A DNA stretch of 64,000 nucleotides from assembly GCA_026713825.1 (NCBI GenBank), contig JAPONS010000049.1, forward strand, positions 64,340-128,339, read 5' to 3'. The position numbers and the translations under genes were made by a program. The DNA comes from Chloroflexota bacterium. GTDB lineage: Bacteria > Chloroflexota > Dehalococcoidia > Lucifugimonadales > UBA1127. Below the pieces are notes generated by a model. That model saw only the letters and a program-made list of their open reading frames with translations, did not search any database and was not told the origin of the DNA. This document shows, piece after piece, positions 1 through 64,000 of the stretch. Numbering within the stretch: the stretch's first letter is position 1; each line of letters begins with the position of its first letter.

Positions 1-2
1 CG

Positions 3-1208
3 GACCCGGACTGCCCTCCCGTGCGCGTACGGCTGCTCGGCGAGGACCTCGTCGCATTCCGCGACACCGACGGCAAGCTGGGCCTCATCGACAACTACTG
101 TCCGCACCGCCGGGCAAGCCTGTTCTTCGGACGCAACGAGGAGTGCGGGCTTCGCTGCGTGTACCACGGCTGGAAGTTCGATGTGAACGGCGACTGCGTC
201 GACATGCCCTCGGAGCCGGCAGAGAGCAACTTCAAGGACAAGGTGAAGATCAAGGCCTACAGGATGGTTGAGCGCAACGGCATGATCTGGGCGTACATGG
301 GTCCTCGCGCGGTCCCGCCGCCGCTGCCGGACATCGAGCCGAACATGATGGAAGAGAGCGTAGACTCCAACTCGGCCGGGCTGCGGGAGTGCAACTGGGT
401 GCAGGCGATGGAGGGCGACATAGACACGGCCCACCTGAGCTTCCTGCACCTTGGCAAGGTCTCGGCGGAGGACGTGCAGCCAGGTACGTTCGACTACTAC
501 AACCAGAAGGACAAGGCGCCCCATTACAAGGTTGTCGAGACGGATTACGGCACCATGTACGGCGCGTACCGCCCCGCGGAGGAGGACTCCTACTACTGGC
601 GTGTCGCCCAGTTCATGATGCCCTTCTACACGATTCCACCAGAGGGGCGCCTGGGGCAGAAGATTGGCGTGCGGTGCTGGGTGCCCGTGGATGACAACCA
701 CACCATGTTCATGAGCATGTCAGTACGCAACACCAACAGTTCCATGGCGCGCAAGACCGTCGACGGACAGCCGATTGTGGGGCTGGGCGGCGCGCGCGGG
801 AAGCGCCCCGACGGCACTGGATGGCTGGAGCGGCACCGCTTTGAAGCCAACAAGGAAAATGACTACTTCATTGACCGGGACGCGCAGAAGAGCAAGAGCT
901 TCACGGGCATCGTTGGCATCCACATACAGGACCAGGCGATCACGGAGAGCATGGACCCCGTGGTCGACCGCTCCCGGGAGCGGCTCGGCACCAGCGACGG
1001 CATGATCATCAAGACACGGCAGCGGCTCATCAACGCGGCCCGCTCGCTGCAGGAGGGCGTGTCTGCGCCCGCTGTCGACAACCCGGAGCTCTACCGCGTG
1101 CGGTCGGGCGGGGTTATCCTCCCACGCGCCGCCGACTGGATCGAGGCGACGGAGGAATTGCGCAAGGCCTTCGTCGTCCACCCGGGCATTGAGAACACCA
1201 CGTCCTAG
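3..1208 (+). CDS. Rieske [2Fe-2S] ring-hydroxylating oxygenase, alpha (catalytic) subunit; 5' end outside window
   Basis: Rieske motif CPHRRASL...CVYHGWKF. The frame is open back to base 3 (DPDCPPVRVRLLGEDLVAFRD) and aligns with the paralog at 38684-39985 from about residue 40. Stop TAG at 1206-1208. Confidence 0.85.
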   Translation, partial: DPDCPPVRVRLLGEDLVAFRDTDGKLGLIDNYCPHRRASLFFGRNEECGLRCVYHGWKFDVNGDCVDMPSEPAESNFKDKVKIKAYRMVERNGMIWAYMGPRAVPPPLPDIEPNMMEESVDSNSAGLRECNWVQAMEGDIDTAHLSFLHLGKVSAEDVQPGTFDYYNQKDKAPHYKVVETDYGTMYGAYRPAEEDSYYWRVAQFMMPFYTIPPEGRLGQKIGVRCWVPVDDNHTMFMSMSVRNTNSSMARKTVDGQPIVGLGGARGKRPDGTGWLERHRFEANKENDYFIDRDAQKSKSFTGIVGIHIQDQAITESMDPVVDRSRERLGTSDGMIIKTRQRLINAARSLQEGVSAPAVDNPELYRVRSGGVILPRAADWIEATEELRKAFVVHPGIENTTS

Positions 1209-1229
1209 CCACGATCATACGCGGCAGCA

Positions 1230-1265
1230 GGGGGGCGCGCACCGCAAGGGCGCGCCCCCCTGTTT
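1230..1265 (+). terminator. Intrinsic-terminator-like GC hairpin after the Rieske gene
   Basis: GGGGGGCGCGC (1230-1240) pairs perfectly with GCGCGCCCCCC (1250-1260). The loop is 9 nt and the stem is followed by TGTTT. Confidence 0.6.
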
Positions 1266-1526
1266 CAGGACCGGCACACATTCAAGTTGTCTATACGTTG
1301 CCAACTGTTGCGTCCGTTCTATCTGGCAAACAGCCTTCACGTGAACTTCTACGAAAGCCGGCTTGAACGGCCCTACGTTCGGGACTTGCTCGCTTGCCGG
1401 TAGCGCGCGAGCAGTCATCTCATTCCCACGCGGAATCCTGTAATTCCATATTTGGTATTGCGCCTGTCGACCCTCACTTCGTACACTGGATGAGTCAAGG
1501 TTAACTTCTGGATTGGAAGCACCGAA

Positions 1527-2498
1527 TTGAACGACTGGGCTATCTATGCGTCCACAATCTCCCGGTCTTTTGGCGACGTAAAGGCGGTCAACGCGGTAGA
1601 CCTCGCCATCCCTAGGGGCGAGGTCTACGGCTTCCTGGGGCCGAACGGCGCCGGCAAGACCACCCTCGTGCGCATGCTGATCACGCTGCTGCTCCCGACC
1701 GCGGGGCAGGCGTGGGTGGTCGGCCATGAGCTCGTATCGGACGCCAAGGAGATACGGCTGCGCATTGGCGCCGCGCTACAGGATACGGCCCTGGACCCGA
1801 AGCAGACCGGCGTCGAGTTTCTCCGATTGCAGGGGTTCCTGTATGGGCTCACCGGCAGGGAAGTGCGGCAGCGCGTCGACGACCTGGCGTCGCTGGTGGA
1901 CATCGGCGACGCGCTCTCGCGCAGCATCGGCACCTACTCGGGCGGCATGAAGCGGCGGCTTGACCTGGCCGCGGCCATGATCCACAACCCGGAGGTCCTG
2001 TTCCTCGATGAGCCGACGACCGGCCTTGACCCGATCAGCCGCCGCCGCGTATGGGAGGAGATCCAACGTGTCAACAAAGCGCTGGGCGTCACCATCTTCC
2101 TCACGACACAGTATCTTGAAGAGGCCGACATGCTGGCCGACCGCGTCGGGATCATCAACCAGGGCGTGCTCGCGGCCGAGGGCACGCCGCCCGATCTGAA
2201 GCGGTCGCTCGGGTCCGACGTGATCATTGCGACGGTGGATGGCGACGCGGAAGAGGCGCGGCTGGCGGTCGGGAGTCTGCCGGCCATTGAGCAGGTGGAC
2301 GTGTACGGCAACGAGGTCGTCGTCCGCGTGTCCAACGGCGCGGCGCAGATCGGGGCCATCGCGCTCGCACTGAACCAGAACGGTGCCGAGATCCGCGAGA
2401 TACGCATGCATACCCCAACCCTCGACGACGTTTTCCTCAGTGTCACGGGCGAGCGATTCGAGGAGGTTGGAACGGAGGAGTCAGCAGATGGCGAGTAG
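1527..2498 (+). CDS. ABC transporter ATP-binding protein (DrrA/ABC-2 type exporter)
   Basis: Walker A GPNGAGKTT, signature YSGGMKRRL, Walker B LFLDEPTTGLD. TTG start; the stop overlaps the start of the downstream permease. Confidence 0.9.
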   Translation: MNDWAIYASTISRSFGDVKAVNAVDLAIPRGEVYGFLGPNGAGKTTLVRMLITLLLPTAGQAWVVGHELVSDAKEIRLRIGAALQDTALDPKQTGVEFLRLQGFLYGLTGREVRQRVDDLASLVDIGDALSRSIGTYSGGMKRRLDLAAAMIHNPEVLFLDEPTTGLDPISRRRVWEEIQRVNKALGVTIFLTTQYLEEADMLADRVGIINQGVLAAEGTPPDLKRSLGSDVIIATVDGDAEEARLAVGSLPAIEQVDVYGNEVVVRVSNGAAQIGAIALALNQNGAEIREIRMHTPTLDDVFLSVTGERFEEVGTEESADGE

Positions 2499-3291
2499 CC
2501 AATTAGCCGCGACGGAGGTACGCGCCCGGCACGCGGGGTTTCACCGGGACGTGATGTCCGTGGCCGGCCGTGCGCTCCGTTCCATTCCAAGGGACCCGGA
2601 GGCCATCTACCCGGCGCTGGTCATCCCTATCTTCTTCTTTGCCGTAAACATCGGCGCGCTGCAGGACCTGGCCGAGGATATCCCCGGGCTGGATTACAAG
2701 GCATTCCAGCTCCCGGTAGCCATCATCTTTGCGGTGACCGGCATCTCCCGCGCCATCACCCTGGTCACGGACATCCAGACCGGCTATTTCGACCGGCTCG
2801 CACTGACGCCGGTCAGCCGGTTCTCATTGTTGCTCGGGCTCATGGTGGCCGACATTGCGCTGGTGGTCGCGCTGACTATCCCGGTGCTTATCCTGGGATT
2901 CATCGTGGGGGTGCGTTTTGAAAGCGGCATGCTGGGGATACTTCTGTTCATCGCCATGGCCGGCGCGTGGGGTCTGGCGTTCACCGGCTTCCCATACGCC
3001 ATCGCCCTGAAGACAGGCAATCCCGCCGCGGTCAACGTGAGCTTCCTGATATTCTTCCCGTTCGTGTTCCTGACCACCATTTTTGTGCCGCTGGAGGCCA
3101 TGACCGGCTGGCTCCAGGCCATCGCCACCTACAACCCGGTCACATACCTGCTCGAAGGCCTGCGCTCCCTGGTCACCGACGACTGGAACTGGCCGATGAT
3201 CCTGCAGGGGCTGGGGGCCATCGTGCTGGTGGGCGCGGTGAGCATGACGCTGGCCTTTCTCGCGCTCGTGGGCCGGGCGAGGCGGGCGTAG
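2488..3291 (+). CDS. ABC-2 type transporter permease
   Basis: Polytopic hydrophobic protein directly coupled to the ATPase. ATG at 2488 overlaps the ATPase stop. The upstream part of track ORF 2383.. is out of frame with the ATPase gene. Confidence 0.8.
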   Translation: MASSQLAATEVRARHAGFHRDVMSVAGRALRSIPRDPEAIYPALVIPIFFFAVNIGALQDLAEDIPGLDYKAFQLPVAIIFAVTGISRAITLVTDIQTGYFDRLALTPVSRFSLLLGLMVADIALVVALTIPVLILGFIVGVRFESGMLGILLFIAMAGAWGLAFTGFPYAIALKTGNPAAVNVSFLIFFPFVFLTTIFVPLEAMTGWLQAIATYNPVTYLLEGLRSLVTDDWNWPMILQGLGAIVLVGAVSMTLAFLALVGRARRA

Positions 3292-3332
3292 GCGGACGGC
3301 ATTCCGCACCGGTGGACGCTCTTGATACCCGT

Positions 3333-3341
3333 TGCTATCAT
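3333..3341 (+). promoter_or_regulatory. Extended -10 element TGCTATCAT
   Basis: One of six TGCTATNNT motifs found just upstream of + strand genes in this window. It lies about 33 nt upstream of the GTG start at 3374, which has a GAGGAGG SD. Confidence 0.35.
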
Positions 3342-3373
3342 GGGCCACGATTGACCTTGCGAGGAGGCGTCCT

Positions 3374-3907
3374 GTGGCAACGTATTTCCGCGCGATCACG
3401 GACGAACAGGCGGACCTGATTCGGAATGCCCACCTCTTCTTCGTGGCGAGCGCGGACCCGGCGCTCGGCGAGGGGCCGGAGGGTGTTGGGCCCGTCAACC
3501 TGTCGCCCAAGGGCGGCGTGCCGCTGCACGTGCTTGGCCCCAACAAGGTCGCCTACCTGGACTTCGGCGGCAGCGGCAACGAGACGGCGCGGCATGCCTC
3601 AGCCGGCGGCCCCATGACGGTGATGGTGTGCTCGTTCGAGCAGGAAAACGCCGCAGTCGTCAGGCTTTTCGGCAAGGCCACAGTCACACCTCTGGAAGAG
3701 TCGCCCCTCGCCGCAATGCTTACGGAGGACAGCGGGGACGAGACTATGGGGATGCGGAAGCGGCAGGCTATCGTCGTCGAGGTAGACAGCACCGTCACAA
3801 GCTGCGGCTACGGCGTGCCGATGCTGGAGTACGTGTCCCAGCGCACGCCGGAGCAACGAGGGACAGCCTACAAGCCGCCGAGGCGAGCGGCGGCAGGAAC
3901 CGCCTAG
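3374..3907 (+). CDS. Pyridoxamine 5'-phosphate oxidase family (FMN-binding split-barrel) protein
   Basis: N-terminus ITDEQADLIRNAHLFFVASA... is typical of PNPOx-like proteins. GTG at 3374 is preceded by GAGGAGG. Confidence 0.65.
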   Translation: MATYFRAITDEQADLIRNAHLFFVASADPALGEGPEGVGPVNLSPKGGVPLHVLGPNKVAYLDFGGSGNETARHASAGGPMTVMVCSFEQENAAVVRLFGKATVTPLEESPLAAMLTEDSGDETMGMRKRQAIVVEVDSTVTSCGYGVPMLEYVSQRTPEQRGTAYKPPRRAAAGTA

Positions 3908-3932
3908 ACAAAACCAGGGAGGAACCACACGT

Positions 3933-4679
3933 ATGAGAGGTCTTCAGGGACGAGTGGCCGTCGTGACCGGCGCACACGGCGGCATGGGATCTGCCGCCGC
4001 GATTCGGCTCGGCGAGGAGGGCGTCAAGGTCGCAGCGCTCGACATCAAGGACTGCGGCGACACCATCGCGGCCATAGCCGCGGCGGGCGGCGATGCGCAG
4101 GCGTGGGTCTGCGACACCACGAACGAGGAGCAACTTGCACAGGTCATGCAGGAAGTCGCTGAGCGCTTTGGGGGCATCAACATCCTCGTCAACAACGCCG
4201 GGCTGCTCTCGCCACGCGTCCACTTCATGGACTGGAAGACCGAGGACGTCGAGCGGTTCATGCATGTGAACTACATGGGCTACGTACACACCACTCGCGC
4301 CGCGTACAACTACATCAAGGAAAGCGGCAACGGGCGCATCATCAACGTCGCGTCGCGCACCACCTTTGCGGGCGCGCCGGGGCAGTTTCCGTACACGGCC
4401 AGCAAGGGCGCCATCCAGGGCCTGACGTGGACGCTGTGCAAGGAGGCCGGCGCGGACGGCATCACGGTGAACGCCGTCATGCCGGGGCAGGTCGCGACGC
4501 CCGGCACCATGGCACACTCGGACGAGGAGGCGTTCAACCGCACGATGCAGAACCAGGCGATCAAGGAGCGCGTCTACCCGGAGCACCTGGCGGCGCTCAT
4601 TGCGTTCATGGCGAGCGACGACGCCGCGATGATCAGCGGCCAGAGCATCGTGTGCGACGGCGGCGGGCTGATGCGGTAA
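3933..4679 (+). CDS. SDR family oxidoreductase
   Basis: Cofactor motif VTGAHGGMG, NNAG motif, and catalytic YTASKGA (YxxxK). Confidence 0.9.
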   Translation: MRGLQGRVAVVTGAHGGMGSAAAIRLGEEGVKVAALDIKDCGDTIAAIAAAGGDAQAWVCDTTNEEQLAQVMQEVAERFGGINILVNNAGLLSPRVHFMDWKTEDVERFMHVNYMGYVHTTRAAYNYIKESGNGRIINVASRTTFAGAPGQFPYTASKGAIQGLTWTLCKEAGADGITVNAVMPGQVATPGTMAHSDEEAFNRTMQNQAIKERVYPEHLAALIAFMASDDAAMISGQSIVCDGGGLMR

Positions 4680-4730
4680 TTTGCCCCTGAACTCGGCGAT
4701 GGGCCGGGCCAGGCAGAACGTAAGGAGGAC

Positions 4731-5093
4731 ATGATGAAGAAGTCCAGGATCAGCGAGGTCCCGAAGGAGTCCGCGGCGTCAGCGCTCTTCACCAGTGAAG
4801 ACGTCTACCGCCAGCCCCTCGCGCCGGACAGCACCGACTTCAACGCGTCGGTCGTCGGCTTCGGGCATGGCGTGCGGAACAAGTTCCACACGCACACGAG
4901 CGACCAACTGCTCATCGTCACCCACGGCAAGGGCGTCTTTGCGACGGAGGGCGAGCAGGTGGAGCTGGAGCCCGGCGACGTGATCTTCTCCCCCGGCGGC
5001 GAGAAGCACTGGCACGGCGCGGACGGCGAGCACGACTTCGCGCACATCACCGTCACACGCAAGGACAGCGTCACGACGCAGCACGAGGAGTAG
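4731..5093 (+). CDS. Cupin domain protein
   Basis: 120 aa with His-rich cupin motifs (GVRNKFHTHTSDQLLIV ... PGGEKHWHG). AAGGAGG SD upstream. Confidence 0.75.
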   Translation: MMKKSRISEVPKESAASALFTSEDVYRQPLAPDSTDFNASVVGFGHGVRNKFHTHTSDQLLIVTHGKGVFATEGEQVELEPGDVIFSPGGEKHWHGADGEHDFAHITVTRKDSVTTQHEE

Positions 5094-5153
5094 GGGAACA
5101 GCCGTTCATCCTGAGCCCGTCGAAAGGGGAGGGAAACCCCTTCGGAGCACCTC

Positions 5154-5987
5154 ATGACTACGATTGTCAGCTGGAACGTTGCTCAACGCTCCGAACCTTG
5201 GGCGCAGTTGCTCGCTATGGACGCCGACGTCGCGCTGCTGCAAGAGGCTGCGGCACCCCCGGAGGGCGTACGCTATCGCGTCTGGCACAGCAATGTCCCA
5301 TTTCACACTCCCGGTCCAGAAGGTTACCGACCCGTCAAGTGGCGTGCTGCCGTCGTTCGCCTTTCTAACCGCGTAAAGGTCGATTGGATCGAGGCCAAGC
5401 CTCTCGTCGACGCCGAGTGGGGCGAGTTCGCTGTTACCCGCCCGGGTACCCTGGAGGCGGCTTGGGTGACGCCGCCATTGGGCGAACCCTTCATTGTGTG
5501 CTCCATGTACAGCCAGTGGACACGACCCCTCAAGGGCGCCGGTGAGTGGATCATGGCCGACAACTCTGCCCATCGACTCATTTCAGACCTGTCCGGTCTT
5601 ATCGGCAGGCAGCGGGGACACCGCATCATCGCTGCCGGAGACCTCAACATCTTTCACGGCTTTGGCGACGGAGGGAGCAAGTATTGGGAAGCTCGCTATC
5701 GGACGGTTTTCGACCGGATGACCGCCATTGGACTGGAGTTCATGGGTCCTCAGGCGCCGAACGGCAGGCAGGCTGAGCCGCGGGGATATGGTGAACCTGC
5801 CGACTCCAAAAACGTGCCTACCTACCACACCAACAGACAGTCCCCTGCGACCGCGCAGAACCAGCTTGACTACGTATTCGCGTCACGGGGCTTCCATGAG
5901 AGGGTCACCGTCCGCGCCCTCAACAACCCTGAAGACTGGGGGCCCAGCGACCACTGCCGCGTGCTCATTGAGGTCTCGGAGGGATAG
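5154..5987 (+). CDS. Endonuclease/exonuclease/phosphatase (EEP) family protein
   Basis: N-terminal IVSWNV, internal AAGDLNI, C-terminal GPSDHCRV; these are classic EEP catalytic motifs. Confidence 0.75.
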   Translation: MTTIVSWNVAQRSEPWAQLLAMDADVALLQEAAAPPEGVRYRVWHSNVPFHTPGPEGYRPVKWRAAVVRLSNRVKVDWIEAKPLVDAEWGEFAVTRPGTLEAAWVTPPLGEPFIVCSMYSQWTRPLKGAGEWIMADNSAHRLISDLSGLIGRQRGHRIIAAGDLNIFHGFGDGGSKYWEARYRTVFDRMTAIGLEFMGPQAPNGRQAEPRGYGEPADSKNVPTYHTNRQSPATAQNQLDYVFASRGFHERVTVRALNNPEDWGPSDHCRVLIEVSEG

Positions 5988-6068
5988 AATGGTTGCGGCA
6001 GGCTTGTGACCCACAAACCTCGACAGTGCCCTCGGCCCGGCCCGCGTCAGGGCACAAGGGGGAAAGAC

Positions 6069-7289
6069 ATGACAACCGGAAGCTCACTCACAAGGACGGA
6101 CAGAAACCTCTGGAACGCCATCGTCACGGAGTCCGTCGCCAATGTGAAGTACCAGGCCTTCGCGCAGCAGGCGTTGATTGAGGGCCACCCCGAGGTGGCG
6201 CAGATCTTCCAGGAGGTTGCCGGGGCCGAGAACATCCACGGCATAAACCACCTGCGGGTCGCGGGCGACGTCAAGTCATCGGTGGAGAACCTGCGCAGCG
6301 TCATCGCGGGCGAGGCTGAAGAAGCGGCGCGGGTGTATCCGCAGATGATCCAGGCAGCCCTCGATGAAGGGCGCCGCGACGCGGCCGACACCTTCCGCAT
6401 GGCTATGGACCGCGAGCAGCACCACCTGAACATGTTTGAGGCCTCTCTGGAACAATTGAAGCGAAAGCTGTCAGAGCAGGCCTTGTCGCAGCCAACACCT
6501 GCGCAGGTCCAACAAGCGGCCGCCGCGGCGCGAACCAAGGCGGCTGAGCCCTTCATCGACAGGCAGTCGTGGGCCAGCACGGAGGAAGTAGACACGGAGC
6601 GATGGCGCATCGCGGCGTCCGCCCGCGTCCGCGAGGTTGTGTTTGGCGCGCAGGACGGGCTCGTCAGCACGCTTGCGCTGGTGACCGCAGTCGCGGCCGC
6701 CGTCACTGGGAACAACGCGTCGTTCGTGCTGGTTGCCGGGCTGGCGGGGGCGCTCGCAGGCATGATCTCCATGGCCACGGGCGCCTTCCTCGGCTCCCGT
6801 GCGGCGCAGGACCTGCAGCGGGCGGAGATCGAGAAGGAGGCGCGGGAGCTTGAGGAGCACCCAGCCGAGGAGCTGGCGGAGTTGGTGTCGTTATATCAGC
6901 GGGAGGGGCTGAGCCTGCGTGAGGCTCGTGGCCTTGCCGACAAGGTGTCCGAGGACAAGGACCTGTGGCTTCGGACGCTGCTGGAAAAGGAGTTGGGCAT
7001 CAGCCCGGAGATTACCTCCAACCCCGTGAAGGACGCCGTTACGATGGGCACGGCCTTTGTGATTGCGGCGTTCATTCCCATCCTGCCGTATTTCTTCCTT
7101 GAGATTGCCAGGGCCATCCCTGTGTCTGTCGCGGTTACGCTGGTCGGGCTCTATGGTCTCGGCGTCTACAAGGGGCGGCTGGTCAAGAAGTCCCCGTGGA
7201 TGCACGGGCTGGAAGTGTTGGCCATCGGCTCCGTGGCGGCTGCGTTGTCCTTCGGTATAGGCGAGGGCATCCCGCGCATCTTTGGCTAG
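6069..7289 (+). CDS. Erythrin(ferritin-like)-VIT1/CCC1 fusion, MbfA-like membrane-bound ferritin / iron exporter
   Basis: N-terminal rubrerythrin-like helices (NVKYQAFAQQALIEGHPEVAQIFQEVAGAENIHG). C-terminal VIT1 domain (VFGAQDGLVSTLALVTAVA plus TM helices). ATG at 6069 with a GGGGGA SD. Confidence 0.75.
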   Translation: MTTGSSLTRTDRNLWNAIVTESVANVKYQAFAQQALIEGHPEVAQIFQEVAGAENIHGINHLRVAGDVKSSVENLRSVIAGEAEEAARVYPQMIQAALDEGRRDAADTFRMAMDREQHHLNMFEASLEQLKRKLSEQALSQPTPAQVQQAAAAARTKAAEPFIDRQSWASTEEVDTERWRIAASARVREVVFGAQDGLVSTLALVTAVAAAVTGNNASFVLVAGLAGALAGMISMATGAFLGSRAAQDLQRAEIEKEARELEEHPAEELAELVSLYQREGLSLREARGLADKVSEDKDLWLRTLLEKELGISPEITSNPVKDAVTMGTAFVIAAFIPILPYFFLEIARAIPVSVAVTLVGLYGLGVYKGRLVKKSPWMHGLEVLAIGSVAAALSFGIGEGIPRIFG

Positions 7290-7315
7290 CAAAGCACTCG
7301 ATAGAAGGGTAGCCA

Positions 7316-8278
7316 ATGCCTTTTGGCTTTTTGAACCGCAAGGGGGGCAAGGAGGAGGCGGAGCGCGGGCTGGAGCGCAGCCGCACCACTTTCTTTGGCC
7401 GCCTCAAGGACCTGATGGTGCGCGGCGGCGCCGGCGAGGACGTCTGGGACGAGGCCGAAGAGCTGCTGATCGAGGCCGATGTCGGCGCGGGGCTTGCGAT
7501 GGAGCTCCTGGACCGCGCCCGCGACAGGGCTCGCGGCGCCCGCTCCGCTGACGATGTCTTCGAGGCGCTGAAGGCGGATATCCTTGGGGTGCTCACCGCC
7601 GTCGAGGGTGCGCCACTTGGTCAACCAGATGGCGGCGGCAACGGCATGCCGGCACACAAGCCGCTTGTGGTGCTGGTCGTCGGCGTGAACGGCGCGGGGA
7701 AGACGACGAGCATTGCCAAGCTCGCCGCGCTCTTCCGCTCCGAGGGCAAGCGCGTTGTGCTCGCCGCCGCCGACACGTTCCGGGCCGCCGCGATCGAGCA
7801 GCTCCAGCACTGGGGGGAGCGGGCGGGGGCCGACGTCATCGCGCACAACCAGGGCGGCGACCCGGCGGCCGTCGCTTTCGACGCCATGGAGGCCGCCCGC
7901 GCCCGCGGCGCCGACGTGCTCATCGTCGATACGGCGGGGGGGCTGCACACCAAGAGCAACCTGATGGAAGAGATGAAGAAGATCGGCCGCGTCCTTGGCC
8001 GGGTGGATGACTCCGCGCCGCACGAGGTGCTGCTGGTGCTGGACGCCACGACGGGCCAGAACGGCCTGGTGCAGGCCAAAGAGTTCACGCAGGCCGTCGG
8101 CTGCACGGGCATCGTGCTGACCAAGCTGGACGGCACCGCCAAGGGCGGTGTGGTCTTGGCCATCGCACGAGAGATGGGGCTGCCCGTACGCTTCGTAGGC
8201 ACCGGTGAGGGTATGGGCGACCTCTCTCCCTTCGCGCCGGAAGAGTACGTGGACGCCCTGTTCAGCGCCAGCCGCTGA
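7316..8278 (+). CDS. ftsY: Signal recognition particle receptor FtsY
   Basis: SRP GTPase motifs GVNGAGKTTSIAKLA, DTAGGLH, TKLDGTAKGG. The stop overlaps the next gene's ATG (TGATG). Confidence 0.92.
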   Translation: MPFGFLNRKGGKEEAERGLERSRTTFFGRLKDLMVRGGAGEDVWDEAEELLIEADVGAGLAMELLDRARDRARGARSADDVFEALKADILGVLTAVEGAPLGQPDGGGNGMPAHKPLVVLVVGVNGAGKTTSIAKLAALFRSEGKRVVLAAADTFRAAAIEQLQHWGERAGADVIAHNQGGDPAAVAFDAMEAARARGADVLIVDTAGGLHTKSNLMEEMKKIGRVLGRVDDSAPHEVLLVLDATTGQNGLVQAKEFTQAVGCTGIVLTKLDGTAKGGVVLAIAREMGLPVRFVGTGEGMGDLSPFAPEEYVDALFSASR

Positions 8279-10605
8279 TGACGCACGCCATCCTCTGGCT
8301 CATCACCATTGAGGCGCTGGGCCTGCTGGCCTTCCCCGTCGCCTACGCGCTGTTCCCCGCGCTCCGGGACCGTGGGTTCGGCTTTGCAAAGCCCCTGGGC
8401 ATGCTGACGCTTGCCTACCCGGTGTGGGCGCTGGGGAGCGCGCACATTCCCCTCGGCCCGCGAGCGACCGCCGCGCTGGTGTTCGTCGCGCTGGCCCTCG
8501 GTGCTGCGATGCTCGCGCGGCGGCTATGGCCGGAGATCCTGGACTTCGTGCGACGCGAATGGCGGCTGCTGGCGGCGACGGAGGCCGTCTTCCTCATCGT
8601 CTTCATCCTGTGGGCGCTGATGCGGGCTGGCATGCCCGGCATCGGGCACACCGAGCAGCCGATGGACTTCGCCTTCCTCAACGCGTCCATGATCGCGCCC
8701 GTGTTTCCACCGGAGGACCCGTGGCTCTCCGGTCACGGCATCAGCTACTACTACTTCGGCTACCTGACAATGGGCCTGCCCGGCGTGCTGGCGGGCATTC
8801 CATCGGGCTTTGTGTACAACCTCGCGCTGGCGCTGCTGCCAGCGATGGCCGCGATGGGAGTCGTGAGCCTTGTCAGCTCTGTCGCGGTGCGGATGGGCGC
8901 GAGGCTGCACACGGCCTTTGGCGTTGGGCTGCTGGGCGTGCTGATGCTCGGCTTCCTCGGCAACCTTGAGGGCGTGTTCGAGATGCTGCGGACCTGGGGC
9001 GCCGGCGGCGAGGGGTTCTGGCAGGCCGTCGGCATCAAGGGCCTCGACGCGCCCGCCACGAGCGCCTCTTTCTTCCCGGCCGACCACTGGTGGTGGTGGC
9101 GGTCAAGCCGCGTCATCGACACCATCGTAGCGGGCGTCAGCATGGACCCGACGATCCACGAGTACCCCTTCTTCAGCTGGCACCTCGGAGACCTGCACGC
9201 ACACGTTATGTCCATCCCCTTTGTGCTGCTCTTCCTGGGCTTCAGTTTCGCCCTGCTCGCCGATGAGACACCACTCAGCGGCGCCTGGTGGCGGCGACGC
9301 TGGCACTTCGTGGCCGCGATGGGGCTGACGCTGGGTGCGCTTGGTTTTATCAACGCGTGGGACCTGCCGGTGTTCTTCGCCATCGGGGCGGGCGCGGCGT
9401 CGCTATGCGCGTACCGTGCCGCGCGAGACGGCGAACGCGGCGGCCTCTGGTGGGCGGCGGGCGTCGCCGGTGCGCTGCTGCTCCTGGCAGTCGTGCCGTA
9501 CTTGCCGTACTACGTCGGGTCACTGGCGGGACAGGTGAAAGGTATCGCGCCCCTCACGGCGCCGGGAAGCTCGCCCCTGCACTTCCTCATCGTGTGGGGC
9601 GTCTTCGCGTGGGCCATCGCCGCTATCGCGCTCCCGGCGCTTGCAGGAGAGCATGGGCAGCTCGTGCGCGACCGGCCCCTCATGGTTGCCGTTGCGCTGG
9701 GACTTGCGCCCTTTGTGCTGTGGCTTGGGCCGGTGCTCGTGGCGGGGGAGACGGCGGAGCTTGCGGACCGACTGTGGGTCGCGCTGCCGCTATCGCTGGC
9801 GCTTGCGATTGCACTGGCGGCGACGCTGCGGGCATCCTCGGGCGACGAGGGCGGAGGGCTCGCGTTTGCGCTGGGCGCGGCGGCCATGGGCATCGCGCTG
9901 GTCTTGGGGCCGGAGCTCTTCTACGTCGTCGATTCCTTTGACAACCGCATGAATACGGTGTTCAAGCTCTACTATCAGGCGTGGGCCATTCTTGCTGTGG
10001 CCGCGCCGCTCACCCTATACTTTGGAATACGGAGCGCCCTTCAAGGCGGCCTCTGGCTCCGCCGCGCCGGTGCGGCAGTGGTGGTTGGGTTTGCCGCCCT
10101 GGCAGTGGGCGCATTCTATCTTCCCGCGGGAATGACGCTGACAGTGAACGCAACGTCCGGCAACCAATACACCCTTGACGCGACGGCCTTCCTGCGCGAG
10201 CAGGCGCCGGGCGAGCACGCGGCCATCGAGTGGCTGCGCGACAACGCCTTGGCGGGCGACGTGATCGTCGAGGCCGTTGGCGGCGACTACTCGACGTTCG
10301 GGCGCGTGGCGTCGTTTACGGGCCTGCCGTCGCCGCTGAACTGGCCCGGCCACGAGCTGCAGTGGCGCGGTTCCTCCGATCCACAGACCGGCCGCGCCGA
10401 GGACGTAGCGGCGCTCTACCGCGCGCCGGACGCCTCGGCGGCCGAGTCCATCATCGAGCGCTACGGCGTCCGCTACGTTGTGCTCGGTCCGCGTGAGCGG
10501 GACACGTACAAGGTGGACACCCTCGATCACCTTGCCCCAGCGCTCTCGGAAGCGTTTTCGCACGACGATGTGCAGGTCTACGAAGCAGTGGGCGACGATG
10601 CGTAA
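8278..10605 (+). CDS. DUF2298 / TIGR03662 'Chlor_Arch_YYY' polytopic membrane protein
   Basis: 775 aa and highly hydrophobic, with the family hallmark YYYFGY (GISYYYFGYLTMG). Confidence 0.8.
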   Translation: MTHAILWLITIEALGLLAFPVAYALFPALRDRGFGFAKPLGMLTLAYPVWALGSAHIPLGPRATAALVFVALALGAAMLARRLWPEILDFVRREWRLLAATEAVFLIVFILWALMRAGMPGIGHTEQPMDFAFLNASMIAPVFPPEDPWLSGHGISYYYFGYLTMGLPGVLAGIPSGFVYNLALALLPAMAAMGVVSLVSSVAVRMGARLHTAFGVGLLGVLMLGFLGNLEGVFEMLRTWGAGGEGFWQAVGIKGLDAPATSASFFPADHWWWWRSSRVIDTIVAGVSMDPTIHEYPFFSWHLGDLHAHVMSIPFVLLFLGFSFALLADETPLSGAWWRRRWHFVAAMGLTLGALGFINAWDLPVFFAIGAGAASLCAYRAARDGERGGLWWAAGVAGALLLLAVVPYLPYYVGSLAGQVKGIAPLTAPGSSPLHFLIVWGVFAWAIAAIALPALAGEHGQLVRDRPLMVAVALGLAPFVLWLGPVLVAGETAELADRLWVALPLSLALAIALAATLRASSGDEGGGLAFALGAAAMGIALVLGPELFYVVDSFDNRMNTVFKLYYQAWAILAVAAPLTLYFGIRSALQGGLWLRRAGAAVVVGFAALAVGAFYLPAGMTLTVNATSGNQYTLDATAFLREQAPGEHAAIEWLRDNALAGDVIVEAVGGDYSTFGRVASFTGLPSPLNWPGHELQWRGSSDPQTGRAEDVAALYRAPDASAAESIIERYGVRYVVLGPRERDTYKVDTLDHLAPALSEAFSHDDVQVYEAVGDDA

Positions 10606-12802
10606 CCCCATCGCCTACCATCCCTCGACGTTCCAACGGCAGGAGCCATCCGGCGCGCCGCGGCCCGCGGGCCGGTGGTCTCCCGCGTGGCTCACCTTCC
10701 GTTGGGAGTTGGCCTTCTATATTGCGCTGGCGCTCGTCGCGCTGGCGATGCGCGTGTGGGAGCTGGGCGACCGGGCCATGCACCACGACGAGAGCCTGCA
10801 CGCCCTGTATAGCTGGTACATCACCGAGGGCCGCGGCTACGAGCACAACCCGCTGCTGCACGGCCCGCTGCAGTACCACGTCAACGCCCTGGTCTTCTTC
10901 CTGTTCGGCGACAATGATGCAACGGCCCGCATCGCCTACGCCCTGGTGGGCACGGGCCTCGTCGCGCTGCCGTGGCTTCTGCGAGACTGGCTGGGACGCA
11001 CGGGCGCGATGTGCGCGGCTGTCCTGCTGGCCCTCTCTCCCACGATGCTGTACTTCAGCCGCTTCGCCCGCAACGACATCCTCATGGCGGCGCTGACGCT
11101 GGGGCTGGTGATTGTGGTGTGGCGGTACATGCGAGACCGGCAGCCCGTGTACCTCTACTTGGCGGCGGCAATCCTGGCGCTGGCCTTCTCCGCCAAGGAG
11201 ACCATCTACATTACCCTCTTTGCGATGGGCGCGTTTCTTGCCTTCCTCTCGATCGGCGACCTGAAGGGCGTCGTTCTGGGACGCCTGAGGATATCCGAGA
11301 TCAGCGCGCCCGCCGCCATGCTGCTGGTGCTCTTCACCCTGAGCCTGCCGATGGCGGCCGCCGCGTCCTCCGTGGTGCAGGGTCCGCTGGGCATTGTGCT
11401 GCTGAACGATGACCCTGGCGCAGGGCGCGTCGGGATGCCGCTGGAGGGCGGGAACTACGTCGCGGCGGCGCTGACCGCAGTGCTGTTCGCGGTGTCGGCG
11501 GCGCTGGGGATCGCCTGGGACTGGCGGCGCTGGCTGCTGTGTGCAGGCATCTTTGGGCTCATATACGTGCTGCTCTTCACCAGCTTCTTCACCAGCCCCT
11601 TCGGCGCGGTCACCGGCGTGTGGCAGAGCCTTGGCTACTGGCTGGCGCAGCAGGACGTGGGCCGGGGGAGCCAACCTTGGTACTACTACTTCGTCATCGG
11701 CAGCAACTACGAGTTCCTTGCGGCCGCTGCGGCTATTGGCGGCGCGGTGTGGGCCTTTGTGCGGGGCGGCGTGCTGGCCCCCCTCGACGCGGTGTGGAAC
11801 ACACCCCTGCGAGAGCACAACCGGGACGCCTTCGCGTCGCCGCAGCTCTTTGCTGTGTTCCTCATCTTCTGGGGCGTCGTCAACTTCATCCTGTTTACCC
11901 TGGCGGCCGAGAAGATGCCGTGGCTGCTGGTGCACGTCATGCTGCCGGCGGCGCTGCTGGCGGGCCTGGCCCTCGGGCGGCTGGTGGCGTTGATGCCGTG
12001 GCGGCGCGCCGTGCGCGAGAACGCGTGGCTCGCGCTGCCGCTGACGCCGCTGGCGCTGCTGCTGGCCTACCGCGTGCTGTTCTACGAATCTCCGGCGGTC
12101 ATCGACCTGCAGGCGTTCCTGCGTATCTGGGGCATTCTGCTGCTCCTGTTCGGGGCAATCGCGGGCGTGCTCTACTTCGCCATGCGGCTGGGCACGCGGC
12201 AGGGGCTTGGACTGGCGGGGCTGGCGCTGGCCGTCGTGCTGCTGGCGCTCGGCGTGCGCGCAGGCTGGACGGCCTCGTACCACAACGGCGACACGCCGAC
12301 CGAGATGCTGGTCTACACCATGAGCTCCCCGGACATCGTCAACGTCCTGCGGGACGTGAAGCGGTTGTCCGAGCAGAGCGGCCGCGGCGAGGCCATTCCC
12401 ATCAGCATCGACGGGCATAGCGGCTTCGCGTGGCCGTGGGCGTGGTACTTCCGCGACTACGAGGCCGTCGGCTACCCGACGTACGCAAGCCCTCGGCAGC
12501 CGGAGAACCCCAACGGCGGCGTCGTCCTCGTCCACGTCAACAATGAGGCCCTCGCGGACGCGGGGCTTCGCGAGGCGGGCTTCACGCAGGTCCTGCGCTA
12601 CAAGCACCGGTGGTGGTTCCCGGAGAGCTACCGCAACCTGACACCCGGTGGGGTATTGAACGGCATTGCGGACCGTTCGGCGTGGCAGAGCGCTTTCCGC
12701 TATTGGCTTTTCCGCGACTTTGAGACGCCACTTGGCTCGGAGGACGCCTACCTCTACTATTCGGATGACTTGCTGCAATTGGGCGCAATTGACCCCGGTT
12801 AG
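10598..12802 (+). CDS. TIGR03663-family membrane protein (PMT/GT-C-like N-terminus)
   Basis: Invariant family motifs DE (HHDESLH) and HGP (LLHGPLQYH) near the N-terminus; many TM helices. ATG at 10598 overlaps the upstream stop. The family is known to neighbour TIGR03662. Confidence 0.8.
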   Translation: MRNPIAYHPSTFQRQEPSGAPRPAGRWSPAWLTFRWELAFYIALALVALAMRVWELGDRAMHHDESLHALYSWYITEGRGYEHNPLLHGPLQYHVNALVFFLFGDNDATARIAYALVGTGLVALPWLLRDWLGRTGAMCAAVLLALSPTMLYFSRFARNDILMAALTLGLVIVVWRYMRDRQPVYLYLAAAILALAFSAKETIYITLFAMGAFLAFLSIGDLKGVVLGRLRISEISAPAAMLLVLFTLSLPMAAAASSVVQGPLGIVLLNDDPGAGRVGMPLEGGNYVAAALTAVLFAVSAALGIAWDWRRWLLCAGIFGLIYVLLFTSFFTSPFGAVTGVWQSLGYWLAQQDVGRGSQPWYYYFVIGSNYEFLAAAAAIGGAVWAFVRGGVLAPLDAVWNTPLREHNRDAFASPQLFAVFLIFWGVVNFILFTLAAEKMPWLLVHVMLPAALLAGLALGRLVALMPWRRAVRENAWLALPLTPLALLLAYRVLFYESPAVIDLQAFLRIWGILLLLFGAIAGVLYFAMRLGTRQGLGLAGLALAVVLLALGVRAGWTASYHNGDTPTEMLVYTMSSPDIVNVLRDVKRLSEQSGRGEAIPISIDGHSGFAWPWAWYFRDYEAVGYPTYASPRQPENPNGGVVLVHVNNEALADAGLREAGFTQVLRYKHRWWFPESYRNLTPGGVLNGIADRSAWQSAFRYWLFRDFETPLGSEDAYLYYSDDLLQLGAIDPG

Positions 12803-12902
12803 GCCCGTTGCTTGTACGGCGTCGCGGCCCCTATACTCATAGCTGTTGAGACGGGACTGAAAGACTCTTCTGCACCGAAACCGTCTCCGGAGAGAGTTCC
12901 CG

Positions 12903-13976
12903 TTGCTGTTATCCAAGCGGTTCTTCATTGGCCTTGTCCTGAGCGTGTTCTTCCTGGCTATATTCCTTTGGCGAGCGGATGTCAGTGACATCTGGGATGC
13001 CATGGAGTCAGCCAACTACCTCTACATCATCCCCGCTGTCGGGATGTACCTGACTTCGCTGTTGTGGCGGACGCTGCGCTGGAAGATCATTCTCTCGCCC
13101 ATGGGCGACTACCGCGTATCCCGGCTGTGGCCAGTTGTGCTGGTGGGGTATGCGGCCAACAACGTCCTCCCCGTCCGGCTGGGAGAGCTGGTCCGCTCAT
13201 ACTTCCTGAACATCCGCGAGGGCGTGTCGAAGACCACGGCCCTCGCCACCATCCTCATTGAGCGCGTGGCGGACGGCATGGCGCTGCTGCTGCTGGTGGG
13301 CGTGGTCGCCATATTCATCCCTCCCATCGACCTGTTCAGGGCCATCGGTGAATTGACGCGCGTGCCGTGGCTGCTGCTCACCATGATGCTGAGTGTGCCG
13401 TTCTTCTCCTTCGCCTTCCTCCTTGTCTCAATGGCGGTCTGGCCTGAGCGGGTCGAGCGTTTCATGGCCCGGGTGCTCAACTACCTGCCGGCTCGTGCGC
13501 GCCCGATGGCCGGCTTCCTCTCGTCGCGCTTCCTGGAAGGGCTTACGGCGCTCCGGCACCCGGACCGGCTTGGCAAGATCATCGCCCTCTCCATTCCCGT
13601 GTGGACGTTTGAGGCGAGCCTGTTCCTCCTGATCGCGCTGGGCTTTGGGCTGGACGACTACTTCTCCATCTGGAAGCTGATAGGCGTGCTGATCCTGACG
13701 ACCGCCACTTCCAACCTGGGCACGATTATCCCCTCCGGCGGCGGCGGCGTGGGCCCCTTTGAGTTCTTCGCGCAGGCGACGCTCGTCTACTTCGCCGTCG
13801 ACGTATCCGTGGCATCGGCGTACGTGCTGGTGGTGCATGCGTCGCTGCTGGTGCCGGTGACGTTCGTCGGCGTTGGGTACGCCTCGCTGAGCAACCACAC
13901 GCTGACCGGGTTGGCGCGTTCGAGCCGCGAGGGGGATGGGCGGGCGTCCACTGCGGGCGAGGCTGGCACAGCGTGA
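12903..13976 (+). CDS. Flippase-like (UPF0104 / lysyl-PG synthase TM-region family) membrane protein
   Basis: Polytopic protein with the typical N-terminus (FLAIFLWRADVSDIWDAM, WRTLRWKIIL, ANNVLPVRLGELVR). Confidence 0.7.
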   Translation: MLLSKRFFIGLVLSVFFLAIFLWRADVSDIWDAMESANYLYIIPAVGMYLTSLLWRTLRWKIILSPMGDYRVSRLWPVVLVGYAANNVLPVRLGELVRSYFLNIREGVSKTTALATILIERVADGMALLLLVGVVAIFIPPIDLFRAIGELTRVPWLLLTMMLSVPFFSFAFLLVSMAVWPERVERFMARVLNYLPARARPMAGFLSSRFLEGLTALRHPDRLGKIIALSIPVWTFEASLFLLIALGFGLDDYFSIWKLIGVLILTTATSNLGTIIPSGGGGVGPFEFFAQATLVYFAVDVSVASAYVLVVHASLLVPVTFVGVGYASLSNHTLTGLARSSREGDGRASTAGEAGTA

Positions 13977-15358
13977 GAGTCGGAATCATCGGCGGTGGCG
14001 CCGCGGGCCTCGCCGCCGCGTTCGAACTCCTGCGGCAGGGTCACGAGGCGGAGGTATTCGAGCGCGCGCCATTCCTCGGCGGGCAGGCGTCCACCTTCGA
14101 CGTCGGCGGCGGGCGGCTTGAGCGCGGCTACCACCACCTCTTCACCAGCGACACCGACATGGTCTGGCTCATCCATGAGCTGGGACTGGGCCAGAAGCTG
14201 GTATGGATCCCCTCCAGGGTGGGCATGTACCACAGCGGCCGCATATGGCCCTTCACCACGCCGACCGACCTCCTGAAGTTCAGCGCCATCGGCATCGCCG
14301 ACCGGATGCGCCTGGGGCTCGTGACACTGGCGCTGCGGCGGCGGCGCAGCTGGCGCTCGCTGGAGAACGTGACCGCGGCCGAGTGGTTGCCTCGCTGGGC
14401 CGGCAAGCGCGCCTACGAGGCTGTGTGGGAGCCGCTGCTCCGGGGCAAGTTCGGCCGCTACTACGATCAGATAGGCATGACATGGTTCTGGGGCAAGATC
14501 GCCTTGAGACTGGCTTCCCGCGGCAAGAGCCTCGGCGGGGAGAGCCTCGGCTATCCGATGGGGAGCTTCGGCGAGGTCTTCGACACGCTGGGCGAGCGTG
14601 TCCGCGCGATGGGCGGAACGGTGCACACGTCGGCCGAGGTGGCGCGCGTGGTCGTCGAGGAGGGCCGAGCGACGGGGCTCGATGTGCGGCTGCCAGGCGA
14701 GCCCGCCGCCGTGCGACGCTACGACGCCGTGCTATCGACGACGCCGTCGCGCATCATGGCGTCGCTGACGCCGGAGCTGCCGGACTCGTACCGGGAGGCG
14801 CTGACGAGCACGACGTACCTCGCGGCGGTGCTCATCGTGCTGGAGATGGACCGCTCGCTGACGCCCGCGTACTGGCTGAACATCGCCGACCGGAGCATCC
14901 CGTTCGTCGCAGCCATCGAACACACCAACTTCGTGCCGCCGGAGCACTACGGCGGCAGCCACCTGCTCTACCTCTCCAACTACCTGGACCGGGAGGACAG
15001 GCTGTACTCGCTGGGCCACGACGACCTGCTGGCCGAGTACGCGCCCCACCTGCGGCGGCTCAACCCGGACTTCGACGAACGGTGGATCAAGAATAGCTTC
15101 TACCACCGCGAGGATGCCGCGCAGCCGGTGAACCGGACGGGCTACGCCGCGAGCATCCCACGGCACCGCACGCCCATTCCTGACCTGTACCTCGCGAACA
15201 CCACGCAGATCTACCCGGAGGACCGGGGCACCAACTACAGCGTCCGTCTCGGCCGCAAGGTGGCGCGGCTCCTGCTCACCGACTACGGCCACGCCGTCAG
15301 CGGTGAGCTGCCGGAGGCCGTTATCAAGGACTCCGTCACCTCCGCATGGGAGTGGTAG
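13973..15358 (+). CDS. NAD(P)/FAD-dependent oxidoreductase (amine oxidase / phytoene desaturase-like fold)
   Basis: N-terminal dinucleotide fold VGIIGGGAAGLAAAFEL...EVFER..FLGG. GTGA start/stop overlap with the upstream gene. Confidence 0.8.
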   Translation: MRVGIIGGGAAGLAAAFELLRQGHEAEVFERAPFLGGQASTFDVGGGRLERGYHHLFTSDTDMVWLIHELGLGQKLVWIPSRVGMYHSGRIWPFTTPTDLLKFSAIGIADRMRLGLVTLALRRRRSWRSLENVTAAEWLPRWAGKRAYEAVWEPLLRGKFGRYYDQIGMTWFWGKIALRLASRGKSLGGESLGYPMGSFGEVFDTLGERVRAMGGTVHTSAEVARVVVEEGRATGLDVRLPGEPAAVRRYDAVLSTTPSRIMASLTPELPDSYREALTSTTYLAAVLIVLEMDRSLTPAYWLNIADRSIPFVAAIEHTNFVPPEHYGGSHLLYLSNYLDREDRLYSLGHDDLLAEYAPHLRRLNPDFDERWIKNSFYHREDAAQPVNRTGYAASIPRHRTPIPDLYLANTTQIYPEDRGTNYSVRLGRKVARLLLTDYGHAVSGELPEAVIKDSVTSAWEW

Positions 15359-15410
15359 CGGCGGTTCTTATCTGCATCAGGATTCGTTGCGATTCGTCTC
15401 TTTCTTTTCT

Positions 15411-15470
15411 GACGAAACAATTCCCGTATGTGGAATAGTCTCTTGCAGATAGGGACTGGCGGCGAAACAA
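15411..15470 (+). promoter_or_regulatory. Two direct copies of CGAAACAATTC (core G[A/G]CGAAACAA), 50 bp apart, upstream of the MFS genes
   Basis: GACGAAACAATTC at 15411-15423 and GGCGAAACAATTC at 15461-15473. The same core occurs twice upstream of the minus-strand dehydrogenase gene (20404-20446). Confidence 0.4.
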
Positions 15471-15628
15471 TTCGCTGCTCCCCTGTGTGCGTGGCCGGCT
15501 GCGGTTCCCATGGGTTGTAGGGTAGCGAGGGACAGTTCGCTCCCACGGTGACTCCGTGTCAGGGTGGCGTGGAGCGCTGGACACAGGCCCTCGCACTGAC
15601 TGCACACTCGAACGCTCAGGACGCCCCA

Positions 15629-15646
15629 CCCCAATCCTGCTATAGT
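15629..15646 (+). promoter_or_regulatory. Promoter (extended -10, CCCCAATCCTGCTATAGT) of MFS gene 1
   Basis: 18-bp sequence identical to 17045-17062. TATAGT ends 8 nt before the ATG at 15655 and no SD is visible, suggesting a leaderless transcript. Confidence 0.5.
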
Positions 15647-15654
15647 TGCGCGCA

Positions 15655-16989
15655 ATGGAGCAGAAGCAGGGCTTTCACTTCCCGGTCATCTACTACGGGT
15701 GGGTCCTCCTGGCCGTCGCGATGATCGCCGGGTCATTCTCGACGGGCGCGGGCGTCTGGGGCGCGAGCGTCATGGCGCGGCCGATGACGGAGGCGCTGGG
15801 CTGGTCGCGGGCAAGCTACTTCGGCGCGCTGACCGTGCGGTCGCTGGTGGCCGGCGCGCTGGCGCCCATCATCGGGCCGCTGCACGACACGCGAAACGGG
15901 CCGCGCCGGCTCATGCTGCTCTCGGCGGTACTGCTTGGCGGCTCGCTTATGCTGACGACGTGGGTGGAGTACCGCTGGCAGTTCTACCTGCTTTTCGGAC
16001 TCTTGGGAGGCATCGCACAGGTCACGGGCATCAACGCCCTCACGCGGGTTATCCTGCCGAAGTGGTTCGTGCGCAAGCGCGGCCGCGTCATGGGGCTGGC
16101 CGCCATGGGGCCGGGCTTCGGCCCCATGCTCTTTCCCATATCCATCCAGGCGCTCATCGAGCTTTTTGACTGGCGCGAGGCCTGGTTTGCCCTCGGACTG
16201 GCCGCGTTCCTCATCCTGGTCCCGGTGTCCTTCATGGTGCGCACGCGGCCGGAGGACATGGGGCTTCTGCCCGACGGCGACAAACCGGGCGAGCCGCCGC
16301 CGGTTCGATCCGACCCCGCACCGGGGACTGCTGCCCCGCCTCGAACGATCAGCGCCCCCGACGGCCTGACGGTCCGCGAAAGCCTGCGGACTGTTGCCTT
16401 CTGGCTTATCATCGGCGCCTTCATGCTCGTGGGGCTGGGCATGGGCGGCTTCCACGCCAACCTCGTGACCTATTTCCAGGACATCGGCCTCGCCGCATCA
16501 GTGGCGGCGCTGAGCGGCACAGCGTTTGCGGTTGCCTCCGTTAGTCTTCGGCCGATATGGGGCTTGCTGGCCGAGCGCGTGACCGTCCGGTACCTCATCG
16601 GCCCGCAGCTCATTCTGAGCGCAGGGACGGTGCTGCTCATCCTGAACGTGGGCGGGCAGACCTCCATGCTCATCGCCGCGGGACTGCACGGGCTGACCAT
16701 CGGTGCCTACATCACGCTGCAAAACCTGATGGTCGCCGACTATTTCGGCCGCGCACACCTGGGCGCCATCAGCGGCATCATTCGACCGTTCATGACGGTG
16801 GCGGGCGCAACCAGCCCCGTCCTCATCGCCTTCCTATTCGACCTGCAGGACTCGTACACGACGGCATTCCTGATCATCGCGACGGCCTGGCTTATAGCGG
16901 GCGGGCTCATTCTGCTGGCCGCGCCTCCGCGACAGCAAACTGGCCGGGCAACGGCGCCCGGCGGGCTCGCGCCGGACCCGGCGGGGTAG
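15655..16989 (+). CDS. MFS transporter (oxalate/formate-antiporter-like), paralog 1
   Basis: 12-TM-type hydrophobic profile. Long blocks match the next gene (GVWGASV..RPMTE, ILPKWFVRKRGRV.G.AAMGPG.GPML, FMVRTRPED). Confidence 0.85.
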   Translation: MEQKQGFHFPVIYYGWVLLAVAMIAGSFSTGAGVWGASVMARPMTEALGWSRASYFGALTVRSLVAGALAPIIGPLHDTRNGPRRLMLLSAVLLGGSLMLTTWVEYRWQFYLLFGLLGGIAQVTGINALTRVILPKWFVRKRGRVMGLAAMGPGFGPMLFPISIQALIELFDWREAWFALGLAAFLILVPVSFMVRTRPEDMGLLPDGDKPGEPPPVRSDPAPGTAAPPRTISAPDGLTVRESLRTVAFWLIIGAFMLVGLGMGGFHANLVTYFQDIGLAASVAALSGTAFAVASVSLRPIWGLLAERVTVRYLIGPQLILSAGTVLLILNVGGQTSMLIAAGLHGLTIGAYITLQNLMVADYFGRAHLGAISGIIRPFMTVAGATSPVLIAFLFDLQDSYTTAFLIIATAWLIAGGLILLAAPPRQQTGRATAPGGLAPDPAG

Positions 16990-17044
16990 GCCCAACCTCC
17001 CTTACGACCAGGCCACGAACGCATGGCCCGCTTCAGACATTGGC

Positions 17045-17062
17045 CCCCAATCCTGCTATAGT
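17045..17062 (+). promoter_or_regulatory. Promoter (extended -10, CCCCAATCCTGCTATAGT) of MFS gene 2
   Basis: Exact 18-bp copy of 15629-15646. TATAGT ends 7 nt before the ATG at 17070 and there is no SD. Confidence 0.5.
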
Positions 17063-17069
17063 CCGCTCC

Positions 17070-18392
17070 ATGATGCGGCGGACGGGTTTCCGGCTCCCGA
17101 AGCTCTACTACGGCTGGGTGATTCTCGGAGTCGCCATCCTCGCGGGGTCGTTCTCCACTGGTGTCGGCGTCTGGGGCGCGAGCGTCTTCGTGCGGCCCAT
17201 GACGGAGGAGCTGGAGTGGTCGCGGGCAAGCTTCTACGGCGCCCTGACCTTCCAGATGATCGTAGCGGGTGCGCTGGCGCCAATCATCGGGCCCATGCAG
17301 GACACGCGTACGGGCCCGATGCGGCTGATGCTCCTATCTGCCGTGTTGCTGGGATGCTCCCTCATGGCGCTCCGCTACATCGACAGCCTGTGGCAGTTCT
17401 ACCTGCTCTTCGGCGTCTGCAGCGGCTTTGCCCAGATTGCCGGGGGCTTCGCCCTCACGATGACCATCCTGCCCAAGTGGTTCGTGCGCAAACGGGGCCG
17501 CGTGTTGGGCATAGCAGCCATGGGGCCGGGTCTGGGCCCGATGCTCTACCCAGTGTCACTGCAAGCCCTCATTGACGCTTCGGACTGGCGCATGGCGTGG
17601 TTCGTCCTTGGCATCGTGGCGCTCTGCGTGCTCGTACCCCTCTCCTTCCTGGTGCGCACGCGGCCCGAGGACATAGGCCAGCTCCCTGACGGAGAGGCGC
17701 CGGACGTGTCAGCGGCAGGGGAGAGGGAGGCATCACAGGTAGAGGGGCAACCTCGTTCCATTGATGCGGGCGGCCTGACGTTGCGCGAGAGCGTTAGGAC
17801 ACTCTCCTTTTGGCTCATTGTTGCCGCATTCATGCTGGTGGGCCTCGGGATTGGCGGGTTCCACGCCAACCTGGTTCCCTATTACCAGGACATCGGCATC
17901 GCTGAGTCCGTAGCGGCGCTCAGCGCCACGGCCTTCGCTGTCGGCTCGGTGAGCTTCCGACCAATCTGGGGCCTGCTTGCCGAGAGGGTGCCGCTGCGCT
18001 TCCTCATCGGTCCTCAGCTCATCCTGACCGCGGGCACCGTCTTGCTCATCCTCAACGTGGAAGGCCGTACGTCGATGCTGATCGCGTCGGGGCTGCACGG
18101 CCTGACCATCGGGGCGTACATCACGCTGATGGGGGTCATCGTGGCCGACTATTTCGGCCGGCTGCACCTCGGCGCGATCAACGGCGTCCTGCGGCCATTC
18201 ATGACGATCTCAGGCGCGGCGAGCCCGCTCTTCATCGCCTTCCTGTTCGATTGGCAGGACTCGTACACGCTGGCGTTCCTGATCATCGCCGCGGGCTGGG
18301 CGCTCGCAGGCGGGCTCATGCTGGTGGCGAAGCCGCCTCGCGTGCCGACGCCAACGGCGACCTTGCATGACCGCGACTTGAAGGCCAACTAG
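17070..18392 (+). CDS. MFS transporter, paralog 2 (tandem duplicate)
   Basis: Start taken at MMRRTGFRLPKLYYGWVILG. The upstream part of track ORF 16557.. overlaps paralog 1 out of frame. Confidence 0.85.
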   Translation: MMRRTGFRLPKLYYGWVILGVAILAGSFSTGVGVWGASVFVRPMTEELEWSRASFYGALTFQMIVAGALAPIIGPMQDTRTGPMRLMLLSAVLLGCSLMALRYIDSLWQFYLLFGVCSGFAQIAGGFALTMTILPKWFVRKRGRVLGIAAMGPGLGPMLYPVSLQALIDASDWRMAWFVLGIVALCVLVPLSFLVRTRPEDIGQLPDGEAPDVSAAGEREASQVEGQPRSIDAGGLTLRESVRTLSFWLIVAAFMLVGLGIGGFHANLVPYYQDIGIAESVAALSATAFAVGSVSFRPIWGLLAERVPLRFLIGPQLILTAGTVLLILNVEGRTSMLIASGLHGLTIGAYITLMGVIVADYFGRLHLGAINGVLRPFMTISGAASPLFIAFLFDWQDSYTLAFLIIAAGWALAGGLMLVAKPPRVPTPTATLHDRDLKAN

Positions 18393-18396
18393 AATA

Positions 18397-18427
18397 TACG
18401 TATACTAAGGTTCACCGTACGTATACT
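18397..18427 (+). promoter_or_regulatory. Putative operator: direct repeat TACGTATACT x2 upstream of vapBC-1
   Basis: Exact 10-mers at 18397-18406 and 18418-18427, 21 bp centre to centre, each containing the palindrome TACGTA. Located 22-52 nt upstream of the antitoxin ATG. Confidence 0.45.
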
Positions 18428-18448
18428 CAGGGAAGGACGGCCCTCGCC

Positions 18449-18676
18449 ATGAAGCAAAAACTTACGATCACGGTTGACGCGGAGTTGGTCCCCGCTGCCA
18501 AGCGCTACGCCCGCTCCCGGGGCATGTCGCTTTCGGCGGTAATCGAGCAGTCCCTCCGGGAAGTTGCCGGAGAGGAGACCGAGTCCTTTGCAAAGAAGTG
18601 GATGGGCAAGTTGAAGTTGGCGGAGCGGCATGGCGACCCTCTTTACGAAGCGTTGGTGAAAAAGTACGTCCGATGA
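18449..18676 (+). CDS. Type II antitoxin (VapB-like, small DNA-binding protein)
   Basis: 75 aa (KLTITVDAELVPAAKRYARSRGMSLSAVIEQSLREV). The stop overlaps the start of the PIN toxin gene (ATGA). Confidence 0.7.
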   Translation: MKQKLTITVDAELVPAAKRYARSRGMSLSAVIEQSLREVAGEETESFAKKWMGKLKLAERHGDPLYEALVKKYVR

Positions 18677-19080
18677 TGCTCATAGACACGGACGTACTCA
18701 TCGACGTTGCGCTCCGTAGGGTGCCCCACGCATTTCCAGCCGCGGAACTCTTTGAGAAGATTCAGCACGGGGTTGAGGCCGCAAATGTTGCATGGCATTC
18801 CATATCCAACCTCCACTACCTCACGGCTCGGTCGCTCGGCAGGGACAATGCCCGCGAGTTCATCCTTGAACTGATACGCTTCGTGCCCGTTGCCGCAACC
18901 GGCACGGAGGCGGTCCGCTACGCGGCAGAACTCCCCATGAGCGACTTCGAGGACGCGATGCAGGTTGCCGCGGCCCGGGCCTGCGGGGCCACTCGTATTG
19001 TGACCCGGAACGTCTCCGATTACGCGCGGTCTCCCATACCGGCAGTCACGCCCCAGGAGGCGCTGGCCGGGTTGAGCTAG
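18673..19080 (+). CDS. vapC: PIN-domain toxin VapC
   Basis: MMLIDTDVLIDV N-terminus (first PIN acidic residue), later acidic motifs (MSDFEDAMQVAAA). The size fits VapC. Confidence 0.8.
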   Translation: MMLIDTDVLIDVALRRVPHAFPAAELFEKIQHGVEAANVAWHSISNLHYLTARSLGRDNAREFILELIRFVPVAATGTEAVRYAAELPMSDFEDAMQVAAARACGATRIVTRNVSDYARSPIPAVTPQEALAGLS

Positions 19081-19149
19081 GTCCGCAACCGGACCCACTC
19101 CAGGCCTCTCTGGGTTCCCTCCCTCGTGTTTCCCCAGGACAGGCTTCCA

Positions 19150-19214
19150 CCTCCCTAGGGCGAACGGGGTGGGACACCCCCATCCCAGCCTTCCCCCATC
19201 AGGTGGGAAGGGGT
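19150..19214. repeat. REP-like interspersed repeat units (FDFPQGER-type and PSPIKGEG-type)
   Basis: CCTAGGGCGAACGG plus CCCCATCCCAGCCTTCCCCCATCAGGTGGGAAGGGG (hairpin CCCTTCCC/GGGAAGGG). The same units occur at 24150-24233. Confidence 0.7.
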
Positions 19215-20279
19215 CTACGTGATCAGCGGACGCCCCAGAAAACGCTCACGCCAGGCGGGCAGCGCCTCGACGTTGTAGACGTGCTCCGGCTCCTCGCCGC
19301 GCAGCGCGTGCAGCACGTCTGCCGTGCCCCATTTGATGCCCGGCCCGATGCCCCCGCCGACGTTGTGCGACGACATGTGCGGCGAGAGCAGCACGTTGCC
19401 GCCCATCGACCGCAGGGGGCTGTCCAGCGGCAGGGGCTCGACCTCGAACACGTCCAGCGCCGCGCCGGCGATGACGTTCGCGTTGAGCGCCTCGACCAGC
19501 GCGGGCTCATCGACGGCCGGACCGCGCGACGTGTTGATGAGGATGGCCGTTGGCTTCATCAGCCCCAGCTCCCGCGAGCTGATCATATGGTGCGTCTCGC
19601 GGGTCAGGATAACGTGCAGGCTGACGACGTCGGACTGGCGGAGGAGATCGTCCAGGGCCAGCCGCTCGACACCCAGATCGCGGAAGTGGTCGTCGGACAC
19701 GTACGGGTCGTGGGCGACGATGCGCATGCCCCACGGCGCCATGAGCCTCGACACGCGCGTGCCGATGCGGCCCAGGCCGATCAAGCCCAGCACGATGCCC
19801 TCGTAGCCGTCCTCCGCCCGGTAGCCGAGGTGGACGCCGGTGAGGGCGCCGTCGCGCCAGGGTTCGCCGGCCTTCAGGTGGGCGTCGCGCTCGCGGGTGT
19901 TCTTGAGCAGCGTCAGCATCTTGGTGATGGTGGTCTCGGCGACGCCCCCCCAGTTGGCCTCGGTGGGCGCGTGGGTGACTAGGATGCCCAACTCCGTCGC
20001 GGCGTCGATGTCGATCTCGTCGACGCCGACGGTGTACTTGGCGACGATGCGGAGGCCCTCGGAGGCGGTGAGCACGTCGCGGGAAATCTTGGCGCCCTTG
20101 ATGGAGGTGCCGACGAGGGCGTCGGCGCCGGAGGCCATTTCGGCGAGCCGTTCGGTGGAGTCGCCGGTGGGGTCGCTCCAGTTGGCGCTGCCGAGGGTGA
20201 GGGAGCAGCCGGCCGACTTCATCTCCTCCAAGCTGTCAGAATCAGCGGGCGCAAAGACGAATACCTTGGGGTCAGACAT
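19215..20279 (-). CDS. D-isomer-specific 2-hydroxyacid dehydrogenase (PGDH/GyaR-like)
   Basis: NAD motif GLIGLGRIGTRV, catalytic region NTSRGPAVDE...DVFEVEP. Start taken at MSDPKVFVFAP (residue 36 of the track ORF). Confidence 0.85.
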   Translation of the reverse strand: MSDPKVFVFAPADSDSLEEMKSAGCSLTLGSANWSDPTGDSTERLAEMASGADALVGTSIKGAKISRDVLTASEGLRIVAKYTVGVDEIDIDAATELGILVTHAPTEANWGGVAETTITKMLTLLKNTRERDAHLKAGEPWRDGALTGVHLGYRAEDGYEGIVLGLIGLGRIGTRVSRLMAPWGMRIVAHDPYVSDDHFRDLGVERLALDDLLRQSDVVSLHVILTRETHHMISSRELGLMKPTAILINTSRGPAVDEPALVEALNANVIAGAALDVFEVEPLPLDSPLRSMGGNVLLSPHMSSHNVGGGIGPGIKWGTADVLHALRGEEPEHVYNVEALPAWRERFLGRPLIT

Positions 20280-20403
20280 GACGGCCTCCGTGGGCAAAGG
20301 TTCCGCACCATCATGCCGTAGGGCGCGGGCGGGTGCAAGCGGTGAGCGAGTCGGCCATTTGAGTTTCTCCTTCAATGTGCCCATGCATACTTGAGCCGCC
20401 GTG

Positions 20404-20446
20404 TTGTTTCGTCGTCCTCCGTAGCTGAGAAGACACTTGTTTCGTC
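20404..20446 (-). promoter_or_regulatory. Two direct copies of GACGAAACAA (gene orientation), 33 bp apart, upstream of the dehydrogenase gene
   Basis: Plus strand reads TTGTTTCGTC at 20404-20413 and 20437-20446. The core matches 15411-15470. Confidence 0.4.
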
Positions 20447-20450
20447 TTCG

Positions 20451-20494
20451 TTTTGTAGCTGTTGTGGCACACGCCAGCTACAAAACCGTTTTTT
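20451..20494 (+). terminator. Orphan terminator-like hairpin (possible 3' end of a small + strand transcript)
   Basis: TTTTGTAGCTG (20451-20461) pairs with CAGCTACAAAA (20475-20485). Loop of 13 nt, then CCG and TTTTTT (20489-20494). No + strand CDS ends nearby. Confidence 0.35.
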
Positions 20495-20659
20495 GCGCAG
20501 GGGGGAAACAACCCCCGGCTGCCAGACTGCGGCGCTTCCCGGTGAGGGCGGTCAGGGTTGTCATGGGGACAGGGTAGCGAGGGTGTCGTCGTTCGCGCGA
20601 GGGGGCGGTGGCAGAGGGGAGGATTGGCTAATCTTGCAGGAGGGGCTTAGACTGCATTC

Positions 20660-20911
20660 ATGCTCAAACGACTGCAAGTCCTCATTGATGAAGAAGAGTA
20701 CCGGGAGATCCAGGGCATCGCCCGCAGGCAGGGGGTGACGCTTGCGGAGTGGGTGCGGCAGGCGCTGCGCCAGGCGCGAAGCGGCGATTCCGGTACCGTG
20801 GCGGCCAAACTGCAAGTCATCGCCGACGCATCCCGGCATGCGTTCCCCACTGCCGAAATAGAAGTCATGCTGCGGGAGATCAATGCAGGGCGGCGGCATG
20901 AACCTTTATGA
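20660..20911 (+). CDS. Ribbon-helix-helix (CopG/VapB-type) antitoxin
   Basis: MLKRLQVLIDEEEYREIQGIARRQGVTLAEWVRQALRQA, a typical RHH N-terminus. The C-terminal HAFPTAEIEVMLREI block is common in VapB partners of PIN toxins. Confidence 0.75.
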   Translation: MLKRLQVLIDEEEYREIQGIARRQGVTLAEWVRQALRQARSGDSGTVAAKLQVIADASRHAFPTAEIEVMLREINAGRRHEPL

Positions 20912-21443
20912 GCCTTTCGCAATGGAGAATAGGCACAAGGGGCCTGACACAATCAAGTGTCATCGGCTACTAGACAGCGATAAGACTTTCTACACCTGCG
21001 GTCGGCCTGGATACTTGAAGACTAACAAGACGAGACAAGTATCGGAGGGTGAGGTCTCACAATGGGTACTCAGTTTGCCAGGACCCGGTACTGTGATTAT
21101 TTCTTTATTGGGCCGTAAACCGGATGGGAAGAGCGAGTTCCGCTTCTATCCATTTCACGGCAACTGGGACTCTGTAGAAGAACGCCGCGACAAGCCCTCA
21201 TTTCAGGAGTGGTTGGACAGGCATCACTCAGACATGAGCCTATCAGTGATTGAGCATCCCACTGTTGACCAAGGCATTGAGACCGAAAAGGCCAAAATGA
21301 TCGCTGCCGAAGTGGTTAGACTTACTTCGTTGGGTCGAACGGTCGTAGTTGTTGACTCTGCCGGGGTTTCCAGAACAGGTAAGGTAGCCAAGGTCCTTCG
21401 CACCTGGTCAGAAGTCGTCCACGCGACCGCACCAAGCGAATAG
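20898..21443 (+). CDS. Hypothetical protein, PTP/dual-specificity-phosphatase-like fold with Asp in place of the P-loop Cys
   Basis: IEHPTVDQG (general-acid-like D) followed about 30 aa later by VVVVDSAGVSRTGKV, which aligns to the HCxxGxxR(S/T)G P-loop with C->D. Visibly lower GC. The start overlaps the RHH gene stop (alternative ATG at 20883). Confidence 0.45.
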   Translation: MNLYEPFAMENRHKGPDTIKCHRLLDSDKTFYTCGRPGYLKTNKTRQVSEGEVSQWVLSLPGPGTVIISLLGRKPDGKSEFRFYPFHGNWDSVEERRDKPSFQEWLDRHHSDMSLSVIEHPTVDQGIETEKAKMIAAEVVRLTSLGRTVVVVDSAGVSRTGKVAKVLRTWSEVVHATAPSE

Positions 21444-21717
21444 GAGGTGCTCGCTGTGAAGTCTACCTACGCGGAATCTTTTGGCACAGTGCAGGCTTGA
21501 GTGGCTTACGCCACGCAAAGCCGCTACGGGAATTAGATGTTCTGGGGTAAGGTATGGGGCAAGTACTGGCGATACTGCGATCTCGTGGAGGGCACGGACT
21601 CAGTGTAAGTTGCGGGACTACTCCTCTGCTCAGCCTCGCTATTTGGGCTGACGGTGACGCTGATCCTTCTAGCGCGGCACCTGTGGTTGCCGTAGAGAGT
21701 TAGATGGTGCCAACCGA

Positions 21718-22110
21718 ATGAAAACAAAGATCATTGGGTTTGCAGGTAGTGTGCTCATAGCCTTAATGGTGTTGGCAGCGTGCGGCCCTGGTGCAGCGGA
21801 ACCCCTAGCGACCCCGGAACCGACTACAACCCCTTCCATGCTGGATTATCTTGACAGCGTGCGGCCCGCGTGCCCGGAATGGAGGGAAAGGGAGTTCGCT
21901 GACCAGTGGGCCACCTTTGTGGTCGTGGGAAGTGCTTATTGGGAGGACCTGCAGGAGTGGATCGGCGAGGCGGACGCGACGGTCGGGGCCAAAGCCTTGG
22001 AGCGGGAGCAAACCATCCGGATCCAGTGCCTGCGAGAGGCACGCGATGCGTGTCCGAGGGCGGTCTACCCGCAGTGTGGGCTTATCGACAGCATCCTCGA
22101 AGGACTCTAG
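21718..22110 (+). CDS. Small lipoprotein, hypothetical
   Basis: Signal peptide with lipobox (MKTKIIGFAGSVLIALMVLAAC|GPG). 130 aa, low-GC region. Confidence 0.55.
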   Translation: MKTKIIGFAGSVLIALMVLAACGPGAAEPLATPEPTTTPSMLDYLDSVRPACPEWREREFADQWATFVVVGSAYWEDLQEWIGEADATVGAKALEREQTIRIQCLREARDACPRAVYPQCGLIDSILEGL

Positions 22111-22324
22111 CGGCCTGGCGACTTTTGCATCAATGCGGCTCATTTATCAAAGCCAGGCCGAATTCTGGTGCTGTCTGTGCCAGGAATCTAAGGGAATCTT
22201 TAGGCTATGTGGGACTCTTGAACTTCTCTGACTAGTACTGGTTGACGCCCTAGTGAGTAGGTCTATTTTGGTACGTAAGGGTTGACTGGGCGGTGCTGCT
22301 AACCCCCAACCGAGGAGCTTGACC

Positions 22325-22486
22325 ATGACTGAAATACTGGCCGTCTCAGGCCTGACCCTCTTCCTCACCGTGTTTACGGCGTGGTTTCTCCTCTCCTCCG
22401 GCATGAAGAATGACCAGGGCACTGCCTTTCTGGTCGGCCTCGTCGCTTTGCTGGGGTACGTGTTTGCGGGCAGCGTCGTCGCGTAG
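22325..22486 (+). CDS. Small two-helix membrane protein (53 aa), hypothetical; below the ORF-track size cut-off
   Basis: ATG at 22325 preceded by GAGGAG. Translation: MTEILAVSGLTLFLTVFTAWFLLSSGMKNDQGTAFLVGLVALLGYVFAGSVVA*. Confidence 0.4.
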   Translation: MTEILAVSGLTLFLTVFTAWFLLSSGMKNDQGTAFLVGLVALLGYVFAGSVVA

Positions 22487-22702
22487 CCGTTACGACTCCC
22501 CCCTGGATACCGGCCCCGTACCGCGGTACGGGGCAAGCTATTCGCCGATATGAAGGTTGGGGATTGGGCGGGCGATTCGCGAATCGCCCCTACGGTGGGA
22601 GATGGGGCCGGGGGAAGGGCGACCACGAGGGTCGCCCCCACGGTGGCGCCGCCGCCCGTTGGATACCGGCTCAATCCGTTCGTAGGTTCCCCTTCGACGG
22701 AG
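22487..22702. repeat. Cluster of REP-like palindromic repeat units
   Basis: CTGGATACCGGC..., perfect palindromes CCCCGTACCGCGGTACGGGG and GGCGATTCGCGAATCGCC, hairpin GGCGACCACGAGGGTCGCC, CCCCTACGGTGG/CCCCCACGGTGG, and CAGGGCGAACG. Confidence 0.75.
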
Positions 22703-23305
22703 TCAGGGCGAACGATGTGGGCGGTAGTCGCGGGGATCAAGACAGGCATCGTATGTGGCCTGGTCTATGGGGACCCACGTCGTGCCGGGAATCCCTCTTG
22801 TGTACGTGGTGCTTGGGCCAAGAGGAAAGGCAGACTCGAAGTACAGCTTGCGGTTTTGCCCGGCCCCCACCTGACGCGCCAATTTCACTGCGGGGCCAAA
22901 GTCAGTGTCTTGACTCACGATGATTGCAACTTCATATCGTTCCTCATAGGTTGCCTGAATCAAGTCCAGGGCGAGGCTGACGTCAACGCCTTTTTCCTGC
23001 CTGCCTGTATTTATGGCGCCCCGGTAGGTGTAGATCCCCTTATTGTTCAAATACCGAAGTTTGCTGGACCAGAAATCATGCCAAAACCGTTGTGAAGTCC
23101 CGCCGTTCCGGTTCGGCACGCCAGTATAGAATCGAATTTCAGAGAGCACACGACCGGGCGTCTTTGTTGCAAGCGCATCAGCGAGTTTCTCGACGTCGTA
23201 ACTGGGCCATTCATACGGCGACGGGAGAGCGGGATGTGGGGGAGTCCAGGCACGCTTTGCGCCGTAGAAGAGGTTTTGCCCGTCTATGAGCACGATTGTG
23301 TTCAT
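22703..23305 (-). CDS. NYN-domain (LabA/DUF88-like, PIN-like RNase fold) protein
   Basis: MNTIVLIDGQNLFYGAK ... GVDVSLALDLI ... AIIVSQDTDFGPAV are hallmark NYN acidic motifs. Low-GC gene whose last codons run into a REP unit. Confidence 0.75.
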   Translation of the reverse strand: MNTIVLIDGQNLFYGAKRAWTPPHPALPSPYEWPSYDVEKLADALATKTPGRVLSEIRFYTGVPNRNGGTSQRFWHDFWSSKLRYLNNKGIYTYRGAINTGRQEKGVDVSLALDLIQATYEERYEVAIIVSQDTDFGPAVKLARQVGAGQNRKLYFESAFPLGPSTTYTRGIPGTTWVPIDQATYDACLDPRDYRPHRSP

Positions 23306-23439
23306 ACAAAAAGTAACCCCGCCCGGGGATTTGGCCTAAGCCGCTTCCAGCGGACGGGGAGCAGATAGCCGTAGTCTACCCGCCAGTGGACGCCCTGTCA
23401 ACCCACTACGCCCCCTCCCTCTCTTTACCCTGCGCTTTG

Positions 23440-23631
23440 TTGAGGGGCGAACAGGGTCGCGGACAATTTGCGAAGAGCCCCTACGGTGGCCGCGACCCCC
23501 TGTCGCCCGCCCCCTGGATCCCGGCTTTCGCCGGGAAGACGATAGAGGTGGGCGCCCTTCGATTTTCCTCAGGGCGAACGGGTTGGGCCGCTCCCCTGGA
23601 TTCCCGCGAAAGCGGGAATGACGGTAGGGGG
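23440..23631. repeat. Cluster of REP-like repeat units upstream of the NuoE~F gene
   Basis: Contains CCCCTACGGTGG, CCCTGGATCCCGGCTTTCGCCGGGAAGACG, CTTCGATTTTCCTCAGGGCGAACGG and CCCTGGATTCCCGCGAAAGCGGGAATGACGGTAGG. Confidence 0.75.
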
Positions 23632-23684
23632 GTCTCCGTGATAAGATTCACGCAGTCTGGGGCAAGCGCCGCAAAGGGGGCCAA

Positions 23685-25991
23685 GTGGCAGACGACGCCC
23701 TGCGGGCCCGCATCGTGCGGGCCGTTACAGAACAACCGCAGCCCACGGTCACCGTGCTCTCTTCCCTATTGGCGGTCGAGGACGAGCTCGGCTGGATCCC
23801 CCCGGAGGCCATTGAGGAGGTCGCCGCGCGCCAGGCCGTCACGTCGAACGACGTCTGGGCCGTCGCGTCCTTCTACCCCAACTTTCGCTTCACTTCCCCC
23901 GGCGCCCACATGGTCGAGGTGTGCTGGGGGCCGACGTGCCACCTGCTGGGTGCGCAACAACTGCTCGACCGCGTCCACGACGCCCTGGGCCTGGATGGCG
24001 AGGGCGACACCCCCGATGGCGCGATGACCCTGCGCTACAACACATGCCTCGGCGCGTGCAGCCAGGCGCCCGTCGTGTCCGCCGACCACCACCTGCACGG
24101 CCGCACGAACGCCGACGCCGTCGAGACGCTGATTGCCGGGCTGAGGGGAGCCCGTTCATCCTTCGATTTCCCTCAGGGCGAACGGGAGGACGCACCCCCA
24201 TCCCAGCCTTCCCCCATCAAGGGGGAAGGGGACGTGGCGGAGCGATTCCAGGCGCTGCAGCAGCAGGCGCAGGCGCACGTTGCCGAGCTGGATAGCCGCA
24301 CGCGCATCCGTGTCGGCGTGGCGCTGTGCGGGCACGCGGCGGGGGCGCTGCCGGTGACGGAGGCGCTGCGGCGCGAGGCATCGTCGCGCGGGCTTGACGC
24401 GTCGGTGCACGAGGTCGGCTGCATTGGGCTGTGCTACGCGGAGCCGCTGGTGGACGTGCAGTCGCCCGGCGGGCCGCGCGTGTTCTACCGCAACGTGACA
24501 CCGGAGCAGGTCGCGGGCATCCTCGACGCCGTGGCGACGGGCCGATGGAACGACGGCGGCGACGTGCTCGGCACCCTCGGCGAGAGCGCGATCGACGGCA
24601 TCGCCCGCATCGAGGACTGGGAGCAGTGGCGGCTACAGGTGCGCATCGCGACGCGCAACTGCGGGACCGTCGATCCGGGCGACATCCTCGAGTACATGGC
24701 GGCGGGCGGGTACGGCGGGCTCGCCAAGGCGCTGGCAGAGATGACGCAGGAGGAGCTGATCGAGGAGGTCAAGGCGTCCGGCCTGCGCGGGCGCGGCGGC
24801 GCGGCCTTCCCCACCGGCGTCAAGTGGGGCTTCCTGCAGGGCTCCAACCGGCCCAACAAGTACGTGCTGGTGAACTGCGAGGAGGGCGACCCCGGCGCTT
24901 ACAACGACAAGGGCCTCATCGAGAGCGACCCGCACACCGTCGTGGAGGGCACGATCATCGCGGGGCGGGCGACGGGCGCGAACTACGGCTACATCTTCAT
25001 TCGCCACGGCCACGACGGCCCCATCGACCGCGCGAGGGAGGCCATCCGGCAGGCGTACGAGCACGGGTTGCTGGGCGAGGACATCCTCGGCTCCGGGTTC
25101 TCGTTCGACATGGAGGTTGCGCTGACCGGCGACTCCTACGTCGCGGGCGAGGAGACGGCGCTGATGGAGGCCATCGAGGGCAAGCGCTCCATGCCGCGGT
25201 TCCGGCCGCCCTTTCCGGCGCAAGCCGGCGTGTGGGGCAACCCGAGCAACATCAACAACGTGAAGACGCTGGCCTACGTGCCGGAGCTGGTCCGGCTGGG
25301 CGGCGAGTGGTTTGCGGGCATCGGCTACGAGCGCAGCAAGGGCACGGCCATTTTGTGCCTTACCGGCGACGTCAACTATCCCGGCATGTATGAGGTGCCG
25401 TTCGGCCTGACGTTGGGGCAGGTGGTGAACGACATCGCGGGCGGCGTTGCGACGGGCGGGCCGGTCAAGCTGCTGCAGACCGGCGGGCCGCTGGGCGGGG
25501 TGCTGGGGCCGGACAGCCTGGAGATCACGCTGGACTACGAGTTGATGTCGCAGGCGGGGGCGATCCTCGGGTCAGGCGGCATCATCGTGGCGTCAGACGA
25601 CGTATGCGCGGTGGACCTGGCGTGGAACATGGTCGCCTTCTGCCAGTACGAGTCGTGCGGGAAGTGCTTCCCGTGCCGGCTGGGCATGACGCACCTGCTG
25701 GACACGCTGGAGCGCATCGCGTCGAACGCGGGGCGGGCGGCGGACCCGGACCTGATGCGCACCATCGGCAAGACGATGGGCATGGGGTCGCTGTGCGGGC
25801 ACGGGCAGCTGGGGTTCAACCCCATCAGCTCGTCGCTGCGGCACTTTGAGGAGGACTTCCGCGTGCACCTGGAGGAGGGGCGGTGCCCAACGGGGAGTTG
25901 CACGGCGCGCCACCACCGGCCGACGCGGACGTCGCCGGAAGCGGTGTCCGGGTGGTATGTGGAGCAGGGCGCGGGGGCAAGGGGGGTCTAG
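23685..25991 (+). CDS. NuoE-like [2Fe-2S] + thioredoxin-like [2Fe-2S] + NuoF-like (FMN/NADH, [4Fe-4S]) fusion protein
   Basis: NuoE motifs (VCWGPTCHLLG...YNTCLGACSQAPV); second Trx-like Fe-S domain (VGCIGLCYAEPLV); NuoF motifs (GRGGAAFPTG.KW, NCEEGDPGAYNDK, ESCGKCFPCRLG). One uninterrupted frame. Confidence 0.85.
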   Translation: MADDALRARIVRAVTEQPQPTVTVLSSLLAVEDELGWIPPEAIEEVAARQAVTSNDVWAVASFYPNFRFTSPGAHMVEVCWGPTCHLLGAQQLLDRVHDALGLDGEGDTPDGAMTLRYNTCLGACSQAPVVSADHHLHGRTNADAVETLIAGLRGARSSFDFPQGEREDAPPSQPSPIKGEGDVAERFQALQQQAQAHVAELDSRTRIRVGVALCGHAAGALPVTEALRREASSRGLDASVHEVGCIGLCYAEPLVDVQSPGGPRVFYRNVTPEQVAGILDAVATGRWNDGGDVLGTLGESAIDGIARIEDWEQWRLQVRIATRNCGTVDPGDILEYMAAGGYGGLAKALAEMTQEELIEEVKASGLRGRGGAAFPTGVKWGFLQGSNRPNKYVLVNCEEGDPGAYNDKGLIESDPHTVVEGTIIAGRATGANYGYIFIRHGHDGPIDRAREAIRQAYEHGLLGEDILGSGFSFDMEVALTGDSYVAGEETALMEAIEGKRSMPRFRPPFPAQAGVWGNPSNINNVKTLAYVPELVRLGGEWFAGIGYERSKGTAILCLTGDVNYPGMYEVPFGLTLGQVVNDIAGGVATGGPVKLLQTGGPLGGVLGPDSLEITLDYELMSQAGAILGSGGIIVASDDVCAVDLAWNMVAFCQYESCGKCFPCRLGMTHLLDTLERIASNAGRAADPDLMRTIGKTMGMGSLCGHGQLGFNPISSSLRHFEEDFRVHLEEGRCPTGSCTARHHRPTRTSPEAVSGWYVEQGAGARGV
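24150..24233. repeat. Two REP-like units translated in frame inside the NuoE~F ORF
   Basis: CCGTTCATCCTTCGATTTCCCTCAGGGCGAACGG plus CCCCCATCCCAGCCTTCCCCCATCAAGGGGGAAGGGG encode ARSSFDFPQGEREDAPPSQPSPIKGEGD, exactly between the NuoE-like domain and the next domain. Confidence 0.75.
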
Positions 25992-26031
25992 CCCCTGGAT
26001 TCCCGCTTTCGCGGGAATGACGGTAGGGCGG
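25992..26031. repeat. REP-like unit (WIPAFAGMT-type hairpin)
   Basis: CCCCTGGATTCCCGCTTTCGCGGGAATGACGGTAGGG with hairpin TCCCGC/GCGGGA. Copies or variants at 23600-23631, 38570-38600 and 47009-47056. Confidence 0.75.
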
Positions 26032-26073
26032 TGAGAGTGAAGGGACTCTTTTGAGAGAATAGAGGCAGAGCGA

Positions 26074-28668
26074 ATGACGGAGCCCATCAAGCTCACTATA
26101 GACGGGGTTGAGGTCGAGGCGAAGCCGGGGCAGACGGTGCTGCAGGCGGCCATCGACAACAACGTGTACATCCCGTACCTGTGCTACTGGCCGGGCATGA
26201 AGCCCTACGGCGCGTGCCGGATGTGCTGCGTCGAGGTCGAGGGCGGCCGGGGCACGCCGGCGTCGTGCACGCTGCCCGTGGCGAACGGGATGGTGGTGAA
26301 CACCCTCGGCAGCGAGATTCGCGGTCTGCGGGAGAGCGTGCTGGAGCTGCTGCTGTCGGAGCACCCGCACGGCTGCCTGACGTGCCACCGCATCGAGCTG
26401 TGCGGGCCGCAGGACATCTGCCTGCGCCACGTGCGCGTCATGGACCGGTGCGTGGTGTGCCCCAAGAACGAGCGGTGCGAGCTCAAGGACACCGTGCGTT
26501 ATGTTAACGTCAACCTCGAATCGCCGCTGGCCTACAACTACCGGAACCTCCAGATAGAGACCGGCGACCCGTTCTACGACCGCGACTACAACCTGTGCAT
26601 CGTCTGCGCGCGGTGCGTGCGGGTGTGCGAGGAGATGCGCGGCGACGACGCCATCGCGATGATCGAGCGGTCCGGCACGGTGCTCGTGGGCACGTCGCAG
26701 GGGATGTCGCTGCTGGAGTCGGGCTGCGAGTTCTGCGGCGCGTGCATCGACGTCTGCCCCGTCGGCGCGCTGGTTGAGCGCGACCACAAGTGGGACAAGG
26801 CGGTCAACGTGGTGAAGACCACGTGTACCCACTGCTCCGTCGGCTGCCAGGTCAACCTTGAGGTGGACCGGCGTGGGCGCGTGATCCGCTCCATTGGCGA
26901 CTGGGAGTCGCCCGTCAACACGGGGCAACTCTGCTACATGGGCAAGTTCGGCAACGAGTTCGTGAACAGCCGTCGCAGGCTCAAGACCCCGATGCTGCGG
27001 CAGCACGGCGAGCTTGTGGAGGCGACGTGGGAGCAGGCGCTGGAGGCCATCGCAGAGCGGCTGCCGGACTACAAGGGCGGCGCGTTCTCGCTGCTGGTGT
27101 CACCGCGGTCGACGGACCAGCAGGCGTACTTGGCGGGCCGGTTCGCGCGGGAGGTCATGGGTACGGACAACGTCGACCTCTCCGTCGACCACCGGCCGGA
27201 GCTGGTGGAGCCGCTGGGCCGCCGGCTCGGCATAGCCGCCGCGACGGGGACCGTGGCAGAGCTGGAGAGCGCGGGCTGCGTGCTGGTTGTCAACGCCAAC
27301 GTCACGGAGGAGCACAACGTCGCCGCCATTCCCATCAAGAAGGCGCACAAGGCGGGCGGCAAGCTGGTGGTCATCGACACGCGCGAGGTGGAGCTCTCGC
27401 GCTACGCGGACCTCTGGCTGCGGCCGTACCCCGGCACGGAGCGCGCGCTGGTGGGCGGTATGCTCCGGGTCATCCTGGACGAAGGACTGCAGGACGACGC
27501 GTTCATTGCCGAACACAGCGGCGGACTCGACGCGCTGCGGGAGTCGCTGGCTGGCTACGCGCTGGACGCCGTGGCGGACGCGACGGGCGTTGCCGCCGAC
27601 AGGATCGCGGCGGCGGCGCGGGCCTTCGCGCAGGCGGGCAGCGCGGCAGTCGTGTACGCGCTGGACAACGTCGCGCAGGAGGAGCGCGCTCCGGTCACTG
27701 ACGCACTGGTCAATCTCGCGCTGGCGACGGGCAACGTCGGCAAGGCTGCGAGCGGCATGTTCCCGCTGCGGCCCGGTGCCGCGAGCCAGGGCGCCCTCGA
27801 CATGGGTTGCTCGCCGGGCGACGCCGGGTTGAGCGCGGCGCAGTCGCTGGAAGCGATCGCTCAGGGAAGCGTGAAGGCAGCCATGGTCCTCGGCGACAGC
27901 GTGATGTTCACGCCCGAGGCTGTCCATACCCTGACCCACACGGACTTCCTCGTGGTGCAGGCCATGTTCCCGTCGGAGCTGACGGAGGCCGCCGACGTGC
28001 TGCTGCCGATGACCTCCTTCGCGGAGGAGGACGGCGTGGTGACGAGCCTGGACCGCTGGGTCCTGCGCCGCCGCGCGGCCATTGACCCGGCCGGCGAGGC
28101 CCGTCCCAGCGACGCGCTGCTCACGCAGCTTGCGCGGCGCATGGGCGCGAACGGCTTCGGCGGGCACCCGTCGGAGGTGCTGGAGGCCATCCGCGAGGCC
28201 ATCCCTGCGTACGCCGTCGCTACGGACGAGGCGCTTGATGCGGGCGGCGCGCAGATACCGTGGTCAATGCCGGAACGCGCCGAGCTGACGCCGCTCGCCC
28301 CGATGCGGGCTCGCGACTATGATGCTCCGTTCCTCTTTGCGCCGGGCCGGGTGCTCGCGCTGCCTGAGGGCGAGGTGGAGGTAGTGCGCAGCAACGGCAA
28401 GAACGCCATCCGCCGCGAAGACGCGCTGGAGCTGCATCCGGACGACGCCTCCACAATGGGCGTCGCGCCGGGCGACGTCATCGAGGTTGCGGCCAACGGG
28501 CACCGCATTCGCGGGCTTGCTCGGACGACAGGCCCACTGCGGGGCGTCGTGTCCGCGACGGTGCTGTTCGGCGAGCTGGCGACGGCCCTCGACCAGAGCG
28601 CGGACGACGACCCCATGCTGCGGGTGCCCGGCCTCCACGTCATGCCCGTGCAGGTGGCGAAGGCTTAG
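26074..28668 (+). CDS. NuoG-like Fe-S subunit with molybdopterin-oxidoreductase fold (NADH dehydrogenase 75-kDa type)
   Basis: N-terminal 2Fe-2S ferredoxin (CYWPGMKPYGACRMC), His/Cys cluster (HPHGCLTCHRIELC), 4Fe-4S motifs (CIVCARCVRVC, CEFCGACIDVCP), MopB 4Fe-4S (CTHCSVGCQ). The region equivalent to the FDH active site reads DNVDLSVDHRP, with no Cys or Sec. Confidence 0.8.
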   Translation: MTEPIKLTIDGVEVEAKPGQTVLQAAIDNNVYIPYLCYWPGMKPYGACRMCCVEVEGGRGTPASCTLPVANGMVVNTLGSEIRGLRESVLELLLSEHPHGCLTCHRIELCGPQDICLRHVRVMDRCVVCPKNERCELKDTVRYVNVNLESPLAYNYRNLQIETGDPFYDRDYNLCIVCARCVRVCEEMRGDDAIAMIERSGTVLVGTSQGMSLLESGCEFCGACIDVCPVGALVERDHKWDKAVNVVKTTCTHCSVGCQVNLEVDRRGRVIRSIGDWESPVNTGQLCYMGKFGNEFVNSRRRLKTPMLRQHGELVEATWEQALEAIAERLPDYKGGAFSLLVSPRSTDQQAYLAGRFAREVMGTDNVDLSVDHRPELVEPLGRRLGIAAATGTVAELESAGCVLVVNANVTEEHNVAAIPIKKAHKAGGKLVVIDTREVELSRYADLWLRPYPGTERALVGGMLRVILDEGLQDDAFIAEHSGGLDALRESLAGYALDAVADATGVAADRIAAAARAFAQAGSAAVVYALDNVAQEERAPVTDALVNLALATGNVGKAASGMFPLRPGAASQGALDMGCSPGDAGLSAAQSLEAIAQGSVKAAMVLGDSVMFTPEAVHTLTHTDFLVVQAMFPSELTEAADVLLPMTSFAEEDGVVTSLDRWVLRRRAAIDPAGEARPSDALLTQLARRMGANGFGGHPSEVLEAIREAIPAYAVATDEALDAGGAQIPWSMPERAELTPLAPMRARDYDAPFLFAPGRVLALPEGEVEVVRSNGKNAIRREDALELHPDDASTMGVAPGDVIEVAANGHRIRGLARTTGPLRGVVSATVLFGELATALDQSADDDPMLRVPGLHVMPVQVAKA

Positions 28669-28733
28669 CGTGAGGCTGACCCAAGACGCCGGGTTCTCCA
28701 CAGGCGGCACCCCCTTTCCTGCAATCGAGACAC

Positions 28734-29321
28734 ATGCGCCGGAACCTTAGACCTTACGGATACTCGCCCGATGCGACGGCGCCGGGAGGCAACCGTCGTC
28801 GGCGCGGCTTGCGTAATTCCAGGACCATCGCTGGTGTCTCGCTGGTGTTGGCGCTCATTGCCGTCGCTCTCTCCATCGTTGCCCTTGTGCTCGCGCTTGA
28901 CGCGTCTGAAGTCGAGGACGAGCTCGTGGAAGATGAGGCCACCGAGGCGCCGTGGGTTGAACCGGCGGCTCGTACCATGGCTATGGTGGACGAGGCCATA
29001 CGCCGCTACGATACCGAAGGTTGGGCTGAGACAGTTGAGTTCTACCTCTCCCCCTGGAGTGTCGACGGGACGTGGCATGTGATCATGGTGAGCCCTGAAG
29101 ACCGCATCGTTGCGAGTCAGGACCAGTCGCTGCTGGGGCACAGCATCAAGAGCCTCGGCAGGGACTACTGGGGCAACGGCTGGGGTGACATCGAGATCTC
29201 CGAGAACGGACGTTGGGTGCACCAGCACTCCTGGCACCCGGTCACAGGGTGGCCGACGGTGAGCCACACGTGGGTCGTGCGCCACGACGGCTACGTGTTC
29301 GGCTCGGTCTGGTACGAGTAG
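28734..29321 (+). CDS. Membrane-anchored hypothetical protein (single N-terminal TM, extracytoplasmic Cache/PDC-like domain suspected)
   Basis: Arg-rich N-terminus, TM helix IAGVSLVLALIAVALSIVALVLAL, acidic linker, then a globular domain of about 120 aa rich in W/H. Confidence 0.5.
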   Translation: MRRNLRPYGYSPDATAPGGNRRRRGLRNSRTIAGVSLVLALIAVALSIVALVLALDASEVEDELVEDEATEAPWVEPAARTMAMVDEAIRRYDTEGWAETVEFYLSPWSVDGTWHVIMVSPEDRIVASQDQSLLGHSIKSLGRDYWGNGWGDIEISENGRWVHQHSWHPVTGWPTVSHTWVVRHDGYVFGSVWYE

Positions 29322-29426
29322 GGAGGGCGTTCGACGCTTCATTCGTTCCTTCCCGTTGCCCATCGCGCCGCCTTTCGTGTACCATTGTCTGGTTGCACTC
29401 AATTTCACAGAGCTAGAGGGACCCGC

Positions 29427-30299
29427 ATGGACGCCCATCACCTCATCGAAGTCACGAAGAACCCGAACATCCCCGAGTTTCGCGCCGGGGACACGGTCCA
29501 GGTCAACTACAAGGTCCGCGAGGGTGAGCGCACCCGGACGCAGCCGTTCCAGGGCGTCGTCATCCGGCGCATGGGCGGCAAGAGCGCCGCGGCCTGCTTC
29601 ACCGTCCGCCGCGTGACCCGCGGCTTCGGTGTTGAGCGCACCTTCCCGCTGTACTCGCCGCACATCGAGTCGGTGCAGGTGCAGCGCTACGGCAAGGTTC
29701 GGCGCGCCAAGCTGTACTACCTGCGACAGCGCTCCGGCCGCGCCGCCCGCATCAAGGAACAGACCAACCTGCCGGCGTGGCTGAAGGTCAACCCTGCCGC
29801 CGTCGCCGCTGCTGCCGCCGCCGCTGAAGCCGAAGCAGCCGCTGCTGCCGAAGCAGCCGCAGCTGCTGAAGCCGCCGCAGCTGCCGAGGAAGAACTCGTC
29901 GAGGAGATCTCCGCGGAAGAGGCTGAGGCCGAGCTCGAGGCCACCGCGGAAGAGACCGTCGACGAGGCTGCAGAGGCCGCCTCTGACGAGGCTCCTGCGG
30001 AAGACACCGCTGATGCTGCCGAGGAAGCCCCGGCTGAGGACGCTCCCGTCGAGGAGGCTGCCGCCGAAGCTGAGGCTCCTGCCGAGGAGCCCGTCGCCGA
30101 AGCTGAGGCCGCCGCTGAGGACGCTCCCGCTGAGGAGCCCGTCGCCGAAGCTGAGGCCGCCGCTGAGGACGCTCCCGCTGAGGAGACCGTCGCAGAGGCA
30201 GAGCCGGTTGCTGAGGACGCCCCTGCCGAGGAGCCCGAGGCTGCTGAGGCCGACGCTCCAACCGAGGCCGACGGCGACGCTGAAGAGAAGCGATCCTAA
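29427..30299 (+). CDS. rplS: 50S ribosomal protein L19 with a ~175-aa Ala/Glu/Pro-rich C-terminal extension
   Basis: L19 core ([29 protein letters not shown]...[18 protein letters not shown]...RRAKLYYLR) occupies the first ~113 aa. The rest is low-complexity AEAP repeats in the same frame. Confidence 0.9.
30081..30224 (+). repeat. 48-bp tandem repeat x3 (coding, [16 protein letters not shown] units) within the rplS tail
   Basis: Two identical units and one degenerate 16-aa unit (residues 233-280 of track ORF 29385..). Confidence 0.85.
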
Positions 30300-30343
30300 T
30301 TCCCCGGCCTTTCGCCGCGCGGCCGGGCCACAGGTGATGCGCT

Positions 30344-32818
30344 ATGGCTGCGCAGTCGGAGCGGCCGCTCGATCGCTACGCTGAAATCGCTGTCGATGCC
30401 GCGGTAGGGCCTGAGCGCACGTTCACCTACGCGATCCCCTCTGGCATGCTTCTTCACCCCGGCCAGCCTGTGCTTGTCCCCCTCCTATCTCGCCGGGTTG
30501 GCGGCGTTGTCTTTGCGCTTTCCGACACCACCGAGATCCAGGGCATTCGCGCCGTGGCGGGCGTGCAGCACCCCGAGCCGATACTCGCGCCGCACCAACT
30601 CAATCTTGCGCGGTGGCTCAGCCGCGAGACGCGCTGCACACTCTACGAGGCCGCCGCCGCCATGCTTCCCCCCGATTTCCGCCGCCGTCTTGTGCGCTAC
30701 CTCAGCTTGGCGGACTCGGATGCTGACGCGCAAGGAGACGGTGGCAGTGTCATCGCGCCGGCGGAGGGGCGCGTGCTGGAGATGCTGTCGCGACGGGGGC
30801 GCGTGCCGCAGGACGCGGTGGAGAGCTCGCTGGGGGCGGGGGCCGCGCGGTCGCTGCGGAGGCTGGTGCGAGCCGGGCTCGTCGCGGAGCAGTGGGAGCT
30901 GTCGCGGCAGGCGGCGCGGCCTGCGTACTCGCAGCGGTTGCGGCTGGCGGTAGCCGAGGATGAGGCGCAGCGGGCCGCCGGTGGCTTCCCGCTGACGTCG
31001 CGGCGGCTGGCGCTGCTGCAGCAGGTGCTGCTGGAGGAGACGCTGGACGCCGCGCAGGCCCGCAAGGAGTTCGGGGCCGACACGGTGCGGCGGCTCGTCG
31101 GGCTTGGGCTGCTGGCGATCGAGGAGCGGCGGCGGGTGCGCGACCCCCTGGAAAGCTACACGCCGGAGCGCGAGGCGCCGCTGTCGCTGACCGCCGAGCA
31201 GGCGGACGCCGTGGGGCACATCGTCAACAGCCTGCGCACGGGGCAGCCGCACACGTACCTCCTTCACGGGCCGACCGGCAGCGGCAAGACGGAGGTCTAC
31301 CTGCGCGCGCTGGCCGCCTGCATCGCGGTTGGGAAGCGGGGGATGCTGCTGGCGCCGGAGATCTCGCTGACGCCACAGCTCGTCGCGCGGCTGCAGTCGC
31401 GGTTCCCGGGGCGCGTCGGGCTGCTGCACAGCGGGCTGTCGGCGGGCCAGCACTATGACACGTGGTGGCGCGTTCGCGAGGGCGGCTATGACGTGCTGCT
31501 GGGCACTCGGAGCGCCGTCTTCGCGCCGATGCCGGACCTCGGGCTGATCATCCTGGACGAGGAGCACGAGTGGACATACAAGCAGGCCGACATGGCCCCT
31601 CGCTACCACGCCCGCTCGACGGCGATGGTGCTTGGGCGGCTGACGGGCGCGACGGTGGCGCTCGGCAGCGCGACGCCGGACCTGGCCACCTACCACGCCG
31701 CCGACCGGGGCATCCTCCGGTCGCTCTCGCTCCGTGACCGGCTGCGACCGGGGCCCGACGGTTCCCCGCGGCCCGTGCCGCTCGCCGATGTCGAGGTCGT
31801 CGACATGCGGGAGGAGCTGAAGGCCGGGGTTCGCAGCATCTTCAGCCGCTCGCTGAGCGAGGCGCTGTCGGAGACGCTCGGGCGCGGGCGGCAGGCGATC
31901 CTGTTTCTGAACCGTCGCGGGGCCGCCGGGACCGTGCAGTGCCGCGATTGCGGGCACGTGCTGCACTGCCGCAGCTGCTCGTCGCCTCTGACGTACCATG
32001 CCGAGGGCGACCGGCTGGTGTGCCACCAGTGCGGGCGGCGCTACCGGCCGGGCGGCGCGTGCCCTCGATGCCGGAGCCCGCACATCCGCTACCTGGGGCT
32101 GGGCACGCAGCGGGTGGTGCAGGAGGTCGAGCGGACGACGGGGGCGTCGGCGCTGCGGTGGGACCGGGACGCCGCCCGTGAGCGGGACGCGCACCGCGCC
32201 ATCATGGAGCGGTTCTCCCGCGGCGACGCGCAGGTGCTGGTGGGCACGCAGATGGTGGCGCAGGGGCTGCACCTGCCGAACGTGACGCTGGTCGGCGTAG
32301 TGCTGGCGGACCTGGGCCTGTACCTGCCCGACTTCCGGGCTGGCGAGCGGGCCTTCCAGCTACTGTGCCAGGTTGCGGGCCGCGCGGGCCGGGGCGACGA
32401 TCCGGGCCGGGTGGTGGTGCAGACGTACACGCCGGAGCACTACGCGGTGCAGGCCGGCGCCCGGCAGGACTACCACGCCTTCTACGAGACGGAGATCTCG
32501 CTGCGGCGGGACCTGCGGAACCCTCCATTCTCGCGGCTGGCGCGGTTCAGCTTCTCGCACACCAACCGCGAGTACGGGGCGAGCGAGGCGCGGCGCTTCG
32601 GGACGGAGCTGCAGCTTGCGCTCGTCCAGCAGGGGCTTACGGAGGTGGAGATCATCGGGCCGGCGCCGGGCTACCCTGCTCGCGTGCGGGGGCGCTACCG
32701 GTGGCACGTCGTGCTGCGCTTGCCGCCGACGCCGGCGACGGACATGCCGTCGCTGCTCTCAACGCTGCCGGTGCCGCCGACGTGGACGGTGGACGTGGAC
32801 CCGGTGACGCTGGCGTAG
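30344..32818 (+). CDS. priA: Primosomal protein N' (replication restart helicase PriA)
   Basis: Walker A GPTGSGKTEVYL, DEEHE box, Cys-rich zinc region (CRDCGHVLHCRSCSSPLTYH...CHQCG...CPRC). Confidence 0.92.
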   Translation: MAAQSERPLDRYAEIAVDAAVGPERTFTYAIPSGMLLHPGQPVLVPLLSRRVGGVVFALSDTTEIQGIRAVAGVQHPEPILAPHQLNLARWLSRETRCTLYEAAAAMLPPDFRRRLVRYLSLADSDADAQGDGGSVIAPAEGRVLEMLSRRGRVPQDAVESSLGAGAARSLRRLVRAGLVAEQWELSRQAARPAYSQRLRLAVAEDEAQRAAGGFPLTSRRLALLQQVLLEETLDAAQARKEFGADTVRRLVGLGLLAIEERRRVRDPLESYTPEREAPLSLTAEQADAVGHIVNSLRTGQPHTYLLHGPTGSGKTEVYLRALAACIAVGKRGMLLAPEISLTPQLVARLQSRFPGRVGLLHSGLSAGQHYDTWWRVREGGYDVLLGTRSAVFAPMPDLGLIILDEEHEWTYKQADMAPRYHARSTAMVLGRLTGATVALGSATPDLATYHAADRGILRSLSLRDRLRPGPDGSPRPVPLADVEVVDMREELKAGVRSIFSRSLSEALSETLGRGRQAILFLNRRGAAGTVQCRDCGHVLHCRSCSSPLTYHAEGDRLVCHQCGRRYRPGGACPRCRSPHIRYLGLGTQRVVQEVERTTGASALRWDRDAARERDAHRAIMERFSRGDAQVLVGTQMVAQGLHLPNVTLVGVVLADLGLYLPDFRAGERAFQLLCQVAGRAGRGDDPGRVVVQTYTPEHYAVQAGARQDYHAFYETEISLRRDLRNPPFSRLARFSFSHTNREYGASEARRFGTELQLALVQQGLTEVEIIGPAPGYPARVRGRYRWHVVLRLPPTPATDMPSLLSTLPVPPTWTVDVDPVTLA

Positions 32819-32891
32819 GCGTCCCGGGGCCGGAATCCCCCGCTGTTTTCAGGCTGGACTCCTCACCAATTATCTTGTTAGCCACACCGCC

Positions 32892-32923
32892 GGTTGTTTG
32901 GTAAAACAACCTGTTTGTTGTTG
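32892..32923 (+). terminator. Weak terminator-like hairpin after priA
   Basis: GGTTGTTT (32892-32899), loop GGTA, AAACAACC (32904-32911), followed by TGTTTGTTGTTG. The stem is AT-rich, so it is weak. Confidence 0.3.
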
Positions 32924-33226
32924 TAGCGGACACGGCACATTTCACTTACAAGACGAGAAAAAAAATTAAGGCACTGTCTCTCTGGTTATGTCATGTAACG
33001 AGCACACTGGTGTGTGGGGGTGGCCGCAAGCAACGAAGAAACTGGTGACCTCGGTGTTGTGCGACGGCGATGCGGGGGCGGCGGTTGCGTGTGTCATGGC
33101 TCGACGGTAGCGGAGGGCGAGGGTTGGGGGCAATGGGGTTGTGGCAGGGTGTGTGGGGCCCCGACGACCTCGATGGTGAACGCGGCGACGCTGGCGCCTT
33201 CGGTTGCCTTTCCTCCCGCTGCTAAC

Positions 33227-33385
33227 CTACGGGTGGTGGTGGGATTCTGCGTAGTGGAGGGCCAGGGGGTCTGTGCCGAAGTCTCCTCTTGGGTTTCGCA
33301 GGACGCTGTGGGTGTGGTTGGCGTCGTTCTGCGTGCAGTCGTACTCGATGAGGAGGTCGTCGGACTGGACGCGGTAGCAGAGCGG
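33227..33385 (-). pseudogene. Remnant of the 3' end of a DUF3500 gene (duplicate of 34232-34390)
   Basis: Translates to ...YRVQSDDLLIEYDCTQNDANHTHSVLRNPRGDFGTDPLALHYAESHHHP*, nearly identical to the C-terminus of the intact gene. Homology stops upstream of YRVQ. Confidence 0.8.
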
Positions 33386-33419
33386 CGAGCGGAGCTCCGA
33401 CCCACTTTGATGCTCAAGC

Positions 33420-34103
33420 CTATGGTGGGGATCCATGACCTTCCCAGTCAGCTGTCGCCCCGCCTAACTCATGGTATTGTTCTTCGCTTGAAGCAGCCAA
33501 CAGTCGCCAACTTACGAGACACAGGCTTCCATACAAGATCCCTTCTGCCAGTCGCTGTAGCAATCCTCGCCACGGGTCGAAGTCGGGTGCAAGCGCCAGC
33601 ATGTAAAGGGTGATAAAGACCGCGGCCAACAACACCCAGCCCGCTCGTCTGTGGGGCGCAAGGTTCTTGTTGAGCGACAGAAGCACCAATCCCAACGTGG
33701 TCATGAGAAGTGTGAACACGCTCAAGAGATTGTGGACATTTTGGGAAATACTGCCGGTACTTGGACAACCTAGATCACAAGGAGCAAACGCCGAGCCAAG
33801 GTAAGCGATCGGTTCGCCGGAAAGCAACCACATGCCCATTAAGCCAATACCGGTCAGTTGTGTAATTCGAGCAACCGTGACCAGCATGAAAAGGCCAAGC
33901 AGGCCGAGGGGCAAAAACCCCAAATAGCCGATGTGCCAGCTCCATTCCGAACCTGTGGCATTGAGTTCGCTAATGTATTGACCAATATGACTGTAGTCGG
34001 CCTTCAGTGATGCGCCACCGAACACCACCGTCACGTAAAGCAGGATGAGCGCAGTGATGATCAAACGCTTACCCATCCAGAATCTGTATCTGTTCAAATC
34101 CAA
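33420..34103 (-). CDS. DUF998-like polytopic membrane protein (low-GC cassette)
   Basis: Hydrophobic protein with ADYSHIGQYISELNATGSEWSWHIGYLGFLPLGLL, typical of DUF998. TTG start at 34103 (alternative ATG at 34076). Visibly lower GC than the flanks. Confidence 0.65.
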   Translation of the reverse strand: MDLNRYRFWMGKRLIITALILLYVTVVFGGASLKADYSHIGQYISELNATGSEWSWHIGYLGFLPLGLLGLFMLVTVARITQLTGIGLMGMWLLSGEPIAYLGSAFAPCDLGCPSTGSISQNVHNLLSVFTLLMTTLGLVLLSLNKNLAPHRRAGWVLLAAVFITLYMLALAPDFDPWRGLLQRLAEGILYGSLCLVSWRLLAASSEEQYHELGGATADWEGHGSPP

Positions 34104-34143
34104 TCCCTTACACGAAGTCCCTTGCCAATCGCGAGACGGCTTC

Positions 34144-34177
34144 CCGGACTGTGAATCCGGACACAGTCCGGATTTTT
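34144..34177 (+). terminator. Perfect 10-bp hairpin plus T-run between the DUF3500 stop and the DUF998 start
   Basis: CCGGACTGTG (34144-34153) pairs with CACAGTCCGG (34162-34171), then ATTTTT. The T-run is on the + strand while both neighbouring genes are on the - strand, so function is uncertain. Confidence 0.35.
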
Positions 34178-34231
34178 CGGCTTACGCATCCTGGCCGTGC
34201 AACTCTTGAACCCGAATATCAAGCTGATTGC

Positions 34232-35329
34232 CTACGGGTGGTGGTGGGATTCGGCGTAGTGGAGGGCCAGGGGGTCTGTGCCGAAGTCTCCTCTTGGGTT
34301 GCGGAGGACGCTGTGGGTGTGGTTGGCGTCGTTCTGCGTGCAATCGTACTCGACGAGGAGGTCGTCGGACTGGACGCGGTAGTAGTGGGGGGCTTCGCGC
34401 TCGGACGAGCCCGCCCACGCGAAGTGCAGCTCCTGAAGGCTGTCGGGCTCCAGCAGGGGCGCGTAGCCGTCGACGATCTCATCCGGCAGATGGTCGAGGT
34501 AGACGCGGACGAGGCGCGCGAGGGCGTCGCGCTGGGCGGCGTCCATGGCGCTGGCGGGCAGGCCCTTGGGCGTGAGGGTGTAGCGGACCATGTCGTCGAG
34601 CTCGGGGGTGAGGCCGAGGGCCGTGCGGAGGCGCTCGCCGCCGGGGCCGGGGCCGCCGATGGGGGGCATGGCGCCGTCCTCGACCTGCGGGCGGTTGGTC
34701 TGGACGATGTCGGTTGGCGGCACGGGCGCGATGACGGCCCGCGAGAGCTGCTCGGGTGACAGGAGGGCGAGGAGCTCTCGGGCGGCGTCCTCCTCGGCGG
34801 CCAGCGGGCGCAGACCGACGCCGCCGGGAAGCAGCGAGCGTGCGGGCTCGGCGCCGAAGAAGGCGGGCGTCGGGTATACGAGGCCGCCGCGCACGGTGTA
34901 GTGGAGGCTCAGGTGGTGGCCGCCGATGCGCCAGCTCCAGCCGCTCTCATCGCCGGGCGTGCCGAAGACGGCGACGAAGTAGTTGGCGGGGTCGCGCAGG
35001 CGGGTGCCCGGCAGGTCGCCGTAGGTGCGGTCCGGGAAGTTCGACGAGCGGTCAACGACGTTCTCCATGCCCGTGAGCAGCGACGCGTAGTTGTAGCCGC
35101 GCTCGCTGAGCCCCGTCGCCATGAGCTGCCAGACCTTCTGCTGCTGTCGGGGGGCAAGGTCGCCGAGGCGCAAGCCCGCGCGCGGGGTGGGCGTGTAGAA
35201 CCAGCGCCGGCGCTCCTCCTCGTCGCCGAAGGGGAACGTCCCGGCGCTGCGCTGCTCGGGGGACAGCGCGGCGAGGAACTCGGACGCCGCCTGTGCCATT
35301 GTGTCCGCGAGGGCCGAGACCTTCTCCAT
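34232..35329 (-). CDS. DUF3500 family protein
   Basis: Start at MEKVSALADTMAQAASEFLAALSPEQR (residue 178 of the track ORF). Family-typical blocks: FPFGDEEERRRWFYTP, WRIGGHHLSLHYT, HYYRVQSDDLLVEYDCTQNDANHTHSV. Confidence 0.8.
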   Translation of the reverse strand: MEKVSALADTMAQAASEFLAALSPEQRSAGTFPFGDEEERRRWFYTPTPRAGLRLGDLAPRQQQKVWQLMATGLSERGYNYASLLTGMENVVDRSSNFPDRTYGDLPGTRLRDPANYFVAVFGTPGDESGWSWRIGGHHLSLHYTVRGGLVYPTPAFFGAEPARSLLPGGVGLRPLAAEEDAARELLALLSPEQLSRAVIAPVPPTDIVQTNRPQVEDGAMPPIGGPGPGGERLRTALGLTPELDDMVRYTLTPKGLPASAMDAAQRDALARLVRVYLDHLPDEIVDGYAPLLEPDSLQELHFAWAGSSEREAPHYYRVQSDDLLVEYDCTQNDANHTHSVLRNPRGDFGTDPLALHYAESHHHP

Positions 35330-35501
35330 GTCATGCTCCTTTGGGCCGGTTGCGCTCGGCGTACGTGTGCGCCCGTGCTCGCGCCCGTGGAACGCGAGTC
35401 GAGTATAGTATAGCCTCGGTGTTCGTGGCGGCAATGACGGACTGTAGTCACGCCCCAGACGCACTGGAACGGCCACAAATCGCACCCATACGGAGAGAGA
35501 C

Positions 35502-36074
35502 ATGACGCGCATCAAGCCGATCACCGACAAGGCGCAGCTGCCGCCGGAGCAGCACCACGAATGGGACGCGATCCTGGCCGAGCGCGGGCGCGTCCGAGGG
35601 CCGTTTGGGGTGTTGCTCCACAGCCCGGGGCTCTCGATGGGCTTCCTGGGGAGCGTCGCCAACGCGCATCCCCACGGCGTGGTGAGCGACGCGCTGCACG
35701 AGCTCGCGATCCTGGCCGTCGCGTACGAGGACGACGCGCCGTACCAGTGGTCGGCGCACGTCGCGCCCGCTCGCGCCGCGGGGGTGAGCGACGCGGCGAT
35801 CGAGGCCGTGCGCGCGGGCGACGACGCGGGCGGCCTCGGCGAGGACGAGCGCGGGGTCATCGAGCTGTGCCGTCAGCTATGCCGCACGAACCGCGTCGAG
35901 CAGGCGCTGTTCGACGAGCTGACGGCGCGGCAGGGCGAGCGGTGGGGGATCGTGATGATCGCGACCGTTGGCCTCTACCGGTACGTGGCCGCCGTCAACA
36001 ACGCCTTCGAGATCGACGTGGTCGAGGGTGACGACCAGTTGCCGGTGCGGCGGGGGTTCCACAGCGGGGGGTAG
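35502..36074 (+). CDS. Carboxymuconolactone decarboxylase (AhpD-like) family protein
   Basis: 190 aa; the HELAILAVAYEDDAPYQWSAHV helix pair is typical of the CMD family. There is no CxxC. Confidence 0.7.
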   Translation: MTRIKPITDKAQLPPEQHHEWDAILAERGRVRGPFGVLLHSPGLSMGFLGSVANAHPHGVVSDALHELAILAVAYEDDAPYQWSAHVAPARAAGVSDAAIEAVRAGDDAGGLGEDERGVIELCRQLCRTNRVEQALFDELTARQGERWGIVMIATVGLYRYVAAVNNAFEIDVVEGDDQLPVRRGFHSGG

Positions 36075-36100
36075 CATTGAGGGAGAGGAGTCTCACAGGC

Positions 36101-37321
36101 ATGCCCATTCACGCCATGCAGTTTGACGCTGACGACCGGGGGCCGCTGGACGGTTTGCGGGTGCTCGACATGTCCCGGCTGGTGGCGGGGAACATGCTGA
36201 CGCTGCAGCTTGGGGACTTTGGGGCGGAGGTCGTCAAGATCGAGCCGCTGCCGAACGGCGACCCGCTGCGGGCGTGGGGCGACAGCTCCGTCGAGACGCA
36301 CTGGAAGACGTACTGCCGGAACAAGAAGAGCGTGTCGGTCAACTTGCGGGAGGCCGACGGTCGCGCCCTCGTGCGGCGGCTGGCGAGGGACGCGGACGTG
36401 CTGGTGGAGAACTTCATCCCCGGCCGGCTGGAGGAGATGGGGCTGGGGCCGGAGGTCCTGCAGGAGGACAACCCGGGGCTGATCATCGTGCGCGTTTCCG
36501 GGTTCGGGCAGACGGGGCCGTACCGGGAGCGGCCGGGGTTCGGCACGCTGGTGGAGGCGATGTCGGGGTTCGCGGACCACAACGGCTTCGCCGACCGCGA
36601 GCCGGTGCTGCCGCCGATGGCGCTGGCGGACATGGCGGCGGGCCTGTACGGCGCGATGGCTGTGCTGATCGCGGTGCGCGAGCGCGAGGTGAAGGGCGGC
36701 GCGGGGCAGGTGATCGACCTCTCGCTACTGGAGCCTATCTTCTCCATCCTGGGCGCCGACGCCGCGGGCTATCGCGTCGACGGGAGCATCAAGCAGCGCG
36801 TGGGCAGCGCCTCGAACACGGCGTCACCGCGCAACGTGTACGCGACGCGGGACGGCAAGTGGGTGGCAATGTCAGCATCGATCCAATCGATGGCGGAGCG
36901 CGTGTTCCGCGTCGTGGGGCGCGAGGACGCCATCGACGACCCACGCTTCAGGAACAACGCCGAACGGGTGCTGCACCGTGCCGAGGTGGACTCCATCATT
37001 GGCGGCTGGATGGCCGAGCGGAGCCTCGACGAGGCGCTCGCCGAGCTGAACGGCGCGGGGGTGACGGCCGGGCCCGTGTACGACATCGCGCAGTTCCTCG
37101 ACGACCCGCACGTCATCGAGCGCGAGGTGGTGGTCGACCTGCCGGACGCGGACGTGGGAACGGTGCCGGTGCACAACATCGTGCCACGGCTGTCTCGGAC
37201 GCCGGGGACGTTCCGCTACCCGGCGCCCACGCTGGGGCAGCACAATGACGAGGTCCTCGGCGGCGCGGGCGTGTCCGCCGACGAGCTTGCCGAACTGAGA
37301 GCGCGAGGGGTGATTGGATGA
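36101..37321 (+). CDS. Family III CoA-transferase (CaiB/BaiF/Frc type)
   Basis: GLRVLDMSRLVAGN..LGDFGAEVVKIE near the N-terminus and a catalytic-Asp region (SGFADHNGFADREP). GGGAGAGGAG SD before the ATG at 36101. Confidence 0.88.
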   Translation: MPIHAMQFDADDRGPLDGLRVLDMSRLVAGNMLTLQLGDFGAEVVKIEPLPNGDPLRAWGDSSVETHWKTYCRNKKSVSVNLREADGRALVRRLARDADVLVENFIPGRLEEMGLGPEVLQEDNPGLIIVRVSGFGQTGPYRERPGFGTLVEAMSGFADHNGFADREPVLPPMALADMAAGLYGAMAVLIAVREREVKGGAGQVIDLSLLEPIFSILGADAAGYRVDGSIKQRVGSASNTASPRNVYATRDGKWVAMSASIQSMAERVFRVVGREDAIDDPRFRNNAERVLHRAEVDSIIGGWMAERSLDEALAELNGAGVTAGPVYDIAQFLDDPHVIEREVVVDLPDADVGTVPVHNIVPRLSRTPGTFRYPAPTLGQHNDEVLGGAGVSADELAELRARGVIG

Positions 37322-38211
37322 CTGACGGACGGAGGCTCCCGGTATGGCGGTCGCTGCTGTACGTGCCGGCCAACGTGGAACGCTTCGTCGCGAGGGCGCA
37401 CGAGCGGGGCGCGGACGGCATCATCCTCGACCTGGAGGACTCGGTGCCGCTGTCGGAGAAGGCGTCGGCGCGGGCGGGCGTACAGGCGGCGGCGGAGCGC
37501 GCCGGGCAGGCGGGCGCGGACGTGCTGGTGCGCGTCAACCAGCCGCTGCGGCTGGCGGCGCCGGACATCGAGGCGTGCGTATCGCCGGCGGTCGACGCCC
37601 TCGCGCTGCCGAAGCTCGCGGGGCCCGACCACGTGCGGCTGCTCGACGAGCTGGTGTCGGAGCTGGAGGCCGAGCGTGGGATGGCGGTGGGCTCGACGGC
37701 GTTCCTGGCGATGATCGAGACGCCGGAGGCATTCTTCCAAATCGGCGAGATCGCCAAGGCGAGCACGCGCATTGCGGCCATCACCATCGGCGCGGAGGAC
37801 CTGGCGTCGTCGCTGGGGATGCAGCCGGACGCGGAGACGCTGCTGTACCCGAAGACGCAGTCCGTGTACGCGGCGAAGGCGGCGGGGGTGATGGCGCTGG
37901 GCATCTTCGGCACGGTGGCCGACTACAAGGACCTGGACGCGGTGCGGGAGGTCGCGCTCAAAGCGAGGCGGTTCGGGCTGGAGGGCGCATCGTGCATCCA
38001 CCCGAGCGTGGTGCCGGTGCTCAACGAGGCGTTCAGCCCGGGCGAGGCGGAGGTCGCGCTGGCCAAGCGCATCATCGAGGCGAACGACGAGGCGGAAAAG
38101 AGCGGGCGCGGCTCGTTCGAGCTCGACGGCAAGATGATCGACGTGCCGGTGGTGCGGCGAGCGCAGGCGCTGCTCGCGCGGCACGAGGCGATTGTGGCGC
38201 GGGGCGTGTGA
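37318..38211 (+). CDS. HpcH/HpaI aldolase / citrate-lyase beta (CitE)-like acyl-CoA lyase
   Basis: LLYVPANVERFVARAHERGADGIILDLEDSV and AMIETPEAF motifs. The ATGA overlap with the CoA-transferase stop implies coupling. Confidence 0.85.
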   Translation: MTDGRRLPVWRSLLYVPANVERFVARAHERGADGIILDLEDSVPLSEKASARAGVQAAAERAGQAGADVLVRVNQPLRLAAPDIEACVSPAVDALALPKLAGPDHVRLLDELVSELEAERGMAVGSTAFLAMIETPEAFFQIGEIAKASTRIAAITIGAEDLASSLGMQPDAETLLYPKTQSVYAAKAAGVMALGIFGTVADYKDLDAVREVALKARRFGLEGASCIHPSVVPVLNEAFSPGEAEVALAKRIIEANDEAEKSGRGSFELDGKMIDVPVVRRAQALLARHEAIVARGV

Positions 38212-38223
38212 CGCGTTTGATGA

Positions 38224-38406
38224 TTACGGGTGCATGCCGGGGCCGCTGAGGTCCGCCATCGACAGGTTCTGGCAATTGGTGCAGGCGTCCTTGCCCCCCA
38301 TGCCCGGATATGAATTGGCAGGCTGAATCCGGGCCCCTACGGGGCAGTCGCTGTAGAAGTGGAAAATCTTTGTGCTCTTGTCGTGGTAAGGCTTGACCTG
38401 CGGCAT
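38224..38406 (-). CDS. Small Cys-containing hypothetical protein (60 aa)
   Basis: MPQVKPYHDKSTKIFHFYSDCPVGARIQPANSYPGMGGKDACTNCQNL..., with a strong GGAGGTGG SD directly upstream of the ATG at 38406. Confidence 0.5.
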   Translation of the reverse strand: MPQVKPYHDKSTKIFHFYSDCPVGARIQPANSYPGMGGKDACTNCQNLSMADLSGPGMHP

Positions 38407-38504
38407 TGTCCACCTCCTGCTCTTGACCCCGGTCCGCCTACATGCCGCAAAGCTTACGCAAACTGGCGCACGGGTCAAGGGCGCGATGTATGCGCCTCGG
38501 TTCG

Positions 38505-38633
38505 TGCTTCGATTTCCCTCAGGGCGAACGGGGGGGGCGGGCGATTACAAGGTCGTCCCTACGGCTCCGCCCCCGCTGCCCCCTCTGGATACCGGCTTCC
38601 GTGGTATGCCGGGGCAGGTCGCCCCTACGCCCT
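38505..38633. repeat. Cluster of REP-like repeat units
   Basis: CTTCGATTTCCCTCAGGGCGAACGG, GTCGTCCCTACGG, CTGGATACCGGCTTCCGTGGTATGCCGG, GGTCGCCCCTACG. Confidence 0.75.
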
Positions 38634-38645
38634 TGCGGTAGCCTC

Positions 38646-38654
38646 TGCTATGCT
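38646..38654 (+). promoter_or_regulatory. Extended -10 element TGCTATGCT upstream of Rieske paralog 2
   Basis: Located 30 nt upstream of the ATG at 38684. A GGGAGG SD lies between them. Confidence 0.4.
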
Positions 38655-38683
38655 GTGTGGCATAGTAGCCTGGGAGGTTGTTC

Positions 38684-39985
38684 ATGCTGACGCGCGAGGA
38701 CAACGAGCTCATCTGCCGCACGGGACCCGGCACGCCGATGGGGCGTGTGCTCCGGCGCTACTGGCATCCCTGCCTGCTTTCCTCCGACCTCCCCAACAAC
38801 GACGGCCCGCCCGTGCAGGTGAAAATCCTCGGCGAGAACCTCGTCGCGTTCCGCGATGGCGAGGGGCGCGTGGGGCTCATCGGCGAGCGTTGCCCGCACC
38901 GGGGGGCGTCGCTGTACTACGGGCTGAACGGCGGTGGCGGGCTGATGTGCATCTACCACGGCTGGAAGTTCGACGCGGACGGCAACTGCGTCGACATGCC
39001 CTCGGACATGCCCGGCAGCCGGTTCCTGGAGAAGGTGCACACGACGTCGTACCCGGTCGTCGAGTCGGCAGGCATGGTGTGGGCGTACATGGGGCCGCGG
39101 GATCTGCAACCTCCGCCGCCGGACTTCCTCTTCAACCGGCTGCCGCTCGATCAGGTCGTGGCGGCGAAGTCTCCCGTGTACTGCAACTACCTGCAGAGCA
39201 TTGAGGGGAACATCGACTCGTCGCACCTGGGGACTCTTCACCGGCGGCACGCGGACTTTACCCTTGAGCCGGACGAGACGGACCGGCCGGGGGTGCCGTC
39301 GGCGAACCAGCGGTCGTACCTGCTGGCGCACTACCGCTTCGCCGAAATCAACGTGCAGGACACGGCGTACGGCTTCCGGCTCATCGGCATGCGGCCGACG
39401 GACGCGGGGCACCGGCACCTGCGCATCACCAGCCACGTCTTCCCCGTGTGCAGCATGATCGCCAGCCCGGGCGTGGCAAGCGGCACCTTCTTCATCGTGC
39501 CGACGGACGACGACAACTGCATGCGCTTCTTCGTGCGGTGCAACCCCGACCGGGCGATCACCGACGACGAGCGCGCGTCGACGTACGCGGAGAACACGAT
39601 CATGGACCCGGCCGACCCTCGGCGGCGGCTCAAGCGGGCCGACAACGAGTACCTGATCGACCGCGCGGTGCAGCGGACAACGCTCGTCTCCGGCATCTGG
39701 CCGAACCCGGAGCAGGACTACGCGGTGACGGAGAGCATGGGGCGCATCGTCGACCGGACGCGCGAGCACCTCTACTCGGCCGACGGGGCGATCATCCGGC
39801 TGCGGCAGCTCATGATCCGCGCGGCCAAGGGTCTCGACGAGGACATCGACCTGCCGGCGCTCGACCCGGGCATCCCGTACCACCTGATCCGCTCAGAGGA
39901 GGTCATCGTGCACGAGGACGACGACCCGTGGCTCGCGGGCGCGGACGCAGGGGAGACGGCGCGGCCGGGGGAGCGGCTGTGGTAG
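38684..39985 (+). CDS. Rieske [2Fe-2S] ring-hydroxylating oxygenase, alpha subunit (paralog 2, full length)
   Basis: CPHRGASL...CIYHGWKF Rieske motif. Collinear with the gene at 3-1208 (e.g. VWAYMGPR, NYLQSIEGNIDSSHL versus NWVQAMEGDIDTAHL). Confidence 0.9.
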   Translation: MLTREDNELICRTGPGTPMGRVLRRYWHPCLLSSDLPNNDGPPVQVKILGENLVAFRDGEGRVGLIGERCPHRGASLYYGLNGGGGLMCIYHGWKFDADGNCVDMPSDMPGSRFLEKVHTTSYPVVESAGMVWAYMGPRDLQPPPPDFLFNRLPLDQVVAAKSPVYCNYLQSIEGNIDSSHLGTLHRRHADFTLEPDETDRPGVPSANQRSYLLAHYRFAEINVQDTAYGFRLIGMRPTDAGHRHLRITSHVFPVCSMIASPGVASGTFFIVPTDDDNCMRFFVRCNPDRAITDDERASTYAENTIMDPADPRRRLKRADNEYLIDRAVQRTTLVSGIWPNPEQDYAVTESMGRIVDRTREHLYSADGAIIRLRQLMIRAAKGLDEDIDLPALDPGIPYHLIRSEEVIVHEDDDPWLAGADAGETARPGERLW

Positions 39986-40077
39986 GGGGAGTCCGCTCTA
40001 ATGGAAATCACAAAGTAACTAGAGATACATCACGGACTGCCCATTATGTGCGCGCCGGATTCTACGCTACTCGCTCC

Positions 40078-41211
40078 TTAAGAAAGGCTTAGAAATCGTC
40101 GTCCTCCTCCGAACCCAAACCCAGGCTCGTGTATCAAGATCAAGCCGGTTTCACCTTCTGGGATTTGGAAGCAGATGTTGCCGATTGTTTGTCCTCCAGA
40201 AAAAACCTCGACGCTCCCAAGTGCGTCAGGGATGACAGAGAAGCCACAAGAGGGGTCGTAGACCACGCGGTTATTCCCAATGAGATTGAAGTCATAACTT
40301 GCAACCTCAACTGAGCCGGACGCATCGGAAGGATAAGCAACTTCAACAGAGATCATAAAGAAACGCATCCCCTTCTCAGGGGAATCGTTAAACTGGTTTT
40401 CCGCAGCTATTTGCTCGCGAGCGTCCTGAACAATTCCAAGCACTCGAATGACTGTACCGTCGGATCCCATCAGGACTTCTCCGGCAGATACAGGATCGTC
40501 GAGGGTGAACCCTGATGGTGGCACAGGGACAGCCATAGCACCTAGAGAGAAGACGGCTTGTCCCAACGTAAAGATATCACCGGAGAACCGCCAAGTCAGA
40601 CCCGTTGCAGTCGTGGGGATTTGAAATCCCGCCTCTCCTCGGAGAGTTCCTCCCGGACCAATTTCACCGTCTGGCGAAGCGCTGCCAGAGGCAGCAACGG
40701 CGGTGAAATCAATGTCGTATGACCTCCCTTCAGCATCGCGAATCTCCATTTGCAGCAAAGTGCTGACTACTTCAGGTTGAGGTCCTTCGTTTCGAAATGT
40801 GACATCTACGTATACGAAGTAATTTCCTGCCTCAGGCATCCACAAGCTATCGCCAAGAGAGCCTCGTACACCATTCACAGTGATATGAAGGTCGCCAAGT
40901 CGCACGGTATCTCCGACATTGAATACTTGGGGTTCAGGTATTGCAGTGGGTTCAGGGGTTGGTGTCGCAGCAGTAGCAGTGGGTTCAGCGGCAATTGTCG
41001 GGACGGGTGTAGCTGCCGGGGTGTCGGTTGCAACCGTCGTGGGTTCAGGATCGGGTGCCGATGGTTCAGCGCTTGCGGCTGTAATAGGTGCAGTTGCCGG
41101 AGTATCGGCTGGCTCTGCTGTGGCTACTAACTCCGGCTCTTCTGTAGCGCAGGCAATCATGGCGACCACCAGCAACACCAACATTGGTATGATTGGAGCT
41201 CTAGGGTTCAT
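40078..41211 (-). CDS. Lipoprotein with Thr/Pro/Ala-rich linker and DUF4352-like Ig-fold domains (low-GC)
   Basis: Start at MNPRAPIIPMLVLLVVAMIAC (lipobox). PT-rich linker, then FNVGDTVRLGDLHITVNGV...YFVYVDVTFRNEG, typical of DUF4352. A second similar module is C-terminal. Confidence 0.65.
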   Translation of the reverse strand: MNPRAPIIPMLVLLVVAMIACATEEPELVATAEPADTPATAPITAASAEPSAPDPEPTTVATDTPAATPVPTIAAEPTATAATPTPEPTAIPEPQVFNVGDTVRLGDLHITVNGVRGSLGDSLWMPEAGNYFVYVDVTFRNEGPQPEVVSTLLQMEIRDAEGRSYDIDFTAVAASGSASPDGEIGPGGTLRGEAGFQIPTTATGLTWRFSGDIFTLGQAVFSLGAMAVPVPPSGFTLDDPVSAGEVLMGSDGTVIRVLGIVQDAREQIAAENQFNDSPEKGMRFFMISVEVAYPSDASGSVEVASYDFNLIGNNRVVYDPSCGFSVIPDALGSVEVFSGGQTIGNICFQIPEGETGLILIHEPGFGFGGGRRFLSLS

Positions 41212-41443
41212 TATAAAGGGACCCCCTCGCAGCAAGGATTCGGCGCGTTGGGCAACGTACCTTATCCCCATGCTGTGCGCTGCGAGAGGGCCATAGAGGC
41301 CGAGTCCTCGCACGCACAGTGAGAGTGAGACGTTGCCCAACGCACGAATAGGTTAGGATGATGGAGTACCCTTGTCAAACTCAGAAGGGTTTATGGGTAA
41401 TCAACTATATAAGTTCCTAATGGAGGCTAGGAGGGACTAAAGC

Positions 41444-42211
41444 ATGTTGCCAGATTTTTCGGAGTTTTCGTACGGATTCGCATTCACGCACGAATATGTT
41501 AATCGCAATCCAAGCTTAACGAGTGCGCCCGAGTTGCCATCACTAATCAAGGAAGCGGAAACAGGCACTGATTTGAAACTAGGATATGCGGGACATCCCA
41601 AGTATTTTCAGTTCAAACTTTCGGCTTATCTGAATCGAAAAAACGCCATCCATTGGCAGGATCACCTTCGTTCGCACTATCGAGTCCGTATTACTACGCA
41701 TCCTCGGCCTAACCAGCCAGTAGGTACCGACCAGCATTCTCAACTCAAGCGCCTTGCAACGACTGTGGATGATGTCGTTTATGTTGCGCCTAGATTTCAC
41801 AGTTTGAATGACTTCAACCGGTTCTTTCTTCAGGGCAGGATTACGGAAAACAGTTTGTGGGCGCCCGTGAAGGACTTGCCCTGGGTTTTTGACAGCGACG
41901 TTCATTATTTGACTTTCACTAGGAGTCAGACGATACCCCTGTGGCATTCGGAAATAGTCAAGCTGGAAGGAAGCTTCACTTCGGATGAACACTACGAGAG
42001 AACTCGTAACAGAGTTACAATTGATGAGGATTTCTTCAGAACTCTTCACAGTAGGCTGCAAGCCTCACTGCAAGAAAACCAGAGGCAGCTACCAAGCGGT
42101 CGCAATGCCAGTGACAGCGATGACTTTGCGAGTGTATTGAGGGACACTTATCGTCTATTGACCACACAATACGGGCTTCAATTGGTAATCCTTAGGGAAG
42201 AACGCGGGTAA
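41444..42211 (+). CDS. Hypothetical protein (low-GC orphan) with an N-terminal PD-(D/E)xK-like pattern
   Basis: 255 aa. E17...D43-L-K45...Q56-F-K58 (THEY...GTDLKL...YFQFKLS) resembles the E...D...(E/Q)xK nuclease signature. I recognise no other family. Confidence 0.4.
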   Translation: MLPDFSEFSYGFAFTHEYVNRNPSLTSAPELPSLIKEAETGTDLKLGYAGHPKYFQFKLSAYLNRKNAIHWQDHLRSHYRVRITTHPRPNQPVGTDQHSQLKRLATTVDDVVYVAPRFHSLNDFNRFFLQGRITENSLWAPVKDLPWVFDSDVHYLTFTRSQTIPLWHSEIVKLEGSFTSDEHYERTRNRVTIDEDFFRTLHSRLQASLQENQRQLPSGRNASDSDDFASVLRDTYRLLTTQYGLQLVILREERG

Positions 42212-42313
42212 CGAAATCACGATTGGACTGTGTTAGAAGGCCACACAAATTATAGTCGTACTATTTCAACTCTCACTTATTTTTAATTGCCTCTCCTCGC
42301 CTCCCGCCCCCTC

Positions 42314-42322
42314 TGCTATCCT
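42314..42322 (+). promoter_or_regulatory. Extended -10 element TGCTATCCT upstream of selB
   Basis: Lies 27 nt upstream of the ATG at 42349, at the boundary between the low-GC islet and high-GC sequence. Confidence 0.35.
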
Positions 42323-42348
42323 GAACGCACTCTCGCGAAGGATTGCGC

Positions 42349-44229
42349 ATGTACGTCATTGGGACTGCGGGCCACGTTGACCATGGGAAGTCGACGCTGG
42401 TGAAGGCGCTTACAGGCATTGACCCGGACCGGCTCCAGGAGGAGAAGGACCGGGAGATGACCATCGAGCTGGGGTTTGCGTGGTTCACGCTGCCCAGCGG
42501 CCGCGAGATCAGCGTCGTCGACGTGCCGGGGCATGAGCGGTTCATCAAGAACATGCTCGCGGGCGTGGGCGGGATAGACCTCGCGATGCTCATCGTCGCG
42601 GCGGACGAGTCGGTGATGCCGCAGACCCGCGAGCACCTGGCCATCCTCGACCTGCTGCAGGTGAAGCGGGGCATCGTCGTGCTCACGAAGGCGGACACCG
42701 TCGACGAGGAGTGGGCGGACCTCGTGCGCGGCGAGGTCGAGGAGGCGCTGGAGGGCACGACGCTGGAGGGCGCCCCGATGGCGCTCGTCTCGGCCGTCAC
42801 GGGGCAGGGGCTGCCGGAGCTCATGGCGCTCATCGACGCGATGCTGGAGGAGACAGTGCGGCGCGAGGACCTTGGGCGGCCGCGGCTGGCCATCGACCGC
42901 AGCTTCGTCATGCCGGGCTTCGGCACTGTCGTGACGGGGACGTTGCTGGACGGCGCGCTGACGGTGGGGCAGGAGGTCGAGCTGCTGCCGTCTGGGCTGC
43001 GGCGGCGCATCCGCGGGCTGCAGTCGCACCAGCAGCGCATCGAGTCGGTCGGGCCGGGGAACCGGGTCGCCGTGAACCTCGCGAACACGACGCAGGAGGA
43101 GGCGGAGCGCGGGCAGGTGCTGACGCTGCCGGGGTGGCTGCAGCCGACGACGACGGTGGACGTGCAGATACGCATGGCGCCCGGCGCGCCGATGCCCATC
43201 CGGCACAACCTCGGCGTTACCTTCCACGCCGGGACGAGCGAGAGTTTCTCCCGCGTGCGGTTGTTGGACGTGGGCGAGCTGCGGCCGGGGCAGGAGGGCT
43301 GGGCGCAGGTACACCTGACCGACCCGATTCCGCTGGTGAAGGGTGACTACTTTGTGGTGCGTTCGTCCCAGTGGACGCTGGGCGGCGGGCGCGTCGTCGA
43401 CCCGCACCCGGCGCGGCACCGGCGGTTCCAGCTCGGCGTGCTGGAGAAGCTGGAGGTCATGGCCGAGGGCTCGCCGGAGGACCTTGTGCTGAAGGCGCTC
43501 GAGGGCGCGGAGCCGTGCGGGCTCGCGGCGCTGGCGCGGGCGGCAAACCTCGCCGTCGCCGAAACCGCGACGATTGTGGGCGAGCTTGCGGAGGTGGGCG
43601 ACGTGGTAGTGCTGGGCGGCGCGCCGTCGGACTCGGGCGCCGTGCTGATGACGACACCCGGCTGGGCGACCGTTCGCGGGCAGGCGGACGCGGCGGTGCA
43701 GGCCTACCACACGGCGAACCCACTGCGGCCGGGGCTGCCGCGCGAGGAGCTGCGCAACCGGCTGAAGCTCTCGCAGGCCGTGTTCACGCTCGTGCTGCAG
43801 CGGCTGGCCGACGAGGGCGTGCTTGAGGAGACGGGGGCGGTAGTCCGCGCGCCGGGCCACCGCGTCGTGTTGTCCGACGCGCAGGAGGCCGAGGTCGCGA
43901 GGTACGTCGCCGCGCTGGAGCGCGAGCCGTACGCGCCGCCGACGGAGATCGCCATCGACGCGGCGCTCGTGGGTGTGCTGGCGGAGCGCGGCAGCGTGGT
44001 GCGCGTCAACGACTCGATCGTGTTCGCGGCGGGCGCGTACCGGGAGATTGTCGACCGCATCGTGGCGCACCTGCGGGAGCACGGGGCGATCACGGTCGCG
44101 GACGTGCGGGACACCTTCGGGACGTCGCGGAAGTACGCGCTGCCGCTGCTGGAGCACCTCGACCAGCTACACGTCACGCGGCGGCAGGGCGACCAACGCG
44201 TGCTGCTCCGCGACCCGGGGCGGTCGTGA
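42349..44229 (+). CDS. selB: Selenocysteine-specific translation elongation factor SelB
   Basis: [20 protein letters not shown] (G1), DVPGHERF (G3), TKAD (G4), and a ~280-aa C-terminal winged-helix extension. About 627 aa, as for bacterial SelB. An alternative TTG start is at 42343. Confidence 0.9.
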
Positions 44230-45047
44230 TGCAGGAGCGCGTCTACGGTGTGGACTTCAGCGGCGGGAAGCAGGCGGGCAACAAGATCTGGATAGCACAG
44301 GCCGTGCCCTACCGCCGGGGAATCGTGGTGGAGGACTGCGCACCAGCGACCGACTTCCTGGGGTGTGCCGCCGACCGCGGTGAGACACTATCGGCCCTGC
44401 GCCGCTTCATCGCCGGAGCGGAAAGCGCGGCGTTCGGCTGCGACTTTCCCTTCAGCCTGCCGAGGGAACTGCTAGCCGCCGAGTCGTGGGCGGAGTTCGT
44501 GGCTGGCTTTGCGAACCGATACAGTACGGAGCACGAGTTCAAGGCGCATTGCCTGGAAACAGCGCTGCAATCATTGGGCCGCAAGGAGCTGAGACGGCAG
44601 ACCGACGTCGAGGCGAGGGCGCCGTTCTGCCCATACAATTTGCGCATCTACAAGCAGACCTACTTCGGCATCAAGGACGTGCTCGGCCCACTGGTGGCCG
44701 ACAACGCCGTCAACATCCCACCCCTGCACTACTCGGAAGACGACGCTCCATGGGTCATGGAGGTGTGCCCGGCAAGCACGCTCAAGGCGTCCGGGCTTTA
44801 CGGGTCCTACAAGGACGCAAGGGGGAGCGTCGACGCTAGAGATGGCATCCTGGAGGCGTTGAAAGGCTCCGGCCGCCTCACATTCGGCAACGGGGACGTC
44901 CGGCAGCGAGTGCTGGAAGACCGGCATGGGGACGCGCTGGACAGCGTGATTGCCGCGGACGCAACGTTTCGCGCGATTGCCGACCCTGAACGCATAGTTC
45001 AGGCACACCGTTTTCCCTACTATCTTGAGGCGTGCATATTTGTGTGA
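44226..45047 (+). CDS. DUF429-like predicted RNase H-fold nuclease
   Basis: N-terminal VYGVDFSGGKQAGNKIWIA and C-terminal GDALDSVIAADATF acidic motifs. The start (GTG 44226 / ATG 44229) overlaps the selB stop TGA (44227-44229). Confidence 0.5.
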   Translation: MMQERVYGVDFSGGKQAGNKIWIAQAVPYRRGIVVEDCAPATDFLGCAADRGETLSALRRFIAGAESAAFGCDFPFSLPRELLAAESWAEFVAGFANRYSTEHEFKAHCLETALQSLGRKELRRQTDVEARAPFCPYNLRIYKQTYFGIKDVLGPLVADNAVNIPPLHYSEDDAPWVMEVCPASTLKASGLYGSYKDARGSVDARDGILEALKGSGRLTFGNGDVRQRVLEDRHGDALDSVIAADATFRAIADPERIVQAHRFPYYLEACIFV

Positions 45048-45082
45048 GCCCGTCCACTCTGCATCCAAGCGGAGGCATTCAC

Positions 45083-46309
45083 ATGGCCCTTGACCTGTAC
45101 CGGACTGCCGCGCAGATCGACGCTGCCGTCGCGATTGCGGACTTTGGCGCGGCGAGGGAGCGGCGGATGGATGCGGCGCTCGCGGCGCTGCGGGATGGCG
45201 ACGCCGCGACGCTGAACGCCCGCGTGGAGGCGGCGCAGGGGTTGCTGGCGTTTTTGCCTGCGGAGGCCGTCGAGCCGCCGGGCGCGGTCTTCGACGCGCC
45301 GGCTGCGCCCTCGGACTTTAGTGTGGTTGCTACTGATGGGTCTCACATTGACGTGAACCGGCACCTGCCGCTGCGGTGCGCGCTCGTCAACATCGGCGGG
45401 TGCAGGCTGACGTACGGCGCGGGCGCCGACGCAGAGCTGTTCAGCCGACCTCGGCTGCGGACGTCGGACGCGGAGCTCTTCTTGCGAGACCCGGACACAC
45501 CCTCGGCGCGGCATGCGGTCGAGGGCGCGCTGATGGGACTGGTGCGCACGGTTGAGGAGGCGGTCGCGCTGGCCGAGGCGGTGGAGGCGGACGACGGCGG
45601 GCTGCCAACGCTCGCGCTGCTGGACGGGACACTGGTGATGTGGGAGCTCGGCGGCGAGCTGCCGCCCCGGGGGCGCTACCCGGACTACGTGCGCGAGCAG
45701 CTCCTCGACGACGGGCTGCTGGCGGCGCTGGAGCGCATCCGCGACGCGAGTGCGCATCGGCAAGTGGCGGTCGCGTCGTACATCAGCCTGCCCAACAGCG
45801 CGGAGGTGGTGAACCTGCTGCGGCTGGGGCTGTGCGACCTCGACCCCGTCGGGCATTGCCAGACGCACTGTCGCGCGCTCGTGCCGGGCACGAGGCGGTG
45901 CGACGCGGCGCACGGGCTGACGGACCGCGAGCTCTTCGAGCGGACGCTGGCGCCGGGGCAGCGCTCGGCGGTGTTCGCGAGCCGCTCGCCCGTTGCGCGC
46001 GACGCCTACGGGTCGAACCGGGTCCACTTCTTCTACGTGAACGTGGAGGAGGAGATCGGCCGCGTCGAGGTTCCGGCGTGGGTGGCGCTCGACCCGGCGT
46101 TGCTGTCGCTGGCGCACGCGCTCGTCGTCGACAACGCCCGGCGCGGGGCGGGGTACCCCGTCGCGCTGCAGGAGGCGCACGAGCAGGCCGTCGTCACGGG
46201 CGCGGACCGGGAAGCCTTCCGAAACATGGTGGAGCGCGCCCTAGAGGAGCGTGGGTTGCCCGTGTACACTTCACAGAAGCAGCGCTCCAAGCGCCGCCCC
46301 TGGGTTTAG
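45083..46309 (+). CDS. nurA: NurA-domain 5'-3' nuclease
   Basis: VVATDGSHIDVNRH (catalytic DGS), LALLDGTLV, and C-terminal GYPVALQEAHEQAVV are NurA hallmarks. GGAGG SD before the ATG at 45083. Confidence 0.7.
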   Translation: MALDLYRTAAQIDAAVAIADFGAARERRMDAALAALRDGDAATLNARVEAAQGLLAFLPAEAVEPPGAVFDAPAAPSDFSVVATDGSHIDVNRHLPLRCALVNIGGCRLTYGAGADAELFSRPRLRTSDAELFLRDPDTPSARHAVEGALMGLVRTVEEAVALAEAVEADDGGLPTLALLDGTLVMWELGGELPPRGRYPDYVREQLLDDGLLAALERIRDASAHRQVAVASYISLPNSAEVVNLLRLGLCDLDPVGHCQTHCRALVPGTRRCDAAHGLTDRELFERTLAPGQRSAVFASRSPVARDAYGSNRVHFFYVNVEEEIGRVEVPAWVALDPALLSLAHALVVDNARRGAGYPVALQEAHEQAVVTGADREAFRNMVERALEERGLPVYTSQKQRSKRRPWV

Positions 46310-46343
46310 GCTCCCCGACCGCAATCACCGACGAGGTACCGCT

Positions 46344-46937
46344 TTGACGACTGTTCCCCATCCTGAGGCTCGCATCGGCGAGGTGGTGGAGGCCGGCTCC
46401 ACCGAGTTCGCTGCCGAGTGCTACACGCTCTACGGCGCGCCGCCGCTGGGCGCGCTGGTGCGCGTCGGCGACCCGGCGGTGTACGGCGTCGTGTACAGCG
46501 TGACGACGGCGGCGCTCGACCCCGGACGGCGTGTGGCGGCACGCGGCGCGGGCGAGCCGGACGAGGCGTCGGTGTACCGTAACAACCCGCAGATTGCGCG
46601 GCTGCTGGCGACGCATTTGCAGGCGCTGGTGGTCGGCCACGACCGCGCGGGAACGCTCGCGCAGCGGCTGCCGGCCGCGCCGCCGCGCATCCACGCCTTC
46701 GTGTACTGCTGCGATGACGCCAACGTGCTCGCCTTCACCGAGCAGCTCGACTACCTGCACTTGCTGACGACGGCCAACGTGCCCGCCATCGACGAGGTCA
46801 TCGCGGCCAACGTGCGGCTCACGGCGGAGGGCCGCGACGACGGGGACGGCTTCCGCGAGCGGGCGGCCCACACCCTCGCGACGGAGCTGGCGAACGACGT
46901 TACGCGGCTGAACGCCATTCTGCGAGGCATCGCATGA
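46344..46937 (+). CDS. Hypothetical protein resembling a stand-alone HerA N-terminal (HAS-barrel) domain
   Basis: TTG start. RIGEVVEAGSTEFAAECYTLYGAPPLGALVRVGDPAVYGVVYSV has the beta-barrel-like pattern found at HerA N-termini. No Walker motifs. The stop overlaps the HerA ATG (ATGA). Confidence 0.45.
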   Translation: MTTVPHPEARIGEVVEAGSTEFAAECYTLYGAPPLGALVRVGDPAVYGVVYSVTTAALDPGRRVAARGAGEPDEASVYRNNPQIARLLATHLQALVVGHDRAGTLAQRLPAAPPRIHAFVYCCDDANVLAFTEQLDYLHLLTTANVPAIDEVIAANVRLTAEGRDDGDGFRERAAHTLATELANDVTRLNAILRGIA

Positions 46938-48721
46938 CGCCGGAAGAGACGCGGCCAGCGGACGTACCCTCTCCCAAAGCCGGTTTCAACGCCGATGGAC
47001 ACATGGAGGAAGGCGCCCTGGATTCCGGCATTCGCCGGAATGAGGGTGTTGGGGTGGCGTCGGGCGCTCTCCTTGGCGCGGTGGTCGGCGGCTCCCTGAC
47101 GGAGGGCGTGGAGGTGCGGCTGGCCGAGGGGGCGTCCGTCGAGGACATCCCCGTCGGCAGTTATGTCGTCATCCAGGGCGAGCGGCGCCGGTTCTTCGGC
47201 ATGGTCAGCGAGGTCAGGCTCGCGTCCACCGACGCCCGCTTGAGGAGCGCGCCCGGCGGGTTCACCGATCCCCTCGTTACGCGGGCACTGTCCGGCACGG
47301 CGGCCTACGGGACGATCACTGTCCGGCCGCGGCTCACGCTGCCCGCCGTCGCCGGCGTGGAGGGCGACATCGCACCCGCGCGCACGGTGCCGTCGCACTT
47401 CTCGCGGGCGACGCGCGCCACGGACGCGGACGTCGCGCAGGTGTTCGGCGCGGAGGGCGGCGGCAACTTCGCCGTGGGCACGCCGCTGGACATGGACGCC
47501 GTGGTCTGCCTGGACCTCAAGACGATGCTGCAACGCTCCAACGGCGTCTTCGGCAAGAGCGGCACCGGCAAGAGTTTTCTGACCAGGCTGCTGCTCATCG
47601 GCGTGCTGCAGAGCCGCCTGTCGGCGCTGCTCATCTTCGACATGCACAACGAGTACGGCTGGGAGGGCGGCGACGTGGAGCGCGGGCGGCGCGTGAAGTC
47701 GCTCAAGCAGCTCTTTCCGTCCGAGGTGTCCGTCTTTGCGCTGGACGAGCAGCGCGCCCGGGGCGCGAAGATACAGCCCGACTTCACCGTCGAGATCGGC
47801 TACGACGAGATCACGCCCGAGGACGTCATGGCCCTCCGCGAGACCCTCGGCGTCTCCGATGCCGCGGCGGAAGCCGCCTTCGCGCTGGGCCGCAAGTTCG
47901 GCGACCGCCGGTGGCTGCGTGAGTTCCTGCGGCTGGAGGGATCGGACGAGATCGGCGAGCTGGCGAACGCCATCAACGTGAACGGCGCGGCCCTTGCGAC
48001 GCTGCACCGCCGCCTGACCAACCGCATCGCGCGGCTGCCCTTCCTGTCGGACGCGGTGGGGGCGGACGCGGTGGCCGCAATCATGGACCACCTCGACCGC
48101 GGGAAGCACGTTGTGCTGGAGTTCGGGCGGTACGGCGACGACGTGATTGCCTACATGCTCGTGGCGAACCTGCTGACGCGGCGCATCCACGACCGCTACC
48201 GGGAGCGGCAGTCGGCGGACGCGGGCGAGGGCCGCGCGACAACGCCGCTCACCATCGTCATAGAGGAGGCGCACCGTTTCCTGAGCCCGGCGGTGGCGGC
48301 GCAATCGCCCTTTGGGGTGATCGCGCGGGAGATGCGCAAGAACAACGTGACCCTGCTGGTCGTCGACCAGCGGCCCAGCGCCATCGACGCCGAGGTGCTG
48401 AGCCAGGTGGGCACGAAGGTGTGCTGCCTGCTGGACGACGAGCGCGACGTGGACGCCGTCATGGCGGGCGCGTCGGGCAGCCGCGAGCTGCGCACCGTGC
48501 TGGCGGGCCTGCGCTCCCGGCAGCAGGCGCTCTTCTTCGGCGAGGCGGTGCCCATCCCCGTCGCGGTGCAGGTGCGCGACTACGGCACGGACACGAGCTA
48601 CGACGCGCTCATACGGCGGCGGCCGCGACGCGAGGCGGCGACCGTTCGCGCCGAGGGAAATCGAGGCGCGGACGCCCCGCCAGCCTCGGAGGATGAGGAC
48701 CACGACCCGCTGTTTGGGTAG
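46934..48721 (+). CDS. herA: HerA/FtsK-superfamily ATPase (DUF87 HerA-like)
   Basis: Own barrel region (VGSYVVIQGERRRFFGMVSEV), Walker A GVFGKSGTGKSFL, Walker B LTIVIEEAHRF. The start is ambiguous (ATG 46934, ATG 47003 or GTG 47054) because a REP unit sits at 47009-47056. Confidence 0.8.
   Translation: MTPEETRPADVPSPKAGFNADGHMEEGALDSGIRRNEGVGVASGALLGAVVGGSLTEGVEVRLAEGASVEDIPVGSYVVIQGERRRFFGMVSEVRLASTDARLRSAPGGFTDPLVTRALSGTAAYGTITVRPRLTLPAVAGVEGDIAPARTVPSHFSRATRATDADVAQVFGAEGGGNFAVGTPLDMDAVVCLDLKTMLQRSNGVFGKSGTGKSFLTRLLLIGVLQSRLSALLIFDMHNEYGWEGGDVERGRRVKSLKQLFPSEVSVFALDEQRARGAKIQPDFTVEIGYDEITPEDVMALRETLGVSDAAAEAAFALGRKFGDRRWLREFLRLEGSDEIGELANAINVNGAALATLHRRLTNRIARLPFLSDAVGADAVAAIMDHLDRGKHVVLEFGRYGDDVIAYMLVANLLTRRIHDRYRERQSADAGEGRATTPLTIVIEEAHRFLSPAVAAQSPFGVIAREMRKNNVTLLVVDQRPSAIDAEVLSQVGTKVCCLLDDERDVDAVMAGASGSRELRTVLAGLRSRQQALFFGEAVPIPVAVQVRDYGTDTSYDALIRRRPRREAATVRAEGNRGADAPPASEDEDHDPLFG
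47009..47056. repeat. REP-like unit (WIPAFAGMT-type variant) inside the 5' end of the HerA ORF
   Basis: CCCTGGATTCCGGCATTCGCCGGAATGAGGGTG, hairpin TTCCGGC/GCCGGAA, translated as ALDSGIRRNEGV. Confidence 0.7.
48642..48666. repeat. REP-like unit (FDFPQGER-type, inverted orientation) inside the 3' end of the HerA ORF
   Basis: CCGTTCGCGCCGAGGGAAATCGAGG is the reverse complement of the CTTCGATTTCCCTCAGGGCGAACGG family. Confidence 0.6.
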
Positions 48722-48809
48722 GGGATCTTCGCCAAACTCCCTCGCCGGGGTCAGAGGGAATCGAATCAGAAAGACCTGTACTGCAGCAACTTTCATTGAT
48801 ATACTTGTG

Positions 48810-48841
48810 AATGCAATGCATAAAGGAGTAATGTAATGCAT
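48810..48841 (+). promoter_or_regulatory. Putative operator: direct repeat AATG(C/T)AATGCAT x2 upstream of vapBC-2
   Basis: AATGCAATGCAT at 48810-48821 and AATGTAATGCAT at 48830-48841, 20 bp apart, each containing the palindrome ATGCAT. In an AT-rich gap 14 nt before the antitoxin ATG. Confidence 0.45.
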
Positions 48842-48854
48842 TTGAGGGAGTCGC

Positions 48855-49088
48855 ATGATTGAATCCGGGATAACTTCAAGAGGGCAGACCACATTGCCCA
48901 AGGCCGTGCGTGAGGCCCTCTCCGTTCAGTCAGGAGACAGGGTGCGTTACATCATCCAGAACGGTGAAGTCAGGATCGTGCCCGTGCGCCCCATTGGCCG
49001 GCTTTTCGGCGCACTGCGGCATACCGGCGATGCGGTAACCCTCGAGGACATGGAACGCGCGATCATCGATGGGGCCACCGACTCGTGA
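48855..49088 (+). CDS. AbrB/MazE/SpoVT-type antitoxin (VapB-like)
   Basis: ITSRGQTTLPKAVREALSVQSGDRVRYIIQNGEVRIVP is a swapped-hairpin (SpoVT/AbrB) motif. The stop overlaps the toxin start. Confidence 0.8.
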   Translation: MIESGITSRGQTTLPKAVREALSVQSGDRVRYIIQNGEVRIVPVRPIGRLFGALRHTGDAVTLEDMERAIIDGATDS

Positions 49089-49504
49089 TTTCCGTCGACA
49101 CCAACGTCATTGTCCGGTATCTCGTGAACGACGTCGCCGAGCAGGCGCTCGCCGCCCGAACGTTCCTGGAGGGGTTGACCCCCGAACACCCGGCGTTCAT
49201 ATGCCGCGAGGTTGCGATTGAGTTGGTCTGGGTATTGGAGCGGGCCTACGGGTTCAGCCGTGCCCAGATTTCGGACGTTCTTGTCGAGTTGATTGCCACC
49301 GACAGCATCGTGGTCGAGGCTGCGGACGACGTGGCCGGCGCGGCCAGTCGCTATCGCCGCGGAGGCGTGGGATTCGCGGACCTCATGGTCCTCGCGGCGG
49401 CCGAGCGAGCCGGTGCCACTCCGCTTCATACCTTTGACCGTCGGCTCGCGGGGGTGGACGGAGCGATTCTGGTGAACAGCCCGGCAGCGGGCGCTGCTTC
49501 TTGA
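49085..49504 (+). CDS. vapC: PIN-domain toxin VapC
   Basis: ISVDTNVIVRYLVND N-terminus and later FADLMVLAAA motif. 139 aa. Confidence 0.8.
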   Translation: MISVDTNVIVRYLVNDVAEQALAARTFLEGLTPEHPAFICREVAIELVWVLERAYGFSRAQISDVLVELIATDSIVVEAADDVAGAASRYRRGGVGFADLMVLAAAERAGATPLHTFDRRLAGVDGAILVNSPAAGAAS

Positions 49505-49617
49505 ACCCTACCTCGGGCCCTTCGACGAGCACAGGACGCATTCAGAGGGACCGTAGGCGTGCGTCGTAACCACGGAATTGGGGCGCTTCAGGTATACTTG
49601 CGCGTGAGGAGGGAACC

Positions 49618-50451
49618 ATGCCGGAGAGACCACCAAGGTTGGAAGGGAAGGTCGCCGTTGTTACTGGCGGCGGCAGCATTGCCGAGGGCATCGGGAACGG
49701 GAAGGCGACGAGCGTCCTGTTTGCGCGAGAGGGCGCGAAAGTGCTCGTGGTGGACATCATCGAGGAGGCGGCGCAGGACACGGTGAACATGATCGAGGAG
49801 GAGGGCGGCGTGGCGTCGGTCTTCGTCGCGGACGTCACCAACTCGGACGACTGCTACGCCATGTGCCGCGCCGCCGTCGACCGCTACGGACGCCTCGACA
49901 TCCTGGTCAACAACGTCGGCATCTCCTCGCGGGGCGACGTGCTCTCGCTGGACATCGAGGAGTGGGACCAGGTGATGGATGTCAACGTCAAGAGCATCGT
50001 GCTGGCCAGCCGCGCGGCGATTCCGCACATGATCAAGAGTGGGGGCGGCGCCATCACCAACCTGTCGTCCATCGCCGGGCTGCGGGCGCACTCGCCGCTG
50101 GCGTACTCGGTGTCCAAGACGGCCATCATCGGCATCACGCAGACCATGGCGTCCGACCATGGGCGCGACCTCATCCGCGTCAACGCCATCGCGCCGGGGC
50201 AGGTCTACACGCCACGGATGGAGATGCGCATGACGGAGTCGCTGCGGGGCCTCCGCGTGGAGACGGCGCCGCTGGGCACGGAGGGCACCGCGTGGGACAT
50301 CGGCTACGCGAACCTCTACTTGGCGAGCGACGAGGCGCGCTGGGTCACCGGCGTTACCCTGTCCGTCGACGCGGGGCTCGCCGTGACGACACCCGCGACG
50401 CAGAACCGCGAACGCAGCGAGGCCATGGAACGGGCCAAGCAGCAGCAATAA
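49618..50451 (+). CDS. SDR family oxidoreductase
   Basis: VVTGGGSIAEGIG, NNVG, YSVSKTA (YxxxK). Confidence 0.88.
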   Translation: MPERPPRLEGKVAVVTGGGSIAEGIGNGKATSVLFAREGAKVLVVDIIEEAAQDTVNMIEEEGGVASVFVADVTNSDDCYAMCRAAVDRYGRLDILVNNVGISSRGDVLSLDIEEWDQVMDVNVKSIVLASRAAIPHMIKSGGGAITNLSSIAGLRAHSPLAYSVSKTAIIGITQTMASDHGRDLIRVNAIAPGQVYTPRMEMRMTESLRGLRVETAPLGTEGTAWDIGYANLYLASDEARWVTGVTLSVDAGLAVTTPATQNRERSEAMERAKQQQ

Positions 50452-50500
50452 TGACGACACCCCCACACCAACCGGCGGCCCAACGCTCGCGCCGTATATC

Positions 50501-51742
50501 ATGCTGCGGCCTTTAGCCCGCGTCCCGACGTTCCGTTCGGTCGTGAACCGCGACTGGCGTACGCTGTGGATGGCGGGCCACCTCTGGCACCTGGCGTTCT
50601 GGATGGACCTCATCGTCCTGGGTTGGCTGGTGCTGGAGCTGACCGACTCGCCGCTGCTGGTGGCGCTGGTGGGCACCTTTCGGCTCATCCCGCTGGGCGT
50701 TCTCGGCCCCATCGCTGGATCCGTAGGCGACCGGCTCTCCAAGAGGCGGATGCTGCTCTTCGCTCAGTCCATCAACATTACGGCCACGGTGGGCTTCACC
50801 CTCGTGCTGCTGGCGGGCCGGGAGCAGGTATGGCTGGTGTACACGGCAGCCATGCTGACCGGTACGGCATGGGCGATCGACTTCCCGGTGCGCCGGGCAT
50901 TCATTCGCGACCTGCTTCCCGGCAGGTTCGTGGTGAACGCGATGGCCATCGACGCTGCGTCGCTGACGGGCATGCAGATGGTCGGGCGATGGATCGGCGG
51001 GGGCATTCTCGCCATCGCGGACCCGACGGCCGCCTACGGCTTCCTGTCCCTGGGCTACCGGGTGGGGTTTGCCGCGCTGCTCCGCGTACCGGAAAGCGCA
51101 CATGGCCGAGTGCCCGCGCCGCCCGCCGGCAACCCTCTCGTCGCCGTGGCCAAGGACTTGGCGTCCGGGCTTGTGTACGTGCTGCGCAACCCCGTGTTGC
51201 GCAACGTCTTCCTGGTCACCGTGGCCATCAACCTCTTCATCGCGCCATACCTGCAGATCACACCGGTCTTCGCACGCGACGTCTTCGGCGTGGGACCGGC
51301 GCTGCTCGGCATCGTGAGCGGCATGGATGGCTTGGGCGCGCTGATCGGCACGATGGTCGTGGCGAGCATGGTGGGGTTGAAGCGGTTGGGGCGCCTCTTC
51401 ATTGGCGGGTGCCTGCTGCTCGGATTCTCTGTCGCCGTGTTCAGCCAAGTTCCGGCGGTCGAGCTTGCTATACCGGTGATGATTGTCGTGGGCTTTGGCG
51501 TGTCGGGCTTCGTGACGATGCAAACGACGATATCCGTGCTGCACGCGAGCCCCGAGATGCGCGGCCGCGCGATGGGGGCGGTCGCGCTCGGCATCGGCGG
51601 GATGCCCATTGGCATGGCGCTGCTGGGGTCGCTCGCCGAGGCCTATGGCGCGCCGATGGCCCTGGGCATGACGGCGTCGACCGGGCTCCTGCTGATTCTG
51701 GCTGTCGCGATCTTCCAGCCCGCGCTCCGCCGCGCGCAGTAG
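50501..51742 (+). CDS. MFS transporter (MFS_3/EntS-like)
   Basis: 12-TM profile; the N-terminal FRSVVNRDWRTLWMAGHLWHLAFWM and GSVGDRLSKRRML loop are typical of this MFS subgroup. Confidence 0.8.
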   Translation: MLRPLARVPTFRSVVNRDWRTLWMAGHLWHLAFWMDLIVLGWLVLELTDSPLLVALVGTFRLIPLGVLGPIAGSVGDRLSKRRMLLFAQSINITATVGFTLVLLAGREQVWLVYTAAMLTGTAWAIDFPVRRAFIRDLLPGRFVVNAMAIDAASLTGMQMVGRWIGGGILAIADPTAAYGFLSLGYRVGFAALLRVPESAHGRVPAPPAGNPLVAVAKDLASGLVYVLRNPVLRNVFLVTVAINLFIAPYLQITPVFARDVFGVGPALLGIVSGMDGLGALIGTMVVASMVGLKRLGRLFIGGCLLLGFSVAVFSQVPAVELAIPVMIVVGFGVSGFVTMQTTISVLHASPEMRGRAMGAVALGIGGMPIGMALLGSLAEAYGAPMALGMTASTGLLLILAVAIFQPALRRAQ

Positions 51743-51783
51743 CGGCGCATACCAGCGGGCGACGCGGCCCGCGCACCCTTCCG

Positions 51784-51792
51784 TGCTATGCT
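51784..51792 (+). promoter_or_regulatory. Extended -10 element TGCTATGCT upstream of the nucleotidyltransferase gene
   Basis: Lies 49 nt upstream of the GTG at 51841. A GAGGAG SD precedes the start. Confidence 0.35.
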
Positions 51793-51840
51793 GGATACGT
51801 GCGCCCACCGTCGGCAACGGGACGCGAGGAGACTGACGCC

Positions 51841-53121
51841 GTGCCGCTTGAGACCAACATCGCCACGCTCATGCAGGAGCGGCTGCCGCCGCCGCTGCTT
51901 GCCGCGCTGCGCGCCGCCGGCGAGGTCGGCGAGCCGCACGGCTTCCGCGTCTTCCTCGTCGGCGGCATGGTGCGCGACCTGCTCGCGGAGCGCCCCCCCG
52001 GCGACCCGGACCTGATGGTGCAGGGGCCGACGCTCTCCATGAACGCGGCGGCGGCATTCGCCGTCGTGCTTGCGAGCGCGCTGGACGGCAGCATCGGAAG
52101 GCCGTCGCTGTTCGGCACCATCAAGCTTGAGGTGGACGATCTGGCCGTTGACGTCGCGACGGCCCGCACGGAGACCTACGCGCACCCGGGGGCGCTGCCG
52201 ACCGTCAGCCCAGCGCCGGTTGAGGCTGACCTTGCGCGGCGGGACTTCACGGTGAACGCCATCGCGGTAGACCTCGCCCCTGCGCGGTTCGGCCGGACGC
52301 TGGACCCGCACGGCGGCTTCGGCGACCTGCGCCGCGGCGCGCTCGCCGTGCTGCACGACGGGAGCTTCGCCGACGACCCCACGCGGGCTTTTCGCGCCGC
52401 CCGCTACGAGGCCCGCCTCGGCCTGCGCATGACGCCCGCGACCGAGGCGGCGCTGCGGCGGGACATAGGCCACGTTGACGCCCTCAGCGGCGACCGGGTC
52501 CGCCACGAGATGGAGCGCGTATTCGCGGAGCGTGAGCCGGAGACGGCCCTCGCCCGCGCGGACGAGCTCGGCCTGCTGGAGGCGGCGATGCCGGGGCTCT
52601 CGTGGAGCGCGGCCCTGAGCGATGCGGCCCCGGCAGTGCGGGAGGCAGAGCCGTCCCTTCGGACAGCGGGTCCGACGGGGTGCCTCGCGCTGCTGGCGTC
52701 GCCGCTCTCGCACGATGACGCCGAGCAGCTCATCGAGCGGCTGAACGCGCCGAGGCCGTGGGCAAAGGTCATCGAGGACACTGCCCTGGTATGGGAGCAG
52801 CTTCCGTATATCGCGCCGGCGGGCGTTGCGCCCTCCGTCGTCTACGACATGCTGGAGGGGGCGTCGCCGGAGGCCGTGCTCGCGTGGGCCGCGCTCTCAA
52901 AGGGCGCCGTCGCAGCCCGCCTGCGCGACTACTACGACAACCTCCGGCACGTTCAACCGTTCCTGGGCGGAGACGACCTGCTGTCGCTCGGCGTACCGCA
53001 GGGGCCGCTGGTCGGCGAGCTGCTGCGGGAGCTGCTGAACGCGCGCCTCGACGGGCTCGCCGCCACGCGCGAGGACGAGGAGGCGCTGGTGCTGCGGCGC
53101 TTGTCATCGCGGGTAGAATGA
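51841..53121 (+). CDS. CCA-adding tRNA nucleotidyltransferase / poly(A) polymerase family protein
   Basis: Head-domain motifs VFLVGGMVRDLL...GDPDL and RRDFTVNAIA. The 5' part of track ORF 50566.. is an out-of-frame overlap with the MFS gene. Confidence 0.8.
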   Translation: MPLETNIATLMQERLPPPLLAALRAAGEVGEPHGFRVFLVGGMVRDLLAERPPGDPDLMVQGPTLSMNAAAAFAVVLASALDGSIGRPSLFGTIKLEVDDLAVDVATARTETYAHPGALPTVSPAPVEADLARRDFTVNAIAVDLAPARFGRTLDPHGGFGDLRRGALAVLHDGSFADDPTRAFRAARYEARLGLRMTPATEAALRRDIGHVDALSGDRVRHEMERVFAEREPETALARADELGLLEAAMPGLSWSAALSDAAPAVREAEPSLRTAGPTGCLALLASPLSHDDAEQLIERLNAPRPWAKVIEDTALVWEQLPYIAPAGVAPSVVYDMLEGASPEAVLAWAALSKGAVAARLRDYYDNLRHVQPFLGGDDLLSLGVPQGPLVGELLRELLNARLDGLAATREDEEALVLRRLSSRVE

Positions 53122-53153
53122 AGGCTATCACTCCATCCTGAAAGGAATGCGCA

Positions 53154-53507
53154 ATGCCAAAGGAAGCGTATGTCTACACCTGGAAGCGCTGAACCACCTG
53201 CCGCAAGGTGAGAGAGGTTCTCTCACAGGCAGGCGTGGAGGTCACAGAGCGTGACTTCTTTGAGGATCGGCTGTCCGAGGACGAGATTCGCGCGCTGGCG
53301 TCGGCGTCCTCGGCGACGGCTATGTTCTCGGCGAAAAGCCCCACGGTGAAGAAGCTGGGGCTCGACCCCGCGGCGCTGAGCGACGACGAGAAGGTGCAGC
53401 TCATGTCGGGCGAGCCGCGCCTCATCCGCCGGCCCATCGTCGTCATCGACGGCGTCACGTACCCCGGCGCGACGGTGAAGTCGCTGGCGGGGGTGCTGGG
53501 CGGCTAA
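53154..53507 (+). CDS. ArsC/Spx/YffB-family thiol oxidoreductase, probable selenoprotein (Sec encoded by TGA 53190-53192)
   Basis: ATG 53154 (AAGGA SD). Translation is MPKEAYVYTWKR-U-TTCRKVREVLSQAGVEVTERDFF..., continuous with track ORF 53208... This matches the family N-terminus (I/V)Y-x4-C-x2-C-(R/K)K-x-x3-L with U at the first Cys. The later IRRPIVV motif is also present. Confidence 0.7.
53197..53233 (+). promoter_or_regulatory. Bacterial SECIS-like stem-loop 4 nt downstream of the in-frame UGA
   Basis: Lower stem CCTGCC (53197-53202) / GGCAGG (53228-53233). Upper stem GTGAGAGA (53208-53215) / TCTCTCAC (53219-53226). Apical loop GGU (53216-53218). Confidence 0.6.
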
Positions 53508-53521
53508 CTCTCGAATCGCCC

Positions 53522-54406
53522 CTACGACTCAGCCTCCCCCTTCGTACGCGCTGTCTCACGGCGGCGGAAGAAGAGGTATTGCTGCGCGTAGCCCGCGTAC
53601 GGCCCGAATGCCTCGCGCGTCCATGCCCAAAGATCGCGGTAGCTGAGGCGCCGGCCGTCGAGATACCAGTCTTCCAATGCGCGCCGCACCCAGCGGTCGA
53701 TGGGCGCCGCGTCCAGTTGGTCCAGCGCGAAGAGGAGGACGCAGTCGGCGACCTTCTCGCCGACGCCGCGCAACGCCACCAGCGCGGCCTTCGCGTCCTC
53801 GTACGGCACGGCGCGGAGCGCGTGGAGGTCCACGCCGCCCGCGGCGACGGCCTCCGCCGTGGGCGCGACGTACTTCGCCCGGTAGCCGAGGCCAAGCTCG
53901 CGCAGGCGCGTCTCGCCCGCCGAGGCCAGCGCGGACGGCGTCGGGAACGCGCGGCGGGTCAGGGCGCCGAGCGTCACGGACTCCCCCAGCGTGTCCGCCA
54001 GCGTCTCCTGCATTTTCGCGATGCGCGGGATGTTGGAGTTCTGCGAGCAGATGAAGGCGATGAGGCACTCCCACGGGTCCTGCCGCAGGATGCGCAGCCC
54101 CCAGTGCTGGTGCACGGCCGCCGACAGCCGCTCGTCCTCGCAGAGATGCGCGTAGATGGCGGGGAGGTCGTCGTCGAGGCGGAAGTAGTCGCGGACGGCG
54201 CGGACGGCGTCGGGGTGCGCGTCGGGGTCGAAGGTGACGCGGAGGCCGTCGGCGTCACGCTCCAGCGTCAGCAGCCGGCCCTCGATGAAACCGCTCCAGA
54301 CGCCGCCGTCGTTGTGCCAGCGAAAGGCCTGGCCGCTCTCCAGCGTCAGCGGCAGGTCAAGCGGCTGGTCGACGGCGACGTGTGCGGCGGCGAGTGCGGT
54401 GGTCAT
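53522..54406 (-). CDS. ogg: 8-oxoguanine DNA glycosylase / HhH-GPD family (Ogg/AlkA-like)
   Basis: Start at MTTALAAAHV (residue 216 of the track ORF). LESGQAFRW N-domain, HhH-GPD region LRGVGEKVADCVLLF..D..PIDRWV. Confidence 0.8.
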   Translation of the reverse strand: MTTALAAAHVAVDQPLDLPLTLESGQAFRWHNDGGVWSGFIEGRLLTLERDADGLRVTFDPDAHPDAVRAVRDYFRLDDDLPAIYAHLCEDERLSAAVHQHWGLRILRQDPWECLIAFICSQNSNIPRIAKMQETLADTLGESVTLGALTRRAFPTPSALASAGETRLRELGLGYRAKYVAPTAEAVAAGGVDLHALRAVPYEDAKAALVALRGVGEKVADCVLLFALDQLDAAPIDRWVRRALEDWYLDGRRLSYRDLWAWTREAFGPYAGYAQQYLFFRRRETARTKGEAES

Positions 54407-54429
54407 CGGCAACAGTATACGGCGGCGGG

Positions 54430-57270
54430 CTAGCTCTTGCCCGCCGAGAGCCACCGCCGCACGATGTCCGGCATGTCTCGAAGCTGGGGTTGCTCCACCG
54501 TGCACTCCGGGAGCGAGCGCATGAAGAGGCTGCCGTAGGAGCGCGCGGTGAGCCGCCTGTCGAGGACGGCGACGACGCCGCGGTCGCTGGCCGTGCGGAT
54601 GAGGCGCCCGAAGCCCTGCCGGAAGCGCAGGACCGCCTGCGGGACGGCGTACTCCTTGAATGCGTCCTCGTACTCCTCCGAGCGGGCGGCGAAGACGGGC
54701 TCCGTCGGGACGTCGAACGGCAGGCGGGTGAGGGCGAGCACGGTGAGCGCGTCGCCGGCGAGGTCTACGCCCTCCCAGAAGCTGGCGGTGCCGAGCAGCA
54801 GCGCCTTGGGGTTGCCGAGGAACTCCTCGAGGAGCGTGGCGGGCGCGCCGTCGACGCCCTGAGCCAGGACGCGGATGTCCTCGCCTTCCAGCGCGGTCCG
54901 TGCCATCTCTGCCGCCGTCCGCAGCGCCGCGTGCGACGTGAACAGCGCCATTGTGTGCCCGCCTGCGGCCCTCGCCAGCTCCGAGACCGTTCGCGCGATG
55001 GTGGCGGCGTAGCCGGGGCTGTTCGGCTCCGGCATGTCCCTGGGGATGCACACCAGCGCGGACTGCGGGTAGTTGAAGGGCGATCCCAGCAGCAGCTCCT
55101 GGGCTTCGCGCAGGCCCAGCCGCTCCCGCAGCGGCTCGAAGCTCTCCGCCACCGTCAACGTGGCGCTCGTCAGGATGACGCTCTCGCGGCGCTCGAAAAG
55201 CTGCTCCCAGAGGGTTTCGCCGACGTGGAGCGGCGCGATGCAGAGGGCGACGTTGCTGAGCTGCGTGCCCTCGACCCAGAAGATGCTTTCGGCGTCCTGC
55301 TGGTACATGAACCGGTCGGCGTTGACGCGGAGCTCGATGAGCGAACCCTCCCGCGTCGCCAGCTCCGAGCGGATGGTGTCGTAGTCCGTGACGTCGTTCT
55401 CATCCAGCCCGTCGAGGGAGGCGTAGAAGGAGTTGAGCGTCCGCAGCAGGTCGCTGAGGGCGCTGCTCGGGTTCTCCCACGCCACCTCCAGCGCGGCCCA
55501 GTCCGGCTGCGCGCGGACGGCAGAGGTGACGCGGAGCGGGTTCTGCTGGCCCTGGACACCCTCGTTGCGGGCCTGCACGTATCGGATGAGACGCGGGAAG
55601 AACTCGTCGAGACGATCGCGCGCACGGCCCGCCGCCTGCACGACCTGCTCGGCGGCGTCGGCGGTGGCCTGCCGCCGGGACTGTGCGGCGGGCGACATGC
55701 GGAAGGCATTCACCGTCTCCATTACCAGCCCGCGCGGGTTCGCGAGCTCGTCAAGCAGCTCGGCCGCCTGCGCGTGGGCGACGCGGATGCTGAGCTGGCT
55801 GGTGGCCTCCGCCTCCAGGTGCTGCGCCTCGTCGACGATGAGGTAGTCGTAGTCGGGGATAAGGCCACCGCCCCTCGCGATGTCCGCCAGCAGCAGCGAG
55901 TGGTTCACGATGAGAATGGACGCGGCCTCTGCGCGGTCGCGGGCGGCGCGGAGGAAGCAGGCGCCCTCGCCCGCGGGGCACAGCCAGCTCCCCTGGGCGT
56001 TCAGCCGGTCCCAGACATTGTTGTCGGGGCGGGCCATGCGCAGGTCGGCGCGGTCGCCCGTCGCGGTATCCTGCAGCCACGTCGTCAGCTTGCCGAGGAA
56101 GCGGGCCTCGTCCACCGTCAGCGTCTGCGACGCCCGCATGTGCGACCATCGCCGCAGGCAGAGGTAGTTGGCGCGGCCCTTGAGCGTGGTGAAGCGCAGG
56201 CCGGCCGCGCCCGTGAGGCCCGCGGCCTCCAGGGTCTTCGCGGCGGTCTCGACGTCCTTGCCCGCTAGCTGCTCCTGCAGGCTGATGGTGTTGGTGGAGA
56301 CGACGACGCGCGTGTTGTTGCGCAGGGCGAAGGCCGCCGCCGGAAGGAGGTAGGCCATGCTCTTGCCGACACCCGTGCCCGCCTCCACGATGAGGTGATG
56401 GCCCTCCTCGAAAGCCTGCGACACCGCCCGCAGCATCTGCTCCTGCTCGACGCGGTGCTCGAACCTGCGGGCGACGGACGCGAGCGCGCCGCCCGGCCCG
56501 ACGAGGGCCGCCGCCATGTCCGCCGCGTCGTCGGGAAGCGAGTCGTTCGTGAGCGGCTCCGCTGCCGCAGTGCGCCGGGCCGGGCGGATGCGCCGCTCCA
56601 GTGCGACGGTGTCCACGCCGCCGAGGACCGACGTGCGGGCGTTGCCGCGCGCTGCCTGCTCCGACGATACGGCATTGAGGAGCGGCGCCAGGGGCCAGCT
56701 GGCCGCGCGGGCGAGGCGTGCAAGCTCGACCACGACGCCGGGGTCCGACTCCAGCGCAATGTCGACGAGCCGCTCGAACACCTGCTGCGTCGCGACGGCG
56801 TCGTCCAGGGCGCGGTGCGCGTTCCACGACCTTATGCCCAGCGAGCGCGCGAGCATGTTGAGGGCGTAATTGCCGCTCGGCAGCAGCATGGACGCGATGT
56901 CGCGGGTGTCCCACACGGGGCCGGGGAAGCGCACACCGGCCTTCGCGAGGAAACCGATGTCGAATGAAACATTATGTCCGATTATCGGCGCGTCGCCCAC
57001 AAAGTCGCGGACGCGGCCGGCGATGGCGGAGAAGGGCTGCGCGGCGTCCACCTCAGCCTGCTTGATGCCGGTCAGGCGCTGAATGAACGGGGAGAGCTTC
57101 CGCTTGGGGTTTGCCAACTCGGAGAGGGTCTCAACCGTCTCGCCGCGGCAGAACTTGACCGCGCCGACCTCGATGATGGTCTCAAGCTCGGGGTCGAGGC
57201 CGGTCGTTTCCAGGTCAAGGCAGACAAAGACATCATGCAGCGAAAGCTCGTCGGTGGAGAGAAGTGTCAC
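54430..57270 (-). CDS. dinG: DinG-family ATP-dependent helicase with N-terminal DnaQ-like 3'-5' exonuclease domain
   Basis: Exo motifs VCLDLETTGLDP and HRALDDAVAT. Helicase motifs EAGTGVGKS and IVDEAQHLE. C-terminal RAD3-like domain (FWEGVDL). Confidence 0.88.
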   Translation of the reverse strand: MTLLSTDELSLHDVFVCLDLETTGLDPELETIIEVGAVKFCRGETVETLSELANPKRKLSPFIQRLTGIKQAEVDAAQPFSAIAGRVRDFVGDAPIIGHNVSFDIGFLAKAGVRFPGPVWDTRDIASMLLPSGNYALNMLARSLGIRSWNAHRALDDAVATQQVFERLVDIALESDPGVVVELARLARAASWPLAPLLNAVSSEQAARGNARTSVLGGVDTVALERRIRPARRTAAAEPLTNDSLPDDAADMAAALVGPGGALASVARRFEHRVEQEQMLRAVSQAFEEGHHLIVEAGTGVGKSMAYLLPAAAFALRNNTRVVVSTNTISLQEQLAGKDVETAAKTLEAAGLTGAAGLRFTTLKGRANYLCLRRWSHMRASQTLTVDEARFLGKLTTWLQDTATGDRADLRMARPDNNVWDRLNAQGSWLCPAGEGACFLRAARDRAEAASILIVNHSLLLADIARGGGLIPDYDYLIVDEAQHLEAEATSQLSIRVAHAQAAELLDELANPRGLVMETVNAFRMSPAAQSRRQATADAAEQVVQAAGRARDRLDEFFPRLIRYVQARNEGVQGQQNPLRVTSAVRAQPDWAALEVAWENPSSALSDLLRTLNSFYASLDGLDENDVTDYDTIRSELATREGSLIELRVNADRFMYQQDAESIFWVEGTQLSNVALCIAPLHVGETLWEQLFERRESVILTSATLTVAESFEPLRERLGLREAQELLLGSPFNYPQSALVCIPRDMPEPNSPGYAATIARTVSELARAAGGHTMALFTSHAALRTAAEMARTALEGEDIRVLAQGVDGAPATLLEEFLGNPKALLLGTASFWEGVDLAGDALTVLALTRLPFDVPTEPVFAARSEEYEDAFKEYAVPQAVLRFRQGFGRLIRTASDRGVVAVLDRRLTARSYGSLFMRSLPECTVEQPQLRDMPDIVRRWLSAGKS

Positions 57271-57444
57271 GGACGTATCATGCTCCAGTTCTGGAGGTGG
57301 TGAACGACGGGGTGTAGGCCCCGGCGTCTTCTCGACTTGTCACTCTGCGGACATTCTACGGCAGCGCAAGCGCAGGCCGTCAACTATTGCGCCGCGCCGC
57401 GCGTCCTTTGGGAGGAGCAACGCCCCGCGATGTGGGCCGCTCGC

Positions 57445-58512
57445 CTACCCGCCGCGGCGCGCCCTCGGGTGCGCCGACACGTAGGTGCGGCGCGCGGCCG
57501 CCTGTGTGACGTGGGTATAGATCTCGGTGGTCGTGGGACTCGAATGGCCGAGGAACTCCTGCACCACGCGGAGGTCCGCGCCGCCGTCGAGGAGGTGCGT
57601 CGCAAACGAGTGGCGCAGCGTGTGCGGGTGCACGCGGGTATCGAGGCCGGAGCGGACGGCGTAGTTGCGCACGAGCTTCTGCACGCTGCGTGAGGTCAGC
57701 CGGCCGCCGCTCTTGTTGAGGAAGAGCGCGCCGCCGTCCCGCGCCGCCCGGAGTTCGGGGCGTCCATGACGCAGGTACGAGTCGACAGCGTTGGCCGCTT
57801 TGCCGCCAAGCAGCACCATCCGCTCCTTTGATCCCTTGCCCAGCACCTTGGCCTGACGCTGATCGAGGTAAACGTCGGAGACATCGAGGCCGGTGAGCTC
57901 GCTGACGCGGAGGCCGGCGCCGTAGAGGACCTCGAGCACCGCGCGGTCGCGCAGGCCGGCGGGCGTGTCGGGTTCCGGCTCCTCGACGAGCGTGGTGGCC
58001 TCCTCGACGTCGAGGAACGTCGGCAGGCGGCGCTGCGTGCGGGCGGTGGAGAGGAGGGCCGTCGGGTCGTTGGGGACGTCGCCCTGCCGCTTCAGCCATG
58101 CAAATAGCGTGCGCAGGGCGCTCAGCTTGCGGGTCACGCTCTTGGGCACGTAGCCGAGGGCGCCGCGTCGGGTGGCAGGGGGCTCGTGGCGGCCGCCGTT
58201 CATGGGGCGGGCGTCAGTCAGCAGCCAGTGCAGGTAGGTTCGCAGCATCGGCCGGTCGAGCGTCGAGAGGTCCGTGATGCCGCGGTCGTCGAGGAATTGC
58301 CAGAAAGGGAGCAGGTCCGTCAGGTAGTTGCGAACGGTGTATGGCGTCAGCCCGCGCTGCGCCTGCAGGTGGATGCGCAGTCGCTCGGCGATGGGCCGCG
58401 CCCAGTGGCCGCTGCCCGGGTCGCCGGGGAACTCGGGCCGCTCGCGCTCCACGACCGTCGCACCAGCGTGCGCTGAACGGGCGGGGTGTTGTCGGGTGTG
58501 CCCTTGCTGCAT
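57445..58512 (-). CDS. xerC: Tyrosine recombinase XerC/XerD family
   Basis: Catalytic region HPHTLRHSFATHLLDGGADLRVVQEFLGHSSPTTTEIYTHV. Immediately downstream of topA, as in conserved dprA-topA-xerC clusters. Confidence 0.8.
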   Translation of the reverse strand: MQQGHTRQHPARSAHAGATVVERERPEFPGDPGSGHWARPIAERLRIHLQAQRGLTPYTVRNYLTDLLPFWQFLDDRGITDLSTLDRPMLRTYLHWLLTDARPMNGGRHEPPATRRGALGYVPKSVTRKLSALRTLFAWLKRQGDVPNDPTALLSTARTQRRLPTFLDVEEATTLVEEPEPDTPAGLRDRAVLEVLYGAGLRVSELTGLDVSDVYLDQRQAKVLGKGSKERMVLLGGKAANAVDSYLRHGRPELRAARDGGALFLNKSGGRLTSRSVQKLVRNYAVRSGLDTRVHPHTLRHSFATHLLDGGADLRVVQEFLGHSSPTTTEIYTHVTQAAARRTYVSAHPRARRGG

Positions 58513-58513
58513 G

Positions 58514-60859
58514 CTAGGCCTCCGCGGTCGCGGCCTCCGGCTCCTGCTCGAACTTGCCCTGGTAGGCGCAGTTTGTGCACTTCGTTCCCTGCTTGCCGCG
58601 CCGCACCATGAGACTCTCGCACTCCGGGCACGGCTCGGTCAGGGGCTGCTGGTTGACGGTGAAGTTGCACGAGGGGTAGTTGGCGCAGCCGTAGAATGTG
58701 GAGCGGCGCGAGCCCCGCCTGGCCTGGCGCTCAATCAGGTCGCCGCCGCACTTGGGGCATGCGACGCCCGTTTTGACCAGGATGGGCTTGGCGTTCTTGC
58801 ACCGCGGGAAGCCGGTGCAGGAAAGGAAGCTGGACCCCCACCGGTTCTTCTTGAGGGCCATTGGTCTGCCGCACTTCTCGCAGAGCTCGTCGGTGATTTC
58901 CGGCTCGGCGGGTTCGGGGGCCGCGCCCTCAGTTGGGACGGGCTTGGCGTTGCGGCACTCCGGGAAGCCGCTGCAGGACATGAAGGTGCGGCCCCAGCGG
59001 TTCTTCTTCAGGATCATGGGTTTGCCGCACAGGTCGCAGTCCTCGCCCGCGGCGATGCCCGAGCGCGGCGCGGCGCCCGCCGTGGCCTCGAGGCTGGAGG
59101 AGAAGGGCCCGTAGAAATCGCCGAGCAGCGCCCGCCAGTCGCGGGATCCCTGCGCGACCTCGTCGAGTTCCTCCTCCAGCTTGGCGGTGAAGTCGAGGTT
59201 GACTACCTGGTTGAAGTGCTCGTTCAGGAAGTCGTTGACCCGGCGGCCGATGGGCGTCGGGACAAGGCGCCCCTGGTCGCGCTTCACGTAGTCGCGCTCC
59301 TGGATGGTCGAGACGATGGCGGCGTAGGTGCTGGGCCGCCCGATGCCGCGCTCCTCGAGCGCGCGCACCAGCGTTGCCTCCGAGAAGCGGGGCGGCGGCT
59401 CCGTGAAGTGCTGGGCCGGCATCAGCGACTTGCAACTGAGCGCATCGCCGGCCGCGAGGGGAGGCAGCATCTTCGAGTCATCGTCCTCCGACGCCTCGTC
59501 GCGGCCCTCCAGGTACAGCGCGCGGAAGCCGGGGAAGGTAAGCACTGATCCCGTCGCGCGGAAGAGGTAGGCGGGCCTGGACTCCGCCGCGGCGTCGATG
59601 TCGGCGGTGGTGCGCTCCACCTCGGCGTCCGCCATCTGGCAGGCGACGGTGCGCTTCCAGATGAGGTCGTACATCCGGAACTGGTCGGCGGAGAGGTGGC
59701 GCTTGAGCGATTCCGGAGTGCGCATTGAGGACGTCGGGCGGATGGCCTCGTGGGCCTCCTGCGCGCCCTTCACCTTGCTCGCGAACGCGCGCGGCTTCGA
59801 GGGCACGTAGCGCTCGCCGTACTCCCGCTTGATGTAGTCGCGCGTCTCGGCGAGGGCCGAGGCCGCGAGGTTCGTGGAGTCCGTGCGCATGTAGGTGATG
59901 AGGCCGACGGCGCCCTCGCTGCCGAGGTTGACGCCCTCATAGAGCGACTGCGCCACAGACATGGCCTTGCGCGCGGAGAAGCGCAGCTTGCGCCACGCCT
60001 CCTGCTGCATCGTGCTGGTGATGAACGGGGCGGAGGGCCGCTGCTTTACCGGCCGTTTCCGAACGTCGGCCACCTTGAACGTCGCGCCCTTCAAGTCGGC
60101 CAGGACGGAGGTGGCGGCCGCCTCGTCGGGGATGGTGAGCGCCTTGCGGTCACCCTGCCGGGAGTGCAGCCGTGCGGCGAACTCGACGGCGTCCTTCACG
60201 TCGGACTTGCGGAGCGCGGCCTCAATGGACCAGCTCTCAACGGGGACGAAGGCCTCAATCTCCAGCTCGCGGTCGACGACGATGCGGAGCGCGGCGGACT
60301 GCACGCGCCCGGCCGTCAGCCCCCGGTACATCAGGTGCTTGCCGACAAGGGGGCTGAGCTTGTAGCCGACAAGCCGGTCGAGCACCCGGCGGGCCTGCTG
60401 CGCGTCGACGAGGTCCATGTCGATGTCGCGCGGGTGGCTGAAGGCCTCGTTCACCGCGGACTCGGTGATCTCGTGGAAGACGACGCGCTGGGTCTTCTTC
60501 GGCACCACCTTGCGCTCCCGGAGGGCTTCCAGCAGGTGCCAGGAGATGGCCTCGCCTTCGCGGTCGGGGTCTGTCGCGAGGAACACCGTTGGGGCCTTGG
60601 CGGCGGCGGCGGCGATCTCCTCGACCAGTTCGGTCTTGCTCTGCCGGGCGCGACCGCCGCGTTCCCCGCGCCTCGAACCCCCGTCAGGTTCGACTACGTA
60701 GCTGGGCTCAAAGTTGCGCTCAACGTCGACGCCAAGGCCTCGGAGGGGCAGGTCGCGCACATGGCCCAGGGACGCCATCACCGTGTGCTTGTTCCCCAGG
60801 ATGCGCTCTATGGTCCGCGCCTTTGTCGGCGACTCTACGATTACCAGGTCCTTTGCCAT
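58514..60859 (-). CDS. topA: DNA topoisomerase I
   Basis: Toprim N-terminus LVIVESPTKARTI, active-site region ITYMRTDS, and several C-terminal C4 zinc ribbons (CDLCGKPM..., CEKCGRPM..., CPKCGG...). Confidence 0.93.
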   Translation of the reverse strand: MAKDLVIVESPTKARTIERILGNKHTVMASLGHVRDLPLRGLGVDVERNFEPSYVVEPDGGSRRGERGGRARQSKTELVEEIAAAAAKAPTVFLATDPDREGEAISWHLLEALRERKVVPKKTQRVVFHEITESAVNEAFSHPRDIDMDLVDAQQARRVLDRLVGYKLSPLVGKHLMYRGLTAGRVQSAALRIVVDRELEIEAFVPVESWSIEAALRKSDVKDAVEFAARLHSRQGDRKALTIPDEAAATSVLADLKGATFKVADVRKRPVKQRPSAPFITSTMQQEAWRKLRFSARKAMSVAQSLYEGVNLGSEGAVGLITYMRTDSTNLAASALAETRDYIKREYGERYVPSKPRAFASKVKGAQEAHEAIRPTSSMRTPESLKRHLSADQFRMYDLIWKRTVACQMADAEVERTTADIDAAAESRPAYLFRATGSVLTFPGFRALYLEGRDEASEDDDSKMLPPLAAGDALSCKSLMPAQHFTEPPPRFSEATLVRALEERGIGRPSTYAAIVSTIQERDYVKRDQGRLVPTPIGRRVNDFLNEHFNQVVNLDFTAKLEEELDEVAQGSRDWRALLGDFYGPFSSSLEATAGAAPRSGIAAGEDCDLCGKPMILKKNRWGRTFMSCSGFPECRNAKPVPTEGAAPEPAEPEITDELCEKCGRPMALKKNRWGSSFLSCTGFPRCKNAKPILVKTGVACPKCGGDLIERQARRGSRRSTFYGCANYPSCNFTVNQQPLTEPCPECESLMVRRGKQGTKCTNCAYQGKFEQEPEAATAEA

Positions 60860-60866
60860 ACACCCT

Positions 60867-61988
60867 CTAGCGGGCCGCTCCGTACCGGGCGGCCGTTTCC
60901 ATCACTCTAATATAACGCATTGCGCCCACCTGCTTGACCAGTCCCTTGATTTCCAGTAGGGAAAGCGTGCTGCTGACATTGGCGACAGGCAGCGCCGACT
61001 GCCGCCGCACCTCGTCGATGTGGATGGGCTCCGCGCCGATGTGCTGCAGCACCTCCGCCTCGATGCCCTCGGGCACGGGCATGGGCATGAAGCCGGGCAA
61101 CGCCGGCTGCTGATCCAGCCGCATCACGTTCAGCTCCTCCAAAACGTCGGCGGCGTCGGTCACCAGCTTGGCGCCGTCCTGAACCAGCCGGTTCGCGCCG
61201 AGGCTGGTGGGCGAGAAGATGCTGCCGGGCACGGCGAAGACGTCGCGGCCCTGGTCGAGCGCGAACCGCACCGTGTGCATGACGCCGCTGTCCATCGGCG
61301 CCTCGACGACAAGCACCCCCAGCGACAGCCCGCTCAGCAGCCGGTTCCGGCGGGGGAAGTTGCGCGAGTCGGGTCGGACGCCAAGCGGGTACTCGGACAC
61401 CAGCGCGCCGTTTTCGGCGACGCGCAGCGCCAGCTGCTTGTGGTCGGCGGGGTAGATGACATCTACGCCCGTTCCCATGACGGCAATGGTGCGGCCGCCG
61501 GAATCGAGCGCCGTCGTGTGCGCGATGGCGTCGATGCCCCGCGCGAGGCCGCTGATGATCGTGACGCCAGCTGCCGCGAGGTCCCTCACCAGGGACGCGC
61601 AAGCCTCGCGGCCGTAGGCCGACGCCCGGCGCGTGCCCACCACGGAGACGCCGCACGTGTCCTCGGGAGTGAAGCCGCCCTTGAAGTAGAGCACGGGGGG
61701 CGGATCGTAGATCTCCTTGAGCGCGGCGGGGTAATCGGCATCATGCCAGTTGACGGCACGGACGCCCGCCTGATTGAGCTGCTCCATCCCGCGGTCCGGG
61801 TCGATGGCGGAGCGTCGCGAAGTCACTTGCTGCAGCACGCTTGCGGTGAGCCCGGCGGCCTTGAGCGTCGAGGCCGGCGCCTCCCATGCCTCTCGCATGG
61901 TCGGGAAAGCGGCCTCCAGCAACCGCATCCGCACGGTGCCGATTGAGGGGATGCGGGAGAAGGCCACCCAGTATTTGATGTCATCCAT
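60867..61988 (-). CDS. dprA: DNA processing protein DprA (Smf)
   Basis: Start at MDDIKYWVAFSRIPSIG. Rossmann-like core VVGTRRASAYG...IISGLARGIDAIAH...GTGVDVIYP. Confidence 0.88.
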   Translation of the reverse strand: MDDIKYWVAFSRIPSIGTVRMRLLEAAFPTMREAWEAPASTLKAAGLTASVLQQVTSRRSAIDPDRGMEQLNQAGVRAVNWHDADYPAALKEIYDPPPVLYFKGGFTPEDTCGVSVVGTRRASAYGREACASLVRDLAAAGVTIISGLARGIDAIAHTTALDSGGRTIAVMGTGVDVIYPADHKQLALRVAENGALVSEYPLGVRPDSRNFPRRNRLLSGLSLGVLVVEAPMDSGVMHTVRFALDQGRDVFAVPGSIFSPTSLGANRLVQDGAKLVTDAADVLEELNVMRLDQQPALPGFMPMPVPEGIEAEVLQHIGAEPIHIDEVRRQSALPVANVSSTLSLLEIKGLVKQVGAMRYIRVMETAARYGAAR

Positions 61989-62092
61989 GAAGTCCACTAT
62001 ACAACGGAGAGAAGGATTGGTGCAGACGCGATTTGATCTCAAAGCTGTGAAATACGGGCAGCAACTTGAGCCCCGGTGTATAGGGCCGGCGT

Positions 62093-62611
62093 CTACTTAT
62101 CCCGGGTGGTCGTCCTGGTGCGCCTCTGCCCCCTTCTCGGAGGCGGTTGCTCTGATGGAGCAGCAGAGGCCCGCGTGGGGCGATAAGTCGGCGACGACTC
62201 AGCCACACGCTGAGCGGCGCCCGTCGGCCCCCTTAATCCCTGGAGGACCTGAATTGGCGTCGGGATGAGCCACTCATGCCCCGCTTTGGAGGCCCCCAGC
62301 ACCCGGCCTTGCTTGGCGAGCTCTCGTATCCGGCGGTCTGAGACACCAAGCTCCGCTGCGGCCCATTTCACCGTGACTGCGGACGGAACAGCGGCCTCCG
62401 GTTCCCCTTCCAGCCTGAACTCAAAGGGGTCGCTCTGGGCCATTGTGCTGAACTCGTGGACCAGAAAGCCGACCACATCGCCATTGTCATCCAGGCGCTT
62501 GAGAATGCGGTCGTCCTCCGTTGGCACGAAGATCCCCTCGCGGAAGCCCCAAAGGACCTCAAGCATGTCCCCATCGCGGTCAAACCACACCGAGACCGTT
62601 TGGCTCTGCAT
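62093..62611 (-). CDS. DUF2283 domain + helix-turn-helix protein (putative antitoxin)
   Basis: VWFDRDGDMLEVLW...GDVVGFLVHEF (DUF2283 pattern), then VTVKWAAAELGVSDRRIRELAKQGRV (HTH). Adjacent to a small toxin-like gene with a 2-nt gap. Confidence 0.55.
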   Translation of the reverse strand: MQSQTVSVWFDRDGDMLEVLWGFREGIFVPTEDDRILKRLDDNGDVVGFLVHEFSTMAQSDPFEFRLEGEPEAAVPSAVTVKWAAAELGVSDRRIRELAKQGRVLGASKAGHEWLIPTPIQVLQGLRGPTGAAQRVAESSPTYRPTRASAAPSEQPPPRRGQRRTRTTTRDK

Positions 62612-62613
62612 CT

Positions 62614-62928
62614 CTATCCTCCCGGGACACGGCTGATCAAATAGCCCGTTACTATGAATCCCGACTCCGGCTCATGTTTTACCACTAGACAGAGGTAGAG
62701 CATCCTTCCCCACCTATCAGATACGAGACGGTAGTAGAGCACAACGGTGGGGTCAGATCTAGAGGGTCTTTTGGCCGCTGGTTGGGCAAGGGTTTCCTCG
62801 AACCGCCCCAGGCAGTAGGCCACTTCAGGGTGTCTTTCGAGGATGTGCCGCAGCCGTTCGTCAGTAAGCCTGACGACGTTGCCCTGATCATCGACAAAGC
62901 TCCTCAGGGATGACTCCACGTATTGCAA
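62614..62928 (-). CDS. Small toxin-like protein (LTDERLRHILERHPE motif; BECR/RelE-like fold suspected)
   Basis: 104 aa. The HIxxRHPE motif and YLCLVVK...FIVTGY beta strands resemble small nuclease-toxin families. The assignment is tentative. Confidence 0.4.
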   Translation of the reverse strand: MQYVESSLRSFVDDQGNVVRLTDERLRHILERHPEVAYCLGRFEETLAQPAAKRPSRSDPTVVLYYRLVSDRWGRMLYLCLVVKHEPESGFIVTGYLISRVPGG

Positions 62929-62984
62929 CTCTACCGATAACTATGCCATGTTCGGAATACTTTGTCAAGAGGGCGATTTACTTG

Positions 62985-63075
62985 TGGCGGAGAGGGCGGG
63001 ATTCGAACCCGCGAGGACCTTGTGAGCCCTACGCGCTTTCCAGGCGCGCCTGTTCGTCCACTCCAGCACCTCTCC
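62985..63075 (-). tRNA. tRNA-Ser (anticodon GGA), class II with long variable arm, CCA encoded
   Basis: Reverse complement: GGAGAGG-TG-CTGGAGTGGACGAACAGG-CGCGC-CTGGAAA-GCGCG-TAGGGCTCACAAGGTCCTC-GCGGG-TTCGAAT-CCCGC-CCTCTCC-G-CCA. It has a 7-bp acceptor stem, a T-loop TTCGAAT, and GGA in the anticodon loop. Confidence 0.9.
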
Positions 63076-63175
63076 GAGCGGGACGGGCGTTCCACGACGG
63101 CGCAAAGCCGAATTGGAACATTTCCAGTATGGACACCGCGCTGTTGGCGTGTCAACGACGGCGCGCCACCGCGTC

Positions 63176-64000
63176 CTACAGATCGCGGACGGCTTGCTCT
63201 ATGGCGTTTGTGGCCTCCTGGTACGGCGTGACGGGGGAGAACGTCAACGGCTCGCCGAAGCGGACCTCCACGGAACCGCGCTTGAGGGCCGGGAACCGGA
63301 CCGGCGCGCCCAGCCGGTGGATGTGAAGCTTGAGCGGCACGACGGGCAGCCTGCCTTCCACGGCGACCATGCCGGTGCCGTTCATGAAGGGCTTGATGGG
63401 GCCGCCGACGGTGAGCTTGCCTTCAGGGTAGATGAGCACCGACCACCCGTTGTCCAGGATCTTCCCCATGTTCTCAAGGCTTGGCCGGACCGGCCCTTCC
63501 TGCGCGATGGGAAACCCGTTGCCCAGGAGCGGATTTATGACCCAGAACACTGGGTTCTTCCAGAGGGAGGCCGCGCCGGCAATCGCCAACCGCCGGCGCC
63601 ATGCGTGTGGGACTGCCTTGATGATGAGCGGGTTGTCCAGGCCCAGATGGTGGTTGGACGCGAAGAGTACGGGGCCGTCGATGCCCTGCAAGTGCTCCCG
63701 TCCCGTGACTTTCAGGCCATAGGGGAGCTTGAGCAACGGAAACACAAGCAATCGCTGGAGCGCGCCCCTGGCCATGCGGCACCACCAGTGCATGCCCCAG
63801 CCCGGGAACCGGGTGAGGGGCGGGTTGTTCGCGCCCTCCTCCAGCACATTCTCCAACTGCCGGACGGTGGTCCTGGGGCCTACCTGGTTCTCATCAAGGT
63901 ACGCGCCGAGGTCCGCCTCGATTGCCGAGAGCAGCTCGACCCTGCCGAGGGAATCGAGGTTGAGGTCGTCGCCCAACGTCATGTTCGGCCCGACGGCCGA
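63176..64000 (-). CDS. Acyl-carrier-domain + PlsC-type (1-acyl-sn-glycerol-3-phosphate) acyltransferase fusion; 5' end outside window
   Basis: Phosphopantetheine site LNLDSLGRVEL, then acyltransferase motifs NHHLGLD (HX4D) and IYPEG. The frame stays open upstream of the M at 63982 to the window edge. Confidence 0.75.
   Translation of the reverse strand, partial: SAVGPNMTLGDDLNLDSLGRVELLSAIEADLGAYLDENQVGPRTTVRQLENVLEEGANNPPLTRFPGWGMHWWCRMARGALQRLLVFPLLKLPYGLKVTGREHLQGIDGPVLFASNHHLGLDNPLIIKAVPHAWRRRLAIAGAASLWKNPVFWVINPLLGNGFPIAQEGPVRPSLENMGKILDNGWSVLIYPEGKLTVGGPIKPFMNGTGMVAVEGRLPVVPLKLHIHRLGAPVRFPALKRGSVEVRFGEPLTFSPVTPYQEATNAIEQAVRDL

Follow-up and report, generated by a model that had tools for sequence, protein, structure and literature searches.

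Here we describe a gene at 53154-53507 (+) that very probably encodes a selenoprotein of 117 residues with the ArsC/Spx fold. It lies in a window of 64 kb, the whole stretch of Chloroflexota DNA that was analysed. The UGA codon at 53190-53192 (+) is predicted to be read as selenocysteine (Sec), residue 13, by means of a downstream SECIS element. Translation would begin at ATG 53154 and, judging by comparison with relatives, the ribosome would insert Sec at this UGA in place of termination. A stem-loop of the mRNA at 53208-53226, within the coding region, would act as the bacterial SECIS and recruit SelB-GTP-Sec-tRNA(Sec), the SelB presumably coming from the gene at 42343-44229. In the product, helix 1 would begin with a U13-x-x-C16 centre, in the place of the CxxC found in Spx and other members of the family.

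The gene had escaped ORF calling. As the original prediction noted, the ORF list for the locus holds only 53208-53507, a frame of 99 aa that starts at an internal GTG. The longer frame outlined in that prediction is present in every detail: a single frame runs from ATG 53154-53156 through PKEAYVYTWKR and TGA 53190-53192 to the stop codon TAA at 53505-53507. Its translation reads MPKEAYVYTWKR, then the TGA at 53190-53192, then TTCRKVREVLSQ and onwards, which places the motif U13-T-T-C16 at the junction. Because an in-frame TGA occurs at 53139-53141, ATG 53154 is the only start possible upstream of the Sec codon. A Shine-Dalgarno-like AAGGA (53142-53146, +) stands 7 nt ahead of it. Among 73 distinct relatives the equivalent upstream start is ATG in 66, and a Shine-Dalgarno-like motif precedes it in 63. 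The gene is probably co-transcribed with the CCA-adding-enzyme gene that ends 32 nt upstream; a promoter and terminator scan of 52900-53800 found nothing.

Relatives were sought in two ways. Among 5.8 billion proteins 35 were identified, and 80 loci came from a scan in which each species was represented by one genome. The record titles assign these loci to Dehalococcoidia, SAR202, other Chloroflexota and Syntrophales (Smithella, Syntrophaceae and MAGs labelled 'Deltaproteobacteria'). The codon aligned to the UGA could be tallied in 79 parsed loci (L048 and L076 stand outside the tally). It is TGA in 73 of them and a Cys codon, TGT or TGC, in the other six (L053, L061, L062, L064, L072 and L075). 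No codon other than TGA, TGT and TGC was found at this position among the 79 parsed loci, so that Cys is the only sense alternative in the orthologs. The Cys homolog P0029 (118 aa), which is 43% identical to the window protein, reads FYTWKKCSTCRD and its Cys aligns to the UGA. Cys homologs also cover residues 1 to 18. The proposal that the TGA sits at the first redox-active Cys of the family and gives a U-x-x-C motif is thus borne out by the relatives, and likewise by the alignment of the UGA to Cys10 of Spx.

The sequence ahead of the TGA is conserved as protein. In the 72 distinct Sec forms the nine codons that precede the TGA are conserved and contain no stop. Trp occupies position -3 relative to the UGA in all 72, positions -6 and -5 are [FLV][YF], and position -1 is Arg or Lys in 70. 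The Cys at +3 is invariant.

Some members of the family have additional cysteines. In 28 of the 72 distinct Sec forms a Cys at -4 extends the motif to C-W-x-x-U-x-x-C. Examples are L017, L019, L022 and L025, and those listed are from Syntrophales, Smithella or 'Deltaproteobacteria' MAGs and a few Dehalococcoidia-labelled MAGs. In the Dehalococcoidia forms position -4 is Trp, Thr or His. The Cys at -4 may be a third redox-active residue. Another locus, L077, reads U-S-T-C-C and has a further Cys after the motif.

The putative SECIS consists of a conserved core at 53208-53226 (+), in which an 8-bp stem (53208-53215 paired with 53219-53226) closes a GGU loop at 53216-53218. The core is part of an extended two-tier hairpin at 53197-53233 (+) that includes a lower stem of 6 bp (53197-53202 paired with 53228-53233). 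A 66-nt segment with the hairpin folds to -29.4 kcal/mol (z = -2.85 against dinucleotide shuffles), a stability that 2 of 200 shuffles reach. The lower stem takes a slightly shifted register in the minimum free energy fold.

Conservation of the hairpin was assessed in a gap-free alignment of 70 distinct Sec-form sequences from the TGA to +54. In the upper helix (columns 19-26 with 30-37) 93.8% of cells are paired, and compensatory changes on both sides occur at five of the eight pairs. The core six pairs of this helix also emerge from an independent RNAalifold prediction. When the 3' partner is slid by one to three columns, pairing over the whole two-helix structure drops from 75% to 33-54%. 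The pair 20/36 is C-G in 51 sequences and U-A in 17, with two exceptions (Fisher p = 3e-15, phylogeny ignored). At column 20, the second base of a Val/Ala codon, exchange of U and C is nonsynonymous; column 36 falls on the third base of a Ser/Leu codon. A V/A replacement through column 20 is thus matched by a synonymous change in the third position of a Ser codon at column 36. Pairs 21/35 and 23/33 covary likewise (p = 3e-7 and 4e-8, again with phylogeny ignored). The first base of the loop is G in 62 of the 70 sequences, and seven have a UUU loop without G.

The upper stem is gone from most of the Cys forms. A 26-nt hairpin averages -9.8 kcal/mol in the Sec forms. There are five distinct Cys forms, and in four of them it is weak or absent (-2 to -4 kcal/mol). 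The fifth, L062 (Smithella, TGC, 1540-1593), keeps most of the stem at -7.2 kcal/mol and has the look of a recent Sec-to-Cys conversion. The two-tier geometry originally proposed holds only in part. Its coordinates are correct and its 8-bp upper stem-loop is conserved with compensatory changes. The 6-bp lower tier, which the window shares with its close relatives, is paired in only 49.8% of cases over the whole family and is therefore a feature of the window's clade.

The hairpin has no counterpart among the Rfam families. A search of the whole window with Rfam at the gathering threshold gave no SECIS-type or tRNA-Sec match, and at E values up to 10 the region 53120-53300 gave only three sRNA matches at chance level. 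Rfam is not known to include a general model for bacterial SECIS elements. Like the E. coli fdhF-type SECIS, the window hairpin is a stem-loop within the coding sequence just 3' of the UGA and has a small apical loop. Its sequence is unrelated to that of fdhF, and the conserved stem starts 15 nt after the UGA. The spacing between UGA and stem in the minimal E. coli SECIS element is 11 nt. A small apical loop, usually with a G, is a common feature of bacterial SECIS elements (PMC1088965).

The window also encodes the elongation factor that Sec insertion would need. An intact selB, the gene for the selenocysteine-specific elongation factor, is found at 42343-44229 (+) with a TIGR00475 score of 347.5 bits (cut-off 242.25). 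It lies 8.9 kb upstream of the selenoprotein gene, in agreement with the distance of 9 kb given earlier. The syntenic selB ortholog in a relative with a 2.86-Mb record (L001) has the SelB winged-helix domains PF09106 and PF09107. Searches with ARAGORN, Rfam and Pfam revealed no selA, selD or tRNA-Sec in the 64-kb window, nor were these present in the fetched loci; ARAGORN found no tRNA-Sec in the window and 60 loci. BSepDB catalogues Dehalococcoidia MAGs with 46-49 selenoproteins (PMC13326102), which establishes Sec as a trait of the class.

That selA, selD and tRNA-Sec were not seen in the window or the fetched loci could favour a reading in which one of the standard amino acids (Trp, Cys or Gly) is inserted at the UGA and the hairpin is a generic stimulator of read-through or plain mRNA structure. 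We consider this very unlikely. Of the other 32 genes in the window, six end in TGA, which shows that the code is the standard one and that TGA is not reassigned. The intact selB has no known role besides Sec insertion, and the selenoprotein-rich MAGs of the class argue in the same direction. The restriction of sense codons at the site to those for Cys is the classic signature of Sec/Cys exchange.

Even less probable is a true stop at the TGA, with a functional gene confined to the 99-aa ORF from GTG 53208 and so lacking the first strand and the CxxC. This is how ORF callers report the locus, and all close relatives are stored in this way in the databases. Of the 35 database relatives, 34 are 86-103-aa proteins truncated at the N-terminus that cover only 72-85% of the query, in line with the suspicion that the locus would be mis-annotated as a truncated protein of 99 aa. 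However, the called starts vary between orthologs and fall on different internal codons. No start is consistently called at the equivalent of 53208, and the N-terminal strand is conserved in 72 distinct relatives. There is thus no conserved internal start, and calls from differing internal codons are the expected product of a conserved in-frame stop. GTG 53208 is not preceded by a Shine-Dalgarno-like motif, whereas the 12 upstream codons are kept as protein in two phyla with their own ATG and Shine-Dalgarno motif. The truncated protein would furthermore lose Pfam positions 1-14, the redox centre included. Least credible of all is a pseudogene in which a Cys codon has decayed to TGA, for although TGC or TGT becomes TGA by one base change, the same TGA stands in about 72 distinct sequences that are just 42-94% identical at the protein level, with strong conservation on both sides, no other stops or frameshifts and a co-evolving hairpin kept downstream.

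The selenoprotein reading is also the one that gives a complete family domain. For profile scoring the U of the window protein was written as C. The full product scores 56.1 bits with PF03960 (threshold 24), and its residues 8-100 fall on profile positions 1-65; the alignment of the 99-aa ORF starts no earlier than profile position 15 and scores 41.6 bits. Only with the N-terminal extension do PF03960 and TIGR01617 match from profile positions 1-2, and for PF03960 the alignment then begins at profile position 1 with residue 8.

The assignment to the ArsC/Spx family holds at the level of PF03960, and within it the protein lies closer to Spx/MgsR than to the true arsenate reductases. Its best NCBIfam match is TIGR01617 (Spx/MgsR, 'arsC_related') at 70.1 bits, a borderline score below the cut-off of 75.05. 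With this model the scores of eight diverse relatives range from 60 to 86.5 bits, and two of them pass. The model for glutaredoxin-dependent arsenate reductase, TIGR00014, gives 40.9 bits, far below its cut-off of 106.05. The best solved structures by sequence are those of Spx (7f75, 6ghb and 1z3e; E about 5e-10). In this alignment U13 falls on Spx Cys10 and C16 on Cys13, followed by a shared RK-x-R.

The fold was tested on the Cys homolog P0029, a stand-in 43% identical to the window protein. The AF2 model of P0029 (pLDDT 87.3) has a strand at residues 5-9 and then a helix at 14-26, with the CxxC at the N-terminus of that helix. Foldseek matches this model to Spx, YffB and ArsC-family structures at a TM score of about 0.8. 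A thioredoxin-like fold of the ArsC/Spx (PF03960) type is thus supported for the 117-residue protein, as modelled through its homolog.

Selenoproteins of this kind have been described before. An 'arsenate reductase, UxxS' selenoprotein was reported from the Sargasso Sea (PMC1088965), and 'ArsC-like' and 'distant ArsC homolog' selenoproteins from Deltaproteobacteria (PMC1794560). The GOS data contained 'Arsenate reductase 2' (cd03032), a UxxC family with 42 Sec and 238 Cys sequences (PMC2398784), and an 'arsenate reductase-like protein, UxxC' corresponds to the NF041106 type (PMC13188914). The UxxC ArsC-like selenoprotein has therefore been a published kind since 2008 (PMC2398784, PMC13188914). 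These reports agree with the earlier remark that ArsC-like selenoproteins are known from marine metagenomes (PMC1088965, PMC2398784).

The GOS family best fits the present protein in kind, in a comparison made by description only. It has likewise an ArsC/Spx-type domain (cd03032, ArsC_Spx) with Sec first in UxxC. Its Cys homologs outnumber the Sec forms and it comes from uncultured marine and environmental bacteria, whereas genomes of Dehalococcoidia/SAR202 and Syntrophales are the source of the present clade. NF041106 (ArsC_rel_Se_1) belongs to the same superfamily and has the UxxC motif and a similar length (profile of 107 positions). However, the window protein scores 29.1 bits and the eight relatives 23.5-35.2 bits against its cut-off of 85. 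The present clade is therefore a separate subfamily outside this curated model.

Spx/MgsR proteins (PDB 1z3e, 3gfk and 7f75) have CxxC in the same place followed by RK-x-R, and share S-x-[KR]-S and (L/I)RRPI with the window protein. They differ in that the first Cys is replaced by Sec in the window protein, which at 117 aa is without the C-terminal tail present in the approximately 131-aa Spx. The Gly52 region of Spx falls in an alignment gap. The R773-type ArsC (TIGR00014) and the Sargasso UxxS form also belong to PF03960 and use Sec or Cys as the equivalent nucleophile, but that branch has a C/UxxS motif and the window protein has UxxC. The position that we take to be Arg60 of R773 ArsC is Ser in the window protein. 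No ars genes are adjacent to 53154-53507.

By analogy with its relatives, the U13/C16 centre would most likely cycle between selenol/thiol and selenenylsulfide on the thioredoxin-like scaffold. For a UxxC on such a scaffold this couple appears to be the likeliest chemistry, and it would make the protein a small reductase or a redox switch. A more specific role is conceivable but doubtful. The protein could be a functional counterpart of Spx/MgsR, a Sec redox switch that binds RNA polymerase and reprogrammes transcription under oxidative or disulfide stress. Spx is the best match both by sequence and by structure, but its C-terminal tail is absent from the window protein. If this role were true, the protein would be the first selenoprotein transcription regulator. 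Gene context provides no clue to function, since clustering of the neighbourhoods of the 80 loci gave no partner conserved beyond the close clade. Within that clade the neighbours are the CCA-adding-enzyme gene upstream and an OGG-like glycosylase gene that converges downstream.

The window contains several other features. A crude GC3 scan for TGA-interrupted genes produced one candidate at 34757, which was rejected as antisense to a real minus-strand gene. Such a scan would miss short N-terminal segments, and it missed the 53154-53507 gene as well. A direct repeat of 184 nt (33218-33401 and 34223-34406; 90% identical and 1005 nt apart) brackets an island of low GC content, 51-56% against 66.6% for the window. 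The island has an ORF (33420-34103, -) for a 227-aa multi-pass membrane protein, and the second copy of the repeat overlaps the 3' end of the gene at 34232-35860 (-). This arrangement suggests an insertion with duplication of the target.

Directly after selB, at 44226-48721 (+), are an unknown 273-aa ORF, NurA (45029-46309), a 230-aa ORF and a HerA-type helicase (46718-48721) with HAS-barrel and DUF87 domains. The gene order selB-NurA-HerA is the same in the 2.86-Mb relative, and the NurA-HerA module could serve DNA repair or defence. Further along are a 77-aa ORF (48855-49088, +) and, overlapping it by 4 nt, a 139-aa ORF (49085-49504, +). Synteny with Pfam-annotated genes of the same relative points to an AbrB/MazE-type antitoxin and a PIN-domain VapC-like toxin, which would form a type II toxin-antitoxin pair in both genomes. 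A fused NuoE-NuoF-like protein with 2Fe-2S thioredoxin-like, FMN-binding and 4Fe-4S domains is encoded at 23628-25991 (+), and is followed at 26041-28668 (+) by a NuoG/FdhA-like molybdopterin oxidoreductase. The frame of the latter is uninterrupted, so that a formate dehydrogenase, if it is one, would be of the Cys and not the Sec form; its product shows no Molydop_binding C-terminal domain at E < 1e-6. Two paralogous Rieske oxygenases (3-1208 and 38669-39985, +) have LigXa-like C-terminal domains, which suggests a capacity for O-demethylation of aromatic or lignin-derived compounds.

For the family, the consequence of the selenoprotein reading lies mainly in annotation. The proteins now stored for this gene and for 34 of its 35 database relatives are without the catalytic centre, and NCBI's curated seleno-ArsC model misses the clade. 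Used together, a dedicated profile and the conserved SECIS would put right the annotation of Dehalococcoidia, SAR202 and Syntrophales genomes and lead to better selenoproteome counts. The current picture of selenium use is unchanged, and the clade adds one further case of Sec/Cys exchange at the nucleophile of a CxxC motif.
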